IMG/VR virus record: IMGVR_UViG_3300028833_000064
Coordinates: 96,001 to 160,000 of that record
Reading direction: 5' to 3' (one strand)
Source of the DNA: a virus
Lineage: Duplodnaviria; Caudoviricetes
DNA length: 64,000 nucleotides
The notes under the pieces were generated by a model. The model saw nothing but the letters and a program-made list of their open reading frames with translations, had not been told where the DNA came from and did no database searches. Position numbers and translations under genes: made by a program. The number at the start of each line of letters is the position of its first letter. Positions within the stretch are counted from its first letter, which is position 1. Positions 1 through 64,000 of the stretch are shown here, piece by piece.

Positions 1-83
1 AACCATCTGCATTTCAAGTATACGGTCGATTGAACATGGGTTGTCGACGAACCAATGGTCACAAACTTTCACAAACTTAATTC

Positions 84-917
84 TCATTGTGGTATCATTT
101 TCATTAATTCATTTCTCCCATCTATTTCAGACAATATGGGCATAGGAAATGGTTCCCAAAATGTTCTTGTGGTTGTGTTGACTCCGTCTTTCACAAATTG
201 TTCCGGAATCTCAACCTCCCTTTCTACTTTTTTGATGAGTCTGCCAAATTTCAATTCGGGTTCAAAAGTTTCCCAATCGACACCGTTCTCCTGTTTCAAC
301 ATCTCAATCTGCTTGTCGGAATTAACACCGATGAGTTTGTTGTGTGGCAACCAGGTCTGGGCGGTCTGCTGCTTCGAGTTACGAATACAGTCGAGTTGGC
401 GATACAAGAACCAAGCATAGACTTCGTTCTCATTCGGAACATTCCACACCTTGCAGTCGAATTGGAATGGTTTCATTCCCAATATTAAATTGGACAATTC
501 GTCGAAAACTTTTTTCCAATCTTTCTCACCACTATCTTGAGTGTGTTTTATAATATCTTGTGAGAGAAACAACTGGTTGAATCTTCCAGTTGCAAGTGAA
601 GCGGCAATCGACAACAATTTCGTCTGTCTCAATCCGAAAAATGAACCAGATGTCGGTTCGTCTTTGATATATAACGAAATTTCGTCCGATTGGACGTAGG
701 CGAACTGAGCACCGGGTATATTCTCACATAGATATTGTGCTGTGAGGTTCATCATCCCAACAAACATAGGGTCGAATGGGAGTTTGAACCTTTTTTTAAT
801 CACTTTAGAAAATGACCTTCCGTCAAGCATCATAATGATGTGACCATTGGGCATTAAAGAGTGTTCTCCACCCTTACGATAGTAAAGACACTTGTCTGCT
901 AAAGAATCAAATATCAT
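84..917 (-). CDS. tRNA(His) guanylyltransferase / Thg1-like protein
   Basis: LDGRSFSK, YVQSDEIS, FDCK and LYRQLDCIRNS motifs of the Thg1 family. Confidence 0.93.
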   Translation of the reverse strand: MIFDSLADKCLYYRKGGEHSLMPNGHIIMMLDGRSFSKVIKKRFKLPFDPMFVGMMNLTAQYLCENIPGAQFAYVQSDEISLYIKDEPTSGSFFGLRQTKLLSIAASLATGRFNQLFLSQDIIKHTQDSGEKDWKKVFDELSNLILGMKPFQFDCKVWNVPNENEVYAWFLYRQLDCIRNSKQQTAQTWLPHNKLIGVNSDKQIEMLKQENGVDWETFEPELKFGRLIKKVEREVEIPEQFVKDGVNTTTRTFWEPFPMPILSEIDGRNELMKMIPQ

Positions 918-930
918 ATTTTTTATTTTT

Positions 931-1329
931 TTAATTATAGCAACCCCTATTTGTTATTTTATTATACCAGCCGACACCAAACCGTCCAAACCAGTTTGTC
1001 TGTGAAACAGAGTATTTTCCAGTAAAAATCCATTTCAGCGGGAGTATGATGAAACATTCGATAATTGAAAAAATAAAGAAAAACGGATATGTGAGTCTCC
1101 AACCAAGACCGCCACTCTTCTTTTCTTCTTTCCAAGCATAGGCAATAAAAGGCATATCAAGATTGCCACGATTTCCACTGTTACCGAAAGATTCGATGAG
1201 TTTTCTTCTCTGCCATTCTTCAAGACCCTTTCCACCGGTTCTTTCTTTCAGTGCTTCGTCAATCAAATTGACAGTTTCGAGACCATTCAAAAGGTGATAT
1301 CTGTCACCAAGATTTCTTATTAATTTCAT
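931..1329 (-). CDS. hypothetical membrane protein
   Basis: ORF in operon, hydrophobic segment. Confidence 0.6.
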   Translation of the reverse strand: MKLIRNLGDRYHLLNGLETVNLIDEALKERTGGKGLEEWQRRKLIESFGNSGNRGNLDMPFIAYAWKEEKKSGGLGWRLTYPFFFIFSIIECFIILPLKWIFTGKYSVSQTNWFGRFGVGWYNKITNRGCYN

Positions 1330-1331
1330 AA

Positions 1332-1739
1332 TTACATCATATATTTTTGATAAAAAATTTTATAATCAATTTGTTTTTTCACCACACTTCCTTTATCTTC
1401 TATGATGGAAAATTCAAAATCATAGATTTTTTCATCCTTGATGTTATAGTTAATGTCTTTGAGTTGGTTGTCCAAATCTATTCCACATTTTCCAATCATA
1501 AAACCTGGTCTTATCACATATACAAAAATCGTTTTTCCCAAAACAATGATGTCTGTGATTTGGGGTGCCATCTTTCTTTTTGTCCAATATTTTGATATTT
1601 TTGATATTACATAGTCAAATTCTTCTTTATTTTGAAGTTTTTTTCCAAGATACCACCAAATAGACGAGGTTATATTTTTTCCTCTTTGTCTATGTTTTAA
1701 ACAGTTTTCAACAATTTTAATTAGTACTTTTTTTAACAT
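1332..1739 (-). CDS. type II KH-domain protein resembling the ribosomal protein S3 N-domain
   Basis: IRPGFMIGKCG matches the S3 RPGxxIGxxG loop. Confidence 0.65.
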   Translation of the reverse strand: MLKKVLIKIVENCLKHRQRGKNITSSIWWYLGKKLQNKEEFDYVISKISKYWTKRKMAPQITDIIVLGKTIFVYVIRPGFMIGKCGIDLDNQLKDINYNIKDEKIYDFEFSIIEDKGSVVKKQIDYKIFYQKYMM

Positions 1740-1800
1740 AATCTAATATTTTTTAAAAAGATACTATTTTTTTGTGAAACTTACAAATTAAATATAACAA

Positions 1801-1828
1801 AAATCCACCCCATTTCGGAGTGGATTTT
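1801..1828 (-). terminator. intrinsic terminator
   Basis: aaatccac-N-gtggattt hairpin followed by a T run on the minus strand, downstream of the LRR gene. Confidence 0.65.
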
Positions 1829-1908
1829 CGAAAAATATTTTTATTTTTTTAGAATGTAAATGTGTCTATCGATATTGTTGACCAATCAACTCTGACTACA
1901 ATTTTAAA

Positions 1909-4900
1909 TTACTGTTGTATTGCTTGAATTTGAGATGCTTTGTTCTTCCAATATTGTGCTGCTTTATATGTTTCTACACTCCCAGTAGGTACATAGATTA
2001 TATAAGTTGTATGAGTTGGAAGTGTTAAAATCGATATTGTTGGAGGAGTTGTTCTTAAAGATGTGATAGAAGTAAGACCACTACAACCATGAAAAGCACT
2101 ATTTCCAATGCTTGTCACTGAGTTAGGTATAGTAACTGAAGTCAGACCAGTGCAATTACTGAAAGCATAATTTCCAATGCTTGTCACATTGTCAGGTATT
2201 GTGATTGAAGTAAGACCAGTGCAATTACTGAAAGTACTATCTCCAATGCTTGTCACGGAGTTAGGTATTATTGTATTTTTACAACCAGTAATTAACGTAT
2301 TAGTTGATGTCTCTATGATGGCGTTACAGTTATTACGACTATCATATACAGTATTACCATCAGAAACTATTATTGAGGTAAGACCATTACAACCACTGAA
2401 AGCACTATCTCCAATGCTTGTCACTGAGTTAGGTATAGTAATTGAAGTCAGACCACTACAACCATGAAAAGCACTATTTCCAATGCTTGTCACTGAGTTA
2501 GGTATAGTAATTGAAGTCAGACCACTACAACCATAAAAAGTATTATTTTCAATGCTTGTCACGGAGTTAGGTATTATTGTATTTTTACAACCAGCAATTA
2601 ACGTATTAGTTGATGTCTCTATGATGGCGTTACAGTTATTACGACTATCATATACAGTATTACCATCAGAAACTATTATTGAGGTAAGACCGGTACAACC
2701 ATAAAAAACATCACTTCCAATGCTTGTCACGGAATTAGGTATTTCGATTGAAGTAAAACTACTACAATTATCGAAAGCATTATTTCCAATATTTGTCACG
2801 GAGTTACCTATAGTGACAGAAGTCAGACCTCTACAATTACTGAAAGCACTATTTCCAATGCTTGTCACGGAGTTAGGTATAGTGATAGAAGTAAGACCTC
2901 TACAATCACTGAAAGCTCTAATTCCAATGCTTGTCACGGAATCTGGTATAGTGATAGAAGTAAGGTTTCTACAACCATAAAAAGCCTCTTCTCCAATGTT
3001 TGTCACTGAATCCGGTATAGTGACAGAAGTAAAATTATCACAATCAGTGAAAGCACTATCTCCAATGCTCGTCACATCATTGTCAAAAGTAATAATTCCA
3101 ACTCCATTTTCATAATCATTACTTACAATATTTGCACCGGAATAATCTACACTTTCATCTATATCCGCCACATTTCCATCACTTGTCGTATAATATATCA
3201 CATTTTTCGGTTTTTGTGTTATGGGCATTTCTATCGATTTTGAAATTATCCAGTTATCATTCATAACTTTAGTGGATATTTCAATACTATTATTTGCTTG
3301 AAGTGTTATTGGTGTTAAATTGCCAATTATACATACACTTTGTATAATTGGTGGAACAAGTGTGAGTGTAATGTTTGAATTCGATATATTCTTTAACAAG
3401 AAATGATGTATATTTTCATTTCCAACCAAGTCACCACTTACTGTCGGGAAGTTAAAAGGAATATTTATAGATGTTCCCGTTGTAGTCACCGATGTGTCAT
3501 CAAATTCAACAAGTGTGTATGAGTTGTTCACACTAGATATAGAAGTCATATAGTCACTTGAATTAAAATAAGTGAAACTTCCATTTGTATAAAAAGCAGA
3601 ATTAGATGTATAATTCTTTGTTTGTGTAAGACTGCTTTTTGAATATGTGTTATCATCCACACTTCCGTCTGCTTTCAAAAACTGAGACGATGTTCCATCA
3701 CGTTTAACGAAACTTGCCGCCTTTAATGCACCAGTACTTGGATTGAATGTCAAACCTTTATTCGTATCGTCTGAAACATATTGGATTTTTATTGCATCAT
3801 CATTTGCACCGAATGGAATTGTTCTATCTGAACTTGTCCAAGAAGTATCAGTGTTCATATTAAATCCACTTGAAAACGTTTTCACACCGGAAATCGTCTG
3901 AGCACTGCTTAAATCAACGTAATCAGAATGTGTGTGGTCTGAAGTTGAATATGTGTTATCATCCACACTTCCGTCGGCTTTCAAGAATTGAGAAGATGTT
4001 CCACCAATGACTTTGAAATGTCTTGCTCTTATCGTACCACTACTTGGTTGACATGTAAGAGTACTAAACGTATATGTAGTACTTGTGGTACTCTTTGGTG
4101 TAAAACCTTCTGAACCGGCATTATATCCTATAACAAGTGGTCTCCAATATGTGTAACCCGATGCCGAAGCGTATGTCTGTGTAGTATTGGTATCACTTAA
4201 ATAAATTCTTGTCAAAACCCAGTTCGTACCATCGTAATTGGCAATCCACCAAGAAGCGGGAAAGTTACTTGTTGTTGGAGTTGCCGTACCAATTTTGATT
4301 GGTTTGGGTTCTGTACCATTTACACTGAGCGTAACATTGGATGTTGCACTATTTGTATTAGTTGTCTGAAGAAATATTCTTTGTCCGGTTACTAGTTCAA
4401 AGCCTGGCATCGTGGCTTTTTTAGCAGCGGTTGCAGCAGCGGTACTACAATAGGCGACACCACTTAATGTACTATCTTTATAACATTCAGATGGTATTTC
4501 TCCACTTAATTTAGATGCATCTATAACAGTTTGAGTATAATCAACACCATCTAGATATATTGTTTTTTTACTTTCATCAAAAATAATCACACCACTTTCA
4601 TTATCTTCAGATTCATTATATTCTTTTTTTCTAAATCTTATATTTAGTGGTATTGCTCTTAATTTAGATAACATAAATTCATTATCTTTGTAAAGATATT
4701 CATAAAGTTTTAAACAATTTTGTGGAACATATATATTATCAACATACAAATCAGAAAGATGCACATCGTTTGGATTTTGGTCTAAAATGGTTATAGAAGA
4801 CAATGGTGAGTCTAATTCATTAAAAACTTTTCCTGAAAAATCACTACTATCAATAATTTCAGATTTTGGTATTACTATTGATTGTAATTTATCATTGTAA

Positions 4901-7620
4901 TAAAACACACCATCATAGACCATATTAACAGTATCAGGTATAGTGACAGAAGTAAGTGAAGCATCTACACTTACCAAAGTAGTTTTTGTATTATCTGTAT
5001 AAACTAAACCATCTTCAATATACCCATTAACACATTTAGCACCCCATGGACTTCCATTTGCACTTCCATTATAATTAACATTTCTTATAGCATAAAAAGC
5101 ATTACTTCCAATGCTTGTCACGGAGTCTGGTATTGTGATAGAAGTAAGACCACTACAACCTTGGAAAGCACTATTTCCAATGTTTGTCACGGAGTCACCT
5201 ATTGTGACAGAAGTAAGACCATTACAACCATAAAAAGCATAAGTTCCAATACTTGTCACGGAGTTACCTATAGTGACAGAAGTAAGATTAGTACAATTAT
5301 AAAAAGCATTACTTCCAATGCTTTCAACGGAGTCGGGTATAGTGACTGAAGTAAGTGAATTATCTACACTTACCAAAGTAGTTTTTGTATTATCTGTATA
5401 AACTAAACCATTTTCAACATACCCATTAACACATTTAGCACCCCATGGACTTCCATTTGCACTTCCATTATAATTAACATTTCCTACACCATAAAAAGCA
5501 TTACTTCCGATACTTGTCACGGAGTTAGGTACAGTGACAGAAGTAAGACTATAACAATTTTGGAAAACATTACCTTCAATGCTTGTCACGGAGTTACCTA
5601 TAGTGACAGAAGTAAGATTTTTACAATTATAAAAAGCATAAGTTCCAATACTTGTCACGGAGTTAGGTATTGTGACAGAGGTAAGATTTTTACAATCACC
5701 GAAAGCATAAGTTCCAATACTTGTCACGGAGTTAGGTATTGTGACTGAAGTAAGACCAATACAACCACGGAAAACATTACCTTTAATACTTTTCACTAAA
5801 CCCGGTATTGTGACAGAAGTGAGACCAGTACAATTGTGGAAAGCATAAGGTTCAATATTTATCACGGAGTTGGGTATTGTGATTGAAGTAAGACTAGTAC
5901 ACTCATTGAAAGCATAATATCCAATGCTTGTCACGGAGTCTGGTATTGTGATAGAAGTAAGACCACTACAATCACTGAAAGTATAACTTCCAATGTCTTT
6001 CACGGAGTTTGGTATAGTGACAGAAGTAAGACCGGTACAACCTTGGAAAGTATTAAATCCAACGCTTTTCACGGAGTTGGGTATAGTGACAGAAGTAAGA
6101 TTTTTACAATTATAAAAAGCATTACTTCCAATGTCTTTCACGGAGTTGGGTATAGTGACAGAAGTAAGTGAAGCATCTACACTTACCAAAGTAGTTTTTG
6201 TATTATCTGTATAAACTAAACCATTTTCAACATACCCATTAACATATTTAGCACCCCAATGGTTTATTGGTACACTTCCATTATAATTAACATTTCTTAC
6301 ACTATTGAAAGCATTACTTCCGATACTTGTAACGGAATTAGGTACAGTGACAGAAGTAAGACCACTACAACCACTGAAAGCACTATTTCCAATGCTTGTC
6401 ACGGAATCCGGTATAGTGACAGAAGTAAGATTAGTACAATTTTGGAAAACATAATCTTTAATACTTTCCACAGAGTTAGGTATAGTGACAGAAGTCAGAC
6501 TAGTACAATTATAAAAAGCATAAGTTCCAATAGTTGTCACGGAGTCTGGTATAGTGACAGAAGTAAGACTACTACAACCACCGAAAGCACCATTTCCAAT
6601 GCTTGTCACGAAGTTACCTATTGTGACAGAAGTAAGACCACTACAACCACTGAAAGCACTATTTCCAATGCTTGTCACGGAGTCTGGTATAGTGACAGAA
6701 GTAAGACCACTACAACCTTGGAAAGCACCATTTTCAATAGTTGTCACGGAGTCTGGTATTGTGATAGAAGTAAGATTAGTACAATAATTGAAAGTATTAC
6801 TTCCAATGTTTTCAACGGAGTCAGGTATATTGACAGAAGTCAGACTGGTACAATAATTGAAAGCATTACTTCCAATGTTTTCAACGGAGTCGGGTATAAT
6901 GACAGAAGTAAGACCGGTACAACCTTGGAAAGCATTATTTCCAATGCTTGTCACCGAATCTGGTATAGTGACTGAAGTAAGTGAAGTACTTACACTTACC
7001 AAAGTAGTTTTTGTGTTGTCTGTATAAACTAAACCATCTTCAACATACCCATTAACACATTTAGCACCCCATGGACTTCCATTTGCACTTCCATTATAAT
7101 TAACATTTCTTATAGCATAAAAAGCATCACTTCCAATACTTGTCACGGAGTTAGGTACAGTGACAGAAGCAAGACCACTACAACCTTGGAAAGAATAACC
7201 TCCAATGCTTGTCACGGAGTTACCTATAGTGACAGAAGTAAGACTACTACAACCACCGAAAGCATAAGTTCCAATACTTGTCACGGAGTTAGGTATTTCG
7301 ATTGAAGTAAGACCACTACAATATTGGAAAGCACTAGTTTCAATACTTGTCACGGAGTCTGGTATAGTGACAGAAGTAAGACCACTACAACCACTGAAAG
7401 CACCACTTCCAATACTTGTCACGGAGTTAGGTAATTCTATTGATTTAAGAATTCTGTTATTAATTTTAATGCTTGTAATGTTTCCATTAAACTTAATTAC
7501 ACCTTTACCATTGCTATATGTGTTTGATAATACCTCAACATTTGAATTTAAAGTTTCTGTTTTTAATAATTTGTTATACCAAGTAGTATACCAAATTTCA
7601 TCGTTAGGAATATTTGACAT
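1909..7620 (-). CDS. 1903-aa BspA-type leucine-rich-repeat (LRR_5) protein with a central phage fibre-like region
   Basis: Dozens of LTSVTIPNSVTSIGxxAFxGC repeats at both ends; two TSSQFLKADGSVD repeats centrally. Confidence 0.9.
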   Translation of the reverse strand: MSNIPNDEIWYTTWYNKLLKTETLNSNVEVLSNTYSNGKGVIKFNGNITSIKINNRILKSIELPNSVTSIGSGAFSGCSGLTSVTIPDSVTSIETSAFQYCSGLTSIEIPNSVTSIGTYAFGGCSSLTSVTIGNSVTSIGGYSFQGCSGLASVTVPNSVTSIGSDAFYAIRNVNYNGSANGSPWGAKCVNGYVEDGLVYTDNTKTTLVSVSTSLTSVTIPDSVTSIGNNAFQGCTGLTSVIIPDSVENIGSNAFNYCTSLTSVNIPDSVENIGSNTFNYCTNLTSITIPDSVTTIENGAFQGCSGLTSVTIPDSVTSIGNSAFSGCSGLTSVTIGNFVTSIGNGAFGGCSSLTSVTIPDSVTTIGTYAFYNCTSLTSVTIPNSVESIKDYVFQNCTNLTSVTIPDSVTSIGNSAFSGCSGLTSVTVPNSVTSIGSNAFNSVRNVNYNGSVPINHWGAKYVNGYVENGLVYTDNTKTTLVSVDASLTSVTIPNSVKDIGSNAFYNCKNLTSVTIPNSVKSVGFNTFQGCTGLTSVTIPNSVKDIGSYTFSDCSGLTSITIPDSVTSIGYYAFNECTSLTSITIPNSVINIEPYAFHNCTGLTSVTIPGLVKSIKGNVFRGCIGLTSVTIPNSVTSIGTYAFGDCKNLTSVTIPNSVTSIGTYAFYNCKNLTSVTIGNSVTSIEGNVFQNCYSLTSVTVPNSVTSIGSNAFYGVGNVNYNGSANGSPWGAKCVNGYVENGLVYTDNTKTTLVSVDNSLTSVTIPDSVESIGSNAFYNCTNLTSVTIGNSVTSIGTYAFYGCNGLTSVTIGDSVTNIGNSAFQGCSGLTSITIPDSVTSIGSNAFYAIRNVNYNGSANGSPWGAKCVNGYIEDGLVYTDNTKTTLVSVDASLTSVTIPDTVNMVYDGVFYYNDKLQSIVIPKSEIIDSSDFSGKVFNELDSPLSSITILDQNPNDVHLSDLYVDNIYVPQNCLKLYEYLYKDNEFMLSKLRAIPLNIRFRKKEYNESEDNESGVIIFDESKKTIYLDGVDYTQTVIDASKLSGEIPSECYKDSTLSGVAYCSTAAATAAKKATMPGFELVTGQRIFLQTTNTNSATSNVTLSVNGTEPKPIKIGTATPTTSNFPASWWIANYDGTNWVLTRIYLSDTNTTQTYASASGYTYWRPLVIGYNAGSEGFTPKSTTSTTYTFSTLTCQPSSGTIRARHFKVIGGTSSQFLKADGSVDDNTYSTSDHTHSDYVDLSSAQTISGVKTFSSGFNMNTDTSWTSSDRTIPFGANDDAIKIQYVSDDTNKGLTFNPSTGALKAASFVKRDGTSSQFLKADGSVDDNTYSKSSLTQTKNYTSNSAFYTNGSFTYFNSSDYMTSISSVNNSYTLVEFDDTSVTTTGTSINIPFNFPTVSGDLVGNENIHHFLLKNISNSNITLTLVPPIIQSVCIIGNLTPITLQANNSIEISTKVMNDNWIISKSIEMPITQKPKNVIYYTTSDGNVADIDESVDYSGANIVSNDYENGVGIITFDNDVTSIGDSAFTDCDNFTSVTIPDSVTNIGEEAFYGCRNLTSITIPDSVTSIGIRAFSDCRGLTSITIPNSVTSIGNSAFSNCRGLTSVTIGNSVTNIGNNAFDNCSSFTSIEIPNSVTSIGSDVFYGCTGLTSIIVSDGNTVYDSRNNCNAIIETSTNTLIAGCKNTIIPNSVTSIENNTFYGCSGLTSITIPNSVTSIGNSAFHGCSGLTSITIPNSVTSIGDSAFSGCNGLTSIIVSDGNTVYDSRNNCNAIIETSTNTLITGCKNTIIPNSVTSIGDSTFSNCTGLTSITIPDNVTSIGNYAFSNCTGLTSVTIPNSVTSIGNSAFHGCSGLTSITSLRTTPPTISILTLPTHTTYIIYVPTGSVETYKAAQYWKNKASQIQAIQQ

Positions 7621-7692
7621 AATTTTTATATTTTTCTTTTTTTAATATTTATGGCAATCTATTAAAAAGAGAATTAGAAAAAACTAATTTTT

Positions 7693-8268
7693 CTAATTCT
7701 CTTCATTAATCCAATGGTGTCTGCAAACAGATTTATATGTTATATTTTCTGTTTCTATTGCAACCGGTTTCACAATTCCTTTTTCTCGTACACCATTGAT
7801 ATATCTGATATGGGTGACCGCTTTATGTGAACACCCGTCTATTTCACACGGAACTTCTATTTCATTTGTCTCGTCGGCAAGAGCCAAAAGTGTCGCTGCA
7901 CCAGAGAATAAGTCTCCATTCACGTCTGTCTTTAAACCATAACATATAACTTCTTTTTCTTCTGCAACTTTACAGAGAACCATCACATCTTCTTTTGTCA
8001 AAAATTGTGCCTCATCGACAAACAATGTATTGAAGTCCAATTTCGAAAGTTCCGAAGACAAATCTTCATAATAGTACGAGGGTTCCTCATATTTTGTAAT
8101 CCTTGATTTCGTAATCCCCCATCCGACAAAGTTTCCTTCCCTGTTGTCTATGCATGGTTTGACAATAACCGGTTTCTTTCCTCTTCTTTTATATGAGTCG
8201 AATTTAGTGAGCATCGCCGTTGTCTTTCCGCTTCCCATGCATCCATAGTTAAAAACAAGTTTTCCCAT
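7693..8268 (-). CDS. tdk: thymidine kinase
   Basis: GCMGSGKTT, VDEAQF, YGLKTD, YKSVCRHHW. Confidence 0.95.
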   Translation of the reverse strand: MGKLVFNYGCMGSGKTTAMLTKFDSYKRRGKKPVIVKPCIDNREGNFVGWGITKSRITKYEEPSYYYEDLSSELSKLDFNTLFVDEAQFLTKEDVMVLCKVAEEKEVICYGLKTDVNGDLFSGAATLLALADETNEIEVPCEIDGCSHKAVTHIRYINGVREKGIVKPVAIETENITYKSVCRHHWINEEN

Positions 8269-8271
8269 ATA

Positions 8272-9000
8272 TTATTTTATTTTTTTTGATAGTTTGCATA
8301 AATCTCTTATCACATTGTCCAAGTATACACCCCCATCTTCAAAATTAAAGAAAATATCCTTGAACTGATATGAAGACAAGTCCGCCCAAAATCCTTCCTT
8401 TCCTCCTTTTGACACATCTATTCCCACTTTACCATCAACCTTTTCACGGAAATCCACAATTGTATATTTGTTCTTTATAGGACACCAAATGAGGGCGACT
8501 GCTTTGTATTTGTCACCATATTCCTTATATTCGTACCCTCTGAAAAAGAATTTTTTTTCACGTATCGACCGTCCTGCCCAATCAGTTTTCAAATCAAATC
8601 TCAAATTTTTGTTATCTAAAAGATTTCTGAAAATAAAGTCTGGAGTGTTAGTTGCAACCTTTTCAATATCCCTTGTTTCATACTCGTTCAAATCTATTTT
8701 AATATAGTCTGAATATTTTTCATTAAAGGGTTTGATGAATAAGTCCTCTGTTACAAAATTACCACAAATGTCACGTGCTGCTTCAAAAGGAGTTCTATGG
8801 TCAGTTCTTATTTTATCAAGTTCGAGTATTCTTTTATATTCATCTGGAAATTTCAATTTAAATTCGCTCTCATCCAAAGTGAAAAGTCCTTTGATATGTT
8901 CTTTATATCCGAACTCATTATATAGTTCGTTAATGGCCTTACTTGGCCATATTTTTTGTAGATAGTCTAAAATTTTTGTGAGATTACTTGTATATTTCAT
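8272..9000 (-). CDS. hypothetical protein, possible PD-(D/E)xK nuclease
   Basis: TPDF...FDLK pattern. Confidence 0.4.
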   Translation of the reverse strand: MKYTSNLTKILDYLQKIWPSKAINELYNEFGYKEHIKGLFTLDESEFKLKFPDEYKRILELDKIRTDHRTPFEAARDICGNFVTEDLFIKPFNEKYSDYIKIDLNEYETRDIEKVATNTPDFIFRNLLDNKNLRFDLKTDWAGRSIREKKFFFRGYEYKEYGDKYKAVALIWCPIKNKYTIVDFREKVDGKVGIDVSKGGKEGFWADLSSYQFKDIFFNFEDGGVYLDNVIRDLCKLSKKIK

Positions 9001-9147
9001 TATATTAACTCTTTATTTTTCTAAAGTAGTATGAAAACATACTTTCTATGAATAGAACGGAAACGAGTTCCCACCCATTCTTTTCTATAAGGTTAAGTTT
9101 GGAACTCGTTATCTCGTTTGGTATGTGTATTATCTTATATTCGTACA

Positions 9148-10374
9148 TTATTTCCCTATTGTTGTTTGTTCGTAAATTCTATTTAATTGATTATTAACTC
9201 TATAAAACTCACAATTTTTTGAAATATCTTCGAGTTTTTTTGCACCAATATATGCCATTGCTGAACGAAGACCACCAAGAAATTCGTTGTTCATATCGTG
9301 AACGCTTCCAGTATATGGGACAAGTGACACACGTCCTTCAGATGTTGTGTACCAACTTTTTCCGTTTCCGAATTTTTCTTGTGCAAGTTCGGAACTCATC
9401 CCATAGAACAATTTATATTTCCTTAGAATTTCTTTACGATTTTTTTTCTCATCAAACACCGGTAATGCTTCCGCCTTTTCGGTTGGTTCTGTCAATATAC
9501 CACCTTCTCCGACATATGTGTAATAATCAGGAGTATAGATATTTGTAAATTCTTTTTCATATATGATGTCACCCTCGGCTTCGTCGGTACCGGCGTAAAG
9601 AGACCCAATCATAACAAAATCGGCGCCTGCCCCGAATGCCTTTACGATGTCTCCTGAACAAGTGATTCCACCGTCTGAACAAACCAATCCACCGACTTTG
9701 TGGGCTGCCTTTGCACATTCTATTATTGTAGATAGTTGTGGTCTTCCGACACCGGTCTGTTTTCTGGTCAGACATTGACCACCTCCACCGATACCAACTT
9801 TAACTATGTCAGCTCCAGATTTGATTAATTTTTTGGTCATATCTCCAGTGACGACATTCCCGACCATCAATATACATTTGGGAAATTCCTCTCTTACTTT
9901 TTTTACAAGGTCGACAACATTAGAAATATATCCATTTGGAACATCAATGCAAATTGGTGGAATTTTATCCCAATTTCTTATTTTTATTTCTCTTATTTTG
10001 TTGATACCATCGTCTCTCAACCCTATCGATAAAAAACATTTATATCTTTTTCTACTCCAAAACAATATATCATTATAAAATTTATAAAGTTCTTTAATTT
10101 CATGGTGTTTGTGAAGACAAGCAAAACAATTATCATCAATCATTTTTCTAGCGAGATTGAAATTACCGATAGTACCCATATTTGCATTTATGATACCGGT
10201 TCCTTCCACAACAGTACCACTCCACTTAAATTTATAATCACGTGTAATATCAACATACTCTCTCGATGTAATATCTGATGATTTTGGTCTTATTAAGACA
10301 TCGCTAAAATCCAATTCTGTTTGTGAAAATATATGCATAGTATTATTTTTATCATTACAAATTAAATATAACAA
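9148..10374 (-). CDS. guaC: GMP reductase
   Basis: LDFSDVLIRPK, DVPNGY, KVGIGGGGQCLTR, FYGMSS, SEG, GGLRSAMAYIGA. Confidence 0.93.
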   Translation of the reverse strand: MLYLICNDKNNTMHIFSQTELDFSDVLIRPKSSDITSREYVDITRDYKFKWSGTVVEGTGIINANMGTIGNFNLARKMIDDNCFACLHKHHEIKELYKFYNDILFWSRKRYKCFLSIGLRDDGINKIREIKIRNWDKIPPICIDVPNGYISNVVDLVKKVREEFPKCILMVGNVVTGDMTKKLIKSGADIVKVGIGGGGQCLTRKQTGVGRPQLSTIIECAKAAHKVGGLVCSDGGITCSGDIVKAFGAGADFVMIGSLYAGTDEAEGDIIYEKEFTNIYTPDYYTYVGEGGILTEPTEKAEALPVFDEKKNRKEILRKYKLFYGMSSELAQEKFGNGKSWYTTSEGRVSLVPYTGSVHDMNNEFLGGLRSAMAYIGAKKLEDISKNCEFYRVNNQLNRIYEQTTIGK

Positions 10375-10406
10375 AAAAATCTGTTCTTTTCAGAACAGAT
10401 TTTCTT

Positions 10407-11417
10407 TTATCTTCCAGTATTTTTTATAACATCTGCAAATGTGAATACCGTCGGTGTTCCATCAACAATATGATATATCGACACTATATTCATACACAAA
10501 TTTGAATTTGCATCTACATTATATACGTATGGTTGAGTTAGAATTGCACCGTTGAAAAAGAAATATGTCGAAGTTTGGAAATTTGCAGGGTCTATTGTAA
10601 CGTTTATTGTCTCATTTGTGATATTGGCGTAATAAAGTCTCAACTTATTTCCGAATGACGGCATAGATTGGAATGAAACCGTCTCACTCGTTGTTCCTAT
10701 TATAAGAATCGTGTTGTAACCGGCAGCGTCAATGTTACTGCAAGAAACCAATGTCTTGTAGTTTGTAGATTGTGCATTTACATCACTTGCAGTGATTTCT
10801 GAACCAATCTGAACGTGACCATAAGAATCGGATGCAACCTTGACTGCATGTGGTGTTAAACCAACGGGTGCTATTTTGTGTGATATTATCAGATTGTTTT
10901 CCAACGTTCCACCACCACTCAATGCACCGGTTCCGGTTACACTTGTTGTTTTTGGTACATAACCGTTCAATGCAACAGCTGTTGCTTTACCCGTCATTGC
11001 CTTACTTTCATCTGTGTATGAATATGTGTTTGTCAATTCTGGTATGAGTGGTTGGTTTGTCAAATCATTATAACTGATTTTCAAATCACTTGTTGTTTTG
11101 TTTCCACTCAATGTAACTCCGTTTATCTGTGGTTGTGAAGACAAGCTGTTGTATGAACCACTTGTAGCAACATCGTTAAGGTTCAGATATCCCTTCAACA
11201 CAGGAATGGTGATTATATCGACACTTTCATTGTTGTTATTCCTATAAATGAACTTTCTGTTTTCGGTGTCAAATGCAACCGAAGTCACCTCAGATGCTTC
11301 ATCATTTTGTATGAGATACAATTCGTTTTGTTTAATCTTGTTTTTCCTTGACAATTCGTCAAAAATTGCCTTACTTTGCAATTTGTTTATAACAAGAGGT
11401 ACCTTTACTTCGTTCAT
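10407..11417 (-). CDS. putative virion fibre-related protein
   Basis: VATSGSYNSL, PQINGVTLSGNKT, SYNDLTNQP fibre-type repeats. Confidence 0.55.
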   Translation of the reverse strand: MNEVKVPLVINKLQSKAIFDELSRKNKIKQNELYLIQNDEASEVTSVAFDTENRKFIYRNNNNESVDIITIPVLKGYLNLNDVATSGSYNSLSSQPQINGVTLSGNKTTSDLKISYNDLTNQPLIPELTNTYSYTDESKAMTGKATAVALNGYVPKTTSVTGTGALSGGGTLENNLIISHKIAPVGLTPHAVKVASDSYGHVQIGSEITASDVNAQSTNYKTLVSCSNIDAAGYNTILIIGTTSETVSFQSMPSFGNKLRLYYANITNETINVTIDPANFQTSTYFFFNGAILTQPYVYNVDANSNLCMNIVSIYHIVDGTPTVFTFADVIKNTGR

Positions 11418-11422
11418 TTTAT

Positions 11423-12547
11423 TTAGACTTTAATTATTTTATAGTTTTTTGATGTTTCGAAAAGTCCGGATAGTGTCAACTGTTCGACCCATCTTCCGTC
11501 TATCTTCTTATACACTTTTGAACAAGGACTCCATACTCCGTCGACCTTTACATACATGGTTTCAATCAAACCGGATGAACCGTATAAAACCGTGTCTCTT
11601 GTTAGTGTGAATGTATATGGGTTGTCTGTGGAAACAAGTGTTGTTCTACCTTCGTTTGAAAACCAACCTTTAAATTCATATCTGTTGCTTGTTGATGTTG
11701 CAGTAACGATTACCTGTGTTCCGGTTTTCGCCTTGTTTGTTGAAGAAGACACATTCAGATTTTCATCACCATATACAGATACATTATACAGAAGTGTCCC
11801 TTTTGCATACAGTGTTGTATTTTGTGTTATGGTTGTTACGTATGTGGCGTCGGATGAAACTTTGTTATTTCCATCTGCATCACTATACCACCCGTCAAAT
11901 TCAAAATTGTCTTCTATTGTGGCCGTGAATGTCACCGTGTCACCATCAATAACTTCAGTTTCAGATACATTTACATTTTTTATACCGCTACCGTCAATAT
12001 AACTTGCTTGACAATCGAATACGTCTTCATATTCAATCGTTACGTTTGCTTGTGTCACCCTTATGATTGCTTCCGATTCCTTGTTGCTCGTTGCAGTGTA
12101 TGAACCACTTGTATAGACACCGATTACAACATTTGCATCATAGATTGACTGGTATATTGTGTTTAATCCTGATACATTCTGGTATGTGTTTGTAAATGTT
12201 TTATAGTTCTCTGTTACTGTATTGTCTGAACCCTTAACAAAATTACCACCATGTATTGATACAGATACCCCGCTTACGGGTGAATTTATATTTGCACCAC
12301 TTGTTGTATAAATAGAACGTATCAATGACGAAATACCGGTTATATATATTTTTCCGGTTATGTCGGTGTTGTCACACCTAAATGTGGATGTACGGTTTGA
12401 ATTGTTTGTTGTCAAATTATGATATATATAACTTGTACCATCATCCGATGTAACATCATTTATCAACACATAACCACTGCTACCACTGCTTGCACTATGT
12501 GTAAAAGATACATCGTTTGTTGGATAAAGTATTATACTTTTAGCCAT
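11423..12547 (-). CDS. InlB B-repeat/Bacteroides-repeat (Flg_new-like) domain protein
   Basis: Two FxGW(Y/F)S...LY(A/G) repeats; YVKVDGVW C-terminus. Confidence 0.7.
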   Translation of the reverse strand: MAKSIILYPTNDVSFTHSASSGSSGYVLINDVTSDDGTSYIYHNLTTNNSNRTSTFRCDNTDITGKIYITGISSLIRSIYTTSGANINSPVSGVSVSIHGGNFVKGSDNTVTENYKTFTNTYQNVSGLNTIYQSIYDANVVIGVYTSGSYTATSNKESEAIIRVTQANVTIEYEDVFDCQASYIDGSGIKNVNVSETEVIDGDTVTFTATIEDNFEFDGWYSDADGNNKVSSDATYVTTITQNTTLYAKGTLLYNVSVYGDENLNVSSSTNKAKTGTQVIVTATSTSNRYEFKGWFSNEGRTTLVSTDNPYTFTLTRDTVLYGSSGLIETMYVKVDGVWSPCSKVYKKIDGRWVEQLTLSGLFETSKNYKIIKV

Positions 12548-13239
12548 GATTCAACTTCAGTTTTAAGTATATTTTTCAAATTGTCAATATGTGGGAGACA
12601 ACCTGGTATCTTGTCTTTTATTATACCCAATTCATTTATGGTATCGTACATATCTATGATAGAGACATTTATTGCAAACATATACATATCGTTGTATGTA
12701 AAGTCAACAGTACCGGCGACTTTTTTCCCATTATACATAAAATCATTTCCATCCAATGACAGTTCTGGATAATATCCTTTCAAAAAATTAAATATTCTAT
12801 CTTTGAGTCTTTTGTTGCAATCATCACTTTCTGGTATTGCTATACAGAATCGGAAATCCCTTTCGTCTGTTATTATTATACCACCGTTCTCATAACCACA
12901 TCTGAAACAATCAAGTCCATATTGTGAGAATCTTTCATCATCGGTAAATCCAAACGGTACGAGTGCAAACGGTTTGTCGTATTCAACAAAGAAACAAAAC
13001 GGTATTGCATTTTGGTAGTTTTGGTATGCAAGTGGTTGTAACACTGTTGCCGAATCTGTTACGGGTGTTATATTATATATTTTTATACTGTAATAAAACT
13101 TGTCTCTTCTGAATTCATCCAAGTCGTCATATCCGGCAATAATCAGATATTCGAAAATATTTGCTTTATTGTTTCCATTGACAACCTTTTCTTGCAGATA
13201 TTCTTGTTCTTTCTGCATTGCTAATTCTATGTTCTTCAT
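12532..13239 (-). CDS. lipoate-protein ligase/BPL-fold-like protein
   Basis: GGIII and GNDFMYNGKKVAG...INV motifs. Confidence 0.6.
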   Translation of the reverse strand: MKNIELAMQKEQEYLQEKVVNGNNKANIFEYLIIAGYDDLDEFRRDKFYYSIKIYNITPVTDSATVLQPLAYQNYQNAIPFCFFVEYDKPFALVPFGFTDDERFSQYGLDCFRCGYENGGIIITDERDFRFCIAIPESDDCNKRLKDRIFNFLKGYYPELSLDGNDFMYNGKKVAGTVDFTYNDMYMFAINVSIIDMYDTINELGIIKDKIPGCLPHIDNLKNILKTEVESWLKV

Positions 13240-13240
13240 T

Positions 13241-13555
13241 TTAACTTCTTAAATATATGTCTCCATCGTTACCGAGATTTGCATTAGGTTCTGTAGTTCC
13301 GTAGTAAAAATTGTTTATCTTAACGTTTCCTAAAACCTCGTTTCCATTTGCCCAAGCCGAATATCCTTCAATTATTTCGTTTGGAGATGCAATGTTGTAT
13401 CCGGTTGTTTGTGTTCCATCTGATGTGAAATTTCCTTCAACACCCAATATTGTCACTCCGGATTTGATGTTCTCTTCGATGATGGTTGAACCATCACCTT
13501 CGACAAACATAACATTAACACTCTTTATTTTATCTTGACCCAAATATAAACTCAT
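13241..13555 (-). CDS. small fibre-associated protein
   Basis: NIKSGVTILGVEG and GNDGDIYL motifs. Confidence 0.55.
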   Translation of the reverse strand: MSLYLGQDKIKSVNVMFVEGDGSTIIEENIKSGVTILGVEGNFTSDGTQTTGYNIASPNEIIEGYSAWANGNEVLGNVKINNFYYGTTEPNANLGNDGDIYLRS

Positions 13556-13566
13556 ATTCTTATAAT

Positions 13567-14718
13567 TTAAATTGTTTGAATATCATCGTTTGTCCAAGTT
13601 CTTATTGTTGTCAAATTCTGCTCAACGTAGTTCTTTACATTGTTTGCTGTTGCAATACCATCGTTTGAACTGCTTGAACTTGATATGTCTTTTGTTTTAA
13701 GACTTGAAGTCAATGTCGATGTTAAAACTCCATCTGTTGTAGAGTTTGACACACTTACACTTATATAATCATTGCTTCCATTTGTTATTGGTGTTTCTCC
13801 AATTATTGAATTTATAACAACTGGAAGTGATATGTCTCCACTTGTTGAAGGTGTGTATGTTTTTCCGTTTATAGTTACGGATTTTACATAACCACTCAAA
13901 TCTATTGTTGTTGTACTAATGTCGACCCACTTGTAACTAGTACCACTCTGCACCGTCATAATTTGGTGGTAGTCACCAGTATATGATGTTGTTTTACAGA
14001 GATATATTCTGTTCATTGTGTTTTCACTTGCAGTGAGATTACCAGTACGTATCTGATTCGTGTCATAATAATGTGAATACCCAACAGGACAAGTTTCATT
14101 GCTGCTTGGTTCAATGTATTGAATCTGTCTTGACGAAAGTGTTACAAGTCTTGAATCAATGTCTGATATTGATGTCTGCACATCCGATGTTTCAGAATTA
14201 TATATTATGGACACATCTGTAGCATTACCGGTTGTTGCAACCTTCGACAGTGTAATGGTATTTGAGGTATTGTTCGATATGATACCGTTACTTTCGTTTA
14301 TTGAAGATTTTATTGAAACAACACCATTGTTGTCTGATGCTATTGTTATATCATTATCAAGACTATATATTGCATCGTCGACAGCTTTTGTTATCGAGCC
14401 ATTTCCTGTACCCGTTATTGTTGCAATAGAAACACCGTTTTGATTTATGTCGTCTCTCAATTTACTCAAAAGACTCGATGGTTCGTTTGCACTTGTGTCA
14501 TCTGTCAAGTTCAATGAAATCACAGAACCGTTTATGTCTGTAATTTGTAATGTTTTATTTGAATTGTTATATGTTGCAGATTTTACATTTGAACCAAATC
14601 TTTCACCACTTACCAATATGGTCTTTGTTATTGTATCAAATACAACAACACCTTCGATATTGTCTGTTGAACTGTTATATTCTTTTTTTCTTAATCTTAC
14701 ACTAACGTTATCGGCCAT
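13567..14718 (-). CDS. putative virion fibre-related protein
   Basis: Ser/Thr-rich; N-terminal RLRKKEYN...GVVVFD segment resembles the internal RFRKKEYN...GVIIFD segment of the LRR protein. Confidence 0.55.
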   Translation of the reverse strand: MADNVSVRLRKKEYNSSTDNIEGVVVFDTITKTILVSGERFGSNVKSATYNNSNKTLQITDINGSVISLNLTDDTSANEPSSLLSKLRDDINQNGVSIATITGTGNGSITKAVDDAIYSLDNDITIASDNNGVVSIKSSINESNGIISNNTSNTITLSKVATTGNATDVSIIYNSETSDVQTSISDIDSRLVTLSSRQIQYIEPSSNETCPVGYSHYYDTNQIRTGNLTASENTMNRIYLCKTTSYTGDYHQIMTVQSGTSYKWVDISTTTIDLSGYVKSVTINGKTYTPSTSGDISLPVVINSIIGETPITNGSNDYISVSVSNSTTDGVLTSTLTSSLKTKDISSSSSSNDGIATANNVKNYVEQNLTTIRTWTNDDIQTI

Positions 14719-14832
14719 TATTGATTGTTATTTTTTATATAAAAAAGAATCATACCCAACAATTATTGTCAGATATGATTCTTTTTTATCCAACTTTGCT
14801 ATAATATATTTATGCAATGTTGTAGAATTTTG

Positions 14833-15330
14833 TTAGCGATTTTTGGCACAGTAACCAGTTTCCATCACACGTTCCAAAGCTTCTCCTTCAGCAAGTACAA
14901 CTTGAATGAAATGGTCTGCCGACATCTCAAAGACGGTGGAAATTGCACAGAACACACCATGAATTTCTGTCATGATTTTCCAAGCGGTACTCTGTGATTT
15001 ATACTTCGCCTTGGTCATGGCGACATTGTAACCATATTCCTCACTATACGGGTCTCCACTATCACTTCTGTGAATTGTCTCACCCTTGAATCTTCTTGTC
15101 CAACCACCGAGTTTGTAATCATACTTGAAACCATACTTTTCAAGAATGTTTCTAATAAACTCTGGGACTTCTTTAAAACCGAGTTCGGCAAGTTCCTTAT
15201 TCAACTTGGTTTCTTTGAAAATGCATGGGATACTTACAATCGTTTTTGTATAAGTGATTCCATCGATTTCTTGTTTTACTACTTTTACGCTTTTTTTCTT
15301 CTCGTCGTAAGTAAGTTTGATTCTGTTCAT
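14833..15330 (-). CDS. hypothetical protein
   Basis: Long ORF in the gene-dense strand. Confidence 0.6.
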   Translation of the reverse strand: MNRIKLTYDEKKKSVKVVKQEIDGITYTKTIVSIPCIFKETKLNKELAELGFKEVPEFIRNILEKYGFKYDYKLGGWTRRFKGETIHRSDSGDPYSEEYGYNVAMTKAKYKSQSTAWKIMTEIHGVFCAISTVFEMSADHFIQVVLAEGEALERVMETGYCAKNR

Positions 15331-15354
15331 TTTTCTAAATATTTAATTAAACTT

Positions 15355-15840
15355 TTAATAAAAAATTTCTTGAAGATTATCAACACACACGTCCGTACAT
15401 ATATCATCCACATAAAATGTGACATCTACTCCAATTGTATGGGGATATTCACCATCTGCTTCATACTCTCTATATTGAACAATAAAACCACCACATTTTA
15501 TTGTACATTTTCTATCAATCGCTTCATCGATAAGTTTGAACATACATTTTTTAATCTCATCTACCGTTGGAATACCGGATTCTGCATCTGCCCAATTCCA
15601 TCCAACATTTTCCATGTGATTGTGTATCTTTACGAGGTCTATTTCTCTAAGACAGTTCTCTTTTATTTTTCTTTTAATATCCTCTATGTTTTCAACTTGT
15701 GTATTAATCTTTGTTTTACAATAAGGACATTCAACAAGACCGAAATCAATGTCTGACTTTTCATATGTGAATACACATCCACATTTTTTACAAGTCATTT
15801 CAATGGGATTACTTCCTTTTTTTATTATGTTTATCGCCAT
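15355..15840 (-). CDS. zinc-ribbon hypothetical protein
   Basis: CKKC...CPYC. Confidence 0.6.
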   Translation of the reverse strand: MAINIIKKGSNPIEMTCKKCGCVFTYEKSDIDFGLVECPYCKTKINTQVENIEDIKRKIKENCLREIDLVKIHNHMENVGWNWADAESGIPTVDEIKKCMFKLIDEAIDRKCTIKCGGFIVQYREYEADGEYPHTIGVDVTFYVDDICTDVCVDNLQEIFY

Positions 15841-15945
15841 ATCTAAGCTCCATTTATTCTAAATATAACAAATTATTTTCCTATTTTCATCAAAATACTA
15901 ATAATTTCTTCATTTATTTCTTCCAATAATTCATTGGATAATATT

Positions 15946-17667
15946 TTAGTCAAATCTTCCATCTTTTCCATAAAAATAGATAACCGTTGGGAACCTAAGT
16001 GATATACCTCCTTGCATATTATTTGTTTCCTCAAAATATTGAACCTTAACAATAGAACCTTTGATTTCTTCGGGATGGTCGTGTAGATATTCTCGTTCCT
16101 CTTTCGAAAATCCAGAACCAACTTTGACATCAAATCCTTTGTGTTTGATTACAATAGCCGAGAGAACCTCTTTTTCTACTTGACGACCTTCTTCTACAAA
16201 TCTCATATTTCCCATCTCATAGTCAACAACCTCATATTCATTGTCAAAGAAACCTTTTACCTTTAACAAATTATTTGTTCTACCACACTCATAAGGAACA
16301 TCCTTTCTAATCATAAGACCTTCCCAACCTCTTTCACGTGACTTTGCAAATTGTTTCATCAAATCCTCCTTTGATTCAACCTTTGTCTGCTCTACAAGAT
16401 TGAAATTTTCACCAATAACACCACCATTCTCTAAGAAAAATCTTTTCAACTTTTCATATCTTTCTGTGAATTTGGGACTTATTGTACGACCAAAGAACTC
16501 ATCTTCTGTCAAAATGTCAAACACTTTCATAACCGGATGCTCTATGGTATAGTTTTTCTTCGTGATTACTTTCATAATCTCTTGAAAATTCTCGTTACCG
16601 TCTTTATCCACGATGCAGACTTCACCATCCAATACAAAATCACCGGAAACGTTTTGAATAATATTTCTAATAACATCGAGAGTTTTTATTTCCTTGCCTT
16701 GTCTAGAGAAACATACGACACCCCTTTTATTTTTAATGAGAATCAAACGATTACCGTCAAGTTTTCTGGACCATAACCACACCTCACGTAAAAAGTCTAC
16801 CTTATCCTCACGGTCAAAGTACTTGTTAGCAAGGGCGACATACTCAGTGAACGGAAGTTTTACGGGAAACACTTTCGCCATAGTTTTTACATTCACACCA
16901 CATTTGAAGTCTTTGTCGAGAATCATCTTGAACATTTTAACAGATTTTTCACCATAATCTCTATCCAACATATCGACAAACTTCTTTGTTGTTGCCAATG
17001 CAGTGTCACCGGTTAGTCTTCTTTTTGACAAATCGTCAAGAAGTGTCATAAATTCACTATATATGTTTCCGACCGTATCTTTTGAGAAATCGTCAACTTT
17101 TTCAGATGTTATTCCAAACGTGATGTCACCATCATATATATAATTTAAAATCTTATTATAATATAACATTCTGTCAATATAGACATCACTGTTTTTAAAA
17201 CGTGTCAAAATATCAATTTTCAACTTGGTGGATGAAATTGATGCAAGACTCTCATGTAAATTATAAAGTGTTTCAAGAAATAAATTTACATCAACAATTT
17301 TATTCTGTGTTGCATTGATTGAAATTATACTATCTATTACCGTGAGTTCCTCACCGGTTTCTTCATTTATTTCTTTATGACAGTAACCTGTTGGAAAAAA
17401 TCTGAAATAATTTGGAGATTTTTCAATCGTCTGTTTAAATGCAGTACCTTCAGCAGTGCATTCAATTGGAGTTATGTCACCAACAATTGTGTTGTCTTCA
17501 TTCTTATAGATTTCGTTAACCATATATCCTGAATGTTTCAATCGTATTGTTGGTTCTGGATGGTCTATCGTACCAACACAATCTCCCCTTTTAACCCTTT
17601 CAACAAATTCTGACATAACTTTATCAGGAATTTTAAAGTTTTTTCCAAGTTCTATGTTTATTTTCAT
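15946..17667 (-). CDS. ATP-dependent DNA ligase with an N-terminal extra domain
   Basis: KLDGNR, LDGEV, WEGLMIR, LLKVK, VGSGFS, SLRFP. Confidence 0.93.
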   Translation of the reverse strand: MKINIELGKNFKIPDKVMSEFVERVKRGDCVGTIDHPEPTIRLKHSGYMVNEIYKNEDNTIVGDITPIECTAEGTAFKQTIEKSPNYFRFFPTGYCHKEINEETGEELTVIDSIISINATQNKIVDVNLFLETLYNLHESLASISSTKLKIDILTRFKNSDVYIDRMLYYNKILNYIYDGDITFGITSEKVDDFSKDTVGNIYSEFMTLLDDLSKRRLTGDTALATTKKFVDMLDRDYGEKSVKMFKMILDKDFKCGVNVKTMAKVFPVKLPFTEYVALANKYFDREDKVDFLREVWLWSRKLDGNRLILIKNKRGVVCFSRQGKEIKTLDVIRNIIQNVSGDFVLDGEVCIVDKDGNENFQEIMKVITKKNYTIEHPVMKVFDILTEDEFFGRTISPKFTERYEKLKRFFLENGGVIGENFNLVEQTKVESKEDLMKQFAKSRERGWEGLMIRKDVPYECGRTNNLLKVKGFFDNEYEVVDYEMGNMRFVEEGRQVEKEVLSAIVIKHKGFDVKVGSGFSKEEREYLHDHPEEIKGSIVKVQYFEETNNMQGGISLRFPTVIYFYGKDGRFD

Positions 17668-18410
17668 TTTTCGTAATTAAAATCTGTTATGATGAATGGT
17701 GAACCATCCGTCTTATATTTTTTATAATCATCATCAGTAAAACAATTACTTACTGCACAGTCAAGACAGACATACATATCACTATCCAAACCATTCAATA
17801 TGTTTTTGTCATTTATATCCATAACTTTATGGAAGTTGTAATACACTTTTACAGAATCTGGATACCAAAACAAATCACATCTATTTTCTTTTTTGAGTTT
17901 TTGATACCATTGATATGTTAAATTAGTTGTACCGAAGTTACCATACCCTTTTCCAAAAACATTATCACCATCTCGTCCATAGAATACACCGGGATGGATA
18001 CGATTTAATCCAAGAAACTTCTTATAGTTTGGTTTATTTTTACAGAAGTATCCTTCTCCACTCCATCCTTCAACAATATCAATTTCGGGTGGCCAATTGT
18101 CCCATCCACTTAACCAAATTGCCGGCCACAGATGTACACCGATGGGTAGTATGTATTTAAACTCAAAGTGTCCGAATCTGAATCTTTCCAAAGTTGATAT
18201 ATATCCACATCCATATGGTTTTGTGTGATTGATATCTCCATCGAAATATTTTGCATCATCCACAACACTTAAAATTAAGTTATCGTTATGGTCTTTTTTT
18301 ACACAATCTTCATTAGAGTACCATAACTGGTTTTTATCTGAATGGGCGACACCCCAAGGTTGTCCGTTCATCCATCCATAACCTTTCCAATCAAATAATT
18401 TTTCAAACAT
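17664..18410 (-). CDS. glycoside hydrolase family 16
   Basis: WPAIWL...PPEIDIVE catalytic motif. Confidence 0.88.
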   Translation of the reverse strand: MFEKLFDWKGYGWMNGQPWGVAHSDKNQLWYSNEDCVKKDHNDNLILSVVDDAKYFDGDINHTKPYGCGYISTLERFRFGHFEFKYILPIGVHLWPAIWLSGWDNWPPEIDIVEGWSGEGYFCKNKPNYKKFLGLNRIHPGVFYGRDGDNVFGKGYGNFGTTNLTYQWYQKLKKENRCDLFWYPDSVKVYYNFHKVMDINDKNILNGLDSDMYVCLDCAVSNCFTDDDYKKYKTDGSPFIITDFNYEK

Positions 18411-18411
18411 A

Positions 18412-19539
18412 TTAAAACAATGATATTTTATATTTTTTATCTATAAACATTCTCTTAAAAATGAAATAAAGTACTGATACGACTATACTGTTACCGGCAA
18501 GTTTTAGACATTGTGACCTAGGTGTGACTTCCATGATTTTGTCTATGTCTGATTCATCAACATCCATCAACCTGAAATTTTCTCTAGGTGTAAAATATCT
18601 GACTTTTAAACAATGGTCTATATTGTCAAATGTCACCTTATCATATTCATTTTCGATTGGTTCTATAAGAATGTTATCCTTTAGTACGGTAGTTACTGTA
18701 TTTGCACAACAATTTTCACCAATGTCATAATACTTGGAACCACTTCTGAACTTTGCACCATTGTCTCCGAAATTATGTCGTCTCAACTTCTCCTCATCCG
18801 TCCTTCTCATCTTCAATACTTGTGGATATTTTATTTCCATATTGTTAAGACGACAACCGACAGGTCTGTTTTCTATGGCATATTTGAACATCTCAACCAA
18901 TGTTTCTTTTTTAAAATAATCGTCTGTTGGAACGTTTTCCTCAATGATGTCAAAAACGTGTTTTTTTAGTTCAACACCAGATGGGAACTCAAACCATTCA
19001 TCACCGAGAATAGATACCATAAAGACACGTTTTCTTGATTGTGGAACACCATAGTCCATAGAGTTCAACATTTTGAAAAAGTTTTGATACCCATAAGACT
19101 CAAGTATGTCACACCATTTGTTAAAATTTTTTTTGTGTTTCTTCGACAGAATGTTGTCAACATTCTCCATTAATAGATACTTCGGTCTTTTTATCTCAAC
19201 CGTTTTTCTACATTCCCACAACAATGACGAGCGTGTACCGGCACCCTCTACGAAACCCTTTCCGAACCCACCGATTGAAATATCTTGACATGGAAAACTA
19301 TATGTGAATAAATCAAAGTCCGGAACATCGTTCCAATCTATTTTCGAAATATCCCCATAGTTTTTATCGACAGAATCTGGAAACAGGGCGTTATGGGCAT
19401 TTATTGCATATCTATCTATCTCACTCCATCCAACCAAATCATAATCGAATAAATCGGGGAAGTCTCGCTTCAGTCTATCCAAAGCGAGACATTGACTGTC
19501 ATATCCACTAAATGCAGTAAATACCCTTATTTTATTCAT
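18412..19539 (-). CDS. dcm: DNA cytosine-5 methyltransferase
   Basis: FSGYD, FPCQ, ENV, PQSRKR, GNS. Confidence 0.93.
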   Translation of the reverse strand: MNKIRVFTAFSGYDSQCLALDRLKRDFPDLFDYDLVGWSEIDRYAINAHNALFPDSVDKNYGDISKIDWNDVPDFDLFTYSFPCQDISIGGFGKGFVEGAGTRSSLLWECRKTVEIKRPKYLLMENVDNILSKKHKKNFNKWCDILESYGYQNFFKMLNSMDYGVPQSRKRVFMVSILGDEWFEFPSGVELKKHVFDIIEENVPTDDYFKKETLVEMFKYAIENRPVGCRLNNMEIKYPQVLKMRRTDEEKLRRHNFGDNGAKFRSGSKYYDIGENCCANTVTTVLKDNILIEPIENEYDKVTFDNIDHCLKVRYFTPRENFRLMDVDESDIDKIMEVTPRSQCLKLAGNSIVVSVLYFIFKRMFIDKKYKISLF

Positions 19540-20069
19540 TTTCTTTTATTCAATTTTTCCAATACAATATCGAGGATTGATTTGTATCCGTCAACATTTC
19601 CATTTATAATCATGTATGGAATTTCACTTTCATCAAGTGTGTTCTTAATCTTATCGTCAATATTCTTTGCCTCATCCTCGTTCTGAAATCTTCCATTTTG
19701 GTCATAAGGAACAGTTCTTTTCAACAACACGTTGATATTGTTTTCCTCATACTTGTTAAACTCTTCGAGAACTGCTGCTTTAAGTACTTTGGATTCGTCA
19801 TACACCATACTTATAGCAATTGGTGAATCGGTGATAATAACATCAACTTTTCCAAAGCATCTTGAAATTTTGAAAGCCTGTTTACCGGCGATATAAAACT
19901 CACACTTGAAAACTTCTCCATTATTTTCCCACACTTTGTCTTTTGCAAACTCAGAGACATACTCACAGTCTATTCCGTTTAATTTAAGTTGTGAAAACAA
20001 CCAAGATGCACCGGTGGTCTTGCCACAACCAGGACCGGCGAAAAAATTTACAACGATTGTATCTTTCAT
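19536..20069 (-). CDS. P-loop NTPase/kinase (AAA_28-like)
   Basis: GPGCGKTT, TDSP. Confidence 0.7.
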   Translation of the reverse strand: MKDTIVVNFFAGPGCGKTTGASWLFSQLKLNGIDCEYVSEFAKDKVWENNGEVFKCEFYIAGKQAFKISRCFGKVDVIITDSPIAISMVYDESKVLKAAVLEEFNKYEENNINVLLKRTVPYDQNGRFQNEDEAKNIDDKIKNTLDESEIPYMIINGNVDGYKSILDIVLEKLNKRK

Positions 20070-20072
20070 AAA

Positions 20073-20570
20073 TTACAGATTTAATTTTTTATATGCTATT
20101 TTTAATTCATTTTCAATATCATTCACCAAATCGGAATACTTTCTTATTTCTTCCAAGTTTTTTCTATCCGGAAGCAATCCAAGTTTAGATAACTGCCTAA
20201 TCGTCTTGTTACTTTCATCAAATGAACGTAGTGTGGAGATTATTCTTTCAATCTCATCCTTTGCATCCAATTTGGCAGCGTGTTTTGTGTAATGAGAACA
20301 CTCCCAGTCAATGACCATTGCATCCCAGTCTGCATGTTTGGTTCCATGTAGAAATACATATAGAAGATGATGACGACTGTGTTTGTTATGGAACATTTGT
20401 ACTTTGTCATAACTCATAAACAGTCTCATCCAAGGCTTGTACCAATCGTGAAATAAATATTTGAATTTCCATTGGTGACAATTGAGGGCGACCATCTGAA
20501 AAGAACACCAATGGGCGAACCAGTATGGGAACGAACTCCTATCTTCTTTTGTAAAACCGTACTTTTTCAT
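20073..20570 (-). CDS. HD-like metal-binding protein
   Basis: HD...H...HH...DW pattern. Confidence 0.5.
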   Translation of the reverse strand: MKKYGFTKEDRSSFPYWFAHWCSFQMVALNCHQWKFKYLFHDWYKPWMRLFMSYDKVQMFHNKHSRHHLLYVFLHGTKHADWDAMVIDWECSHYTKHAAKLDAKDEIERIISTLRSFDESNKTIRQLSKLGLLPDRKNLEEIRKYSDLVNDIENELKIAYKKLNL

Positions 20571-20640
20571 AACATATTAAATATAACAAAAATGGAGAAA
20601 GAAGTAAATTCTTTCTCCATTTTTGTTTTAGTTATTTTTG

Positions 20641-20713
20641 AGTTCCGTGAGGGATTCGAACCCCCGTGCCAGGTTTTGCAGACCCGTGCCTGAACCGACT
20701 CGGCCAACGGAAC
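20641..20713 (-). tRNA. tRNA-Cys(GCA)
   Basis: Cloverleaf, loop CTGCAAA. Confidence 0.9.
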
Positions 20714-20720
20714 ATTTTAG

Positions 20721-20792
20721 TTCACCCATCAGGATTCGAACCCGAATCAACTGGTCCGTAGCCAGTCGTTCTATCCATTGAACTATGGGTGA
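20721..20792 (-). tRNA. tRNA-Arg(ACG)
   Basis: Cloverleaf, loop CTACGGA. Confidence 0.9.
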
Positions 20793-20798
20793 ATTTTG

Positions 20799-20871
20799 TA
20801 CCCCCGCTGGGACTCGAACCCAAGTTTCCACCTTGAGAGGGTGGCGTCCTAACCGATTAGACGACGGGGGC
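20799..20871 (-). tRNA. tRNA-Glu(CTC)
   Basis: Cloverleaf, loop CTCTCAA. Confidence 0.9.
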
Positions 20872-20903
20872 AAGTTTCCCACACGAATGTGGGATTGTTT
20901 GTA

Positions 20904-21560
20904 TTAGTCTTCCGGTGCAATATAACCGAAAACGGGAACTGTGTCTGTCGTAATAACAGTGTCGGCCATAATGGTGTCGTTCACATCAGGTTCATCGAAT
21001 CCCTCAAACACGGGGTTTGTGGCGCTCACACTACCTGTCATCACATCAACATAGACTTGACACTGCTGGTTTCCAAAAATGTATTGTGGGTTACAATCTT
21101 TGGGTCCGACCTCTTTACGGATGACACAATGTCTGCTGTGTGGTTTTGGGCAATTTGCCTTATACATCTGTGACAATGCCTTTTCAAGATTAACCTTGAA
21201 TGGGGCAAATGTGTCCATTCTGTTATCACCTACCCAGATACCATACTTTTCCTCAACTACCATGGTGTCTTTGGTGTGTGCAATCATCACAACCTTTTCG
21301 GTGAAAGTGGAACTGTCGATAACAGTCACAATCTTGTAGATGTTGGCCACGCCGGCGACCTCGTGTCCGTTGTCTTCATCGAGGAAATCGACGAAATCGA
21401 TGCAGCACTCGAGCCACTGATAGTCATCATTTGCATAGTTTTCAGCCATGTACTTGGCATCTTCTTGGTTGATTTTTTCAACCCATCCGTCCTTGTTACA
21501 CGATGTGACAAACATTGCAGCAAGGAACATGATTACACTTAAAAAAATGTTTTTCTTCAT
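20904..21560 (-). CDS. putative lipoprotein
   Basis: Signal peptide ending in VTSC lipobox. Confidence 0.7.
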   Translation of the reverse strand: MKKNIFLSVIMFLAAMFVTSCNKDGWVEKINQEDAKYMAENYANDDYQWLECCIDFVDFLDEDNGHEVAGVANIYKIVTVIDSSTFTEKVVMIAHTKDTMVVEEKYGIWVGDNRMDTFAPFKVNLEKALSQMYKANCPKPHSRHCVIRKEVGPKDCNPQYIFGNQQCQVYVDVMTGSVSATNPVFEGFDEPDVNDTIMADTVITTDTVPVFGYIAPED

Positions 21561-21591
21561 AGATTTTTTGTTATTTTGTTTATATTATTTA

Positions 21592-24500
21592 TTATATTAC
21601 TTTGTACCCTAGATTTTCTAGAAGACGTATAGCTTCTTTCTTTTTCTTTTCAATCATTTGTCTCTTTTGTTTTTCACTTTCATATACATGCTTATCGATT
21701 AACTTTTTTTGGAGTTCAATTCTTTTTTCACGCTCTTCTGGTGATTCTTTTATTTCTTCTTCGGTTTCAATGCATATTGATGGTACCGTATCTTCATCAT
21801 CACATAAATCACAATTATAATATCCCTCAAATACATTTATGATGAATCTTATATTATTTCTTTCTTTGAATTTATCTCTAGCCTTGACTAGTTTATCGAC
21901 AAATGCAGAAAAATCTTTATTTGTCATACGTATTTCGTTGGTTGCATCAAAATCACCGAAAACTTGACAAACTTTTTCTCTTTTATATGTCGATACGTTA
22001 TCTTCTATTTTAATACCTTTATATTTCATGTTTAAAAGATACTATTATTTATTCATATTCTTAAAAAATCACCATCCTTTTTTTAAATCGGAAAATGTTA
22101 TCTTGTTATCCTTTTTAGAATTTATTATCCTCCAAAACTGATTGAATGATATAGAAAAGTCTTCATAAAAGATAACAAGGTCATCCGATGTAAATCTTGT
22201 TCCTATTTTTTCTTTTGAATTTTCACCGTCCGGAAATGTTCCAAAATCAAAATGGTCAAAAATATGTCCTATTTCTTTTATCATCTTTTTTTTTATTATT
22301 TTTCACGTAGATATAATTCCACTTTTCTCTTTGCTTTCAGAGCTTCAAGTATTTCTTCTGGTACTTCCTCTATATATGCAAAGTAAAAATATTCACTACT
22401 ATTGGCAGGGTCGTTAGCATCTCTGTAAGAATACCAACATTTGTATAGTTTGTCATTCTGTATCCTATTTTTTACGGATGGGTCGAAATATCCTACATGT
22501 CTGTAGTCACCAAGAAAATCTGGTTCACTTTCGAAAAGTTGACTACCTTTAAACAAATCGACACTGAAATCCGACAATTTACTATAACCCCAAGGTCCAT
22601 TATTTTTTATTTTTTCATCTGTTGGTTTTTTCTGAATTTGTGACATTCATCAATATCCTTTCCTTATTTTTTTAATCATAATTCTTCTGTTGTTGTTTTA
22701 TAAAAGTCAGAAATCTCGACTGTCAAATTTCTATATCTCTCGTCTTGCAATTCATACTCCTCTATATATTTAGTGACAACTTTCTTTATGTCTTTTTTAT
22801 TGCAGTCGAACCTTCTTGCTGAAAAATAATCATCCTCCAACCATTCATTCTCATCCTCATCAAAATACTCATACTTCCAAGAAAAGGATACAAACCACGA
22901 ATAGTCTCTTCCAACTTTCATAATTTTTTATCTTCGTTTAAATATTCCCAACTAATCACTTTGGTATCTATTTGATAACCCGGTGGAATTATAAACATAT
23001 CTGTGTATGTGTCAAAGTCTATGAGTGCTTCGACTTCTGTCCATGTTTTTAGTTTTGCACGGACGGTTACATATCTTTCACCAAACGGAGCTTCCGGTAT
23101 TCCTATCATAATTGTGTTGATTTATCCTAATGGAATAGATGCTTCGGAATATATTTTCATGGGATTCCCGAAAATGGAAATAAACTTATTCCATTGAATG
23201 TTATTACGATTCTGTAAAATTTCTATAATACTGTCTACAATACACATCCCTTTTTAAATTTCATCTCTTTCATATTGATAAGTCATTTTTAGAATCTTCC
23301 ATGTGTTTCTTAAAACTTTCTATGAATTCCTTAACCAAATCTCTATCCTCACAATCCATACAAAGTTCACTCATGGTATTTTCATCCAACCAAGACACGG
23401 CCTTTTCAACTAGCATATCTTTTATTCTTCTGATTAAATGTCTATTAGTATAGTTATCTGTTTCTATACCATCTGGTTTTACGGCATTATAAATCTTAGG
23501 CGGAAGTGTATTTTCATTTCCCTCAAGATACCTTTTAAAAGAGTCCTTAAAAAAACAATTGCAACCATCTTTACAATTGTTGTTACACTCACAATCAAGA
23601 CAATACCATTTTAATGCCTTTTTGATAATGTTTTCCATTATATTATCCCTTTCTTAATTAGATATTGTGTAATCGTAAGCATATTAAACATCCCAAGAGA
23701 TTCGTCGGAACAATCATAGGCATACCCTGCAATCTTATAATCGTCAGTGTCTCCGACCAACCAGTCGTTGACATCATTACATAACTCATTGTTATAGTCT
23801 TTATATTCTTCTTGGTATTCAAAATCTTCTCTTTTTAAAATATCGATTCCAAGAAGGGAACTCAAAATATATCTACATTCACGAAGAGTCAGTTTTCTTT
23901 TCAGAATAAATCCCTTTGGAAAACCATTGTTATGCATTTCGAGTTTTACCTTACCTATATTAAGAAATTTTCTCATCTTATTTTTTATTTATTACCATAA
24001 ATCATTACTATCGAGTTTGTCTTCCCAATAATTTAGTTTTTTCACTTGTCCTGAGTTCAATGCAATTTTGGCCGCCTCTTTCCTGTCAACCCATCGTCCA
24101 AATGATGTGTAAAACCCATCGGTAGATTGGTCAATCTCTTGTCCGAAACAATGAAGTATTTCGGCATGGTGTCTTCCGATTCTACATTGGTAGATATCAT
24201 CTCTCTCTTTTGTACCTGTTTTCCAAACTTCACCTTGGTGGCACACATATTCCGGTTTAACCTTGTATGCAGCCGCCATAATCGTCTCAACTTTATCATC
24301 GGTATATTTGGATTCAATAAAGTCAGATACTTCCTCAAATCCCATGAATCTACCAAGATTTCGTATATCAATATTTGTGCATTTTTCATTTAAGACAGAA
24401 TCAGAATCCGGAATAATTTCCCATAGTTCATCTGTTCGTTTGTCGACAAATTCTTTTATACCATCAACGGTTATAGGGTCGTCGGGAAGAGAATCGAAAA

Positions 24501-27500
24501 AATTCTTGAAATATTCCATACACTGCAAATATCCATTCCAATATGATATTTCACCATGTGAGTTCGGATATTCTTTTTCGAGTTTTCCAACATGTTGTTT
24601 ATATAATTCCAAGAGTCTTTCTATCTCTTTTTTTACTTTGTCTATTTTCATAATCCTTCAATATATTCTTTTATAGAATAAAATCCTTTCTCACCATATC
24701 CACATTTTACATAACTTTCATCAATTTTATCAATATATCTCAATAGTTCGTTCTTACTTACCATCTTATCAGAAGTGTCTGGAATAGAACTCTTTTTCAA
24801 ATGCCTTTTAATATTTTTTCCCATATTTAAGTGTTTATAATTAATGAAACTGAAACAAGTACCGTCATCATCATCAAAATTGACCAGACTATAAATGTTA
24901 GAACCCAAGTAGCATTATGCAATTTCGACCATCTCTTTTTAGAAATTTTGCATATAATTAGGTGAATTATTGAAAACAATATGAACAGAAACAACTCAAA
25001 TACTATTATTTTCAATATATTGTCTAACATTTCCATTAGAAAAACAAATCGTCAAAAAGGTCTTCAAAAAAATCAAAAACCGGTGTTAGTATGATGGCGA
25101 TTACACTTCCAAGAATACCCGTGACGATTGCCTCAAATATTTGTTCACTACTCATAGATATTACTCATTGGTGGATACTCGTAGTTTCCCTGTTCCGAAA
25201 TGGGTATTTTTTCATTTTGGCAATAATAGAAACCATCACGAATTTCATTAATGTATGGTAAACCATCCCTAATATTACGTTTTGCTTCGGTAAGTGTTCT
25301 CATGCTGTCACCAACTTTAAATTTTGGAATTTCTTTGTCGATGAATAAAATCAATCTAGACAAAATTTCTTCTGAGTCCGAGTAAGTCTTACGTGATTCG
25401 TTGTACAACTCAACCACTTTATTTCGTATAGTTTCTCTAATGTCCATAATATAATGTTTTTACTTCAAATCGAATCCAAAATTTGCTCCAGCAATATAGG
25501 CTTGTTCTATTTCCTTTCTCCACATACTTCTCAATTCCATTGTGTCCAACCGATGGTATAATTCACTTTCTATATTGAAAGAATAAACACCGGCTTGCAT
25601 TTTCAATCCTTCGTCAAAACCTTTATGTATACCACCATTTTCGTCGGTTATAACAATATCATTCTTCGTCATTGTTGATTGGTTCTAATATATACCATTT
25701 GTCTGAAAGATTTCCATTTATTTTAACAGATTGCTTTTTATGGTTTTTTCCATATTCTATTACAGCACTTGAAGTTTGTGCATTTATAATAAAATCAGTA
25801 ATAGAAGAATATGTCAAATCAAACGGAAGTTCCATAAACCTCTCACCAATTTTTATGGCTTTATAGTTACCATCAACCGGTTCCAATGGAAATTGAAAAC
25901 GAAGATTCCCAATTATTATCTGGACTTTTTTTACCTCCACCGGCGGTTCTTTGGTGTTTTTTCTTTTTAACGACCACATAGAACTTTTATTTTCTTATTT
26001 TAGAAATTATCTTTAAAATAAATTTGTAAACCGGATATAGAATTATTATTATTATCGAACCAAACCAAACAATAGCAAAGAATAATGATACAGCTATAAT
26101 TAAATCCCCATTAAAATCCGTACATTTGGCCATAAGAATTATAGATGTAACAAAAATGAAGAAAAACCCAGTAAGATAAATTATCCAATACACACTCATA
26201 TTTATATAATTTTATTAACAAGCTACCTCATATAAACCTATTTTATTTTGAAGCTTACTGAAATCTCTTTCTAGTTCTTTACTTTTATCTTTTATATTAT
26301 TTACAATCTGGTTTACTTCATCGAATTTCTCAGACGTTGATTCTTTCATCAAGAAACAAAGACCTTTTTCAATAAGTTCAATATACGGACCACAGAAAGT
26401 GTCTTGGACAAGGAATTTTCCATAAATGTCGTGATATGAGTGAGTATACCCCCAATGATAGTTGCATCCGATACACAATGTGTCGATACCGGTGGATGTC
26501 TTCGTAAACTTGACCATTTCTATACGGTCATTCATATCAAGGTCAAAGAAGACACGACCATCGTATTTTTCGGCAAGTTCGGGTGTAATGTCGATTTCAG
26601 TTTTCAATATCTCATCTGTTTCTTCCATAATGGTTTCTTTTATATTATAAAGATAACAAAAAATCACTCGTTTTTCATTTTTTCATCTTTAAAAATAACA
26701 AATATAATAGTGAAAAAATACAATTACAAAAAATATAAGAAAAAAATATAAAATAGTTTATATTATTTTATTCAAAATACGACCTTATTGAATAAGTATT
26801 ACTATTGTTCATACCTAATCAATTCTTTTTTATTACTATCCCATTTATATCCCGCTTCATGTATTTTTCGAAATAAGAGGTCATATTGTTCCTTTGTTGC
26901 AGGAAAAACACTACTAAGTTCACCAAAATGGGATAACATGTGGTAAGTACTTTTTAGTGTAAGTTCTTCATTTGCATCAATACCAGCATAATAGTAAGCA
27001 AGTCCATTATTATATCGGTTTTTATCATATATAAACGGATTGCCTTTTTTAGTTGCAAGCACATCACCATTTTTGGCATCTTTAATTGACCAAAGGTGAC
27101 AGTCATTTTCCTTATCAAAACCAATGGAATACCGTATTCCGTTATTATACGAAATTACTTCATACCAAGACTCACACACCTCTATGATTTTGTAGATGCC
27201 CACACCATTCTGTACAACCCAGTCACCTACCTTGAATTTACAAATAGGTTTCTGTTCGTCTTGCTTTTCAAGATGTTTGAAAAGTTGTTTATCCAACAAA
27301 ATATCAACCCCATTATCTCTTGCACACATTCCCCAAATATGACCATTATATTCAAATGATATTCCACTATATGGATTTGTTTTTTCATCTTGTTTTTCAA
27401 GCCAATATATTAGGTGACTCTTTGGAATAGTATTAACGTAGTTATGGTCTGGGGAGCAATGCAAAAGTACTGCAACCTTTAAGGCATCAATAATCTTACT

Positions 27501-28538
27501 CTCTTCAATCTCTTCGAGTTCTGGAAAGAGTCTAAATATCTGTCTTGCAGCATCACAATCTTGTGAACCACAATCTTCTAGTTCTTGTTTGGCATATTTA
27601 AGAACTTTTTTATATTTTTCTTCATAGTTTTCCATAGTTGAATTTTATTATTTTTAAGTGTCATAATCACTAGTACCCTATAACCTTTTATATTATAGTC
27701 TATACATTATCTTTAACTTATAATATCACCAGATTTTAATGTATCGTTTGTGTTTATTGGATTGTTAGCGGCATCACAAACCGGCACAATAGTTACCATA
27801 CCTATGCCGAGATACTTATTATCAATGCAGTCATATTCCAAATTATTAGGGAGATTGTTGATACATCTTTCAATCTTACCATGCTTTATCTCACTAATTT
27901 CCTCTCCCCACGGAGTCTTATAGTTATGGAGATAGAGACGAGTATAACCAGCTATAGGTTTCAATGAAAGGGAATTTTTAATTTTAGTCATTATTGTTTT
28001 ACATTATCTCTGTTTATTCAAAATATGCCATTGCTTCATAGTTAAATCTCACAAATGGAATGTTGGAATCACACTGTGACTGAAGAATATCAGGCCATTG
28101 TTCCATTGGAGTGCCATCAAGAATCAACTTGTTGAGAGCATCTCCGAAAATGATGTTCTGTCTGATAACCTCATCTTCTGTTGTATCAAATCCATATTCA
28201 CAAGCCTCTCTACTGTTGGATATGAACATAGATATGAAGAAACCGTGTAGTCCGTATCTGTCGGCAAAGTTACCGGCATAACACCAGACTCCAATAATTC
28301 TTCTCTTTCTCAACATTTCAAGATGTGACCTGTCGATGCAGTATCCGTTCCAATGTTGGTTGAATAGACCAAGTTCACTTCCGTGCCCGAATAATAACAA
28401 ATCATTGGAACTCCCTCTGAGAAGTTCTTTGATTTGATGTCCACTCGGATTTACAAGAAGATTTGTCTCCACACCAGATATTATATTGGTGTAAAAACTT
28501 GTATCAGGACGACTGTCAATTACTATTGCATCTAACAT
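21592..28538 (-). other. array of about 18 small co-oriented hypothetical phage ORFs
   Basis: Abutting or overlapping minus-strand ORFs of 60-280 aa with no recognisable motifs. Confidence 0.7.
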
Positions 28539-28558
28539 ATCATTGTATATTTTCTCGT

Positions 28559-28609
28559 TGCAAAGATACGAACTTTTTTTGAATTACCAAACTTTTTTTC
28601 AAAAAAAAA
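28559..28609 (-). promoter_or_regulatory. Bacteroidota-type sigmaA promoter, copy 1
   Basis: Minus strand TTTGGTAATTCAAAAAAAGTTCGTATCTTTGCA = -33 TTTG and -7 TAnnTTTG. Confidence 0.8.
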
Positions 28610-28645
28610 TTATTTTTTATATAAAATCAAATCAATAAATACTTT

Positions 28646-28951
28646 ATGGGATATGTATATTTGATTTGTGACAGTAAGAATGAGTATTATAAAATAGGTG
28701 TCACTACAGGAAAAATTGAAAATCGTATTAAACAATTACAGACGGGCAATGGTACTGAGTTATTCATTCGTGATTATTTCGAAACTGAATATCCGTTTAA
28801 ACTCGAAAAACTCCTGCATAACAAATTCATTACAAAAAAAGTATTGAATGAATGGTTTATGCTTTCCGTTGAGGATGTATGTGGATTCAAGAACACATGC
28901 AAAGAACTTCAGCACACAATTGAAGTTCTACTAAATAATCCATTTTTTTAA
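28646..28951 (+). CDS. GIY-YIG/T5orf172-family protein
   Basis: GYVYLI, YKIGVT, RIKQLQTGN, EWF. Confidence 0.85.
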   Translation: MGYVYLICDSKNEYYKIGVTTGKIENRIKQLQTGNGTELFIRDYFETEYPFKLEKLLHNKFITKKVLNEWFMLSVEDVCGFKNTCKELQHTIEVLLNNPFF

Positions 28952-28961
28952 ACGTTTCATA

Positions 28962-31900
28962 CTATTTTATATCTAAAAATTCAACTTCAATCGTATCATT
29001 GATATTGACTTTGTTACCATTTAGTTGGGTTTCATCAAAATAAACTTCCACCTTATATTCATGGTCGAGCATTATAATCACACCATCACAGATGTATTGT
29101 CTTCGATTGTGAAAATGTACGGGCTCTACTTTTGTATAGTTTGAATTTATAATTGTACCATAGTCTTCTATCACAAATTTTGGGTTGCATTTGTTTCTAT
29201 AAAAAACCCTCATCCCATTTTTAAGTGGAAGTGGTTTCCAAATAGTTATGTTTGTCCCATCCTCGAAATTTATTTGAGTTGGTTCATCAAATACCGTACC
29301 CTCCGGAAGAGTACGGTATTCTTCGATTGTCATAGTGACCTCCTTAATTTTTCTTTTCATCGATACACATCAATGTATATTTTATAGCTTCGTTTATAGC
29401 ATCAATTTTTGAATACTTATATCTACACTCTTTGCTTATAATATCATCAAACATATCGTCGACTTTTTTTCCGAATCTATCATAGACAGACCATACATAT
29501 TTCATAGTATCGTCATATTCATATGATATACCGATTTCGTATCCAAACTCCTTTTTCAACCATTGGAGTGCTGCAAAGAGTGTTGGTGCATACACAATAT
29601 TCCCATTTTTCTTTTTATCTCCATACACAAGTTTTTCAATATTTTTCCTTGATGAAGGCCATGCACTATGTTCATAATACATTAAAGTTTCTTTGTCGAA
29701 ACCCTTTTCCTTCATAAGTTCAGCGACAGAAAAGTCAACAACTATTACCTCATCTTTTAACATTTTAGATATAACCTTCATATTGTCATTGATACTCGAC
29801 CATCCACTCTCATCCAAGTAATTAATAAAATGGAATGGTAAATATACGAAATAGAGCACTAGAAGGAGTGGCCAAAATAATGTGGTTAAAAAACTTAACA
29901 TCCCGAAATCTGGGACATAATCACCATAAGATATACCTGTGTTGTTGAAGAGTTTATTGAAGTACTTTGATTTCTTGTTCAAATACACTATCCCAGCAAG
30001 TATTAATATGCCGATTACAAAATATAATACTATAAAAAATACTACCATAATATTTTACTTTTTTTTAATTTAAAATATGAATTTTTATATCAGAATTTTA
30101 AAAACAGATACAATATCAGAAATAGAACGAACATACCCACTCCAAGATAAAATCGAAAGTCATATATCCCAAAGTGAAACAAATTTATAAGGGCAATAAA
30201 AAAACCCCCAATCGAAAAAAATATAGACACTACTCTTATGAGTATTACATATTCAAAATCATCGTCATCTTCATAACCACCGTCATATTTGTAACTCGAA
30301 TCCATATCTTTATCAAAATCTTCGTCTTCACAATATGGGTCGTTTTCTGGGTCAAGGTTTCCAGCACAATGGTGAATCCACCACGGGTTTATTATAAAAG
30401 GTATCATAATTTTTTTTATAAAGATACTATTTTTTTTTAATAAAATCAATCCAATTTGCAAAATGGTTCCTTTGTCCATAATTCACAAATGTTGTTACAA
30501 TCTTTTATAATTTCATTTTTAGGTTCCTTGCAGTCGTGATTATGACAGACCCAACAACAACATTTTGACATCAAGTCACAAAACCTGAATATCTCCCCTT
30601 TTGTACCGTTTACGTTTGTCGTGTATTCGATACCATATCTGCATTTTATTCTTTTTTTCATCTTCTACCATAACCACAATATCCACACTCACCACCACTA
30701 AGTGACATCCCACAGAACGGACATTCGTTATCCTCACTGCCTTCATTCTCCATCTCTATACTTTCTATAACCGAAAGTACGTTATTAAACACCTCTTCTT
30801 TACCATGACAATGGATGTACATCCAGTCACTTTGATTGCCTTGTTCTTTTGCTGTGGATTTTAATTCATTGATTCTTTTCTTTAATAATTTTGTGTCTAT
30901 CAGTCCCATTTTTTCTTTCTTTTAATTCATCGGAATCGATTCCGAAAGCGGCTATACAAAACTCATCGTAAGACATTTCCTTTACTGGTTGATGTTTCGT
31001 AAAATCAATTTCTATAAACGTACTCATACTTTCTTTTTTTCGTCATGTATATTACCTATTACTTCGGCAAACAACAAATCATTCTCGTTTTCAATAAATG
31101 GAAACTCATCTTTATTCAAGATATTGAAATACATATCAATGATTTTAGATGGGGTTGTGACTCTAAATTCACTCGATAATAAACTCAAAGGAATGTCACT
31201 ATCAACGGTGATAAATTCTCCATTTTCGAATTTTACCTCATCTTCAACTTTTACAATATCTTCTTCTTGTTGTGGATAATTAAATATATCTATTGTTAAT
31301 CCTCTAACTTGATAAAAAACGATAATATCATGTTCATATATCATATTGCCGTTTTTATCGGTTAAACCGGAACATTCACCTACTGTGTTAGGGTCAACCT
31401 CATACTCTTCACCATCTTTTGTTAGAATAATATAATGGTTTATCTGACCACGATGGTGTGTACCTTGTTCGACTCTTTCGAAATACCAACCATATACCCA
31501 TTTTGAATCACGGATACATTTTCCTCTAAATATTATTTCTCTTTTCATTTGGTAAAAATATTTCTTTAACAGGGTCTCTAGCATCTTCCCAATCCGGACT
31601 ATAATTAAATGTGTCTTGAAAAACTTCTTTCATTTTTTCCAATTTCAAAGTTTCCCTCTCCATTTTATCAATAAACTCATCTTTTTTGTCTAAATCGAAT
31701 GTACCATCATCTTTCGTACAAGATGTTCCAATCCCCGCTATTCTAGCGTTAATTTCATTATAAATTGTCTTATATACGTAATGTACAGCATCTCTCTTAA
31801 AATCATCAGATACTATATAACTATTTATAATTGATGTTACTATATTTTCACCAACAACTTTTCTATCCATAATTTTTATATTTTATAAAACGAAATCAAA

Positions 31901-34900
31901 TTCAATCCCAATATCATTCATAACATGTTGTAAATGATGTAAACCTTCAACTTTTTTTACAGTATAACCATCTATACAACAGAACATACCAGCATTGTCA
32001 ACCACGATTTTTATAGTTTTATCACCGATTGTCTTCGACCATTCGTGATACTCATAGTAGTCACTATCACCGTATCTAAGTTTAAATTCATTCTTTTCGA
32101 AAAACTCATCCGACAGAGGAATTGGACGGATACAATCCAAACTATAAATCTCACCATCGACACCAATAGCACCATCTGCTTCTGATATGTAGTCTATTCT
32201 ATGCCCCTTACATTCTGGTTCGTGTATAAACACGAAATCACCTATCATAAATTCATTTATCTTCATATAATTCCTCTTTTAATTCTTTCCATGTAAGATT
32301 TCTATAACACATTGGATGAATATTGCTTTGAAGATTGAGATATGGATAAATCCAACCTGATTTATATAGTCCATCAAAAGAAAAATTTTCATTCACTTTG
32401 AAAAAAGGACTTTTTTCATCTCCATGTTTTTCAACCATTTCATCCAAAAGAATCTTTAAAAGTTTATGTTTGTCAATCATTTTATTCTGTTTTAGTATAT
32501 ATTTTTATCATGCTCTTTGTGCCACTCTTTAACAGACTTATGCATCAGACTCGGTAACAATTGTCCATTACAATCCCAATGTCTGTTTGGATGGTGAACA
32601 CATTACTCGACACTAACCTTTTTCTTCATTTATTACCCTTTATACAATATTCAAGTTCTTTGAGTGAGGTTCCGTTTCCACAATCTTCTGTTATTTTACC
32701 ACAATATGTTGGAACAAATTCTTCTGGTGATGAATATGGATAGAAATGGTGTACTGCATTTCTCTCATATATACACTTGTCACAATTCTTGCAATATTTT
32801 TCTATAAACTTTTCTGTCATATATTTTTATCATGTTCTTGGTGCCACTCTTTAACAGACTTGTTCATCAGACTCGGTTGAAGACCACCGTTTATACTCCA
32901 GTATTCATTCGGATAGTGTATACAACTACTAGTTATACTATTGCCTTTATATTCAGCAATTGTTATTGCAAACGGGTTTTTATTATTTACAATATATTCT
33001 AGCACTTCGTCACACTCTTTGTCTGACATAAAATGTTTTGCTTCACATATGTTTCGTGTATTGGTAAGTTCTCCGTCTTTGAAATCTTTTACAAAAACTG
33101 AATTTACATCACCATATAACATCGAAGTACAAGAACGCCAAGGATGACCATTAACATATTCTGGTGTTATTTTAACGACGATTATACATGTTCTTAGTTC
33201 TTCAAAATCACTCTCAGATACGAGACCTAAACCAGGTACATTATACTTATACACAAACGGGGTTCTCATAAACCCACAATGTTCTTTCAATCTGCATTTA
33301 GTCATACAGAAATCATACATATCCTCAACAGATGTGTAAGAATATCTGCACCGACATATATCTTTTAAATGATTTACTTTTTCACACCATTCGTCACCAA
33401 TTAACATACATCCTATACTTTTTTAATTGCTATTAATCTTAACCACGGGTTGTCTCTATCATAGTCTTCAAATTCCTCGTATTCCCTACCACCAATGTAT
33501 TCTTCTACTGCATTATCCATCTTTATAAAATTATCGTTATCAAAAATAGCAAATATGGAAAACTCACTATATGGTATGGAATCCTCGTTTATAGACCATT
33601 TGAAACTTTTTACATCCGTATCTCCGGACAAAAGTTTGTCTATTTTGAAAATCAATATACGTACACTGTTGTCGTCTCTTTCCAACTTAGAAAACTCAAT
33701 GAAATTTTCGTCACCTCTGTTTTTATATACGACAGCCCTTCCCATCTCATTACATTGGGTAAAACGATTACCAATGAAGATTTGATATTTACATTGGATA
33801 CATCCTGTACTTGGAAAATTGTCTTCAAATATAAAGATGTCAAGATACTTGTCGGTGTTTTTAATACCATACGTTAATTCAAATCTCTCTTTCATCTGAT
33901 TATATAAAGATAAAACAGATGTTAAATCGTTTAAATCAGATTTTTTTTGAAGTTCTCTGATTTCGGAAAAATCTTTCGCCACACCGAGTGGAACCATGTC
34001 GTTGTTGTTACTATAAAGTATGACATTCCCATCTTCAATTCTGCAAAAGAAACTACCCTTGAAGAAAAGTGTTCCAATTTTACATAGTCTTGGACTCCAT
34101 CCATCATCAACTAACTCTTTTTCTGTCATATTATTCTTTTAAAAACTCCACAAATCTTTTTCTTTCAGTTCTATGACTCTTCCATCAGTATGTTCATCAA
34201 ATGTCCCGTTTTTAATTTTTTCTTCTTGTTCGTCGGTGACGGCGGCATACATTCCAGAATAGATGGAACTTATACATGCTTCGTATTTACAGTCTTTATT
34301 TGAACATTTGTGTTCATATTTAAGTGGAGAGGTAAGGTATGCACCACCATGGGTTTCCAATGGACTACCACAATCAGGACACCGTAAAACTATGTGTACC
34401 GGATGACGTGGTTCTACTTTTTCCACATCTCTAATTGGTCTAGACCATGGTTTATATTCAAACCGTGAATCCATTTCCTCCTTTGTTATCTCAATCTTGT
34501 AACCGTCATTCATACGATACATCTCATGATACTCAGTATTTCCGATAACATACATTGCACCACTAAACCAAAACTCACCGGTTGTTTTTTCAATAAATCT
34601 CGCTCTTGCCATATTTTTATTGTTTTTTTCATATTTTTATCAGACATAGGTTCTGTGAATCCCATTTATACCCACATTCCTTCATCCTTTTGAACAATCG
34701 GTCTTTCTGTTCTTCTGTTGCCTTTTGTACTTCATTAACATATAACCAACTACCGGTCCGTCTGTTTGTTATATGAAATTTCCCTTCAACAGCATCAAGA
34801 CAGCAATAAGAATTTAATGTGACTTTATCTTCATTTTCAAATCCACCATTGATGAATACACACCCATGTCTATTTGCAAGGACATCACCAATTTTGAAAA

Positions 34901-37269
34901 TTTCGTCATCTACTTCTACAACTTGAATAAAATTTTGGAAAAGTTGTTTCGGTGTTATATGGAACTTTTTATTCAAGATATTGTCACTTCTACCGACATA
35001 TATGTCGTCATTGGTATATTCTAACCAATAAGTTTCTCCTTTTGAAAATCCATTGAATGAATTCACACATCTAATGAATTTCCCAGAAACATATTCATAC
35101 TTTTCGTTTTCTGCCTCTCGTATGTTATCCGATATTTCTACCATTTTATCTTTTATTTTATCTTTTATTTTATCTTTTGAGTATATACAAATCTCCACTA
35201 ATTATATACTGTTCGAACACTTCTGTTCCATTATCAAAAACATACAACCAATCTTCAGCATAATCATCAAACTTAATTTCAACAATTTCACCATAAGTGG
35301 TCTCACCCTCATAGTCTGTTGTACATTTATATTCTGCAAAAACATCACCAACATTGTAACGAGGTTCTGTACCACATATATACACAAACTGACTGTTTTT
35401 TTCACGTTTTATTGTAATTGTGTCTTTTAATGTGGAACTTTCATCTGAAACCGTCGAATTGACATCAGACTGTGTAGAATCGCATTCATAAAATCTTTTA
35501 CCGGTTATCAACTGGTAAATAGTATCGTATGTAGAATTTGAGTCGTTTACAACGGTTATACCTTTTTCTTTACAGAAATCGTACTCATCTTGATATATCT
35601 CAATACTGGAAGCGACTCTTAGAACCAACTTCGTTTCTTTGATTTTATCAACAATATCGTGAAAAAGAATAAATCCGGTTTTCATCCCATCTTTACATCT
35701 TTTCACATCAAATATGTGTCCGACTGCTAAAAACATCGTACACACGATATGACTAAACTGCTCAAGTTCTTCGATATGTGACAATACATAATCGGGGTTG
35801 TCATCAGTGACAACCTCGATTCCACGTTCATGTAAAATATCTAATGAACATCCGTCGTAGTATCTGTGGTCAGATAACCATAAAACCTTTTTATCCATAT
35901 TTAAAAGATACTATTTTTTTTCCATATTTTATATCAGATTTTCAAGACAATACTTTATTGATTCCTCACATGCCTCTTCATATGAATTGAACAACTCAAT
36001 TATATAAGATTCTGTTTTAGATGTATCCCAGATTACACAATAATATTTTGGATTAATTTGTGTCGGGTCTGAAATCCAAGGTAAAATATGTATATGATGG
36101 TTTTTCCTAAACCAACTCATAACAGATTGATGAGTAGGACAACGAAGCATCTTTTTTTCATCAAATTTATCTTCTGGAAGAAGTTTTTCGAAACACCAAC
36201 CACCATCTTCTTCATAATAAAAGAAAATATAATCAGTTTTTTCTTTAAATCCCTTCTCATTCAATAGTTTTGCTATTTCAAGACTGACAAAACATTCTGT
36301 ACTCATATCAATCAACATTTATTAAAAAACCATACTTATCACAATATGCTTTCACAATATCGTCAAGTTCTGGTTTAAACTCGTGATAATGTCTTTTTTG
36401 ACTCAAATCCAAACTACACATGTTATTACTATGCCTCTCCCAAAGCCATCCACGTATCTCTTCTATGACTTCTGAATCGTTAATAAATTCATCGAGATTA
36501 AAATTCTTGTCATTCAACTTATCTTTTAAAAAATGTGAAACCCCCCTCACACATTCACAACAACAAATATCAGAACACCAACTATCTGCTTTGGTTTCAT
36601 CTTCTGTTTGATAGAAGTCTATATCAAACATTTTATATTTCCTATAATAAATTTTTATAACCATATAACTTTATTTTTTACAATAACAACTTTCTGAATG
36701 AATTATAGACACACCACCATTTGAATGTGCTGCAACAACATATTTGTGACCGTCTTCTATAACAGTTCTCACATCAACGGTATGTGAAGATATACGATAA
36801 GAGTACGATGAAGAAAATAAAATTATTAGAAGACATAAAACAAATCCTATTATAAAACTTTTCTTTTTCATATCTTTCTCCAATCCCATTTTCCGTTAAG
36901 ACACCCCCATTCTTTAACCTCTCCATCAATATTTGTCCTTATATTTTCACTGAAATAACCGGTGTGGTTTTCACAAGCAAATCCCATTTTCAATGGACAA
37001 CTATCATCCCCACGTTTTGGACAATTTGTAAAACAAGAATTTCCATATTTTTCATTCATTGTTTCATCTATTGTCTTTTCCGTTTTTATTCTGTCCACAG
37101 GAAACCAGTCCCAATAACCATTAAGACACCCCCATTCGTTTAAGATGCCATTAATCATTGTTTTTTTACCTGTTAGAAAAATACCTTCATGATTTTTACA
37201 CGTAGAACAATCATCCCTCATCAAGGGACAATACGTACAATCTTTTGAATGTTTGCAAAAATTATTCAT
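28962..37269 (-). other. array of about 20 small co-oriented hypothetical phage ORFs
   Basis: Abutting minus-strand ORFs; 34629..35198 shares a GDVLA...GYKWD C-domain with 26802..27635. Confidence 0.7.
31024..31584 (-). CDS. YopX-family phage protein
   Basis: REIIFRGK, WVYG, GLTDKNG..IYE.DI, EVIGNIHD; true start probably the MKRE Met. Confidence 0.85.
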   Translation of the reverse strand: MLETLLKKYFYQMKREIIFRGKCIRDSKWVYGWYFERVEQGTHHRGQINHYIILTKDGEEYEVDPNTVGECSGLTDKNGNMIYEHDIIVFYQVRGLTIDIFNYPQQEEDIVKVEDEVKFENGEFITVDSDIPLSLLSSEFRVTTPSKIIDMYFNILNKDEFPFIENENDLLFAEVIGNIHDEKKKV

Positions 37270-37395
37270 AGTGATAAAATATTAAACTTCATACTAAATA
37301 TAACAAAAAAAGGGTACAGAATGTACCCTTTTTATATTTTTTTTTCCAACAAGGGTGTGACACCCATTGAGATATTGAAGACAGGATATATTTTG

Positions 37396-37468
<73 letters not shown>

Positions 37469-37485
37469 ATATTATTTTTATTTTG

Positions 37486-37558
37486 TGACACCGGTGGGAC
37501 TCGAACCCACGACCCCAGCATTAAAAGTGCCGTGCTCTACCTACTGAGCTACGGTGTC
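37486..37558 (-). tRNA. tRNA-Lys(TTT)
   Basis: Cloverleaf, loop CTTTTAA. Confidence 0.92.
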
Positions 37559-37877
37559 AAATTGACAGAATTTCTTCAAGTTTTTCATTTTTTGTTCTGA
37601 CTTGTGTCGACAAACTTGTGTATCGGTAAATACTTTCATTTGGCTCTGTCAAACCGTCCAAAAAAACTACCACAACTCCGGCCTCTCTTCAGCATCCTTT
37701 TGAAGTCTTATGAGTCTTCGATTCTCGACAGGACACCACTCCCAAAGAAAGTGTTTTAGAGCTCATTATACACAATCTATCGAGGAAGAATCTGCTTCGG
37801 ATGCATCGTGGGTTAGCCCCTACCACGGGTAGAATGTTTTTCGTCACACATACCATTGACGTTAGCGAAACTGTTTG

Positions 37878-37950
37878 CATGACTCGGGGACTCGAACCTC
37901 CATTTCCACAGTTGGACCCGTGGTGTTCTACCAAATTGAACTATCGCCAC
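37878..37950 (-). ncRNA. atypical/pseudo tRNA (8-nt anticodon loop GGTCCAAC, mismatched acceptor)
   Basis: Good D and T arms; abnormal anticodon and acceptor. Confidence 0.55.
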
Positions 37951-37977
37951 TAGACGAGGTTTTGGACACCTCGTTTG

Positions 37978-38121
37978 TGATAATGGGTGGATTCGAACCA
38001 CCATAGTCAAGAGTCTTTTCATCTCAGTCAAGTATAAACCATGCTATCGTGGATAGTCTATATGACTTTCAAACGATTACTCATTAATCTTGTAGTACAT
38101 CCCATCTACTTCACACTATCA
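37978..38121 (-). ncRNA. tRNA-like RNA with expanded core
   Basis: 8-bp acceptor TGATAGTG/CATTATCA plus canonical T arm; no normal D or anticodon arm. Confidence 0.55.
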
Positions 38122-38128
38122 TATTTTG

Positions 38129-38267
38129 CAGAAGTGGGAGGATTCGAACCACCATCTACGGTTTTGTGGTTAAATATCAATCTCTTGATAGATAACCTCG
38201 AATTAAAGGCTCTCACAGGACCTCACCCTGTATGGAGACCGTTATTCTACCATTGAACTACACTCCT
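38129..38267 (-). tRNA. tRNA-Trp(CCA) with a 68-nt anticodon-loop insertion
   Basis: ACGGT-CTCCA-[38232..38165]-AA-ACCGT, G73. Confidence 0.8.
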
Positions 38268-38355
38268 ATGGGGTGCTATGCCTTTTTAACACCTTGTTTC
38301 ATTTTACCAAATAGAAACTTTGATTCAATGTGAATCAGGAAATGCTTACATCTTG

Positions 38356-38462
38356 TTACGACACTGAGATTCGAACTCTAAACCACTTTACCCATTTAAG
38401 GGAGTTATCTGACCGTCGCCAGCCCCAGCATTGGGAGTGTGCTACCATTACACCATATCGTA
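38356..38462 (-). ncRNA. tRNA-like RNA with multi-hairpin anticodon region
   Basis: Acceptor, D and T arms intact; about 50 nt in place of the anticodon arm. Confidence 0.6.
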
Positions 38463-38468
38463 ATTTTG

Positions 38469-38542
38469 GGTGGTAAGTGGGGCTCGAACCCACACTTCCG
38501 GTTCCACAGACCGACGTGCTAGCCATTAACACTATAACCACC
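38469..38542 (-). tRNA. tRNA-His(GTG), G-1 encoded
   Basis: Loop CTGTGGA, G-1:C73. Confidence 0.9.
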
Positions 38543-38547
38543 ATATA

Positions 38548-39132
38548 TTATTTTGTAATCTTCTTTCTAAAAAATCTCTTCGATTCTTTATTTAGAGAAC
38601 CAAAATTTTCTGTTAAACTATGACAATTTGGACATAATAATTCCAAGTTTTCTATCAAATTGTTTGTACAATCACCATCTTTATGATGAATCTCAAGAGG
38701 AACTGTGTTTGAATATTCATTCATCTCACCCCAACCACATTTTTCACAATGATTGTTGTGTAATTCCATCATATATCTTTTAATAAATTTTGGAATTTGA
38801 CCAACACCAGATTGAAAGTTTTCACCATTCAACCACCTTTTAACTCTCTCTTTATATTGATATTCACTTTGACAAACATTTGAACAAAATTTTTCACCTC
38901 TATTCAACTCTTTACCACAATTCAAACAATATCTTTTTTTACAATTGCCTTTATTGAAGGTTTCCTTTTCATTTATCTTTCGTCTTGTTTCAAGTTCAAT
39001 ACCAAGTTTCTTTGCAATCTTTTTGATATTGTTACCAGAACAACCATATATTCTTCCAATTTCGGAATAAGATTTCTTTTGAAATTGTATCAAATCTACG
39101 AGAGTATCTTTTTCATCGTCCCATTTACTCAT
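38548..39132 (-). CDS. HNH homing endonuclease with N-terminal HTH and zinc finger
   Basis: CEKCG...LEIHHKDG...NLELLCPNCH. Confidence 0.9.
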   Translation of the reverse strand: MSKWDDEKDTLVDLIQFQKKSYSEIGRIYGCSGNNIKKIAKKLGIELETRRKINEKETFNKGNCKKRYCLNCGKELNRGEKFCSNVCQSEYQYKERVKRWLNGENFQSGVGQIPKFIKRYMMELHNNHCEKCGWGEMNEYSNTVPLEIHHKDGDCTNNLIENLELLCPNCHSLTENFGSLNKESKRFFRKKITK

Positions 39133-39206
39133 AAACGAACCTTTTCATTGTATAAAGTATTTATGAAAGTTCGTTTCATTTAATGTCATCATATCTGTAA
39201 ATTTTG

Positions 39207-39280
39207 TTGCCACAGTTGGACTCGAACCAACGACCACCTGTATATCCGACAGGTGCTCTATCCTGCTGAGCTATGTGACA
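39207..39280 (-). tRNA. tRNA-Ile(GAT)-like with G33
   Basis: Cloverleaf, loop CGGATAT. Confidence 0.65.
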
Positions 39281-39373
39281 GACGACAGTTGGCCAAATTG
39301 TCGTCAAAACATAAAATTAAGTCCTAATGAACCGTCACGTGTTTCGGTTTTTCGAAAATAACCCTATGAATCG

Positions 39374-39447
39374 TACCGGTGGGTGGATTTGAACCACCGA
39401 ATGCAGCCTTATGAGAGCTGTGTCTTAGACCACTTGACGACACCGGC
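39374..39447 (-). tRNA. tRNA-Met/Ile2(CAT)
   Basis: Loop CTCATAA. Confidence 0.85.
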
Positions 39448-39454
39448 ATTATTG

Positions 39455-39576
39455 AGCAGACGACAGGAGTCGAACCTGTAAAAGACTGTTTTTGAAAATT
39501 GCTGTTTTATTCTTTATCAGTCTTTACCAAGAATACTTCTACTGACAGTTGTGTTTACCAATTCCACCACGTCTGC
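39455..39576 (-). ncRNA. Leu(CAA)-like tRNA carrying a CAGCAA module
   Basis: Leu-type D arm, ACTGT/ACAGT stem, insert TATTCTT..AAGAATA-AAACAGCAA, then TTCAAAA; no long variable arm. Confidence 0.7.
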
Positions 39577-39584
39577 ATTGTTTG

Positions 39585-39666
39585 TGCCGAAGGTGGGACT
39601 CGAACCCACACCCCCTCACGGGGACTTGCTCCTAAGACAAGCGTGTCTGCATTCCACCACTTCGGC
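39585..39666 (-). tRNA. tRNA-Leu(TAG)
   Basis: Loop CTTAGGA, variable arm. Confidence 0.9.
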
Positions 39667-39673
39667 AAATTAG

Positions 39674-39847
39674 TGGAGTTATGTGGATTCGAACTTCATC
39701 TTCCAAACATCCATCAATGTTCCTTTGACAAATGTAAGGTCTGACGAAGGGGGAAAAGTTTTATAAAACCCCCACACCCTCTCCTGTAACAATTTTGTAC
39801 ACAACCATTACAGACAGCTTCCAGCCCGTTTAAGAGACCTTAACCCC
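39674..39847 (-). ncRNA. 174-nt RNA with an alanine-type acceptor stem
   Basis: GGGGTTA/TAACTCC-A with G3.U70, TTCGAAT loop. Confidence 0.5.
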
Positions 39848-39858
39848 GTTTTTTTTTG

Positions 39859-39930
39859 AGCAGGTGATGGTAATCGAAACCACATATCCAGCTTGGAAGG
39901 CTGGCATACTAACCATTGTACTACACCTGC
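39859..39930 (-). tRNA. tRNA-Gly(TCC)
   Basis: Loop CTTCCAA, U73. Confidence 0.9.
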
Positions 39931-39941
39931 TTGTTAAATAT

Positions 39942-40087
39942 ACAAGAACCAACCGGACTCGAACCGGCACTGACTGTCGTATTAAAACCTTTCGGTCTAC
40001 CGTCCTACATTTACAAGGGACTCACCCCTTTCCAGTACTCATACAATTCGTGGCGAGAGTATACCGATTCCCCCTCACAGTCCTTGT
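39942..40087 (-). ncRNA. tRNA-like RNA with expanded core
   Basis: Terminal helix ACAAGGACT/GGTTCTTGT, D-like loop, T arm GCCGG-TTCGAGT-CCGGT. Confidence 0.55.
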
Positions 40088-40094
40088 CTATTTG

Positions 40095-40171
40095 TGTTGC
40101 TGGTTGGATTCGAACCAACGACCTTCTGTGTATCAGACAGATGCTCTAAAAACCAACTGAGCTACAGCAAC
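40095..40171 (-). tRNA. tRNA-Ile(GAT)
   Basis: Loop CTGATAC. Confidence 0.88.
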
Positions 40172-40585
40172 ATTACATTACTCACCCAACCTGACATACA
40201 TTGGATTTGGATTATCAGCCGTTCCGTGAATGAAATCAAAATCTTCCATCAATTCTGCCATAATTGTTTTTGTTTAAAGGTTTAACATTAAAAATTTGTG
40301 CCTTCGTGGGTGCTGCCCCTAACTTTTCAGCCACATACCCTCTAACCGGTTCGGATTTATCACAACTTATTTCCGGATTTCCATTGTTATTCACCAAACC
40401 GTCGGGACCCCAAGCACTACTGCAGATGTCTTGAGGCTCTCGTCACTAACTTACGAGAATAAACCGGCATGTTAATACAGAGCCAAGTTGCTATCTTGGA
40501 ACGAATTTGTATGTTCTCACCTGGCGACCACAGCGACTCGCCTTCCAAAACAGTATCGTTATTGCATTTAACAACTTCTGTATAG

Positions 40586-40887
40586 TGGGCAGGGAGGGAC
40601 TTGAACCCCCAGAGTCCTTTCGGACAACAGATTTCAATGATATTGGTATCACTCGACTATGTAATTACCTTGCATTTCTGTTTAGGTACTCCGTATATAG
40701 TCTGTACACATTTATGAAGTTTCCTTCAATTTAGCTCGGCGTTGATTTGCTTTATTTTACGTGGTGCAAACTTTCACCGAATTAGCGGAGTTTTTCAATT
40801 TGCATTTCTACAAAAAGCTGCATTACCACGTGTAAACCAATTTTTAGTCAACAGTCTGTCCCGCTACCAATTACGGTTTACCTACCC
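40586..40887 (-). tRNA. tRNA-Tyr(GTA) split by a group I intron
   Basis: ACAGA-CTGT^AAA-TCTGT, long variable arm, A73. Confidence 0.9.
40635..40850 (-). mobile_element. group I intron (216 nt) in the tRNA-Tyr anticodon
   Basis: 5' exon ends in U, intron ends in G, P7 elements CAGACTA / CATAGTC. Confidence 0.85.
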
Positions 40888-40961
40888 ATTTAATTTATTT
40901 TATTTTTTTTTACCTTGTCCGTTTTTTCTTGGTTTATATATAGTTCTTCCGATTATTTTTG

Positions 40962-41035
40962 TGGGACCGAGCCGATTTGAACGGCTACCTCCAGATTTTC
41001 AGTCTGGCGTGACACACCAGTTACACCACAGTCCC
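40962..41035 (-). tRNA. tRNA-Phe(GAA)
   Basis: Loop CTGAAAA. Confidence 0.88.
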
Positions 41036-41070
41036 AATTTGAGGTTTTTGATGAACCTCTTAACATTTTG

Positions 41071-41192
41071 TCGGGAGGGCAGGACTCGAACCTACGACCA
41101 CGGCTACCCAAAAGCTATTAGAAAACGTTGCTGTTTGATTCTTTATCAAGAATCTATCATTTACGTGCTCTAACCAACTGAGCTACCTCCCG
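41071..41192 (-). tRNA. tRNA-Pro(TGG) with a 48-nt CAGCAA module at 28/29
   Basis: Removing 41116-41163 restores CGGCT-TTTGGGT-AGCCG. Confidence 0.85.
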
Positions 41193-41204
41193 TACTTAAA
41201 AAAA

Positions 41205-41292
41205 GCAGACCTGCTTACCAACTACTTGACCGAGGGCTGTCTCCCCTTTCGAGGGGCCTTCGTTGGTGGACTTGAACCACTCCAATATCTGC
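41205..41292 (-). ncRNA. circularly permuted tRNA-like RNA (YrlA-like order)
   Basis: GCAGA/TCTGC closing stem; T arm, then capped acceptor-like stem, then D-like loop. Confidence 0.55.
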
Positions 41293-41296
41293 CATT

Positions 41297-41364
41297 GTGA
41301 AATGTGATGGGACTTGAACCCATGACCTCCCCTCGGCGCTCTAACCACTGAGCTACACAATCAC
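41297..41364 (-). ncRNA. anticodon-armless tRNA mimic
   Basis: Perfect D and T arms joined by GCCGAGGGGAGGTC. Confidence 0.7.
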
Positions 41365-41516
41365 TTCCGAATCACACGGAATATGGTTCTTTTCAGTACC
41401 AATAACCTTGTTTCCACCACTTGGGTCAGGAACATACCCACGTCTATTACTACCAAGACGCCTAATCCCATCTTTTTTCTATCGCCCTTCAGGGAAAGGG
41501 CTTTCACATGTGAGAG

Positions 41517-41590
41517 TGGACCACGATGGGATTCGAACCCACGACTTTCTGACTGCCAGTCAGACGCTCTACCAACTGAGCTACGAGCCC
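41517..41590 (-). tRNA. tRNA-Ala(GGC)
   Basis: Loop CTGGCAG, G3.U70, 1-nt acceptor bulge. Confidence 0.85.
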
Positions 41591-41597
41591 ATGAAAA

Positions 41598-41688
41598 TTG
41601 AGTTGTTTAAGGTCTAACTCAAGACTAACGACCGGGGCGATTGTCATCGATTCCACCATCCGATTTTATATGACATCGGAAAACGTTA
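41598..41688 (-). repeat. structured direct repeat, copy A
   Basis: Shares both ends with 41812-41910. Confidence 0.8.
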
Positions 41689-41689
41689 G

Positions 41690-41808
41690 CGGAGAGAGTG
41701 GGACTCGAACCCACGACTACGGTCGTGACAGGACATTGAAAACATTGCTGTATGATTCTTTTTCAAGAATACTCTATTTACGTGTTCTACCAACTGAACT
41801 ATCTCTCC
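41690..41808 (-). tRNA. tRNA-Asp(GTC) with a 46-nt CAGCAA module at 28/29
   Basis: Removing 41735-41780 restores CGGTC-CTGTCAC-GACCG; G73. Confidence 0.85.
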
Positions 41809-41811
41809 GTT

Positions 41812-41910
41812 TTGAGTTGTTTAAAGTCCAACCCAAACGACTAGGGCTTGCCGGTTTGAATCCGACGAGCAGTTCCACCATCCGATTTTATCCGACATCG
41901 GAAAACGTTA
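41812..41910 (-). repeat. structured direct repeat, copy B
   Basis: Shares both ends with 41598-41688. Confidence 0.8.
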
Positions 41911-41973
41911 ACAAGAATCCATAGAATACAAAATTAAAAGTTTTGTCCTGATAATATTGCTGTACGATTCTTT
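41911..41973 (-). ncRNA. free-standing CAGCAA-module RNA enclosing a Lys-type anticodon stem-loop
   Basis: AAAGAATC-GTACAGCAA...ACAAAA-CTTTTAA-TTTTGT...GATTCTTGT. Confidence 0.75.
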
Positions 41974-41975
41974 AG

Positions 41976-42050
41976 TGGGGAATGAGGGACTCGAACCCCC
42001 GACTTTCTGAATGTAAGTCAGATACTCTGAACCGACTGAGTTAATTCCCC
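41976..42050 (-). tRNA. tRNA-Val(TAC)
   Basis: Loop CTTACAT. Confidence 0.9.
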
Positions 42051-42060
42051 GACATCTTAG

Positions 42061-42134
42061 TGGACACAGGTGGGAATCGAACCCACGACTACCTGTTTGC
42101 AAAACAGGAGTTCTACCAACTGAACTACTGGCCC
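42061..42134 (-). tRNA. tRNA-Ala(TGC)
   Basis: Loop TTTGCAA, 1-nt acceptor bulge. Confidence 0.85.
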
Positions 42135-42147
42135 AAATTAATATCAG

Positions 42148-42232
42148 TGCCCAAGACAGGACTTGAACCTGCACTCCCTAAACGGGAACCAGCCCCTCAA
42201 GCTGGTGTGTCTACCAATTCCACCACCTGGGC
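42148..42232 (-). tRNA. tRNA-Leu(GAG)
   Basis: Loop TTGAGGG, variable arm. Confidence 0.9.
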
Positions 42233-42248
42233 ATATTGCTTTCATTTG

Positions 42249-42320
42249 TTGTCCTATCAGGTTTCGAACCTAAAACTTCAGAGCCAGAATCTGACGTGTT
42301 ACCTATTATACCATAGGACA
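42249..42320 (-). tRNA. tRNA-Gln(CTG)
   Basis: Loop TTCTGGC. Confidence 0.88.
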
Positions 42321-42433
42321 ATTTTACAAAACCTAACCAAACCTTGATTAATGTCGTGAGCTTTGATTATACACACACGTCCGATTTCCACGGATATTTA
42401 CACTCTTAACCAGTTTGGTACCGGTTTTGTATG

Positions 42434-42504
42434 TTGTCCTACTTGGACTCGAACCCAGAATTCTTCATCCAAAATGAAGCGTGTTACCGTTACACCATAG
42501 GACA
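42434..42504 (-). tRNA. tRNA-Gln(TTG)
   Basis: Loop TTTTGGA. Confidence 0.88.
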
Positions 42505-42517
42505 ATGTTATCTCAAA

Positions 42518-42554
42518 TAAAAAATCTCACACTTTCGAAAGAATGTGTGAGATG
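42518..42554 (-). terminator. intrinsic terminator inside the tRNA array
   Basis: ATCTCACAC/GTGTGAGAT hairpin plus TTTTTT. Confidence 0.7.
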
Positions 42555-42741
42555 TTGGATATATGTTGAGATTAAAATGTGTTTCTAAAAAATCTTACAA
42601 ATGATACAAACAAATCACACAACTATGGACACAAATAGGATAATCGCCATCTGATAAAACCAGTAGACGAGTCCTGTTTTAAATCCCTTATGTTGTTTAT
42701 TTGTATTCATATCTTCGTTATTTATGTAAGTTTCTTTTCTA

Positions 42742-43278
42742 TTATTTATGTAAATTAATTTCGTATGGTTTTATTGAGCGTTTAACTCTTGCACCGCTTC
42801 CATACATAAGACTATCTGCAAGTGTATTTCCGACTTCTGGAAAACCATAACGTCTTTTGTTGTTTAACTGGTCAATATCTGGTTTAAGTTCCTTTATTTG
42901 TATAACTACGGAATACACAACCACTTTACTATTTGGATAACTCAACTCTCCGAAAGTTTTTGCAGAATCTGGATACACAGAAAGATATACATATCCACAT
43001 TCAGACTGAAAACTTTTTTTCCTTTTTAGACTTGTTGTCAAAATACCCTTATCCATTATAGGATTATTTTCACTTGTACCATGATAAAGTCTTATATAGT
43101 CTTCCTTGTGTCTTCTCAACCATCTGTTAAATTCATCAACAAGTTTTTCGTTATATTCACCATTGAATGAAGTGAAGAACTTAGAAGTTTCCTCATCATC
43201 TAAGACATCGTATGTCTTTGGTTCTCTATAACTACCATAGTATAATTCATTAATAAACTCATCAAACTTTTTAATCAT
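42742..43278 (-). CDS. ADP-ribosyltransferase-fold protein
   Basis: LYHGT...GI...GYVYLS...A..F. Confidence 0.6.
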   Translation of the reverse strand: MIKKFDEFINELYYGSYREPKTYDVLDDEETSKFFTSFNGEYNEKLVDEFNRWLRRHKEDYIRLYHGTSENNPIMDKGILTTSLKRKKSFQSECGYVYLSVYPDSAKTFGELSYPNSKVVVYSVVIQIKELKPDIDQLNNKRRYGFPEVGNTLADSLMYGSGARVKRSIKPYEINLHK

Positions 43279-43312
43279 ATTTCTGTTTGCTTTATTTATT
43301 TATGAATTTTTG

Positions 43313-43386
43313 TACTCCGGACGGGACTCGAACCCGTAATCTCCACCGTGAAAGGGTGGTGTCCTAACCAATTAGACGACCGGAGC
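43313..43386 (-). tRNA. tRNA-Glu(TTC)
   Basis: Loop CTTTCAC. Confidence 0.9.
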
Positions 43387-43453
43387 ATAGTTGTACCGAT
43401 ATCGCTCGATACGGGCGGGTGAAAAATCACCATCTTGCCAGGTCGGGTTTTTG

Positions 43454-43526
43454 TCGGGTAAAGAGGACTCGAACCTCCGACCCCTTGGTCCCAAACCAAG
43501 TGCTCTACCAACTGAGCTACTACCCG
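43454..43526 (-). tRNA. tRNA-Pro(TGG)
   Basis: Loop TTTGGGA. Confidence 0.92.
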
Positions 43527-44046
43527 ATTATTACTAAAGTGTGTTGTGAATGCACTTATAGTCTAACACATAACCTATTTCAGTGTATTCCAAAGCGAAT
43601 ATCTTTTTCAAATGCCGATAACCTCTCCCCACTATACTGCACATAAACGTATCAAGGGTTATTTAACACTGTGCTGTGTTGAGGTATCAAACACTATCAA
43701 GGACTAACCATTTGTGTGTTTTTCTTCACACCAACATCACTTTAGGGAAACATTCCTCTAACTATTCTTTCCCGTTCTCGGTCGCTTCCAATTCCGATAT
43801 TAGGTAGTTGTCTTACATCACCTGAACATCCGGTCGACAACGGGGCGAGCATAAATTTTCCGGATATCTTTTCCAAACTTTCATTGTTTATAGGAACAAC
43901 ATTTGGGTTTCGGGTTTCACTTATTCAGGCTCCGATTGAGTAATAATAGAGCGTGAACGTGAACATTTCATGTATATAATACTATAATTTCTCTGCCTAT
44001 AACACCTCGGATGAAAATTCCGAGCCCTATTCCTTATAGTATTTTG

Positions 44047-44119
44047 TGGACCCACTGGGAATCGAACCCAGACTTAAGGCTTGCAAAGCCCTCGTGCTTG
44101 CCGTTATCACTATAGGCCC
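44047..44119 (-). tRNA. tRNA-Ala(TGC)
   Basis: Loop TTTGCAA, G3.U70. Confidence 0.88.
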
Positions 44120-44185
44120 ATATAGAAAGACTTTTTGACACAAATTTCTCAAATCTGACTAAGAGAAGTAACAATGTTTGCATAC

Positions 44186-44345
44186 CAAGATTCTTTAACC
44201 CCCAAAGTGGGATTTTTCAAAATTTGTGCCGGACGGTCTTATCTTCGTCCAAGGGGTACAAACCGGAGAAAATTACCGGAGAAATACCGAGGTTAATTGA
44301 AACGTTTACTTTATGTATTTGTAAATCGTTGCTGTTTGAATCTTT
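44186..44345 (-). ncRNA. free-standing CAGCAA-module RNA, long cargo
   Basis: AAAGATTC-AAACAGCAA...GAATCTTG (compensatory stem). Confidence 0.7.
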
Positions 44346-44359
44346 AACAAACAATATTG

Positions 44360-44431
44360 AGCCGATGGAGGGATTTGAACCCCCGACCTGATGCTTACAA
44401 GGCAACTGCTCTACCCCTGAGCTACATCGGC
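44360..44431 (-). tRNA. tRNA-Thr(TGT)
   Basis: Loop CTTGTAA. Confidence 0.88.
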
Positions 44432-44435
44432 ATTT

Positions 44436-44497
44436 ACAAGGTTCACTTTTATGAGTCGAACATAATATAACCAAAAATAGTTGCTGTATGAACCTTT
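44436..44497 (-). ncRNA. free-standing CAGCAA-module RNA enclosing a T-arm
   Basis: AAAGGTTC-ATACAGCAA...TTATG-TTCGACT-CATAA...GAACCTTGT. Confidence 0.75.
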
Positions 44498-44549
44498 AAT
44501 TTAGTGAGCAATGAGCAGTCTCCCACTCAAAACCCAATTTCCTCTTTTG

Positions 44550-45325
44550 GAAAGCCTGAGAACTTAGGCAAAGTTGTCACCATTACACGATAGTTGGACA
44601 TCGTTGTTCACAGTATGTATTTCTACATCCTAGGTGACATGTGCTTCAGTTTTGTGAAAACTGACAAACTCTTACTGCTTGATATCGTAGATTTCCGTTC
44701 TCCACCGACCGTCCTGCATAAGACTTCTGAAGATGCCTCCTCATTGTTCGATGATTACTTGTACTTTCTTGTCTTCAACCTTGCAAGTCTCCGACACCCC
44801 CGTGTTACAGAGGGACAAGCACATTTTCTACCAAACAGTGTCGTGCTCTTTTGCTTTTTTTCAAAAATAAAAAATAATTGAATCTTAGCCTTTTTGATAA
44901 CTGTTTTTAGAAAGATGTGGCACGACTTTGGTCATTCCTACCTTTTGAGTAAGACCCAACCAACACCTTTCTATGTTTCATCGTTCCCCAACGACTCCAC
45001 ATTCTCCGTTTCGTTCCATACAATTTCTCATACAGAACTAATCCTTTGTAATACTTGCAATTGATAGGGAAATCTTTCACAAGTACCTGCTAAAGACATC
45101 TATTGTACTTTCATACTCAAACCAGGTTTTACCCGATTGTCATCTGCTTCATCCTCATCATTTGACATTGGATTTCCCACAGACAACGTGCCCTAGCACT
45201 TTTCAACAGATTGCATCTTTCGATACAACGCCACATCCCGTTTATCTCGGATATGACTTTATCCCATTGCTGGATTATCCTTTGGTCAAGTCCGAAGACT
45301 TAACACTGGTTCTGAAAGCGAACCT
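44550..45325 (-). ncRNA. candidate large structured ncRNA (GOLLD-sized)
   Basis: About 780 nt between tRNAs with no credible ORF and many hairpins; ends approximate. Confidence 0.45.
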
Positions 45326-45331
45326 TTTTTG

Positions 45332-45404
45332 TAGCGGGGGGTGGATTCGAACCACCGACCTTCGGGTTATGGGCCCGACGAGCTGGCCTCTGCTCCACCC
45401 CGCT
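45332..45404 (-). tRNA. initiator-type tRNA-Met(CAT)
   Basis: GGG/CCC in anticodon stem, loop CCCATAA. Confidence 0.85.
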
Positions 45405-45418
45405 ATGTTTCATTTTAG

Positions 45419-45491
45419 CGGGAACAGTAGGGTTCGAACCTACGACCATCACCTTAACAGGGTGCCGCTCTACCAGCTGAGCTATGTTCCC
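45419..45491 (-). tRNA. tRNA-Asn(GTT)
   Basis: Loop CTGTTAA. Confidence 0.88.
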
Positions 45492-45517
45492 AATTACCAA
45501 TACTTGTTACCAAACTA

Positions 45518-45597
45518 GCGGTACAAGAGGACTCGAACCTCTGGTCTCCAACGTCCGTAAGGTCGTTGACGTTCTTCCCCATTAAACTATGCACCTG
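45518..45597 (-). ncRNA. tRNA-like RNA with an extended anticodon arm
   Basis: TCAACG-A-CC-TTAC-GG-A-CGTTGG instead of a 5-bp stem and 7-nt loop. Confidence 0.6.
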
Positions 45598-45655
45598 GAC
45601 TTCCTATCATCATTGTGACTTGACCGGTATTCACAACTACTTTCAAAAATCTTAG

Positions 45656-45728
45656 CGGTCCATACGGGACTCGAACCCGTGTCGCCGCCGTGACAGGGCG
45701 GTATGCTAAACCACTACACCAATGGACC
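45656..45728 (-). tRNA. tRNA-Asp(GTC)
   Basis: Loop CTGTCAC. Confidence 0.9.
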
Positions 45729-45764
45729 ATTTCTATTTATGAAAAAGTTTTTTTAGGAAATTTT

Positions 45765-45837
45765 ACAAGGTTCACTTTTTTATCTTGGCATCTGAAATAT
45801 GGTTCGGATTAGATTTTTTATTGCTGTATGAACCTTT
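45765..45837 (-). ncRNA. free-standing CAGCAA-module RNA
   Basis: AAAGGTTC-ATACAGCAA...GAACCTTGT. Confidence 0.75.
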
Positions 45838-45845
45838 AAATGTGT

Positions 45846-45913
45846 ACAAGAATCTTTTCCTGAGTCATTCAAAAACACTGAATTTCATAGAAATTGTTGC
45901 TGTATGATTCTTT
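45846..45913 (-). ncRNA. free-standing CAGCAA-module RNA
   Basis: AAAGAATC-ATACAGCAA...GATTCTTGT. Confidence 0.75.
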
Positions 45914-46006
45914 ATCTACACGATTTCCTTATTTATTATTTTTCCCTAACAATATAAATATAACAAAAAATTCAAGAAATTTTAATTTTTTTGAATTTTT
46001 TTTTTG

Positions 46007-46078
46007 AGCAGATGAGCAGAATCGAACCGCCATCTCCAGCTTGGCAAGCTGATGCACTAACCATTGTGCTACATCTGC
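46007..46078 (-). tRNA. tRNA-Gly(GCC)
   Basis: Loop TTGCCAA. Confidence 0.88.
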
Positions 46079-46086
46079 ATAAAAAG

Positions 46087-46173
46087 CGGAGAGGGAGGGA
46101 TTCGAACCCCCGGAGGCTGTTACACCCCAACGGTTTTCAAGACCGCCACCATAAGCCACTCGGCCACCTCTCC
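46087..46173 (-). tRNA. tRNA-Ser(TGA)
   Basis: Loop CTTGAAA, variable arm, G73. Confidence 0.92.
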
Positions 46174-46298
46174 AATTGTCGTTTCTGTCTTTGTTGCAGA
46201 AGACTAACGACTGTGTGGAAACTGTCTCCTGACATACGATGCAACTCTACGTATATCTACTGAACGTGATGACAACCACAATCCTTCACGTGAATTTG

Positions 46299-46417
46299 TC
46301 GGGTGGAGGGGAATCGAACCCACTGTCACGGCTACCAAAAAGCAAAGAACGTATTGCTGCAAGATTCTTTCACAAGAATCAAATAAATACGTGTCCTAAC
46401 CACTAGACGACCACCCA
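46299..46417 (-). tRNA. tRNA-Gln(TTG) with a 46-nt CAGCAA module at 28/29
   Basis: Removing 46344-46389 restores CGGCT-TTTTGGT-AGCCG. Confidence 0.83.
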
Positions 46418-46419
46418 AG

Positions 46420-46506
46420 CGGAGAGGGAGGGATTCGAACCCCCGAGCCCCTTACGGGACTACCGGTTTAGCAAACCGGGGCATTCGGCCACTCTGCCAC
46501 CTCTCC
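46420..46506 (-). tRNA. tRNA-Ser(GCT)
   Basis: Loop TTGCTAA, variable arm. Confidence 0.92.
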
Positions 46507-46812
46507 AAATTTGTGTGTCTTAACACGGATTACCACACATTTAATGAAATTTCGGAGTCTCCTTCGGCCGTATCTTCCAGTGCATGTCCTATCTGATTGG
46601 GTTTGAATATGCTCTCAAATACCCACAGAGTCAAAAGACCAACGTATCGCTATCTGACATCGAATAAGACTGTATTCTTATAACCAGCTTGTACTTTATG
46701 TTCCATCCACGTTGGTATCGTAACACAAAGGGAGTTTGTAGTCATTAGCATCGGACAAACCAAACCTTTCCGAAAATTAATCCGATGACTGGGAGCGGCC
46801 CAGCGATTTTTG

Positions 46813-46885
46813 TGCCATCGAAAGGAGTCGAACCTATATACATTGGGTTTTTAACCCAATCACTCTACCATTGAGTTACGACGAC
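46813..46885 (-). ncRNA. atypical tRNA (anticodon arm 2 nt too long, AAA centre)
   Basis: ATTGGG-TTAAAAA-CCCAAT. Confidence 0.55.
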
Positions 46886-46889
46886 ATTT

Positions 46890-47225
46890 ACCATCGTTTT
46901 GGTACGATGGTGAGAACCTGCCCTTAAAGACATTGGTCTAAACTACCACCGATTAGGCGGCAGCGAGCATCACCATGTTATTGGTGTTGTTATTGTAGTT
47001 GCCATTTACTGACAAGATGAGTCTCTACACCTTTCATACTTATACAGTATCAAATCCAAGTCATCCCCGTGTTACCTTGGCGGTTCGGTCTCGTATAGAC
47101 CGCCCAAGGTTGAGTGTTCTGCTATTTGTATCGGACTTACAATTGATACCGAAGTCAGGGCGAACACTGAATAAACTGGTGGAGATGTTGGGGTTCGAAC
47201 CCAAGTCTACCATACTTTCCTAAAA
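46890..47225 (-). ncRNA. ssrA: circularly permuted (two-piece) tmRNA
   Basis: T arm plus CATCTCC-A-CCA (ends 47177) lies upstream of 5' GGGGATG (47068); tag GNYNNNTNNMVMLAAA* at 47003-46953; outer ends approximate. Confidence 0.88.
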
Positions 47226-47245
47226 GTTTCAAACGAAACCCATTT

Positions 47246-47288
47246 GTGATGTCACGGGAATCGAACCCGTCGTTATTCCAAAAACATC
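47246..47288 (-). ncRNA. acceptor/T-arm minihelix
   Basis: GATGTT...ACGGG-TTCGATT-CCCGT-GACATC. Confidence 0.5.
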
Positions 47289-47329
47289 TGATTCTATTTA
47301 TGTTTTTTTATTTTCGAAATTTTTTTTAG

Positions 47330-47403
47330 TACTGACGGATGGGCTTGAACCATCGACCCCCATCTTATAAGGATGGTGCTCTAACCGACTGAGCTACGTC
47401 AGT
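47330..47403 (-). tRNA. tRNA-Ile(TAT)
   Basis: Loop CTTATAA. Confidence 0.85.
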
Positions 47404-47670
47404 ATTTTGTTGAACATCACACCGGAACTCCCTTTGGTAATTGCTTAATGGATATTCCACTTTATCCATCCAACACTTACTGTGTTGTTGTTGGTTATCT
47501 GTTCCGATTACAAGCAGCACACTTGATGATGTGGAAGAAAAGTCTTACTTTGTTCACGGTTATTTGCCATTCACCATTACTCCAACCGTACCGACTACCT
47601 ATCAGCAATCGAGGTTTTACGTCAGTCGTATTGACCCATTTGATAAGACATCCTGTGATTTCCAACATTG

Positions 47671-47744
47671 TGGTCCTGGAGGGACTTGAACCCCCGACCC
47701 GCTGATTATGAGTCAGCCGCTCTAACCAACTGAGCTACAGGACC
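47671..47744 (-). tRNA. tRNA-Ile2/Met(CAT)
   Basis: Loop CTCATAA. Confidence 0.88.
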
Positions 47745-47756
47745 GATTATGTTTTG

Positions 47757-48093
47757 TACTCCGAGTGGGACTTGAACCCACACGCCCTTTCGGGCAACAA
47801 ATTTTCATACCACACTTACTTTTACATAAGCCATCTACTTGAGATGTTGTAGTCTGGACTATTTCTTAACCATGCCTTTCGGTTTAGGTCTCCACCTATA
47901 TAGTCTCTACGCCATTTACACATTTCTGTGCTTTAGAGAGTCATCGCCAAAGATTATGTCACCACAATCGAGGTTTCTGTTTGTTAGGGCAGATTCTACA
48001 TCCCAACAATTAATCTTGTTGTTTTCTCTTTTCAGAAATGGATGCACTCTTTTTTATCAAAGTCTGTCGTGTCTACCATTCCACCACCGGAGC
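47757..48093 (-). tRNA. tRNA-Leu(TAA) split by a group I intron
   Basis: ACAGA-CTT^AAAA-TTTGT, variable arm. Confidence 0.9.
47806..48059 (-). mobile_element. group I intron (254 nt) in tRNA-Leu(UAA)
   Basis: Inserted after U34, terminal G, P7 elements GAGACTA / AATAGTC. Confidence 0.85.
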
Positions 48094-48105
48094 AGATTTA
48101 CTTAG

Positions 48106-48224
48106 TACTCAAGTGGGAGTCGAACCCATGGAAATACATCCCCCCAATGACTTTGTTCCCAAGCCACCAAAGCACACGAGTCTGTGTACGGGCAGCACGT
48201 CGTCCCATTGTCATCACTTGAGTA
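48106..48224 (-). ncRNA. tRNA-like RNA with expanded core
   Basis: TACTCAAG/CTTGAGTA acceptor plus T arm. Confidence 0.55.
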
Positions 48225-48767
48225 TCTCATCCGTTGTATATTCCGAAGGAATGTCGATGTTTATCCCTTATTATTTTTCCATCGACTCACATTCGGGTCG
48301 TGATGTTTCCATTCAGAAAACACAACAGACGATTTTGAGAATTTTTCTTCACTCAATCGGATTGGCCTAACCCGAAAAGCAAAGGCGACCTTTATAGACA
48401 TTTAGAGGAATCTTTCATATGGGTTGTACACCCCACCACCTTCTTTCATTTTATTGGTGGTCTCTCCCTCATTTAGTTCGGTCATAACATTCTTCATGGT
48501 GAGGTTGATTCTTGGTTTAACGTCTTCCACAAGTCACGGACGTATGGCTTAGGAATGGAATCTCCACTCTACCTCAACATACGGATTGGATTTCTATGCC
48601 CTATAGGGCAAAACCTTAATCCCCTGTGTTTAAACACATATTTTCTCTCTCCTGGGGATACTCGATTTTACGAGTGTACCATTTGAAGAAGATGACACGA
48701 TTTGGGTCACATTTCTCATTTACCATCTATAACACCCACATGGGTAGGAAGAGGGTTTGAACCGTCG

Positions 48768-49607
48768 TCAGATGGTGTAACGGCAATTCCGGAATGAAGT
48801 TTCTTCGTTAAAACCGTGCTTTCTTATTTTCAGGAGATTCTCACTCCATTCTTTTGATTTACGGCCTTGTATAATTTCGTGAAGAAGACCCTCTTCTTTT
48901 TCGAGTTTCTCCCTTTTTTTCTCTCTCACGGACTTCTTGTAGGCGGAATCACGCTCATATCTTGCCCGTGAGTATTCGGGAGTTTTCTTTCCGAACTCTA
49001 TAACTTCACCATCAATGACGGGATGAGCCTTTCGACATAGTTCGACAGGTAAAGGATAGAAAGACACCATTTTCGAAATTTTTTCGTACTCTTGTGGCGT
49101 TATCGTCTCGGTGAAAAGACGATGTAGTCTGTCCTTTCCAATCTTTTTTTCTAGACTCAAGATTTCAGTCTTGGTGAAGTTCTCCACATTAAAGGTATAT
49201 CCTGTCACAACTCTATTGTCAATGAAAGCTTTTTGCACTTTTTTGTGAAACATTGAGACTCTCTCATTTTTGGTGATATTTCCGACTTCATCAACAACAT
49301 ATTCGTTGTATTTTGAATGTGGATGTGTAATAGGATAAAGTTCTGAGTGTATCAAGAAATAACCGTCATAACCATATCCGAATTTTTCACGGATGTTATG
49401 GTTGAGGGTTCGTCGACACTCACCGTAGTTTTCTCCGACATGTTTTTCCCAAAATCTGTTGATATAGGAGAAAACATTACTTCTACGACACCACTTCTTC
49501 TCATAAAAGTCATAGAAATCACCATTTTTTTTACCGCTGTAACAGAATGTGTCCTTTGTGCAGGATGCATGTTGTACGGATTCTTCGTTTTTTTTAATTT
49601 TTTTCAT
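48768..49607 (-). CDS. basic hypothetical protein
   Basis: 279-aa ORF inside the RNA island. Confidence 0.65.
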   Translation of the reverse strand: MKKIKKNEESVQHASCTKDTFCYSGKKNGDFYDFYEKKWCRRSNVFSYINRFWEKHVGENYGECRRTLNHNIREKFGYGYDGYFLIHSELYPITHPHSKYNEYVVDEVGNITKNERVSMFHKKVQKAFIDNRVVTGYTFNVENFTKTEILSLEKKIGKDRLHRLFTETITPQEYEKISKMVSFYPLPVELCRKAHPVIDGEVIEFGKKTPEYSRARYERDSAYKKSVREKKREKLEKEEGLLHEIIQGRKSKEWSENLLKIRKHGFNEETSFRNCRYTI

Positions 49608-49698
49608 AGTATTTATCCTTAGTGTTATATACTTCGGATAAAACTAGAATTATAAATTTCGTGATTCATTTTTTTTACTTTTTAAACGTTAATATTTG

Positions 49699-49783
49699 TG
49701 CCCAAGGTGGGACTCGAACCCACACCCCCTCAACGAGGACAACATTTTGAGTGTTGAGTGTCTACCAATTCCACCACTTGGAC
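49699..49783 (-). tRNA. tRNA-Leu(CAA)
   Basis: Loop CTCAAAA, variable arm. Confidence 0.9.
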
Positions 49784-49788
49784 ATTTG

Positions 49789-49861
49789 AGCCCCATACCG
49801 GATTCGAACCGGCGACCTACTGCTTACGAGGCAGCCGCTCTACCGGCTGAGCTAACGGGGC
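49789..49861 (-). tRNA. tRNA-Thr(CGT)
   Basis: Loop CTCGTAA. Confidence 0.88.
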
Positions 49862-49868
49862 AAAAACT

Positions 49869-49966
49869 AGGGAAGTGAATGGGATTGAACCCGTATCATC
49901 CGACATGCACACGCTCTGAAAGAAGTGCAAGTCTCAGATTTCACCCCCTGACGACCATTATTCCCC
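49869..49966 (-). ncRNA. degenerate tRNA-like RNA with expanded core
   Basis: GGGAATAAT-like terminal helix plus ACGGG-TTCAAT-CCCAT T arm. Confidence 0.4.
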
Positions 49967-50106
49967 AAAGGTGATTTGTCGTCAATATATCCTTATCTCC
50001 AATATGTCAAAGAACTTTTGGAACTTTCGTTCCTCAATTTCAAAGATACTATTCTTTTTTGATTTTTTCAAAAAGATTGCATCTTTTTTGAAATCTTTTT
50101 TTTTTG

Positions 50107-50181
50107 TACCCCGTACAGGATTCGAACCTGTGACCTATGACTTAGAAGGACATCGCTCTAATCCTACTGAGCTAACGGGGC
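50107..50181 (-). tRNA. tRNA-Arg(TCT)
   Basis: Loop CTTCTAA. Confidence 0.88.
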
Positions 50182-50276
50182 ATATTTTTATCTCATCAGA
50201 TTAAATATAACAAAAAATCTGAAAAAATTATTTTTTCAATGTACTCTCGTGATTTTCTTTCATGGTTTAAAAGATA

Positions 50277-50639
50277 CTATTTATTTTTCAAACTATTAAA
50301 AAAATTTTCAACTTTTTTATTTATGTCGGGGTTTTCTTGAAGAAGTTTTTTTGAAACAAGCACGTATTCATCACAGTCATATATCTTTGACTGAGCCTCC
50401 CTCCACAACCGTTCCACTTCTTCTTCCGTCTCTCTCACATAGTATCCTTCAACGGGACAATCATCCCAACCTGTATAATATCTCACATATACTTTCCCAT
50501 CCTTTTGGGTTTTTACTCCGGCGAAATTTTCGGTGTCCTGCCATTCTTCTTCGCCGGTTTTTAAATCATGGACACAAAATGATGTTGTGTGTACCATATC
50601 TACTTCGACTCTTACCTTTTCATCTTTATATATTTCCAT
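50277..50639 (-). CDS. hypothetical protein
   Basis: ORF between tRNAs. Confidence 0.6.
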   Translation of the reverse strand: MEIYKDEKVRVEVDMVHTTSFCVHDLKTGEEEWQDTENFAGVKTQKDGKVYVRYYTGWDDCPVEGYYVRETEEEVERLWREAQSKIYDCDEYVLVSKKLLQENPDINKKVENFFNSLKNK

Positions 50640-50658
50640 ATCTTATATTATTTAGTAG

Positions 50659-50730
50659 TGCCAGTATACGGACTCGAACCGTAATCTGAGCTTTAGGAGA
50701 GCCCAGTTCTATCCTGTTGAACTATACCGG
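50659..50730 (-). tRNA. tRNA-Arg(CCT)
   Basis: Loop CTCCTAA. Confidence 0.88.
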
Positions 50731-51383
50731 CATATAAATTAACAAGGAACAATCTTACCAAAATTACCGTCTTGTGCAATAAGAGGTATCACAACTTCCA
50801 TGTGTGAGAACTCACTTTCATCGTTTATATTGTCCCATAACGGGTTTTTCGAAAAAACGAGACAATCACTGCCAGAAGACATATTTCCAAAAATGATGAG
50901 TCTTTCAATTGGAAGTTCACCGTCAATACATGTTTTACATGCTTCAATTTCAGAAAGAACTTTATCAAATTCTCTGATAAATCCCCATTCCTGAGACTTG
51001 GAATTTTCACTCACGTTATATGTGACGTAAAACCCATAAACATCACGATTTCCCAATTTCTCAAAATCTTTAATTTCTTTTTCTAAATAATCTCTTTTCA
51101 TATTTATTAAATTGAAATATTGATATTTTCTGGAAGTTCAAGAACACAATAACCTAATATTTCAGTATTGTCCCATTCATTTTCTAAAAAATAGTTATGT
51201 GCAAATATTGTAATAGATGGATATATAGAAACATATATAATACGTTCTTTTTCCTCCAAAATCTTATTCCCATAATAGTCAAATTTTTTTTCCTTAATGT
51301 GACAAAGGAAATATTTTCCTTTGTCACGTAGGAAATTTATAGTCTCATTATTTACTCGTTTAGGTTCTTCAAAATATTCAAAT

Positions 51384-52820
51384 TCAACTTTCATTTTTCT
51401 TAGGTTTTAATACGTTCTTATATGCCTGCTTCATCAACTTCAAACAAGACTCACGAGAGATGACAGGGTTACTGTATACACTGCTCATAACCTGCTTCAG
51501 AATTTCCTTGATTATCGGACCTGGTTCGACACCGAGTTCATTGATGACATCATCTCCATTGATGGGGAGTTTGTATCCGAACATCTTCGAGTTCTCTGCA
51601 CACTCGACGAACTTTGCATACTGACCCTTGACACAATGACTCTTCTCGTGAGCGAGGTTGTCCGCCTCGATGACTTGACAAGTTCTCAAGAAACGTTCCT
51701 CCGTACCACAGATATACATAAACCTGTTGATGGATTTCTCCTTCATCTTACAACAGTCGTTCCCGAATCCCTTTGCTCTCATATGGTTTCTGATGATGAA
51801 ACACACTTCGTCAATCGTATGGTTGTCGAACTTCAAACGTTGGAGTATTCTCTTGGCGACATCACTACCGACGAACTCGTGGTCGTAGAAATGAACTCTA
51901 CCGTGTTCATCAACAGTTCTACACTCTATCTTGCCGATGTCATGCAAAAGTGCCGCAAGACGACAAACCAAATCCGGTTCAAACATGTTGCAATGGTTTT
52001 CAAGAACGGCAAGAGTATGTACCCACACATCACCGAAATGATAGGCATTTTGACCAAGACCTATGGTCTTTTCAAGTTCTGGGATGACATACTTCATTGC
52101 ACCGATATCGTTGATGAGCATTATTCCATGATGAGCATTTTTAGTCATCATGATTTTGCAGAGTTCGTCATTGATTCTCTCAACAGTGATGATGGAGAGT
52201 CTGTCGGCGTTTCTCTTCATGGACTCGTAGGTCTTCTCGGAAATCTCGAAACCAAGTCTGGTACGGAAACGGATAACCCTCAAAATTCTCAAAGGGTCGT
52301 CGATAAAAGTCTGGTCAACCTTATCGTCGGAGACCATCTCCATCGGAACTCTCAAAACTTTGTCGTGAATGTCTTGGATACCACAACCTGTTAAGTCCTC
52401 CACCTCACCTTTCGAAATGTTGTAGTAGAGGGCGTTGATGGTCAAATCACGTCTCGTTGCATCCTCCATAATGGGTGCAAACACGGTCTGTGGGTTACGG
52501 CTGCCAGCATCGGTGTATTTCTCACCACGAGTCATAACACATTCAATTTCGTCATTTGGAAACTTCTTGAAATGGAACATTGCAGTACCGTAGGTTTCAT
52601 ATATGACAACCTTTCCGGTCAACCCGTTCTGCTCACAGAAGTTTGCAAAACGAACACCACCTTGTGGGAGGTCAATAACGAGGTCAATGTCCTTAATTTC
52701 CCTACCCATCACCAAATCACGGACGGAGCCACCGACGGCATATACGTGCCCCTCGAACTCACTCCCCTTCGTGATTTCACCAATATATGATGTTATTTCT
52801 AAAAATTTTTCTTTTGTCAT
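51384..52820 (-). CDS. cca: CCA-adding tRNA nucleotidyltransferase with HD domain
   Basis: VGGSVRD, DID, RRDLTINA, DDPLRILR, LLHDIGK. Confidence 0.93.
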   Translation of the reverse strand: MTKEKFLEITSYIGEITKGSEFEGHVYAVGGSVRDLVMGREIKDIDLVIDLPQGGVRFANFCEQNGLTGKVVIYETYGTAMFHFKKFPNDEIECVMTRGEKYTDAGSRNPQTVFAPIMEDATRRDLTINALYYNISKGEVEDLTGCGIQDIHDKVLRVPMEMVSDDKVDQTFIDDPLRILRVIRFRTRLGFEISEKTYESMKRNADRLSIITVERINDELCKIMMTKNAHHGIMLINDIGAMKYVIPELEKTIGLGQNAYHFGDVWVHTLAVLENHCNMFEPDLVCRLAALLHDIGKIECRTVDEHGRVHFYDHEFVGSDVAKRILQRLKFDNHTIDEVCFIIRNHMRAKGFGNDCCKMKEKSINRFMYICGTEERFLRTCQVIEADNLAHEKSHCVKGQYAKFVECAENSKMFGYKLPINGDDVINELGVEPGPIIKEILKQVMSSVYSNPVISRESCLKLMKQAYKNVLKPKKNES

Positions 52821-53187
52821 TCTTCCTCCTTTTTAATCCTCACAAAAATAATGGAAAATAAGTTGTAACTCATTAATGTCATAAATCTTGAATTTTCTAC
52901 ACAAGTAGGCTTTTTCTTGTGTGCATCCTTCTTTCCAAATGATGAATCCGAGTTCGTCTTCTTCTGGTATATAATAAACCACATCTAATGTACTGTGGTC
53001 GTCATACTCGATATCATAATTGGTTACATTTAAATGTAGTGTTTTAAGGAATGGAGAAACTTTTTCACCATTTTCTTTCACTACATTCTTCACCGCTTCG
53101 ACACATGTATCGAACAACTCCTTTTTCAAACCATCAATTTTTTCTTTTACTTTTTTATAGTCCATATTTGTTTTATTTTTTTTTCGA

Positions 53188-53238
53188 TGCAAAGATACGA
53201 ACTTTTTTTGAATTACCAAACTTTTTTTTTCAAAAAAA
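53188..53238 (-). promoter_or_regulatory. Bacteroidota-type sigmaA promoter, copy 2
   Basis: Core identical to 28559-28609. Confidence 0.8.
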
Positions 53239-53307
53239 TTGAATTTTTTTTATAACTAATTAGTTCAGTGGTAGAAAAAAATTCATAATCAATCTTAAAA
53301 CCTATTG

Positions 53308-53490
53308 TTATTTCTTGATAAGTTCAGTTTTTTTCCAGTTTTTTTTTATCCAATGTTCATCCGTTTGTACGTGGTTTGCTCTTACGTATTTACAGACGTA
53401 CTTTAGAAAATCCATAATTGGAAACCATTCAACTGTTCTCACAACAACACCTTCTTTTCCACACCATCCACAGTTCCATTATTTCATCAA
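53308..53490 (-). pseudogene. remnant duplicate of the RNA ligase C-terminus
   Basis: Encodes EGVVVR...VCKYVRANHVQTDEHW like 53715..54392; N-part missing. Confidence 0.75.
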
Positions 53491-53714
53491 TACTATATCA
53501 AACGTTTTCATCATTTAGTCGTTCTTTAATAGTTCAACAATTTCTTCATCTGTATGCCACACACCGTTGAACGGTTTGAGTTCGGATTCAGTTCCGTTCT
53601 CAATGGCATCCATAAGTTTCAACACCTCGTTGTAGCAACGTGAACAAACCGAACATGTTCCGGATGAACCACGATGGTTGAGACACTCTTTGTTTTGTTC
53701 TTGGATTTTACTCC

Positions 53715-54392
53715 TTAATGTTTCCCATTTTCCGTCCATAATTGTGCTTTCTTCCAGTTCCTTGTCCAGTGCTCATCAGTCTGAACGTGATTTGCTCTTA
53801 CGTATTTACAAACATAATTTGGAAATTCCATAATCGGAAACGAGTCTGTAATCCTCATCACAACACCCTCACGACCGCTTTTACAAGCATAGTATGATGT
53901 GTGTTCCATCAATTCGTCGATGATTTCCTTCACTTCACCCTCTTCTCTCAACACACACCTCTCCAATTCCGGAACGTGTGGGACACAGAGTATCTTTGCA
54001 AACTCCTTAACCTCATCCCAACTGTACCACAGATTACCGTCATTGACAGCGAACATATGCCAATAGTCTGACAGACAATCGTAATGGATAGAGTGCTCAC
54101 CGTAAAGGTTTTCACCATAGACTGTTTCATTTGGACCGATATACTGATTGATTTTCCAATACAGTCCGTCCGACGGGTCCCAAAGATTTCTCGACCAAGG
54201 TGAACGAGTCGGGGCACCATGTGAACGTGCATAGACATCATAGTGTGTCATTGCTGTATTCTCCCCATCGAGTTTCTCCGTGAAGACTACTTCTTTTCCT
54301 TTATAGAAATCGAACCACCCATCTTGAAGTCTCTTGTCGTCCGATGTTGCACCTGGTGACCAAGGGAGATGATATGTTCTTGGATATTTCAT
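53715..54392 (-). CDS. ATP-dependent RNA ligase family protein
   Basis: KYPRTYHLPWSPG, EKLDGEN, GENL, EGVV, KYVR. Confidence 0.88.
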   Translation of the reverse strand: MKYPRTYHLPWSPGATSDDKRLQDGWFDFYKGKEVVFTEKLDGENTAMTHYDVYARSHGAPTRSPWSRNLWDPSDGLYWKINQYIGPNETVYGENLYGEHSIHYDCLSDYWHMFAVNDGNLWYSWDEVKEFAKILCVPHVPELERCVLREEGEVKEIIDELMEHTSYYACKSGREGVVMRITDSFPIMEFPNYVCKYVRANHVQTDEHWTRNWKKAQLWTENGKH

Positions 54393-54733
54393 AATGACAT
54401 TATATACTTTTTTAGTTTTTCTTTCGAAATTCCAGTTATTTTTGACAATTCTTTCAAATCAACATCTAAGAAAAATTCCGATATTCCACGATAAATGTTA
54501 ACCGAATTTACGGAATAAGACGACCAAAATCGTGCATGTTCAACCCAGATGTGTCCCGATGTTGTCTTCTTTATTAACTTTTTTGTTTTCTTTATTGATG
54601 ACATATTGTTTTGTTTCTAAGTTAAAAATTTTATTGTCTGTACCGGAAACTTGCTTTTCTGCCGATTCGATAGTTTTTACACCACCAATAAGACGATTAT
54701 TACTGTCAAATATGACATATTTAGGTGTGATAT

Positions 54734-55147
54734 TCATTTGTTTTTGTATATTAGTTTAACTACTCCAGTCAATGGGATACGTGGCATTCTGTGCCAATCG
54801 GTTATTTTGTTGGAATCAACCGGTTTTCCCCCGTTGTCGGTATTTACCATGATTGTGATGTGTTTCGTTTCATTTGCACACGGAATGTTCGTTTCAAGTT
54901 TTACGGCAAACGCTTTATCTGAACTTCCGTATTCGTATGCAAACACACGAAACATCTTTCCCTCATTCTCCATACACCATTCGAGTATTTCGTCAGTCAT
55001 ATTTGTGTGGAATGCAATCGTATGATGTTCGGCGATGATTCTCCCGTTTTCCCACTTGGGTGCAAACTTCATTACCTCATTCAACAAGAATCTCTTGGAT
55101 TCATCAGTGAGAACGAGGGATGTATATAACAAATTACTCGTGTTCAT
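54734..55147 (-). CDS. 2H phosphoesterase (cyclic phosphodiesterase-like)
   Basis: Two HxT motifs, HHTI and HITI. Confidence 0.75.
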   Translation of the reverse strand: MNTSNLLYTSLVLTDESKRFLLNEVMKFAPKWENGRIIAEHHTIAFHTNMTDEILEWCMENEGKMFRVFAYEYGSSDKAFAVKLETNIPCANETKHITIMVNTDNGGKPVDSNKITDWHRMPRIPLTGVVKLIYKNK

Positions 55148-55400
55148 ATTCTTTAAAATCTAAAACTTCGATTTCACTACCGAGCGAGAAACTTCTGAAC
55201 TCGTTTTTCTCCATATCGAAGAAGACTTGGACTTTTGGTGATGAAGGACGGTTTGGTTTCCAATCCCCAAGTTTCTCCGTGAGGATGTTGGTTTGAAGAG
55301 TTCCGACGGCAGTTCTTGTGGAACCATCTTTCTTTTTAAACGTGAAAGTTACAACTCCTTTGTGGAGGCCTTCCTTTATTTGTTCTGCTACCGTTCTCAT
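55134..55400 (-). CDS. SH3/WYL-like beta-barrel protein
   Basis: FKKKDGSTRTAVGTL...FFDMEKNEFRSF. Confidence 0.7.
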   Translation of the reverse strand: MRTVAEQIKEGLHKGVVTFTFKKKDGSTRTAVGTLQTNILTEKLGDWKPNRPSSPKVQVFFDMEKNEFRSFSLGSEIEVLDFKEYEHE

Positions 55401-55444
55401 TTTTTTTTCTTTTTTATAAGTTAAACTTCCTTTTTATTTCTCGA

Positions 55445-55494
55445 TGCAAAGATACGAACTTTTTTTGAATTACCAAACTTTTTTTTCAAAAAAA
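55445..55494 (-). promoter_or_regulatory. Bacteroidota-type sigmaA promoter, copy 3
   Basis: Core identical to 28559-28609. Confidence 0.8.
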
Positions 55495-55537
55495 TTTAAT
55501 TTTTTTCGTAACTTATTGATATAAAGTGATAAAAAAA

Positions 55538-56266
55538 TTATTTTTTTTTGTATTTTGTAGCACAATTAGAGATAATTTTCTTATAATTGGGGTTCTCTAT
55601 ATTGTATTTTGTATGCATTTTTCTATAATACTCATCACGAGTTGGGATATGGTTAAAAATCTCATAGTCCCATAACACCCTGTCGAGAACAGAGCATTTC
55701 CAGTTCTTAAAAGTGGCGAATCTTCCTGACCGATATAGAGATAATGTTTTTCTCTGTGTTGGGTGGTCCATTCCGAACAAATTGTTATAATTTCTACCGA
55801 CATTGGAATTGCCAAAACCAGACTCAATCTGGGCACACGATTTAATCATTTCCGGATACCAGACGACACCTTGTTCTGTAAGATAGTCTATATACTCACA
55901 AACGCTTTCCTTGGTGCATTTTCCACAATTTTTTTCTAACATTGCCACACCGATTTCGTAGTATAGAGTAAATTCACTTTCTTTATATTTTTTGTCGTTA
56001 ATTTCCGATTTAAGCGTCTCTATGGTTTCCAAATGTGTTTCGACCTTATCTTTGTGGTTTTGCAAGTCTGTATGTATAAAAAAGATGACACACAAAAGAA
56101 ATGCAATAAATGATAACAATAATATATTTTCTTTTGATATATAACTTCTTTTATTGAATAAAAGTGTGTTCATATCAAGCATATATCTCCTATGTGACTC
56201 TATTGTAGATTTTACTTTTTTAAAAGAATTTACAATAAAGTTTTTCAGTTTTTTTATCTGTTTCAT
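55538..56266 (-). CDS. membrane-anchored glucosaminidase/lysozyme-like protein
   Basis: TM segment plus AQIESG...NNLFGM. Confidence 0.7.
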   Translation of the reverse strand: MKQIKKLKNFIVNSFKKVKSTIESHRRYMLDMNTLLFNKRSYISKENILLLSFIAFLLCVIFFIHTDLQNHKDKVETHLETIETLKSEINDKKYKESEFTLYYEIGVAMLEKNCGKCTKESVCEYIDYLTEQGVVWYPEMIKSCAQIESGFGNSNVGRNYNNLFGMDHPTQRKTLSLYRSGRFATFKNWKCSVLDRVLWDYEIFNHIPTRDEYYRKMHTKYNIENPNYKKIISNCATKYKKK

Positions 56267-56369
56267 ACTTATATATTTTTATTATATTTACAAAGATACT
56301 ATTTTTTTAATTAAAAAAATGGGGTACAACCATATTAGTCATACCCCATACTTTCATTTCTCGTCTTTG

Positions 56370-57947
56370 TTAAGAATCTTCATCATCAACCCCGTTGGCG
56401 GCATAGTATTCATCCATTTCGGCATAGGTGAGTTGAGTTTCCATATCGACCTCACCAGCATCATACTGCTTTCTTTCTCTTATTCTGAATGCTTCTGTCT
56501 TCAGTTTAAAAGCTTCTGCCTTTTCGTCATTTTCTATACGGATGACGACACCTTCACGTGGAACATATTTATTACACATTGGTTCAAGTGATTCCATACC
56601 GAATCTTTGTTTGTCGTTTTCAAGTCGTTCAAGCAACGATTCCTGCCAGTGATGTTTTGTGTCGAGGTCTGGATAAAGGTCTCCGAGACGACCATGATAA
56701 AGGATTGTAATTGGCTTTATCTTACCTTTCAACTCGGGATGTTCATTCAAAGTATTTATTGTCCATTGATAAACATCCTGTACATTCCAATCAACATGGT
56801 TTCCTTCGGCATCCGTTTCGGTTATTCTGTAAGGCATCAAGATGTTCTCACCGACCTTACAACCATAGTCGTAACCCTTTTGAATCATACTTGTGGAACC
56901 AGTAACATAACCGACAATCTCACCATACAATGTCATACCTTCCTTCAAAAGTGGATAGATAATCTTTCCGTACTCAGACCAGATATCAACCTTATAGAAA
57001 CCTTGACCTACGGCCTTATTAATGTACTTGTTCTTAATGACGCCTCTCGAAGACGTTATTTCACCATACTCAAGTTCATAATGAGGGAGAAGCATTTCAC
57101 GTCTCTTATGGTCAATAAAACTGAAAAATCTTCTAATGAAGTTCTTTACAATTCTGACTCTCTTTTCGAAAAAATCTTCTGGAAGATACTTCTTGGTAAG
57201 TAGATTACCGGAGATAAAAGACGTTCCGTGTTCCTTGACTGAGATGTCCACAACAGTATCCGGTGTGAATCTCCACAAGTTGTCCTTCAATTGGCTGGTG
57301 TCATAATGGAAAGCAAACTGACCATCTACCATACGGTCGAGTTTCATCATAGTCTTTCCTCTCTTTCGGTCTTTCTTAGAAACTCCTGTCAGATTGTTTT
57401 GACGGTGTTGAACAGGTGGAATGTATGTCTTTATGAAAAGAACACCATCAACAGTGTCAAAATCAAATGGAACAACAATTCCATCTTCATTTGGTTCGAA
57501 ACACTTCTCAAAATCATATTCCAACACCTTTGGATTCCACTTGGCAAGAGAATCGATTGAAAAAAGACATCCTTCAGATGTACAACCACGAAGTTTGACC
57601 ATCTTCACACGTCCATGACGGTTGAAATACCCAACCATCTTCTTCGCTTCGGATTCCTTACCCTCATCAATGAGTTTCTGAACATCCTTGTAATTCTTGT
57701 TGAGATGTCTTTCACTCATTTCAAACTGATTGTTAACCGACAAGAAATCCTTGTTGATGACAGTCTCCATCTTGCAATAGACCATGATGTCACCTTCCTT
57801 TACACTGTCCTTTCCGACAACGACTTGGTATGCACCTCCAATTTTTGTTTTGACGAGAAAATCAGAACCCTCAATTGGAAGCAACTCACCAATCTTTACA
57901 ATTTGAGCACAATACTCAAGCTTAATGTTTTCACTTTTTGTAAACAT
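56370..57947 (-). CDS. RNA ligase with N-terminal OB-like domain (DRB0094-like)
   Basis: KEHGTS, YGEIVG, REGVVIR, FKLK. Confidence 0.8.
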   Translation of the reverse strand: MFTKSENIKLEYCAQIVKIGELLPIEGSDFLVKTKIGGAYQVVVGKDSVKEGDIMVYCKMETVINKDFLSVNNQFEMSERHLNKNYKDVQKLIDEGKESEAKKMVGYFNRHGRVKMVKLRGCTSEGCLFSIDSLAKWNPKVLEYDFEKCFEPNEDGIVVPFDFDTVDGVLFIKTYIPPVQHRQNNLTGVSKKDRKRGKTMMKLDRMVDGQFAFHYDTSQLKDNLWRFTPDTVVDISVKEHGTSFISGNLLTKKYLPEDFFEKRVRIVKNFIRRFFSFIDHKRREMLLPHYELEYGEITSSRGVIKNKYINKAVGQGFYKVDIWSEYGKIIYPLLKEGMTLYGEIVGYVTGSTSMIQKGYDYGCKVGENILMPYRITETDAEGNHVDWNVQDVYQWTINTLNEHPELKGKIKPITILYHGRLGDLYPDLDTKHHWQESLLERLENDKQRFGMESLEPMCNKYVPREGVVIRIENDEKAEAFKLKTEAFRIRERKQYDAGEVDMETQLTYAEMDEYYAANGVDDEDS

Positions 57948-58055
57948 GGTTTTAAAATTTTAATTGTTGATTGTTTCTTTTGGGGTTCAAGTCCTTCCTT
58001 CTACCACCCAGTTTTTACAGAACGAGGAAACTGTTACTTTAAATATAACAAAAAA

Positions 58056-58646
58056 TCAACATTCTATTACAAAATTACTGCATTTTTTTTCATTTTCAAC
58101 ATCTATTTCTTGGATTATACTATTTAAACACTTATTTCTTTTTTCCAAATTCAAGATTTTTTTCTTCAATGTCATCACCCTCATACTACCTAATCTTGCA
58201 AGGTATAGCATTTGTTCGATGTCTAGTTTTTGACAATATAAATTATCCTTTGGACACTTTTCCACACTTATGAAATCAGAATCCTCACGATATACAATAA
58301 TGCCAGCAGTCACTCTCCAATCATTACGATTTTCGAAATTATCAAGAAACTCAATAACCTTGTCCTTTATTTTTTGTGGAACACAGTAGTAAAAGTTCTT
58401 AATATATTCAGACGTGTGGTCATGTTCTTTCTTAAAGTCGTTTAAGAAATCTGCATAAGAACGCTTTATCTCTATTTCGGTAAGATAACCAGCCTTGGTG
58501 CAGACCAAAACGTCACATTCATGCCAAATCGGAAGAATACCACTCGTACCGAAGACATTGAATACCACTAGTTTTTTTGTGTAATCGAAATCCTTTGACC
58601 TTGCTATACTTAATTCTATCTCATATAATTCTTTATTTGTGTCCAT
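58056..58646 (-). CDS. PD-(D/E)xK/MmcB-like nuclease
   Basis: ECD...EIEIKRS..DF..D. Confidence 0.6.
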   Translation of the reverse strand: MDTNKELYEIELSIARSKDFDYTKKLVVFNVFGTSGILPIWHECDVLVCTKAGYLTEIEIKRSYADFLNDFKKEHDHTSEYIKNFYYCVPQKIKDKVIEFLDNFENRNDWRVTAGIIVYREDSDFISVEKCPKDNLYCQKLDIEQMLYLARLGSMRVMTLKKKILNLEKRNKCLNSIIQEIDVENEKKCSNFVIEC

Positions 58647-58651
58647 TACAT

Positions 58652-59283
58652 TTACTTTATTTTATCACAAGCCTTGTTCCGGAAGATGTCACAAAGTTCC
58701 CAATACGAGATTGGTCTATATCCATTTTGGTCAACTCCGACATCATACTGGTTCTTTCTTAGACGTGACGGAACATCACCGTCTATTCCGTAACAAGTGC
58801 CGTCACTCAAAGTATGTATGTGACCGAACACTTGGTAATCACCATTGAAAGCACAGCACGGATAGTGTTCGGCGTAAATTTTTACACCATCTACCATAAT
58901 GAACGCCTTGTCAACAACGGCAATGAGATTCTCCTGTGGTTCCGTGCATAATGATATATAGTCATGGTTGCCACGAAGAAGTAAAATCTTTCCGTTCAAC
59001 TTACTCATATATTTCAAGTACGGTGCTGTATCGACTTTGTGATTCAACATAAAATCTCCACAGTGTACCACAATTCCATCCTTCGGTACGACACTGTTCC
59101 AATTCTCAATCAGAGTATGGTCCATCTCCGAGCGAGATGCAAACGGACGATGACAATACTTACAGATATTAAAATGTGAAAAGTGAGTTAAGTGTCCGAG
59201 GTAAAGTACAACTTACTTGGATTATCTATACCCAATGTGTACATACCTCGGAACTGATTTCCTTTAATTGTTTCCATTTTCAT
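58652..59283 (-). pseudogene. calcineurin-like phosphoesterase disrupted by a 5-nt insertion
   Basis: FTSDT|HF motif split by TAACT at 59186-59190; GDF, GNHD and GHIH intact. Confidence 0.8.
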
Positions 59284-59329
59284 TTAATTTACGAATAATT
59301 TTATATACTTTACCTTATTATATTTCTAT

Positions 59330-60334
59330 TTATACTTCATTTAATTGTGTAAAAATATGATTCATCAATATTCCAACAAGATTAACATCCCAACCATTAC
59401 CTGCTCTTTTCGAAAGTTGTGAATATGATTGATTGGCAAAATTCATTTCACCATCTCTTAATCCCATCAGTCTGAATTGCTCTTGCACAGACATTTTTCG
59501 TACAATCTCAACACTATCATCGTGTGGTACTTCAACCACACGTAAGACGTTATGTTCTGGTTGTGTGATTGTGATACATGTACCATCATATTTGATTTTC
59601 TTATTATAGACATCAAAACACAGAGGTTCTTCAACGACAAATGATTTGATACCATGTTTTTCCTTTAGATGCTCAATTTGTGTATGTGAAAGATACAATT
59701 CTTTCGGTGGATTGGAGTCAAGAAAATCACAAAGTCTAAGACCGTTGTGTATTTCGGGAGGAACCATGTTGAATCCTTCCGGTAATCCACCCAATTTGGC
59801 GAACATCCATAGTCTTTCTCTGTTCTGTGGAATACCATAGTTTTTGGTGTTGAGAACGGTATACGCCAAAGGATTGTCTCCGTATCCTATTTCACTCAAC
59901 ATACTTTTCATTTTGTTGAACGTTGGTTCAAACTTTTTGGCAGTAAGACCTTTTACATTCTCCATCAAGATATAACGAGGTTGCTTTTCTTTGCAAATCC
60001 TTATTATATGATAGAAAAGAGTGCCACGTCCATACAAATCGTTCTCACCCATCTGCATTCCCGCTGAAGAAAATGGTTGACATGGAAAACCACCTGTAAA
60101 TAAGTCGAAATCCGGTAGTTCTTTGGGGTCTATTTTAGTAATATCACCATAATTATGAATAGGTGTCCCATCTATATTATGATGATTTGCATCAAATAGT
60201 TCTGATGCCCATTTATCTAACTCAGAATAACCGACAACTCGATAGTTAAAATTTGGATGCTGTTCTTTTACTCTTTTTAATCCATATGATGCACCACCAT
60301 ATCCAGCGAATGCTTCAAACACTCTCAGTTGCAT
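59330..60334 (-). CDS. dcm: DNA cytosine-5 methyltransferase
   Basis: FAGYGG, FPCQ, ENV, PQNRER, GNG. Confidence 0.93.
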   Translation of the reverse strand: MQLRVFEAFAGYGGASYGLKRVKEQHPNFNYRVVGYSELDKWASELFDANHHNIDGTPIHNYGDITKIDPKELPDFDLFTGGFPCQPFSSAGMQMGENDLYGRGTLFYHIIRICKEKQPRYILMENVKGLTAKKFEPTFNKMKSMLSEIGYGDNPLAYTVLNTKNYGIPQNRERLWMFAKLGGLPEGFNMVPPEIHNGLRLCDFLDSNPPKELYLSHTQIEHLKEKHGIKSFVVEEPLCFDVYNKKIKYDGTCITITQPEHNVLRVVEVPHDDSVEIVRKMSVQEQFRLMGLRDGEMNFANQSYSQLSKRAGNGWDVNLVGILMNHIFTQLNEV

Positions 60335-60860
60335 GACTCTCGATATAAGATTTATATTTATTGTATGTATCTCTTATCACATTCTCACCTACTGGATGCT
60401 CTCTTTTGGAATCACGCTCAATACACACCTCGAGTGGTGTGTAGATAAACCGATACTCAACGACATATCCATACTTACGTGCCATCTTCTCAAGACCCTT
60501 ACGTATTTTAGAGTTTAGGTTCATGTTATCCGACACCACATCTTTTCCACTTTTGAATGCAGCGGTTAAAGCGGCATTCTCAATCTTTGTGACGATGTTT
60601 TCGAGATTTGGGTTAAACGGTTTTCCCATCATCAATCGAATTTCATCACGATTGACACGGATACGGTTGTCGGGGTCTTCAAGGACAAACTTACGGGCGG
60701 CAGTAGACTTACCACTTCCCTGCAATCCTTGATATATATAGAATGTCTTTTTCTTATCCGTTGAAGTCTTCTTATTCTTTAATTTGAATATCAAATCCAA
60801 CAAATAAATTACCAAAAATAAAATGCATAATATTATTGCAATAACAAAATAAAATACCAT
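60315..60860 (-). CDS. polynucleotide kinase-like P-loop protein
   Basis: GLQGSGKST, NRDEIR, DNMNL, CIERDSKR; N-terminal hydrophobic helix. Confidence 0.8.
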   Translation of the reverse strand: MVFYFVIAIILCILFLVIYLLDLIFKLKNKKTSTDKKKTFYIYQGLQGSGKSTAARKFVLEDPDNRIRVNRDEIRLMMGKPFNPNLENIVTKIENAALTAAFKSGKDVVSDNMNLNSKIRKGLEKMARKYGYVVEYRFIYTPLEVCIERDSKREHPVGENVIRDTYNKYKSYIESHATESV

Positions 60861-61016
60861 ATTAATCCTCGTTTTTTAATTCTTCACGTAAAGTGTCTTT
60901 ATTATTTTTTTGTTTATATTCAAAATCAACCGCCAATTTAAGTAAATACCCTATAAGGACTCCCACACCTACAAGAAGTATATGTACTATTAATCCAAAG
61001 ATAAATATATAATTAT

Positions 61017-61457
61017 TCATAGTTTTTTATCTCTCAACTCTTCACGTACTTGCATTAAAATCTTTCCAAGGTTATTCTGTCCCTTTCCGTTACAGACACC
61101 CCATATTGTGTCACCCCAGTCATTTCCTTCTTCAAGATAAGCGTCTCCGGTTGCAAGAAGTTTTTCTTTCAAATCTTCGTTTTGCTGGAACTTGTTTCTA
61201 ACAATCCCCAACATTTCTTTGATTTTTATCTTATCCCAATCGTGTCTAAGGACAACATTTCTACCTTTTCTTTTTGCACGAGACGGGTCGAGTTCTTGAA
61301 ACTGCTTTCTTTGTTCATAAGAACTGCACTTCTGTGCTTGAAAAGCGGCCTCACTATTCTTGAACTTCAAACCGTCATATTCAACCGGTGCTTCAAAAAA
61401 ATTGCTCAAAAAGAAATATTTTCCTCTAAAGAAATCAATCTTATTTTTCATACCCAA
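61017..61457 (-). CDS. NADAR (YbiA-like) protein
   Basis: FLSNF, SEAAFQAQK, KFQQN, D.IWG, N.LGKILM.VR. Confidence 0.92.
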   Translation of the reverse strand: MGMKNKIDFFRGKYFFLSNFFEAPVEYDGLKFKNSEAAFQAQKCSSYEQRKQFQELDPSRAKRKGRNVVLRHDWDKIKIKEMLGIVRNKFQQNEDLKEKLLATGDAYLEEGNDWGDTIWGVCNGKGQNNLGKILMQVREELRDKKL

Positions 61458-61521
61458 AAGATACTATTATTATTTCAAATTGTTAAAAATATAAATACTT
61501 TATACAAAAAAAAAAATTATT

Positions 61522-62307
61522 ATGGACAAATTTAAAAAAGTAATCGAATTTATAGTCAAGTACAAAACATTGTTTCTAATCGGTATCATCTTGTGTATGT
61601 CGGTAATCGTAGTGAACCAATGTTCATCTAACAAAAACCTTAAGAATGAGATTAAAAGACAACATAACAATGAACTCGCCTTACAAGACTCAATCACACA
61701 ATACACCGATGAAATTGGAAGAATAAATGCAGAAAAACATGCATATCAACTTTCCCAAAAAGAACTCTCAGATTCTATCGGTAAAATCAATAAGAAGCAT
61801 TATGAATATGTTTCATATCTGAACACTCAACTCGGAATCAAAGACACGGTTAAACTATTTTTCTACATCGACAGACCATACAGAGATACGAGTAAATTGG
61901 ATAACGGAGTCATCAAAATAGACACAACAAATACATTTGGAAAATCCAGTCGTAAACTTCTTGTCTCAATCCCTTATGACATAGATACAGTCTTGAATCT
62001 ACAAAAAAGCACAATCTCTCTAGAACAGAACATTTACCTCGAAGGTTGGCTTGAACGAAACAACAAGACTAACGAAACATTCGTACATCTACGTTCCGAC
62101 TATCCGGGTATCATGTTTAATAATGAAAATGGTTTTGTTGCAGAACCGTCCGCCAAATACGATAGGAGTATGAGAAAGAATATGGGTATTGGACTTTTTA
62201 TTGGACCATCCGTAGGTTTCGGATATACACCAGAGAAATGGCAGCCTTACATCGGACTTTCTGTTGGTTTGGGATTTACTTTCACTCCGAAGTTCCTTCA
62301 GTGGTAG
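61522..62307 (+). CDS. membrane-anchored coiled-coil protein, possibly lysis-related
   Basis: N-terminal TM, coiled coil, Gly-rich beta-hairpin C-terminus. Confidence 0.55.
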   Translation: MDKFKKVIEFIVKYKTLFLIGIILCMSVIVVNQCSSNKNLKNEIKRQHNNELALQDSITQYTDEIGRINAEKHAYQLSQKELSDSIGKINKKHYEYVSYLNTQLGIKDTVKLFFYIDRPYRDTSKLDNGVIKIDTTNTFGKSSRKLLVSIPYDIDTVLNLQKSTISLEQNIYLEGWLERNNKTNETFVHLRSDYPGIMFNNENGFVAEPSAKYDRSMRKNMGIGLFIGPSVGFGYTPEKWQPYIGLSVGLGFTFTPKFLQW

Positions 62308-63621
62308 ATTCCACTTTGTACATGATTCCGTTCTCTGAAATGGTCTGAGTACCCTTTGGGAAGATACAACTAGGTTCATTATACGAAACCCTGTATTGTA
62401 CATAGATATTATCCTTTCTGACAAATATCTCTATTTCATCGATTGTCCACACAACGGGACGTTTTTCAGTCTTGTTGAAACCTTCCGAATCCAACTCGTT
62501 CAAATAGAAGAACGATTTGTATTCCTTACCTATATTCTCGATGACAACATGGTCGCCGATGTTATATTTGGTTTCAACCACTTGATTGTTTGTCATTATT
62601 TCCATAGTTATCCTTTTTTTTCAAAGATACTATTTTTTTAAACAAATAATCAAATTTTATTACTCATATTCTTACCGATATGGTATCCGTCACAAAATAA
62701 ACACTTATATGCACTGAAATGAACACCACGTTTTTTTGACATTGCTTCTGCACTTTTCAAAGCGGTTTCTTTTGTGTTATATGTGACTTTTGGTTGTCCT
62801 GTAGTTTGGTTTATATGTGAATTGATGGAGAATGCTCCCCATGCATTACCGGTTATGAAAAAGTTATAAAAGAACCTCTTTCTTTTAACTTGGTCTAAAA
62901 ACCACAACCTGAAATTCTTAAACTTTATTGATTTCATCGTCCCAATGTTTTACGACTTCATCTGCATAATACTCATACACATTCATATAACAACTATGTG
63001 TTTCGTCCATCTTTCGTTTTGCTTTGAAAAGGATAGAAAATATCTTGTATAAAGTATCATTTGATGGAAGTTCGCTATTTGTGTTTTTTTCTTGTATCTT
63101 TAAAAGGGATTCTCTCATTCCATCAGAGAATCCCTTTTTATATCCTTTTATATAAGATTCTGCATCCATTTTAATAAAGTTGTTTTGCATCATCTATGGA
63201 CAGTATAGTCTTATTTTCCAAATCAGACTTGAATCTTTCTGTTGGATTTTCGACACTGTATGCATATTTTCCGTTGAAGAATATATGATAAGTACCATCA
63301 TTCGTCAATACAACATGTGTCCATGCAGATGTCATTGCATCCCCACCGACACCACCGAAACCCAGTGATGTACTTCCCCACATCTGTGTAAATACCCAGA
63401 CATTCTCAACTTCCAAATCGGGAAACGTGGACATTCTATCGTCAACTTTTATTGTCGATAAAGATAAACTTTTTAACATTTTTTCCATAATAAACTATTT
63501 TTGTTTGATTTTATTTTCGTCAATTATCACTGAATTATTTTTACCTTTTTCCATTGCCTCTTTCATGGCTTTTTGTTTAGCTTCTTCTAAAAGAGCGTAC
63601 ATTGTATTATCACTATTCATG

Positions 63622-64000
63622 TTATTCTAATTTTTTACATTCTTCTTCACTATATTTTTCGTGGAGTCTGTTAATCCACCATTTTGTTTTGAATTTCACT
63701 TTCGGCATTCTCTGCCCTTTCAATAAAGAACACCTTCGACAAACAACACCTTCTTTAACCATTTGGTATTTACAATCCGGTTTTGTCCAGTCATTTTCGA
63801 AAATTTCATTGATGAAAGTCTTCGTCAAAATTCCTTGATATATGAGTTCGGGGGTCTCAATGTCTGGATTGTCACAAAATAGTTCAATAAATGGTTTCGG
63901 TTCAATGTATCCCTTTTTTTTAAGGAATACATCAATGAGTGGAAGTTTCATCTCATCATCAATCTGGTGTACACCGGCGAAACTATTCTCACCATACCAT
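63622..64000 (-). CDS. C-terminal part of a probable third nucleotidyltransferase/RNA ligase (runs off the window)
   Basis: EGVVCR...VKFKT motifs IV/V. Confidence 0.55.
   Translation of the reverse strand, partial: WYGENSFAGVHQIDDEMKLPLIDVFLKKKGYIEPKPFIELFCDNPDIETPELIYQGILTKTFINEIFENDWTKPDCKYQMVKEGVVCRRCSLLKGQRMPKVKFKTKWWINRLHEKYSEEECKKLE

What the first reader, a model, noticed from the sequence alone, without database searches (positions are those of the whole stretch)
39455..46417. Nine-copy helix+CAGCAA RNA module in two circular permutations: candidate new tRNA-associated RNA system
Seen: on the transcribed (minus) strand a 7-bp helix strand is followed by NN(A/G)CAGCAA nine times. The helix covaries: AAGAATC/GATTCTT (41071, 41911, 45846, 46299; one terminal mismatch at 41690), AAGGTTC/GAACCTT (44436, 45765), AAGATTC/GAATCTT (44186) and AAGAATA/TATTCTT (39455). 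CAGCAA is invariant. Five copies are free-standing, with the helix closing the RNA ends around a variable cargo. In four copies the order is reversed: the helix is a hairpin inserted into a tRNA anticodon arm, so the tRNA is the cargo. Established: bacterial Y RNAs (YrlA) join a Ro60-binding helix to a tRNA-like domain at the anticodon-stem position and are linked to RNA-repair genes. Inference: the module is a protein-binding handle (Y-RNA analogue) or a processing signal that presents tRNA parts as decoys or substrates, working with the phage RNA-repair enzymes. I do not recognise it as a named family.
Basis: partly seen in the sequence, partly recalled or inferred. Interest (0 to 1): 0.95.

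Follow-up and report, generated by a model that had tools for sequence, protein, structure and literature searches.

The report
Ro60-like protein's CAGCAA-handle RNAs
The repeated helix-plus-CAGCAA module in this phage's tRNA array is real and is most likely the docking handle of small partner RNAs, some of them whole tRNAs, for a phage protein shaped like the RNA-surveillance protein Ro60; this pairing recurs in hundreds of phages, and I found it neither in Rfam nor in the papers I could search.

Summary
Nine paired copies of a 7-bp helix, a 3-nt spacer and CAGCAA lie on the minus strand at 39455-46417. There is also one orphan half at 45267-45282 and an eleventh, minimal copy outside the window, 22 nt before the start of the phage's DUF2828 gene.

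That gene's predicted fold matches Ro60 (TROVE ring plus vWA) over its full length. In 80 other viral loci holding this gene, perfect handles are 115 on the gene's strand, 1 on the opposite strand and 2-3 in background DNA. CAGCAA is kept in phages of Salmonella, Listeria and Mycobacterium.

Helix pairs covary, and the only non-Watson-Crick pairs are G-U. The cargo is enriched in tRNA parts: Lys-UUU anticodon loops, T arms, permuted tRNAs and whole tRNAs carrying the handle inside the anticodon arm.

Best reading: these are Y-RNA-like partner RNAs of a Ro60 paralogue, a new variant of the Ro60/Y-RNA particle. Binding itself is inferred, not shown. A splicing or intron reading of the tRNA-embedded copies is not excluded.

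This scan has noted the same pairing in at least 100 other genomes.

The parts
46299..46417 (-). tRNA-Gln(UUG)-like gene with the handle embedded in the 5' strand of the anticodon stem. GATTCTT 46380-46374, loop GTGA, AAGAATC 46369-46363, TTG, CAGCAA 46359-46354.
   Evidence: Sequence and motif scan. Removing the insert after position 28 restores the stem CGGCT/AGCCG with loop TTTTGGT. An intact Gln-UUG twin lies at 42433-42504.
45846..45915 (-). Free-standing handle RNA: AAGAATC-ata-CAGCAA, 42-nt cargo, GATTCTT-G.
   Evidence: The terminal helix forms in the minimum-energy fold. CM R1 scores 44.8 bits, but this copy is a seed member.
45765..45839 (-). Free-standing handle RNA: AAGGTTC-ata-CAGCAA, 47-nt cargo, GAACCTT-G.
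   Evidence: Fold z-score -2.56. CM R1 scores 43.6 bits.
45267..45282 (-). Orphan half-module AAGGATA-atc-CAGCAA with no convincing 3' partner. It is either degenerate or a chance match.
   Evidence: A partner search out to 1300 nt found only candidates with two G-U pairs.
44436..44499 (-). Free-standing handle RNA: AAGGTTC-ata-CAGCAA, 36-nt cargo with a T-arm-like hairpin (TTATG-TTCGACT-CATAA), GAACCTT-G. It ends a few nt before tRNA-Thr.
   Evidence: fold z-score -2.53. CM R1 scores 43.1 bits.
44186..44347 (-). Free-standing handle RNA with a 135-nt non-tRNA cargo: AAGATTC-aaa-CAGCAA ... GAATCTT-G. It starts 15 nt after tRNA-Thr.
   Evidence: A homologue with a shorter cargo is present in the related phage locus L086.
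41911..41975 (-). Free-standing handle RNA: AAGAATC-gta-CAGCAA, 37-nt cargo that is a tRNA-Lys(UUU)-type anticodon stem-loop (ACAAAA-CTTTTAA-TTTTGT), GATTCTT-G. It starts 2-3 nt after tRNA-Val.
   Evidence: CM R1 scores 47 bits.
41690..41808 (-). tRNA-Asp(GUC)-like gene with the embedded handle: TATTCTT 41771-41765, GAAA, AAGAATC 41760-41754, ATA, CAGCAA 41750-41745. The terminal pair is a T/C mismatch.
   Evidence: Rfam tRNA 48.3 bits with a 61-nt insert. Excision after position 28 gives CGGTC-CTGTCAC-GACCG. An intact Asp-GUC twin lies at 45655-45728.
41071..41192 (-). tRNA-Pro(UGG)-like gene with the embedded handle: GATTCTT 41154-41148, GATA, AAGAATC 41143-41137, AAA, CAGCAA 41133-41128.
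   Evidence: Rfam tRNA 45.3 bits. Excision after position 28 gives CGGCT-TTTGGGT-AGCCG. An intact Pro-UGG twin lies at 43453-43526. A near-identical copy is in L086.
39455..39576 (-). tRNA-Leu(CAA)-like gene with the handle inserted between the 5' stem strand and the anticodon loop (31/32): TATTCTT 39535-39529, 14-nt loop, AAGAATA 39514-39508, AAA, CAGCAA 39504-39499. The loop TTCAAAA follows 2 nt later.
   Evidence: Rfam tRNA 46.9 bits. One search gives stem ACTGT/ACAGT. An intact Leu-CAA twin lies at 49698-49783.

Best explanation
The module is the docking handle of a family of small RNAs that partner a phage-encoded Ro60 paralogue. That protein is the DUF2828/DUF7788 protein (phrog_850), encoded in this genome at about 23.4-25.0 kb, outside the window. 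The handle is a 7-bp helix, three unpaired bases, single-stranded CAGCAA, and a G after the 3' strand.

Proposed working (inferred):
- The tRNA array is transcribed as long precursors.
- RNase P and the 3' tRNA-processing enzymes release the free-standing RNAs, so the handle helix closes their ends, as in Y RNAs.
- The ring-shaped protein binds the handle.
- The variable cargo is then displayed as a tether or decoy for enzymes that recognise tRNA, such as repair and processing enzymes or host anticodon nucleases. Cargo types are a Lys-UUU-type anticodon stem-loop, a T arm, other hairpins or, in the four embedded copies, a complete L-shaped tRNA with the handle as a side arm of the anticodon stem.
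- The weaker copy in the gene's own leader lets the protein feed back on its own synthesis.

Shown here: the motif, its covariation, its strand-specific linkage to the gene across distant phages, the protein's predicted Ro60 fold, and the tRNA-like nature of the cargo.

Inferred: binding, processing, autoregulation, and the decoy or tether role.
For: 1. Gene linkage.
- G000 encodes one DUF2828+DUF7788 protein.
- A minimal handle lies 22 nt upstream of its ATG. It is conserved in position, with a covarying helix, in the relatives L116 and L118.
- In L042, three tandem handles directly precede a DUF2828 gene.
- In L117 (29% identical protein), eight handles lie upstream of the gene.
- All 4 module-bearing contigs found by a blind pattern scan encode DUF2828. 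The one doubtful hit does not.

2. Statistics over 80 further loci.
- 294 modules on the gene strand against 35 on the other strand, with 60 and 54 in about 1 Mb of background.
- When the trailing G is required, 115 perfect helices against 1, and 2-3 in background.
- A 3-nt spacer and the hexamer CAGCAA both stand out against control spacers and hexamers.
- A covariance model found 40 hits in 28 unseen loci, all on the gene strand. 38 of 40 have CAGCAA. Their helices hold 266 Watson-Crick pairs, 14 G-U pairs and no mismatches.

3. Breadth. The same handle flanks the gene in Salmonella phage FelixO1, Listeria phage LP-125 and Mycobacterium phage LeBron.

4. Protein fold. The AlphaFold model (pLDDT 79.5) matches Ro60 over its full length: 9kop E 6.7e-10, and 1yvr and 2nvo.

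5. Cargo.
- 75 of 152 unique cargos hold an anticodon-arm-like hairpin, against 26.6 in shuffles.
- CTTTTAA is the commonest loop: 11 cargos against 0.04 expected.
- 26 cargos hold T-arm-like hairpins.
- Permuted tRNAs in L042, L117, L198 and L200 have the T arm, acceptor hairpin, D arm order of YrlA. The Rfam YrlA model aligns that part in LeBron.

6. All four embedded tRNAs in the window have an intact twin with the same anticodon, so they are not needed for decoding.

7. Literature.
- Y RNAs lie next to Ro60 genes and mimic tRNA (PMC4201824).
- Bas63 gp130 is Ro60-like, lies upstream of tRNA genes and counters the Ppl defence system (10.1101/2024.10.10.617714).
Against: - No binding data exist. 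Linkage by neighbourhood could reflect co-regulation or another binding protein.
- In this genome the nine copies lie about 110 kb from the gene. Only the leader copy is adjacent.
- L118-L122 showed no 3-nt-spacer handle within 5 kb of the gene. A separate leader scan found a 4-nt-spacer variant hairpin in L118 and L116 but none in L119-L122.
- The handle does not match the known Ro60-binding motif GNCGAAN0-1G or the Rfam YrlA model.
- In three embedded copies the anticodon arm is restored exactly by removing the insert. A pure side-arm model does not require this.
- The same array holds a tRNA-Trp with a 68-nt insert and no twin. This suggests that some insert-removal pathway may exist in this phage or its host.
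- My module sets used for the consensus were partly chosen for a perfect helix, so the covariation counts are circular. The strand and background contrasts are not.
Confidence: 0.68

Rival explanations
1. The module is a small protein-dependent tRNA intron, and the processing signal of permuted tRNA genes. An endonuclease cuts on both sides of the handle. The phage polynucleotide kinase and RNA ligases then join the exons. This yields mature tRNAs from the embedded copies and circular intermediates or circular small RNAs from the permuted copies. The Ro60-like protein would be at most a cofactor.
For: - Excision restores perfect 5-bp anticodon stems and 7-nt loops with U33 and a purine at 37, in three window copies at 28/29 and one at 31/32. 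The same holds in many other phages: Asn-GUU five times, Thr, Pro and Leu.
- L042 and L117 hold complete permuted tRNAs, with the module halves at the ends and one with an encoded CCA.
- Two RNA ligases, a polynucleotide kinase and a CCA-adding enzyme lie 5-14 kb away.
- The array also holds a tRNA-Trp with a 68-nt insert at the canonical loop position and no intact twin.
Against: - The distances from the handle to the putative junctions vary: 6-16 nt upstream and 2-14 nt downstream.
- The junction position varies among 26/27, 28/29, 29/30 and 31/32.
- I found no conserved pairing or bulge-helix-bulge arrangement around the junctions, by eye.
- Several embedded copies have degenerate or absent anticodon loops.
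- Most free-standing cargos are 14-50 nt hairpins that would give implausibly small circles.
- All four window copies have intact twins.
- No EndA-type endonuclease, RtcB or Tpt1 is present in the record, which is estimated 63% complete.
- The leader copy in front of the DUF2828 gene has no exon logic.
Confidence: 0.14
2. The helix plus CAGCAA is a general processing or stability element of the tRNA-array transcript. It would be a site for a host RNase, or for a phage protein other than DUF2828. Its nearness to DUF2828 genes would reflect only shared placement in tRNA and RNA-repair islands.
For: - The copies abut tRNA ends.
- DUF2828 genes often sit in or beside tRNA arrays.
- In dictyostelid Class I RNAs, which have the same architecture, the one proven direct binder is an RRM protein (PMC7919456).
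Against: - Handles follow the DUF2828 gene even where few or no tRNAs are near, as in LeBron.
- A minimal copy sits in the gene's own leader in several lineages.
- All 4 module-bearing contigs from a blind scan have the gene.
- The near-invariance of CAGCAA across hosts from at least three phyla argues against a host-specific RNase site.
Confidence: 0.12
3. The module acts at the DNA level, as a promoter, terminator, recombination site or miniature mobile element, or it is a small self-cleaving ribozyme.
For: - It is a short inverted repeat with a conserved hexamer, present in many copies.
- The copies occur in two arrangements, as could arise by recombination.
Against: - The strand bias is strict: 40 of 40 model hits and 115 against 1 are on the gene strand.
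- The only non-Watson-Crick pairs are G-U as read on that strand: 14 G-U and 0 A-C.
- No target-site duplications were seen.
- No ribozyme family matched, even at E up to 1.
- A 7-bp helix plus six conserved bases is far less than any known self-cleaver needs.
Confidence: 0.04

Closest known systems
Ro60 (Rsr) with Y RNAs, especially bacterial and phage YrlA (Rfam RF02553; Chen et al. 2014, PMC4201824; Thermus phage phiLo Ro60 with Yrl1/2, PMC12135203)
   Same: - Small RNAs are encoded beside, and on the same strand as, a ring-plus-vWA protein gene, often in several copies.
- The 5' and 3' ends pair into a helix, with a conserved unpaired motif next to its 5' strand.
- The rest of the RNA mimics tRNA in the permuted order T arm, acceptor hairpin, D arm.
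- RNA-repair genes are linked.
   Different: - The conserved motif is CAGCAA, 3 nt after the helix, not GNCGAAN0-1G.
- The protein is Pfam DUF2828/DUF7788, not TROVE.
- The Rfam YrlA model does not find the window copies.
- The cargo is far more varied: anticodon stem-loops, T arms and 14-nt loops.
- The handle is also grafted into otherwise complete tRNAs with normal ends.
- A copy lies in the protein's own mRNA leader.
Class I RNAs of dictyostelid social amoebas (Kjellin et al. 2021, PMC7919456)
   Same: - RNAs of 42-65 nt with a short stem joining the ends.
- A conserved 11-nt motif lies next to the 5' stem strand and is predicted to be unpaired.
- The rest of the RNA is variable.
- The invariant positions given in the paper (C6, C9, A10, A11) fit CAGCAA at positions 6-11.
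- From memory, the motif is CCUUACAGCAA.
   Different: - They are eukaryotic genes with their own promoter element.
- The known direct binder is the RRM protein Rnp1A.
- They are reported as unique to Dictyostelia, with a role in development.
- No link to a Ro60-like protein is described.
- The paper's invariant T3 is not kept in the window copies.
- I could not read the motif letters in the text or test amoeba sequences here.
Archaeal and algal tRNA introns and permuted tRNA genes processed at bulge-helix-bulge motifs (from my own knowledge; reviewed in PMC3400036)
   Same: - Inserts lie in the anticodon arm at non-canonical positions.
- There are permuted genes with the 3' half before the 5' half, and the two insert halves at the ends.
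   Different: - No bulge-helix-bulge motif.
- No EndA gene.
- Junction distances vary.
- Most cargos are not tRNAs.
Two-piece (permuted) tmRNA (Rfam RF04321), present in this same window at 46953-47239
   Same: A tRNA-related RNA whose gene order is circularly permuted, in a phage tRNA array.
   Different: It is an unrelated sequence with no CAGCAA handle, and its partner is SmpB.

Membership tests
Y RNA / YrlA (Rfam RF02553) | Encoded next to, and on the strand of, a Ro60-fold (ring plus vWA) protein gene | tested here: met
   Met family-wide: 72 of 80 loci, and 115 against 1 by strand. In this genome only the leader copy is adjacent; the nine window copies lie about 110 kb away. The protein fold matches Ro60.
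Y RNA / YrlA (Rfam RF02553) | Conserved Ro60-binding motif GNCGAAN0-1G (GGUCCGA in animals) on the 5' strand | tested here: not met
   The conserved element is CAGCAA, 3 nt after the helix. The motif definition comes from PMC4201824.
Y RNA / YrlA (Rfam RF02553) | Scores at or above the Rfam gathering threshold (69 bits) | tested here: not met
   No YrlA match falls on any module in the window at E up to 1. The LeBron module scores 39.8 bits, through its tRNA-like part only.
Y RNA / YrlA (Rfam RF02553) | tRNA-like domain (T arm, closed acceptor stem, D arm) attached to the terminal helix | tested here: met
   Found in L042, L117, L198 and L200. In the window the equivalent is four complete tRNA bodies plus isolated tRNA parts.
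Y RNA / YrlA (Rfam RF02553) | Physically bound by the Ro60-type protein | not testable with these tools
   This needs immunoprecipitation or gel shifts.
Ro60 / TROVE protein family (for the partner protein) | Pfam TROVE (PF05731) match | tested here: not met
   There is no PF05731 match in G000. The protein matches PF11443 and PF25043.
Ro60 / TROVE protein family (for the partner protein) | HEAT-repeat ring followed by a vWA domain (fold) | tested here: met
   Foldseek gives 9kop E 6.7e-10 with TM 0.58/0.64, plus 9l5y, 1yvr and 2nvo over about 520 columns. The vWA domains are also hit separately.
Dictyostelid Class I RNA | Short stem joining the 5' and 3' ends, plus an 11-nt motif beside the 5' stem strand with invariant T3, C6, C9, A10, A11 | tested here: inconclusive
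   The architecture and C6, C9, A10, A11 fit CAGCAA. T3 is not conserved here. The motif letters are not printed in the paper's text, and no amoeba sequence was available.
Protein-spliced tRNA intron or permuted tRNA gene (bulge-helix-bulge type) | Excision restores a canonical cloverleaf | tested here: met
   Three window copies restore at 28/29 and one at 31/32. Many copies in other phages also restore, but several there do not.
Protein-spliced tRNA intron or permuted tRNA gene (bulge-helix-bulge type) | Conserved structure at both junctions and a splicing endonuclease | tested here: not met
   Junction distances and positions vary. There is no PF01974 match in G000 and no RtcB. The record is estimated only 63% complete, and a host enzyme cannot be excluded.
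Known self-cleaving ribozymes and other Rfam families | Match to an Rfam covariance model | tested here: not met
   Only tRNA, tmRNA and a sub-threshold GOLLD match were found in 37-51 kb at E up to 1. In 15 related loci only tRNA, tmRNA, ROOL and a weak YrlA match appeared.

The most novel reading that the evidence does not exclude
The tRNA-embedded and permuted copies are true intervening sequences. The Ro60-like particle marks the site, an unidentified nuclease cuts on both sides, and the phage kinase and RNA ligases reseal. If so, phages of bacteria would have a protein-dependent tRNA splicing and circularisation pathway, analogous to archaeal bulge-helix-bulge splicing, that yields mature tRNAs and small circular RNAs.
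Probability: 0.12. Interest if true: 0.95.

Novelty: new variant of a known kind. Interest (0 to 1): 0.8.

Why it matters
DUF2828/phrog_850 is a very large protein family of unknown function. It gave more than 7000 relatives in the protein search and occurs in 706 cultured phage records, including FelixO1-like, Listeria, Staphylococcus, Campylobacter and mycobacterial phages. One member, Bas63 gp130, has been reported to counter a bacterial defence system (10.1101/2024.10.10.617714).

A defined RNA ligand gives this family directly testable biology:
- a 7-bp helix, a 3-nt spacer and CAGCAA;
- arrays of such RNAs displaying tRNA parts;
- whole tRNAs carrying the handle.

Open questions it makes testable are what the particle binds, whether it decoys or recruits tRNA-directed enzymes, and whether it regulates itself.

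It also widens the Ro60/Y-RNA theme to a second protein family with its own RNA code. In addition, it offers a possible explanation for the unexplained Class I RNAs of social amoebas.

Tried and rejected
- A blind pattern scan of viral contigs with AAAGAATCNNACAGCAA returned 113 loci. Almost all were chance single matches, and only 5 loci from 4 contigs were real.
- L004, a provirus hit with a 13-nt loop followed by a terminator-like sequence, lacks DUF2828 and was dropped as chance.
- Brute-force in-silico excision followed by ARAGORN was too permissive to be useful. I replaced it with a search anchored on the T loop.
- I first read the embedded copies as introns with a pairing between the 5' junction (ACGT) and the bases after CAGCA. 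That pairing is not conserved in other phages, so I dropped it.
- The tenth copy at 45282 has no partner. GOLLD as its cargo is not supported.
- A single-sequence search of solved structures with the protein found nothing. The fold search was needed.
- A single-protein locus search reached only two relatives. The alignment-based search was needed.
- The G-U against A-C count on single-mismatch helices was only weakly discriminating in the pattern-based set: 31 against 19. It was clean in the model-based set: 14 against 0.
- The covariation counts on alignment A2 are circular, because its rows were chosen for a perfect helix. I do not rest on them.
- Literature searches for permuted or interrupted phage tRNAs and for DUF2828 function found nothing relevant.
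- Complex prediction was not used, because it takes no RNA.

Full report
**What is in the window**

The window is bases 96001-160000 of a single 185-kb viral record. It has no close relative among deposited phages.

The minus strand of 37-51 kb is a tRNA array:
- 36 ARAGORN genes;
- a permuted tmRNA;
- a sub-threshold GOLLD-like RNA at 44553-44971.

Five are free-standing, in the order 5' strand, NNN, CAGCAA, cargo, 3' strand, G. Four sit inside tRNA-like genes, with the two strands forming a hairpin just before NNN-CAGCAA.

A tenth CAGCAA copy at 45267-45282 has no partner. An eleventh lies outside the window (see "The partner gene").

**The embedded copies**

Rfam reads all four as tRNAs with an insert in the anticodon arm; the one alignment printed shows a 61-nt insert. 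In three of them, removing 46-48 nt after position 28 restores a perfect 5-bp stem and a 7-nt loop:

| Copy | Loop restored | Anticodon |
|---|---|---|
| 41690-41808 | CTGTCAC | Asp GUC |
| 41071-41192 | TTTGGGT | Pro UGG |
| 46299-46417 | TTTTGGT | Gln UUG |

The fourth (39455-39576) has the handle between the 5' stem strand and a loop TTCAAAA (Leu CAA). Each of the four has an intact twin with the same anticodon elsewhere in the array.

**Relatives, and the second arrangement**

A pattern scan of viral contigs was mostly noise, but it gave real homologues.
- In L042, three tandem free-standing modules have helices AAGAACG, AAGAATC and AAGAACC with matching partners.
- Two of these carry complete, circularly permuted tRNAs: the 3' half, a 2-5 nt linker, then the 5' half.
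- The two module halves sit at the ends of these permuted genes.

**The partner gene**

The ORF directly downstream in L042 is a DUF2828 protein.

The window's own genome has one such gene, DUF2828 plus DUF7788 (vWA), 521 aa, at about 23.4-25.0 kb. Twenty-two nt before its ATG lies a minimal module: AAGATTC, ttga, CAGCAA, 14 nt, GAATCTT, G. This leader hairpin is conserved in position in the relatives L116 and L118. There the helix covaries and the core is looser (CAGCAG, CAGCGG).

The AlphaFold model of the protein (pLDDT 79.5) matches Ro60 structures over its full length: phage phiLo Ro60 9kop at E 6.7e-10, Xenopus 1yvr and Deinococcus 2nvo. It does not match Pfam TROVE.

**Strength of the association**

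An alignment-based search found 452 viral loci with the gene. I kept 80.

| Test | Gene strand | Opposite strand | Background (~1 Mb) |
|---|---|---|---|
| Modules found | 294 | 35 | 60 and 54 |
| Perfect 7-bp helices, trailing G required | 115 | 1 | 2-3 |
| Hits of model R1 in 28 unseen loci (E <= 0.01) | 40 | 0 | - |

- 72 of 80 loci have at least one module on the gene strand.
- CAGCAA and the 3-nt spacer both stand out against control hexamers and spacers.
- Model R1 was built from 43 short modules of diverse phages.
- Of its 40 hits, 38 have CAGCAA. Their helices contain 266 Watson-Crick pairs, 14 G-U pairs and no mismatches.
- G-U without A-C on one strand points to RNA pairing, not a DNA site.
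- 49 of 82 loci have a copy ending within 260 nt upstream of the start codon, often with a 10-19 nt cargo.
- All four contigs that yielded real modules in the blind scan encode the protein.

**Breadth**

tblastn finds the protein in 706 cultured phage records. The handle, with CAGCAA intact, flanks the gene in three phages with very different hosts:
- FelixO1: four copies downstream, one with a permuted tRNA-like cargo;
- Listeria phage LP-125: three copies upstream, with RtcB and RNA ligase genes nearby;
- Mycobacterium phage LeBron: three copies downstream.

**Comparison with what is known**

No Rfam family covers the handle. In LeBron the YrlA model aligns the T arm, acceptor hairpin and D arm of one cargo at 39.8 bits, below the threshold of 69. 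The handle itself lies outside or is misaligned.

The published YrlA motif is GNCGAAN0-1G (PMC4201824), which is not CAGCAA. I found no paper on DUF2828 function.

A preprint reports that Bas63 gp130 is Ro60-like, lies upstream of tRNA genes and counters the Ppl defence system. Its authors guess that some of the "tRNAs" may be Y RNAs (10.1101/2024.10.10.617714).

Earlier notes of this scan describe the same pairing in at least 100 other genomes, and point to the Class I RNAs of social amoebas. I read these notes after reaching the same conclusion independently. The Class I paper describes a short terminal stem plus an unpaired 11-nt motif with invariant C6, C9, A10 and A11. That fits CAGCAA, but the motif letters are not in the text.

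**Cargo**

Among 152 unique cargos:
- 75 hold a hairpin with a 7-nt loop, U at the second loop position (U33) and a purine at the sixth (position 37). Shuffles give a mean of 26.6 and a maximum of 40.
- The commonest loop is CTTTTAA, the tRNA-Lys(UUU) anticodon loop: 11 cargos against 0.04 expected.
- 26 hold T-arm-like hairpins.

In the window, the cargo at 41911-41975 is such a Lys-type stem-loop, and the cargo at 44436-44499 is a T arm.

Embedded copies in other phages break the tRNA at 28/29, 29/30 or 31/32. The anticodons include Asn-GUU (five times), Thr, Pro, Leu and others. Several have degenerate loops. The distances from the handle to the junctions vary.

**Reading**

The simplest account is a Ro60/Y-RNA-type particle in which a second protein family has its own RNA handle and the RNAs display tRNA parts or whole tRNAs. 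Binding, processing by tRNA-end enzymes, autoregulation through the leader copy, and a decoy or tether role are inferences.

The main rival is that the embedded and permuted copies are spliced.
- For it: exact restoration of anticodon arms; two RNA ligases, a kinase and a CCA-adding enzyme nearby; and a tRNA-Trp with a 68-nt insert and no twin in the same array.
- Against it: variable junctions; intact twins; mostly non-tRNA cargos; the leader copy; and the absence of EndA, RtcB and Tpt1 in the record.

**Verdict**

This is a new variant of a known kind of system. It is widespread, and I found it neither in Rfam nor in the papers I could search.

Noticed in passing
window 38128-38267 (-): A tRNA-Trp(CCA) gene is interrupted in the anticodon loop by about 68 nt, with no CAGCAA handle. 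No intact tRNA-Trp is called in the window, so this insert may be a real intervening sequence of an unknown small type.
   Followed up: partly
window 47756-48093 (-): With introns allowed, ARAGORN calls a tRNA-Ser(UGA) with a 244-nt insert. Rfam reports no group I intron there.
   Followed up: no
window 44553-44971 (-); L199:3474-4025: A GOLLD-like RNA (85 bits, E 3e-21, below the gathering score of 150) lies among the handle RNAs. In Listeria phage LP-125, a ROOL-like RNA (87 bits, below 99) lies just upstream of that phage's handles and DUF2828 gene.
   Followed up: no
window 46953-47239 (-); L115:2254-2751 (-): A permuted two-piece tmRNA is in the array (Rfam RF04321, 68 bits). The phage also encodes SmpB, about 370 nt upstream of the DUF2828 gene.
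   Followed up: partly
window 42742-43278 (-): A 178-aa ORF inside the tRNA array has a YHGTS motif and no Pfam or PHROG match. Its nearest named Atlas clusters are ADP-ribosyltransferases (Arr, DarT/PARP) at scores of 0.89-0.90, which is only a lead.
   Followed up: partly
window 41299-41362 (-) and 45518-45596 (-): Two odd tRNA-like genes. One is 64 nt and seems to lack the anticodon arm. The other has a 6-bp stem with a 12-nt loop in place of the anticodon arm.
   Followed up: no
window about 40590-40910 (-), 39945-40060 (-), 39675-39830 (-): T-arm plus acceptor 3' ends are preceded by 100-250 nt of non-coding, apparently structured RNA. The first has a matching 5' acceptor strand about 300 nt upstream, like a tRNA with a large insert (by eye).
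   Followed up: no
L116:5942-5979 and L118:4940-4979: The leader hairpin before the DUF2828 gene keeps its position (22 nt from the start) and its covarying helix, but has cores CAGCAG or CAGCGG and a 4-nt spacer. A weaker operator copy would be expected to look like this.
   Followed up: partly
L128:6601-11206: In a gut-phage lineage the DUF2828 gene is followed by a DnaJ-like gene, an adenylosuccinate-synthetase-like gene and a SPASM-domain gene.
   Followed up: no
window 38548-39132 (-): An HNH endonuclease with a zinc ribbon is encoded inside the tRNA array.
   Followed up: no

What the first reader, a model, noticed from the sequence alone, without database searches (positions are those of the whole stretch)
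41071..46417. Three tRNAs interrupted at exactly position 28/29 of the anticodon stem, each with an intact twin
Seen: Pro(TGG) 41071, Asp(GTC) 41690 and Gln(TTG) 46299 carry 48-, 46- and 46-nt inserts with the same 5' junction, CACG^TA. Deleting each insert restores a perfect 5-bp stem (C27 G28 G29 in all three) and a 7-nt loop. The inserts are far too short for group I/II introns and lack the terminal G. Uninterrupted Pro(TGG) 43454, Asp(GTC) 45656 and Gln(TTG) 42434 are also present, as is Leu(CAA) 49699 for the fourth case at 39455. Inference: either a new protein-spliced intron class giving conditionally activated backup tRNAs, or unspliced specialised tRNA-module fusions.
Basis: partly seen in the sequence, partly recalled or inferred. 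Interest (0 to 1): 0.9.

Follow-up and report, generated by a model that had tools for sequence, protein, structure and literature searches.

The report
Ro60-type docking handle inside phage tRNAs
Three tRNA genes of a large rumen phage do carry the same 46-48-base insert, but it is most likely a permanent docking arm for the phage's Ro60-like ring protein, not an intron, which would make them tRNA-shaped partner RNAs of a kind I found in neither Rfam nor the papers searched.

Summary
Pro(UGG), Asp(GUC) and Gln(UUG) genes on the minus strand carry 48-, 46- and 46-nt inserts after CACG, between tRNA positions 28 and 29. Each has an intact but divergent twin (52-78% identity).

The insert is one copy of a repeated module: a covarying 7-bp helix starting AAG, three spacer bases, then CAGCAA. 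The 185-kb phage record holds ten copies (shuffles give 0.06). Four are hairpin-capped inside tRNA bodies. Five are free-standing and circularly permuted, carrying anticodon-arm or T-arm hairpins. One lies 17 nt before the start codon of a DUF2828+vWA gene, whose model matches Ro60/TROVE structures over its full length.

The same pairing recurs in many phages: 51 of 81 diverse DUF2828 loci have the module just upstream, against 1-10 of 81 in controls. These loci often also carry 111-135-nt module-bearing tRNAs.

Best reading (0.6): the inserts are a retained Ro60-like-protein handle, and the RNAs are permuted, YrlA-like Y RNAs that display a real, fast-changing anticodon arm. Splicing is not excluded (about 0.2), and the RNA-seq contigs I laid were inconclusive. 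Earlier notes of this scan reached the same reading on other phage and giant-virus DNA.

The parts
41071..41192 (-). tRNA-Pro(UGG) body carrying the handle. Exon-like parts are 41164-41192 and 41071-41115; the insert is 41116-41163 (48 nt: UAAAUGAUAG / G-AUUCUU-GAUA-AAGAAU-C / AAA / CAGCAA / CGUUUUCUAAUA).
   Evidence: Sequence read. Rfam tRNA model 45.3 bits across the insert. Model R1, built from unrelated phages, scores it 23.2 bits, E 0.0037, rank 2 in the window. The T stem changes in a compensatory way in relative G001.
41690..41808 (-). tRNA-Asp(GUC) body carrying the handle. The insert is 41735-41780 (46 nt); the helix is 6 bp, AUUCUU/AAGAAU, capped by GAAA.
   Evidence: Sequence read. 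Rfam tRNA 48.3 bits. R1 scores it 15 bits, rank 3. The gene is conserved in G001 with a 1-nt insertion after CAGCAA.
46299..46417 (-). tRNA-Gln(UUG) body carrying the handle. The insert is 46344-46389 (46 nt); the helix GAUUCUU/AAGAAUC is capped by GUGA.
   Evidence: Sequence read. R1 scores it 23.3 bits, E 0.0034, rank 1. The G001 ortholog (L204) has a shorter 5' linker and a repaired T stem.
39455..39576 (-). Leu-type tRNA body with the handle at the 5' edge of a UUCAAAA loop. The helix UAUUCUU/AAGAAUA is capped by a 14-nt loop, and there is no long variable arm.
   Evidence: (Rfam tRNA 46.9 bits). The G002 ortholog keeps a long variable arm.
41911..41975 (-). Free-standing, circularly permuted handle directly after tRNA-Val: AAGAAUC-GUA-CAGCAA, a 37-nt payload, then GAUUCUU. 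The payload hairpin ACAAAA-CUUUUAA-UUUUGU looks like a Lys(UUU) anticodon arm.
44185..44346 (-). Free-standing handle after tRNA-Thr: AAGAUUC-AAA-CAGCAA, a 135-nt payload, then GAAUCUU.
   Evidence: The payload was not analysed.
44436..44498 (-). Free-standing handle: AAGGUUC-AUA-CAGCAA ... GAACCUU. The payload holds a T-arm-like hairpin, UUAUG-UUCGACU-CAUAA.
   Evidence: z-score -2.85.
45765..45838 (-). Free-standing handle: AAGGUUC-AUA-CAGCAA, a 47-nt payload, then GAACCUU. It lies in tandem with the next copy.
45846..45914 (-). Free-standing handle: AAGAAUC-AUA-CAGCAA, a 42-nt payload, then GAUUCUU. The payload hairpin AUUCA-GUGUUUU-UGAAU has a 7-nt loop.
43453..43526 (-). Intact tRNA-Pro(UGG), the twin of the handle-bearing Pro gene (78% identity to its joined exons).
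45655..45728 (-). Intact tRNA-Asp(GUC) twin (63% identity).
42433..42504 (-). Intact tRNA-Gln(UUG) twin (52% identity).

Best explanation
The inserts are copies of a small RNA 'handle': a 7-bp helix that starts AAG and ends CUU(G), then three bases, then single-stranded CAGCAA. This handle is most likely the docking site of the phage's Ro60-like ring protein, a 521-aa DUF2828+vWA protein encoded about 110 kb away at G000 23,413-24,975. That gene carries the same handle in its own leader.

In free-standing copies the helix is formed by the two ends of a small RNA, and the inside carries a tRNA part. In the three tRNAs the same helix is capped by a GNRA-like loop and grafted into the 5' strand of the anticodon stem. 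The result is a circular permutation of the YrlA (Y RNA) layout: a whole tRNA shape with free acceptor ends and an exposed anticodon loop, plus a protein handle.

Shown here: the module family, its covariation, its link to the DUF2828 gene, and the Ro60-like fold. Inferred: that the protein binds the handle, that the RNAs stay unspliced, and that the intact twins do the decoding. I also infer that the handle-bearing copies tether or present an anticodon arm to some anticodon-reading partner, for example as bait for host anticodon nucleases or as a tether to an RNA-processing enzyme, as Y RNAs tether Ro60 to PNPase.
For: 1. Strict module count in the phage record: 10, all on one strand, against 0.06 in shuffles. 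Nine lie in the RNA island and one lies 17 nt before the ATG of the DUF2828 gene.
2. The AlphaFold model of that protein (pLDDT 82) has 13 top PDB matches, all Ro60/TROVE over the full length. They include Thermus phage phiLo Ro60, Xenopus Ro and Deinococcus Rsr, with E from 9e-10 to 2e-6. The MIDAS residues D311, S313 and S315 are invariant.
3. The module lies upstream of DUF2828 genes in 51 of 81 diverse IMG/VR loci, against 1/81 on the antisense strand and 7-10/81 in coding or downstream controls.
4. Nine of nine phage records that hold the module (G000-G003, and five more found through the RNA alone) encode DUF2828. None of five control records does.
5. Helix covariation: 92.7% of cells are paired, 106 cells change on both sides, and 0 of 500 shuffles reach this. 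RNAalifold on 27 handle-bearing tRNAs recovers the cloverleaf arms plus the handle helix.
6. A model built only from unrelated phages ranks the Gln, Pro and Asp inserts first, second and third in the window.
7. The same module occurs where no tRNA could result from splicing: 5' leaders, payloads that are only an anticodon arm or a T arm, and one payload that is a whole permuted tRNA (L140).
8. Close relatives keep the body but change the anticodon: GUU/UCU, UGA/UGU, and UGG/GAU/UUG. Ser and Leu anticodons also sit on class I bodies without a long variable arm.
9. Each of the four handle-bearing genes in the window has an intact twin with the same anticodon.
10. Known biology: Y RNAs with tRNA-like domains are encoded beside Ro60 genes in bacteria and phages (PMC4201824), and phiLo Ro60 binds upstream Yrl RNAs (PMC12135203).
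Against: No protein-RNA binding has been tested. The three handle-bearing tRNAs lie about 110 kb from the Ro60-like gene, so for them the link rests on the shared module alone. The tRNA bodies look fully functional: removing the insert gives perfect anticodon arms, identity features such as C38 and G73 in Asp are kept, and the Pro T stem changes in a compensatory way. That is also what an intron model predicts. The phage encodes an RNA ligase, a P-loop kinase, phosphoesterases and a CCA-adding enzyme right beside the array, which could heal and seal a nick at 28/29. Rfam's YrlA model does not match the module (22-28 bits against a cut-off of 69), and Pfam's TROVE family was not among the three families (DUF7788, DUF2828, VWA_2) that matched the protein at E up to 0.01. 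The co-occurrence counts include related phages, so they are not fully independent.
Confidence: 0.6

Rival explanations
1. The inserts are true introns of a new, protein-dependent kind. An unidentified endonuclease, perhaps guided by the Ro60-like protein on the handle, cuts at G28^U and before G29. The phage kinase/phosphatase and RNA ligase then seal the nick in the anticodon stem, giving conditionally matured backup tRNAs.
For: Exact removal restores canonical anticodon arms in the three window genes and their G001 orthologs, and can be drawn for the other hand-parsed relatives. That set was selected for a CGUA junction, and ARAGORN was too permissive to fix cut sites. The junction CG^UA recurs in 30 module-bearing tRNAs from many phages, though that set was chosen using this motif. 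A nick at 28/29 inside a duplex is the kind of substrate Rnl2-type ligases seal (established knowledge), and a PF09414 ligase, an AAA_33 kinase and phosphoesterases flank the array. One module encloses a complete permuted tRNA (L140), the layout that BHB splicing resolves in Cyanidioschyzon. The tRNA identity features are kept.
Against: No bulge-helix-bulge motif can be drawn. EndA (PF01974) and RtcB (PF01139) are absent from G000-G003. The linkers on both sides of the helix change length even between close relatives, so no fixed ruler to the cut sites exists. Free-standing copies lack the UA junction. Modules in mRNA leaders and around bare hairpins have nothing to splice. Anticodons mismatch their bodies in several family members. 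RNA-library contigs cover the Pro insert unspliced (weak). No joined 22-mer was found in IMG/VR, and the single match in the JGI metagenome contigs was a chance hit.
Confidence: 0.2
2. The module is a general RNA processing, stabilising or translation-control element of these phages, for example an end-protecting stem or an RNase site. Its link to DUF2828 would then be regulatory only, and inside tRNAs it would be a tolerated passenger.
For: Free-standing copies often start a few bases after a tRNA 3' end or directly before a start codon. In G003 four copies follow a promoter-like sequence at dispersed sites.
Against: The link to one protein family holds across very different phages, in 9/9 records against 0/5 controls and 51/81 loci. 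A Ro60 fold is an RNA-binding ring whose known partners have this layout, an end-to-end stem with a conserved motif on the 5' strand (PMC12135203). Payloads are consistently tRNA parts.
Confidence: 0.1
3. The interrupted genes are tRNA pseudogenes disrupted by a small mobile DNA element that targets CACG^TA.
For: The three inserts share the same junction. The element is repeated, and intact twins make the interrupted copies dispensable for decoding.
Against: The bodies are conserved with compensatory stem changes between G000 and G001. They are not copies of the twins (52-78% identity). The helix covaries as RNA across 45 distinct sequences. There are no target duplications or terminal repeats. 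The element also exists in permuted form, which a transposon would not give. No empty site was found in IMG/VR.
Confidence: 0.04

Closest known systems
Y RNAs of the YrlA type with Ro60/Rsr (Chen et al. 2014, PMC4201824; Rfam RF02553), and Yrl1/Yrl2 of Thermus phage phiLo (PMC12135203)
   Same: A Ro60-fold ring protein with a vWA/MIDAS domain. Partner-RNA candidates are encoded at or near its gene. They have an end-to-end stem with a conserved single-stranded motif next to the stem's 5' strand, joined to a tRNA-like domain. Phages are known to carry such pairs.
   Different: By sequence the protein belongs to DUF2828+DUF7788, not Pfam TROVE. The motif is NNN-CAGCAA rather than the CGAA bulged helix, and Rfam's YrlA model does not score it. 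Here the handle is capped and grafted into the anticodon stem of an otherwise complete tRNA, which keeps free acceptor ends and a canonical anticodon loop. YrlA instead closes the acceptor and lacks an anticodon loop. There are many copies with different anticodons, most lying far from the protein gene.
Class I RNAs of dictyostelid social amoebae (Kjellin et al. 2021, PMC7919456)
   Same: According to the paper's text, these are 42-65-nt RNAs with a short stem joining the 5' and 3' ends. They start with AAG and end with CUGU. An 11-nt motif lies beside the 5' stem strand, with nearly invariant positions T3, C6, C9, A10 and A11. The rest of the RNA is variable. The free-standing phage copies share all of this: a start at (A)AAG, a 7-bp stem, ..ACAGCAA, and an end at CUUGU.
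   Different: Class I RNAs are eukaryotic, driven by the DUSE promoter, and their reported binder is the RRM protein Rnp1A/CIBP. No tRNA-embedded form is described. The exact motif letters are in a figure I could not read, so the match is to the described positions only.
Protein-spliced tRNA introns of archaea and eukaryotes (bulge-helix-bulge, EndA/TSEN plus RtcB or Trl1), including non-canonical positions and permuted tRNA genes (PMC4090602)
   Same: A short insert in the anticodon arm at a non-canonical site. Exact removal restores the cloverleaf. The same element also occurs in a permuted layout around a whole tRNA. Ligases are encoded nearby.
   Different: No BHB motif, no EndA and no RtcB. 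The element has its own conserved sequence, and it occurs widely outside tRNAs.
'Enigmatic' tRNA introns of Lak megaphages (Devoto et al. 2019, PMC6784885)
   Same: Inserts in phage tRNA genes that are not group I introns and have no known splicing mechanism.
   Different: Lak inserts are 79-114 nt and sit in the anticodon loop. They begin with a UACA hairpin, often enclose a T-arm-like element, and those I could read in the supplement contain no CAGCAA. In this window it is the tRNA-Trp insert (38129-38267), not the three inserts of the finding, that resembles them.

Membership tests
CAGCAA-handle RNAs paired with DUF2828 Ro60-like proteins (not in Rfam; seen repeatedly in this scan) | A 6-7-bp helix, usually AAG.../...CUU(G), whose sequence varies while pairing is kept | tested here: met
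   Searches show three covarying helix variants in this phage and its relatives; 92.7% paired, 106 double changes, 0 of 500 shuffles. One search gives the RNAalifold result.
CAGCAA-handle RNAs paired with DUF2828 Ro60-like proteins (not in Rfam; seen repeatedly in this scan) | Three to four bases, then C(A/U)GC(A/G)A, directly 3' of the AAG strand of the helix | tested here: met
   C, G, C, A and A are invariant in 27 handle-bearing tRNAs.
CAGCAA-handle RNAs paired with DUF2828 Ro60-like proteins (not in Rfam; seen repeatedly in this scan) | Recognised by a covariance model built from members in unrelated phages | tested here: met
   the Gln, Pro and Asp inserts rank 1-3 of 128 kb searched (23.3, 23.2 and 15 bits). 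The Asp score alone is not significant (E 0.27).
CAGCAA-handle RNAs paired with DUF2828 Ro60-like proteins (not in Rfam; seen repeatedly in this scan) | The same genome encodes a DUF2828+vWA protein, typically with a handle just upstream | tested here: met
   (G000 gene, with the handle 17 nt before the ATG). (51/81 loci; 9/9 records against 0/5 controls).
CAGCAA-handle RNAs paired with DUF2828 Ro60-like proteins (not in Rfam; seen repeatedly in this scan) | Physical binding of the protein to the handle | not testable with these tools
   No protein-RNA prediction or experiment was available.
YrlA / Y RNA (Rfam RF02553) | Scores at or above the family's gathering threshold | tested here: not met
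   the only YrlA hits are 22.8-27.8 bits (cut-off 69). They lie on ordinary tRNAs, not on the inserts.
YrlA / Y RNA (Rfam RF02553) | tRNA-like domain joined to a protein-binding stem, encoded beside a Ro60 gene | tested here: inconclusive
   The tRNA domain and stem are present. Adjacency holds for the leader copy and in many other phages. The three genes of the finding, however, lie about 110 kb from the Ro60-like gene.
Ro60 / TROVE proteins | Ring of HEAT-like repeats plus a vWA domain with a MIDAS motif | tested here: met
   top 13 Foldseek hits are Ro60/TROVE, 515-586 aligned columns. D311, S313 and S315 are invariant.
Ro60 / TROVE proteins | Sequence match to Pfam TROVE (PF05731) | tested here: not met
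   One search lists only DUF7788, DUF2828 and weak VWA_2. Identity to solved Ro60 structures is 11-13%.
BHB-type protein-spliced tRNA introns | Bulge-helix-bulge motif at the two junctions | tested here: not met
   By inspection and the folds, G29-U31 pair with A39-C41 of the same exon. The insert is therefore a one-sided branch, not two bulges across a 4-bp helix.
BHB-type protein-spliced tRNA introns | Splicing endonuclease (EndA) and RtcB or equivalent ligase in the genome | tested here: not met
   no PF01974 or PF01139 in G000-G003. The host was not examined. ATP-dependent RNA ligases are present.
Group I self-splicing tRNA introns | Intron of 200 nt or more with the P1-P9 core and a terminal G, in the anticodon loop | tested here: not met
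   The inserts are 46-48 nt, lie in the stem and end in A or U. No intron or ribozyme family matched at E up to 1.
Lak-phage type tRNA inserts | 79-114-nt insert in the anticodon loop that starts with a UACA hairpin | tested here: not met
   (supplementary table). The Trp insert at 38129-38267 does fit.

The most novel reading that the evidence does not exclude
The handle marks a third kind of tRNA intron. The Ro60-like ring holds the capped helix while a nuclease cuts both flanks, and the phage's kinase/phosphatase and Rnl-type ligase reseal the nick at 28/29. The phage would thus keep a reserve set of tRNAs with swappable anticodons, matured only when host anticodon nucleases destroy the working set. 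The free-standing copies would then release loose anticodon arms or circular RNAs by the same machinery.
Probability: 0.15. Interest if true: 0.95.

Novelty: new variant of a known kind. Interest (0 to 1): 0.78.

Why it matters
Ro60 and its Y RNAs are a conserved RNA-surveillance particle whose tRNA-like domain has no known purpose. Here a very diverged Ro60-like protein, filed in Pfam only as DUF2828, is paired with a different handle. That handle is grafted into complete tRNAs that keep a readable and rapidly changing anticodon.

If the reading holds, three things follow. DUF2828 gets a function. A large RNA family missing from Rfam is defined. The unexplained Class I RNAs of social amoebae may be linked to a protein partner. 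It would also suggest that Ro-type particles can be aimed at anticodon-reading machinery, which bears on the phage-host contest over tRNA cleavage. On the practical side, such 'tRNAs with introns' in phage annotations should not be counted as decoding tRNAs without RNA evidence.

Tried and rejected
RNA evidence: four rumen metatranscriptome contig sets were laid on 37000-51000. Contigs of a related strain cover the Pro insert unspliced. Only 15 of 110 joints were shown, all of them cross-matches from bacterial tRNA operons, and DNA carry-over cannot be excluded. I therefore draw no verdict on splicing.

Searches that were too unspecific:
- The 14- to 16-base pattern scans of IMG/VR gave mostly chance hits.
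- A loose helix+CAGC detector found 49 sites in the genome against 42-50 in shuffles. Only the strict AAG...CAGCAA definition is specific.
- Enumerating all cut sites with ARAGORN was too permissive to fix splice positions.

Joined-exon search: a 22-mer search for joined Pro/Gln exons found nothing in IMG/VR. It gave one chance match in a GC-rich coding region in the JGI contigs.

Structural ideas dropped:
- Hammerhead, pistol and hairpin-ribozyme cores were compared by eye, and none fits. Rfam found no ribozyme.
- The pairing of the junction ACGU(A) with ACGU/AUGU after CAGCAA appears in the MFE folds of Pro and Gln. It is absent in G002 Ile and many other members, and RNAalifold does not recover it.
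- A promoter reading of the motif was dropped, because it lies inside RNAs and its helix covaries.

Candidate nucleases: the ORFs inside the array (42742-43278, 48768-49607, 50277-50639, 50739-51101) have no Pfam match, and I did not pursue them further.

Lak-phage intron sequences contain no CAGCAA.

Full report
**Setting.** The window is bases 96,001-160,000 of a 185-kb IMG/VR phage record, estimated about 63% complete. Near-identical DNA occurs in sheep and cattle gut metagenomes. On the minus strand, between 37.4 and 50.7 kb, lies an RNA island. It holds 32 ordinary tRNA genes, a GOLLD-like RNA and a permuted tmRNA. It is followed by a CCA-adding enzyme, a PF09414 RNA ligase, a second ligase-like protein, a metallophosphoesterase, an AAA_33 kinase and a NADAR protein.

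**The observation.** Reading the minus strand confirms the finding.
- Pro(UGG): 41071-41192, with a 48-nt insert.
- Asp(GUC): 41690-41808, with a 46-nt insert.
- Gln(UUG): 46299-46417, with a 46-nt insert.

Each insert follows ...CACG and begins UA. Removing it joins C27 G28 to G29 and restores a 5-bp stem and a 7-nt loop. Rfam's tRNA model spans Pro, Asp and a fourth gene at 39455-39576, treating the insert as a gap. They share only 78, 63 and 52% identity with the joined exons, so the interrupted genes are old paralogs and not fresh duplicates.

**The insert is a repeated module.** All three inserts contain (G)AUUCUU-GNNA-AAGAAU(C), three bases, then CAGCAA. The motif AAGAAUNNNNCAGCAA is enriched in the window: 20 matches with up to two mismatches, a count reached in 0 of 100 shuffles, and all exact copies lie on the minus strand inside the island.

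Several copies are not inside tRNAs. In these, AAG(A/G)(A/U)UC-NNN-CAGCAA comes first and the complementary GA(A/U)(U/C)CUU follows 36-135 nt later. The helix is therefore closed by the RNA ends instead of a loop, which is a circular permutation of the insert.

Under a strict definition the whole record holds ten copies, against a mean of 0.06 in shuffles. Four are capped and sit in tRNA bodies. Five are free-standing. One lies elsewhere and is described below.

The free-standing payloads are tRNA parts:
- a CUUUUAA anticodon-arm look-alike at 41911-41975;
- a UUCGACU T-arm look-alike at 44436-44498.

In relatives I saw CUGAUAA, AUCAAAA and UUUGGGU loops, and in L140 a complete permuted tRNA whose acceptor is closed by UGAUU.

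**Link to a Ro60-like protein.** Three unrelated free-standing copies were followed directly by homologous ORFs. These belong to DUF2828+DUF7788, the latter a vWA domain. All of G000-G003 encode one.

In this phage the gene is at G000 23,413-24,975. Its leader reads UAAAGAUUC-UUGA-CAGCAA-(14 nt)-GAAUCUUG and ends 17 nt before the ATG. This is the tenth copy.

An AlphaFold model built from a 28-sequence alignment (pLDDT 82, pTM 0.77) was compared with the PDB. The 13 best matches are all Ro60/TROVE proteins aligned over the full length. They include the Ro60 of Thermus phage phiLo, Xenopus Ro and Deinococcus Rsr, with E from 9e-10 to 2e-6. The MIDAS residues are invariant.

**Generality.**
- Eighty diverse IMG/VR loci encoding relatives of this protein (43-69% identity) were fetched, plus one Logan contig. 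A free-form module lies in the 330 nt upstream, on the sense strand, in 51 of the 81. The figures are 1/81 on the antisense strand and 7-10/81 in coding or downstream controls.
- The helix sequence differs widely between lineages (AAGAGGC/GCCUCUU, GAGACGC/GCGUCUC, AAGGCAC/GUGCCUU, GGGACAC/GUGUCCC and others), while CAGCAA stays constant.
- In 15 of these loci scanned with Rfam, the tRNA model finds about 20 tRNAs of 111-135 nt, mostly upstream of the Ro60-like gene. The 17 that I read all carry the module.
- Five further phage records that I had reached only through the RNA motif all encode DUF2828. Five control records of similar size do not.
- On 45 distinct capped modules from phages unrelated to this one, 92.7% of helix cells pair and 106 cells change on both sides; 0 of 500 shuffles reach this.
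- A covariance model built from those 45 sequences ranks the Gln, Pro and Asp inserts first, second and third in the window.
- RNAalifold on 27 handle-bearing tRNAs recovers the acceptor, D, T and upper anticodon stems plus the handle helix. Covariation appears in 22 of 25 pairs.

**Intron or retained handle?** Several points argue against an intron.
- No bulge-helix-bulge motif can form, because the insert is a one-sided branch of a continuous stem.
- EndA and RtcB are absent from four related phage records.
- The linkers on both sides of the helix change length even between G000 and G001.
- The same module sits in mRNA leaders and around bare hairpins, where splicing would have no product.
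- Close relatives keep the body but change the anticodon: L344 GUU against L347 UCU, and L416 UGA against L418 UGU. The Pro-type body of this window carries GAU in G002 and UUG in L313.
- Ser and Leu anticodons occur on bodies without a long variable arm. Bacterial SerRS needs that arm (established knowledge), so these cannot be ordinary decoders.
- Each of the four handle-bearing genes here has an intact twin.

Known biology fits the alternative. Y RNAs are encoded beside Ro60 genes in more than 250 bacteria and phages and contain a tRNA-like domain (PMC4201824). The phiLo Ro60 binds two upstream Y-like RNAs that have a 5'-3' stem and a conserved motif beside it (PMC12135203).

I therefore read the three genes as tRNA-shaped, circularly permuted Y-like RNAs, in which the insert is the docking site of the Ro60-like protein.

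What they do as a particle is inference. The common denominator of capped and free copies is a displayed anticodon arm. The most economical idea is that they tether or bait some anticodon-reading factor, by analogy with Y RNA tethering Ro60 to PNPase.

**What keeps the intron reading alive.** The bodies are fully tRNA-like, with compensatory change in the Pro T stem between G000 and G001, and identity features are retained. A nick at 28/29 would be a good ligase substrate, and healing and sealing enzymes flank the array. My one RNA-seq attempt used assembled contigs and was inconclusive. A search for joined exons in IMG/VR and JGI contigs found only one chance match. I give splicing about 0.2.

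**Comparison with the literature.**
- Rfam 15 has no family for the module.
- Papers that I could search describe 'enigmatic' tRNA introns in Lak megaphages. These lie in the anticodon loop, are longer and lack CAGCAA. In this window it is the tRNA-Trp insert that resembles them.
- Dictyostelid Class I RNAs, as described in words in PMC7919456, share the free-standing layout: a start at AAG, a 6-bp terminal stem, an adjacent 11-nt motif with conserved T3, C6, C9, A10 and A11, and an end at CUGU.

**Earlier notes of this scan.** I consulted these after I had reached the Ro60 link myself. They report the same handle-DUF2828 pairing, and handle-bearing tRNAs, in several other phage and giant-virus genomes. 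They agree with my reading but are not independent evidence.

Noticed in passing
window 38129-38267 (-): tRNA-Trp(CCA) carries a different 68-nt insert between A36 and A37, starting UACAGGGUGAGGUCCUGU. It is conserved in G001 (68 nt) and G002 (46 nt), and no other Trp tRNA is present in any of the three arrays. Its 5' hairpin resembles the unexplained Lak-megaphage tRNA introns, so unlike the three inserts of the finding it may really need splicing.
   Followed up: partly
window 44553-44971 (-) and 46953-47239 (-): A GOLLD-like large RNA (Rfam 85 bits, E 3e-21, below the 150-bit cut-off) and a circularly permuted tmRNA (68 bits, above the cut-off) lie inside the tRNA array. RNA-library contigs identical to the phage cover the GOLLD region.
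   Followed up: no
window about 41598-41689 and 41810-41910 (-): A repeat of about 95 nt (AACGUUUUCCGAUGUC..AUAAAAUCGGAUGGUGGAA..) flanks the handle-bearing Asp gene on both sides. Its nature is unknown.
   Followed up: no
window 51384-61457 (-): A cluster of RNA end-processing genes lies beside the array. It holds a CCA-adding enzyme (51384-52820), a PF09414 RNA ligase (53715-54392), a weak 2H/CPD-like ORF (54734-55147) and a 525-aa protein with a PHA02142 OB domain (56370-57947). It also holds a metallophosphoesterase (58652-59125), an AAA_33 kinase (60315-60860) and a NADAR protein (61017-61457).
   Followed up: partly
L344:663-787 vs L347:690-814; L416:126-240 vs L418:223-337: Near-identical handle-bearing tRNA bodies in sister phages differ in the anticodon (GUU vs UCU; UGA vs UGU). 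This suggests that the displayed anticodon evolves faster than the body.
   Followed up: partly
L140 (IMGVR_UViG_3300029212_000010), around 4189-4320 (+): A free-standing handle whose payload is a complete circularly permuted tRNA: the 3' half, then the acceptor closed by UGAUU, then the 5' half ending ..AACG^UAUAAAAUAG. This is the YrlA-like layout, but with an anticodon loop retained.
   Followed up: partly
window 38548-39132 (-): An HNH endonuclease-like ORF (zinc ribbon plus HNH) sits inside the tRNA array.
   Followed up: no
window 45267-45282 (-): A degenerate module-like site (AAGGAUAAUCCAGCAA) lies upstream of the GOLLD-like RNA and is conserved in G001. The partner strand is imperfect, and it is unclear whether this is a handle.
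   Followed up: no

What the first reader, a model, noticed from the sequence alone, without database searches (positions are those of the whole stretch)
41911..45913. Free-standing modules display isolated tRNA parts as cargo
Seen: 41911-41973 encloses ACAAAA-CTTTTAA-TTTTGT, whose 7-nt loop is identical to that of tRNA-Lys(TTT) at 37486. 44436-44497 encloses TTATG-TTCGACT-CATAA, a canonical T arm. Established: tRNA-Lys(UUU) is the target of the anticodon nuclease PrrC. Inference: these are decoys for host tRNA-targeting defences. The other three cargos show no clear tRNA part.
Basis: partly seen in the sequence, partly recalled or inferred. Interest (0 to 1): 0.75.

Follow-up and report, generated by a model that had tools for sequence, protein, structure and literature searches.

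The report
Phage Y-RNA-like RNAs showing tRNA parts
The five small "modules" in this phage's tRNA gene cluster are probably partner RNAs of a phage protein shaped like the RNA-binding autoantigen Ro60; they belong to a widespread family I found described nowhere, whose variable middle parts often copy tRNA anticodon or T arms.

Summary
M1 (41911-41973) carries a 6-bp stem with loop CUUUUAA, identical to the anticodon loop of the phage's own tRNA-Lys(UUU). M3 (44436-44497) carries a canonical T arm.

The refutation test fails to refute. In 131 non-redundant homologous cargos, CU-NNN-AA hairpins occur 23 times against 0.97 in shuffles. T arms occur 21 times against 0.23.

The decoy reading misses the main point. 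The shared handle is a covarying 7-bp stem followed by NN-ACAGCAA. It is tightly linked, always on the same strand, to a ~520-aa DUF2828+DUF7788 gene. My model of that protein aligns end to end with Ro60 (Z 23.8). A covariance model of the handle gave 157 hits, all on the gene's strand, in 69 of 80 gene loci.

This phage has the gene 70 kb upstream of the window, with a mini-handle in its own leader.

Best reading: these are Y-RNA-like partner RNAs with tRNA-mimic heads, analogous to YrlA. The handle sequence matches Dictyostelium Class I RNAs. Acting as bait for anticodon nucleases remains possible but untested.

The scan has noted this family before on other DNA, in at least 149 genomes. No binding or expression data exist.

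The parts
41910..41974 (-). M1: free-standing handle RNA. Handle stem 41966-41972 pairs with 41913-41919. The ACAGCAA core is at 41957-41963. The head is an anticodon-arm mimic (Lys UUU, loop CUUUUAA) at 41928-41946. It starts 2 nt after the 3' end of tRNA-Val.
   Evidence: Sequence; fold; covariance model 51.2 bits, E 8e-9; loop identical to tRNA-Lys(UUU).
44186..44345 (-). M2: handle RNA with stem AAGAUUC/GAAUCUU and a long 134-nt head made of several hairpins. No tRNA-like part.
   Evidence: The stem carries compensatory changes relative to M1. An ortholog with an internal deletion is present in the relative phage. The covariance model missed it because of the long insert.
44435..44498 (-). 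M3: handle RNA with stem AAGGUUC/GAACCUU. Its head holds a lone T arm, UUAUG-UUCGACU-CAUAA, at 44449-44465. It ends 6 nt before tRNA-Thr and lies just downstream of a GOLLD-like RNA.
   Evidence: covariance model 45.0 bits. The T arm is unchanged in the relative phage. It is the only short cargo with a T arm among 176.
45764..45838 (-). M4: handle RNA (AAGGUUC/GAACCUU) with a 46-nt head that is not tRNA-like. It lies in tandem with M5.
   Evidence: covariance model 42.8 bits.
45845..45914 (-). M5: handle RNA (AAGAAUC/GAUUCUU) with a 41-nt head. The head is a 5-bp hairpin with the non-canonical 7-nt loop GUGUUUU.
   Evidence: covariance model 45.3 bits.
41071..41192 (-). Context: a full tRNA (Pro UGG) carrying the same handle in closed-hairpin, circularly permuted form (41128-41154). 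The handle sits between tRNA positions 28 and 29.
   Evidence: Rfam tRNA 45.3 bits with a 61-nt insert; sequence; handle located. An intact twin, tRNA-Pro(UGG), lies at 43453-43526.
41690..41808 (-). Context: a full tRNA (Asp GUC) with the closed handle (41744-41770) at position 28/29.
   Evidence: The intact twin tRNA-Asp(GUC) lies at 45655-45728.
46300..46410 (-). Context: a full tRNA (Gln UUG) with the closed handle (46354-46380) at position 28/29.
   Evidence: The intact twin tRNA-Gln(UUG) lies at 42433-42504.
39456..39576 (-). Context: a tRNA-like body (acceptor, D and T arms) whose anticodon region is replaced by a closed handle with a 14-nt loop (39499-39535).

Best explanation
The free-standing modules are genes for small Y-RNA-like RNAs.

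The two ends of each RNA pair into a 7-bp helix. This helix is followed by an unpaired NN-ACAGCAA and flanked by a conserved 5' A and 3' G. Together these form a "handle". I infer that the handle is the binding site of the phage's Ro60-like ring protein (DUF2828+DUF7788, 521 aa, at G000:C1:23419-24975, 70 kb upstream of the window).

The variable middle part is an exchangeable head. In about a third of short family members the head is an anticodon-arm look-alike. In most long members it is a T-arm-containing tRNA-like body. In a permuted form the handle is grafted into a whole tRNA.

I infer that the particle uses these tRNA-shaped heads to engage proteins that recognise tRNA, in the setting of tRNA damage, repair or turnover during infection. 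That could mean holding or trapping anticodon-directed enzymes. It could also mean tethering repair or decay enzymes to the ring, as Y RNA tethers PNPase to Rsr.

The copy of the handle in the protein's own mRNA leader suggests autoregulation.

Shown here: the RNA family, its covarying helix, the enrichment of tRNA parts, the genetic linkage to the protein and the Ro60 fold of the model. Inferred: binding, expression as discrete RNAs, and the biological role.
For: 1. The helix is real. In an IMG/VR scan that left the two central pairs free, 77 of 103 matches were complementary, against 1 in 16 by chance. In gene-first loci, the 7-mer just before ACAGCAA has a perfect complement downstream in 115 of 325 cases. 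Control offsets gave 11 and 8. All 7 pairs show changes on both sides, although these rows were chosen for pairing.

2. Linkage, RNA first. A ~500-aa protein family lies in 36 of the true-module loci and in none of the 26 chance-match loci, always on the same strand. Tandem arrays of 3-8 modules sit beside it.

3. Linkage, protein first. In 80 loci fetched by the protein alone, there were 159 strict modules on the gene strand, 2 on the other strand and 1 in reversed controls. They peak 0-500 nt upstream of the gene. The covariance model gave 157 hits at E<=0.01, all on the gene strand, in 69 of 80 loci.

4. The protein. Pfam reports DUF2828+DUF7788 and PHROG 850 is named 'RNA-binding protein'. 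The AF2 model has pLDDT 86.9. The 13 best Foldseek matches (the only ones with E <= 0.001) are all Ro60/TROVE chains. VIA-align gives Z 23.8 and rmsd 4.0 over 414 residues to Xenopus Ro60. The next fold, vWA alone, has Z about 11. A sequence profile weakly hits Ro60 (E 0.004).

5. This phage. It encodes the protein (48% identity to the protein of locus L036). A mini-handle lies 13 nt before the start codon. That handle uses the same AAGAWTC stem flavour as M1-M5, whereas most other lineages use AAGRCRC.

6. tRNA mimicry is family-wide. Anticodon-type hairpins occur in 37 of 131 cargos against 4.6 in shuffles. CU-NNN-AA occurs 23 times against 0.97. T arms occur 21 times against 0.23. Control loop patterns are not enriched. 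Loops keep isoacceptor detail, for example UUUGGGN for Pro and CUCAUAA for Met. Their stems are 21% GC against 60% in 779 real phage tRNAs, so they are not fresh tRNA copies. Long heads repeat the YrlA plan of T arm, closed acceptor and D arm.

7. Precedent. Ro60 partner RNAs in bacteria and phages mimic tRNA and lie next to the Ro60 gene (PMC4201824, PMC12135203).

8. Context. A CCA-adding enzyme and an RNA ligase flank the array. RNA-ligase-like and Band-7 genes recur beside the Ro60-like gene elsewhere.
Against: - No binding, expression or end-mapping data exist.
- In this phage the five RNAs lie about 110 kb from the protein gene, so local linkage rests on the leader copy and on relatives.
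- The handle does not resemble the known Ro60 sites (GNCGAAN0-1G or GGUCCGA; PMC4201824).
- The Rfam YrlA model does not match the modules.
- Pfam's TROVE model is not among the protein's hits.
- Three of the five cargos here, and about two thirds of short cargos overall, show no tRNA part.
- M1 is destroyed in the closest relative phage.
- The Ro60 match is to a predicted model, not a solved structure.
Confidence: 0.75

Rival explanations
1. The modules are protein-free scaffolds that present isolated tRNA parts as decoys. These soak up or block host anticodon nucleases such as PrrC, which targets Lys UUU.
For: The anticodon loops displayed across the family are canonical and diverse. Lys UUU is the commonest (10 of 64), followed by Ser UGA, Ile GAU, Pro UGG, Asn GUU, Cys GCA and Met CAU. 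From general knowledge, these overlap known targets of anticodon nucleases and VapC toxins. The phage also supplies intact tRNAs of the same species and carries RNA ligases. This reading can coexist with the main explanation as the particle's role.
Against: It does not explain several findings: the strictly conserved ACAGCAA and helix bases, the strand-specific linkage to a Ro60-like gene, the copy in that gene's leader, the many heads without any tRNA part, and the T-arm or whole-tRNA-like heads. M1 is lost in the nearest relative. No nuclease was tested.
Confidence: 0.12
2. The handle is a splicing or processing signal. In tRNAs it would mark a short intron at position 28/29. The free-standing permuted form would then be excised or circularised by a phage endonuclease and ligase, or by self-cleavage.
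For: The handle occurs in both circular permutations. It interrupts three tRNAs at one fixed site after CACG. RNA ligases lie nearby. Lak megaphages were reported to have 'enigmatic' tRNA introns (PMC6784885).
Against: Each interrupted tRNA has an intact twin, so splicing is not needed. Closed-handle tRNA-like RNAs in other phages lack any anticodon arm to restore. No known ribozyme family matches. The Ro60-like gene linkage is unexplained by this view. Circularising a 17-40-nt head is implausible.
Confidence: 0.06
3. The modules are decaying relics of handle-bearing tRNA genes, or simple spacers in the tRNA operon. Their tRNA-like pieces would be leftovers without function.
For: They sit 2-8 nt from neighbouring tRNAs. 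One copy is broken in the relative phage.
Against: Loops stay canonical while stems have drifted to 21% GC. Hundreds of copies keep intact helices through compensatory change. Many have their own TATAAT-like box or form arrays beside the protein gene, away from tRNAs. Orthologous heads are conserved between divergent phages.
Confidence: 0.04

Closest known systems
Ro60 (Rsr, TROVE+vWA) with Y RNAs, especially bacterial and phage YrlA (Rfam RF02553; Chen et al. 2014, PMC4201824; Thermus phage phiLo Ro60 with Yrl1/2, PMC12135203)
   Same: Both have a ring protein with a helical-repeat N-terminal part and a vWA domain. In both, the partner RNAs have 5' and 3' ends that pair into a stem with a conserved unpaired motif. 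The RNAs are encoded beside the protein gene, often several per genome, and their variable part mimics tRNA. Long-headed relatives repeat the YrlA plan of T arm, closed acceptor and D arm.
   Different: Protein sequence identity is only 10-14% and Pfam files the protein as DUF2828+DUF7788, not TROVE. The handle is helix+NN-ACAGCAA rather than GNCGAA or GGUCCGA. Most RNAs are shorter (55-75 nt) and show a bare anticodon arm, which YrlA lacks. The handle also occurs grafted into complete tRNAs and in the protein's own leader. In this phage the RNAs sit in the tRNA array, far from the gene.
Class I RNAs of dictyostelid social amoebae (Aspegren et al. 2004; Kjellin et al. 2021, PMC7919456; search pattern GTTGRCCTTACAGCAA...GTCAACTG in PMC5054030)
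   Same: Both are 42-65-nt RNAs. A 6-7-bp covarying stem joins the two ends. The stem is followed directly by C-NN-ACAGCAA, and the RNA has a G-containing 3' tail. The remainder is variable, and the genes occur in clusters. The sequence motif is the same.
   Different: Class I RNAs are eukaryotic nuclear genes reported as unique to Dictyostelia. Their one known binder is an RRM protein (Rnp1A/CIBP). No Ro60-like partner and no tRNA-like heads have been reported. Whether the likeness reflects common descent was not tested here.
Phage countermeasures to tRNA-cleaving defences (T4 Pnkp/Rnl1 repair of PrrC-cut tRNA-Lys; T5 tRNA that neutralises PARIS, PMC11464382)
   Same: They share the phage tRNA-array setting and the presence of RNA ligases. 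Lys UUU is the most frequently displayed anticodon.
   Different: Those systems use whole functional tRNAs or repair enzymes. No system using isolated anticodon arms on a protein-bound scaffold is described in the papers searched.

Membership tests
Y RNA (Ro60 partner RNA) | Bound by a Ro60/Rsr-type protein | not testable with these tools
   There are no binding data. Only genetic linkage and the leader copy point to binding.
Y RNA (Ro60 partner RNA) | Encoded next to the Ro60-type gene | tested here: met
   In relatives, 69 of 80 gene loci have covariance-model hits, all 157 on the gene strand. In this phage only the leader copy is adjacent; M1-M5 lie about 110 kb away.
Y RNA (Ro60 partner RNA) | 5' and 3' ends pair into a stem that carries a conserved unpaired or bulged protein-binding motif | tested here: met
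   The 7-bp terminal helix covaries and is followed by an invariant unpaired ACAGCAA.
Y RNA (Ro60 partner RNA) | Known Ro60 recognition sequence (GGUCCGA in animals, GNCGAAN0-1G in bacteria) | tested here: not met
   The handle consensus is W-AAGRCRC-NN-ACAGCAA-Y. No CGAA-type motif is present.
YrlA (Rfam RF02553) | Match to the Rfam covariance model at its gathering score | tested here: not met
   No YrlA hit at gathering score. Only hits of 22-23 bits, over ordinary tRNAs, against a cut-off of 69.
YrlA (Rfam RF02553) | tRNA-like domain with T and D arms | tested here: not met
   For the five window RNAs the feature is not met: M1 has only an anticodon arm and M3 only a T arm. It is met in long-headed relatives, where 23 of 37 have a T arm and L031 4551-4673 follows the full plan.
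Ro60/TROVE protein family (the partner protein) | Ring of helical repeats plus a C-terminal vWA domain with a MIDAS motif | tested here: met
   The AF2 model has pLDDT 86.9. Z 23.8 over 414 residues to 1yvp_A, and the 13 best Foldseek matches are all Ro60/TROVE. An invariant D311-x-S313-x-S315 is present.
Ro60/TROVE protein family (the partner protein) | Match to Pfam TROVE (PF05731) | tested here: not met
   hmmscan reports only PF11443 (DUF2828) and PF25043 (DUF7788).
Dictyostelid Class I RNA | Short terminal stem directly followed by the conserved motif (C)NNACAGCAA, length about 60 nt, variable remainder | tested here: met
   Compared with the published pattern GTTGRCCTTACAGCAA...GTCAACTG (PMC5054030) and the published description (PMC7919456). 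Module consensus.
Dictyostelid Class I RNA | Dictyostelid nuclear gene with the DUSE promoter element | tested here: not met
   These are phage genes. They are co-transcribed with tRNAs or preceded by TATAAT-like boxes.
   Only mimicry of the substrate loop is shown.

The most novel reading that the evidence does not exclude
Phages carry a programmable bait library. A Ro60-like ring is loaded with interchangeable handle RNAs, and each RNA displays the anticodon arm of one tRNA species. The particle captures the matching host tRNA-cleaving defence enzyme, or another anticodon-reading enzyme. It then neutralises that enzyme, or hands cut tRNAs to the phage's ligases. The same handle in amoebal Class I RNAs would mean that this kind of particle spans viruses and eukaryotes.
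Probability: 0.2. Interest if true: 0.9.

Novelty: new variant of a known kind. Interest (0 to 1): 0.72.

Why it matters
Ro60 and Y RNAs are conserved from bacteria to humans, yet why bacterial Y RNAs mimic tRNA is still unexplained.

This branch offers hundreds of natural variants in which the tRNA-like head is reduced to a single arm and varied by anticodon. That makes the question open to experiment: which protein reads the head, and does the answer depend on the anticodon?

The work also assigns a likely role to a very large uncharacterised protein family. More than 7,000 sequence clusters matched, and every listed hit is unnamed or called 'hypothetical protein'.

It reinterprets some 'tRNA introns' of large phages as grafted handles. 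It also links the orphan Class I RNAs of Dictyostelium to a candidate protein partner.

If the heads do act against tRNA-targeting defences, this would be a new type of RNA-based counter-defence.

Tried and rejected
- **Intron or splicing signal.** This was my first working idea. I set it aside because the interrupted tRNAs have intact twins and because of the protein linkage.
- **Known ribozymes or other Rfam families.** Nothing matched the modules at gathering score or at E<=5.
- **CRISPR-repeat-like, type III antitoxin, retron, IS200/605-end, promoter or terminator readings.** I considered these from the sequence alone. I dropped them because the topology does not fit: the stem pairs across the cargo, the cargos differ, and no reverse transcriptase, Cas or TnpA gene is linked.
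- **Close phage relatives in GenBank.** blastn found only tRNA matches.
- **Bacterial genomes.** A single-protein query found no relative. Host range and prophage occurrence remain open.
- **phmmer of the protein against PDB sequences.** Nothing meaningful. Only the profile search and the fold search reached Ro60.
- **ORFs embedded in the tRNA array** (42742-43278 and 48768-49607). No informative family matched.
- **Literature.** No paper in the library describes DUF2828 function or this RNA family in phages.

Full report
**Setting.** The window is part of a 185,388-bp, 36% GC phage contig. It holds a very large tRNA array on the minus strand: 35 ARAGORN tRNA calls, plus further tRNA-like genes found only by Rfam, and a permuted tmRNA. 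Everything discussed here is read on the minus strand.

**The observation.** Five free-standing copies of one motif lie between 41910 and 45914. Each reads A, then a 7-nt strand S (AAGAAUC, AAGGUUC or AAGAUUC), two variable bases, ACAGCAA, Y, a variable "cargo" of 35-134 nt, the exact complement of S, and then G.

- M1 (41911-41973) holds a 6-bp stem with loop CUUUUAA. This is the same loop as the phage's tRNA-Lys(UUU) at 37485-37558, although the stems differ.
- M3 (44436-44497) holds UUAUG-UUCGACU-CAUAA, a textbook T arm.
- The other three cargos fold into hairpins that are not tRNA-like.

**The motif is a widespread RNA family.** I scanned IMG/VR with a pattern that left the two central stem pairs free. 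In 77 of 103 matches the free positions were complementary, against 1 in 16 by chance, and many different stem sequences were used.

A finder that accepts any 7-mer stem gave 212 free-standing and 6 closed-hairpin copies in those loci. The copies lie on the strand of nearby tRNAs, often 1-8 nt from one. Others have a TATAAT-like box upstream. No Rfam family matches them.

I used 131 non-redundant homologous cargos and dinucleotide-preserving shuffles.

| Pattern | Observed | Shuffle mean (max) |
|---|---|---|
| 5-bp stem + 7-nt loop YU-NNN-R-N | 37 | 4.6 (10) |
| 4-bp stem + CU-NNN-AA | 23 | 0.97 |
| T arm (TTCRANY loop) | 21 | 0.23 |

Two control loop patterns were not enriched.

Across 251 unique cargos there are 64 anticodon-type hairpins. 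Their loops reproduce isoacceptor detail:

- CUUUUAA, 10 times
- CUUGAAA, 8 times
- CUGAUAA, 6 times
- UUUGGGN, 7 times
- CUGUUAA, CUGCAAA and CUCAUAA, 4 times each

Their stems are 21% GC, against 60% in 779 real tRNAs from the same loci. They are therefore maintained mimics rather than recent tRNA fragments.

Cargo length separates two classes. Of 176 short cargos (50 nt or less), 32% have an anticodon-type hairpin, and only one has a T arm, namely M3's ortholog. Of 37 long cargos (70 nt or more), 62% have a T arm, and some follow the full YrlA plan. Cargos in homologues are thus clearly more tRNA-like than shuffled sequence.

I clustered the ORFs around the modules. One ~500-aa family was present in 36 true-module loci and in none of the 26 chance-match loci. 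It was always on the same strand, often with 3-8 modules in tandem beside it.

Pfam calls it DUF2828+DUF7788, and PHROG 850 is labelled "RNA-binding protein".

I then reversed the sampling and fetched 80 viral loci by the protein alone, out of at least 547.

- Strict modules numbered 159 on the gene strand, 2 on the other strand and 1 in reversed-sequence controls.
- They peak in the 500 nt upstream of the gene.
- ACAGCAA itself occurs 325 times on the gene strand against 37 on the other.
- The preceding 7-mer has a downstream complement in 115 cases, against 11 and 8 at control offsets.
- A covariance model built from 47 modules gave 157 hits at E<=0.01. All were on the gene strand, in 69 of 80 loci.

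**The protein folds like Ro60.** An AlphaFold model built from a 22-sequence alignment has pLDDT 86.9. It has an all-helical N-terminal part and a vWA domain with an invariant DxSxS motif.

The 13 best Foldseek matches, the only ones with E <= 0.001, are all Ro60/TROVE chains from frog, human, Deinococcus and Thermus phage phiLo. VIA-align gives Z 23.8 and rmsd 4.0 over 414 residues to Xenopus Ro60. The next unrelated fold, vWA alone, scores about Z 11. A sequence profile reaches Ro60 only weakly (E 0.004), and Pfam TROVE is not matched. This is therefore a distant branch.

**This phage.** It encodes the protein at G000:C1:23419-24975, with 48% identity to the protein of locus L036. The gene lies next to a gene for SmpB, the protein partner of tmRNA.

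Thirteen nucleotides before the start codon lies a minimal handle: AAAGAUUC-UUGACAGCAAA-13 nt-GAAUCUU-GUAA. The covariance model finds this copy although it was not in the training set (24.6 bits, E 0.006).

Its stem flavour, AAGAWTC, is that of M1-M5. Most other lineages use AAGRCRC. This fits co-variation of handle and protein, and autoregulation through the leader.

In this phage both protein partners, SmpB and the Ro60-like protein, sit together, while their presumed RNAs (tmRNA and the handle RNAs) sit in the tRNA array.

**Permuted form.** The same handle, closed by a short loop, interrupts three complete tRNAs between positions 28 and 29: Pro UGG, Asp GUC and Gln UUG. Each has an intact twin elsewhere in the array. 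The handle also replaces the anticodon region of a fourth tRNA-like gene.

Similar chimeras lie just upstream of the Ro60-like gene in other phages, some with no anticodon arm at all. I read these as handle-tagged tRNAs rather than intron-bearing precursors. Only RNA data can settle this.

**Interpretation.** Ro60 partner RNAs are known to have a terminal stem with a conserved protein-binding motif, a variable effector part, a position next to the Ro60 gene and, in bacteria and phages, tRNA mimicry (PMC4201824, PMC12135203). The present family has all of these in form. It differs in the sequence of the handle, in size, and in displaying bare anticodon arms of many specificities.

The most likely account is therefore a Y-RNA-like particle whose heads engage tRNA-recognising proteins. 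The anticodon-nuclease decoy idea is one possible role. It is compatible with three findings:

- Lys UUU is the commonest head.
- RNA ligases and a CCA-adding enzyme lie beside the array.
- RNA-ligase-like and Band-7 genes recur beside the Ro60-like gene elsewhere.

Nothing tested here speaks for the decoy role specifically. M1 itself is replaced by a TnpB-like remnant in the closest relative.

**Comparison with published RNAs.** The handle equals that of the Class I RNAs of Dictyostelium. The published search pattern is GTTGRCCTTACAGCAA ... GTCAACTG (PMC5054030). The described features are a 6-bp covarying terminal stem, an adjacent conserved 11-nt motif, a length of about 60 nt and a variable remainder (PMC7919456). 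Those RNAs were reported as unique to dictyostelids and have no known Ro60-like partner. This lead came from earlier notes of this scan, and I checked it against the two papers.

**Earlier scan notes.** The scan has described the same protein-RNA pairing on other DNA, with 170 notes in at least 149 genomes. I looked at those notes after reaching the same reading from this window.

**Limits.**
- There are no expression or binding data.
- The protein fold is a prediction.
- The modules used for the pair counts were selected for perfect pairing, so one search is descriptive. The unbiased tests are.
- The host is unknown.

Noticed in passing
window 44553-44971 (-): GOLLD-like RNA: 85 bits, E 9e-22, matching the full length of the model but below Rfam's gathering score of 150. 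It lies inside the tRNA array, immediately upstream of M3.
   Followed up: no
window 41299-41362 (-): A 64-nt tRNA-like gene with acceptor, D and T arms. Only 4 nt stand where the anticodon arm should be (Rfam tRNA 46.9 bits).
   Followed up: no
window 41595-41689 and 41812-41910 (-): Two copies of a ~95-nt element that begins AACGUUUUCCGAUGUC..AUAAAAUCGGAUGGUGGAA. Each directly follows an RNA gene (M1 and the Asp chimera) and precedes a tRNA. It matches no Rfam family and is conserved in the relative phage.
   Followed up: partly
window 46953-47239 (-) and G000:C1 about 25345-25842 (L102:3427-3924, -): The phage has its own permuted tmRNA (68 bits) in the tRNA array. It also has an SmpB gene (Pfam E 1e-51) next to the Ro60-like gene, 110 kb away.
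   Followed up: partly
window 38129-38267 (-): A tRNA (Rfam 50.8 bits) with a ~65-nt insertion of a different kind. It has no ACAGCAA handle.
   Followed up: no
L001 about 6300-6560 (-), IMGVR_UViG_3300021387_001157: In the closest relative phage, the 5' half of M1 and tRNA-Val are replaced. The replacing fragment encodes a TnpB-like C-terminus (CPECG..DRDINAAKNI).
   Followed up: partly
window 39499-39535 (-): The 14-nt loop of this closed handle contains AAAGACUG. This is complementary to CAGUCUUU 20 nt downstream, so a pseudoknot or alternative fold is possible.
   Followed up: no
window 38548-39132, 51384-52820, 53715-54392, 56370-57947 (all -): An HNH endonuclease gene lies inside the array. 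Just beyond the array lie a CCA-adding enzyme, an RNA ligase (PF09414) and a protein with a PHA02142-type OB fold.
   Followed up: partly
loci L103-L182 (neighbours of the Ro60-like gene in other phages): Recurrent neighbours: a Band-7/SPFH protein (24 of 80 loci), a class-V aminotransferase or cysteine-desulfurase-like protein (16), an adenylosuccinate-synthetase-like protein (12) and an RNA-ligase-like protein (11).
   Followed up: partly
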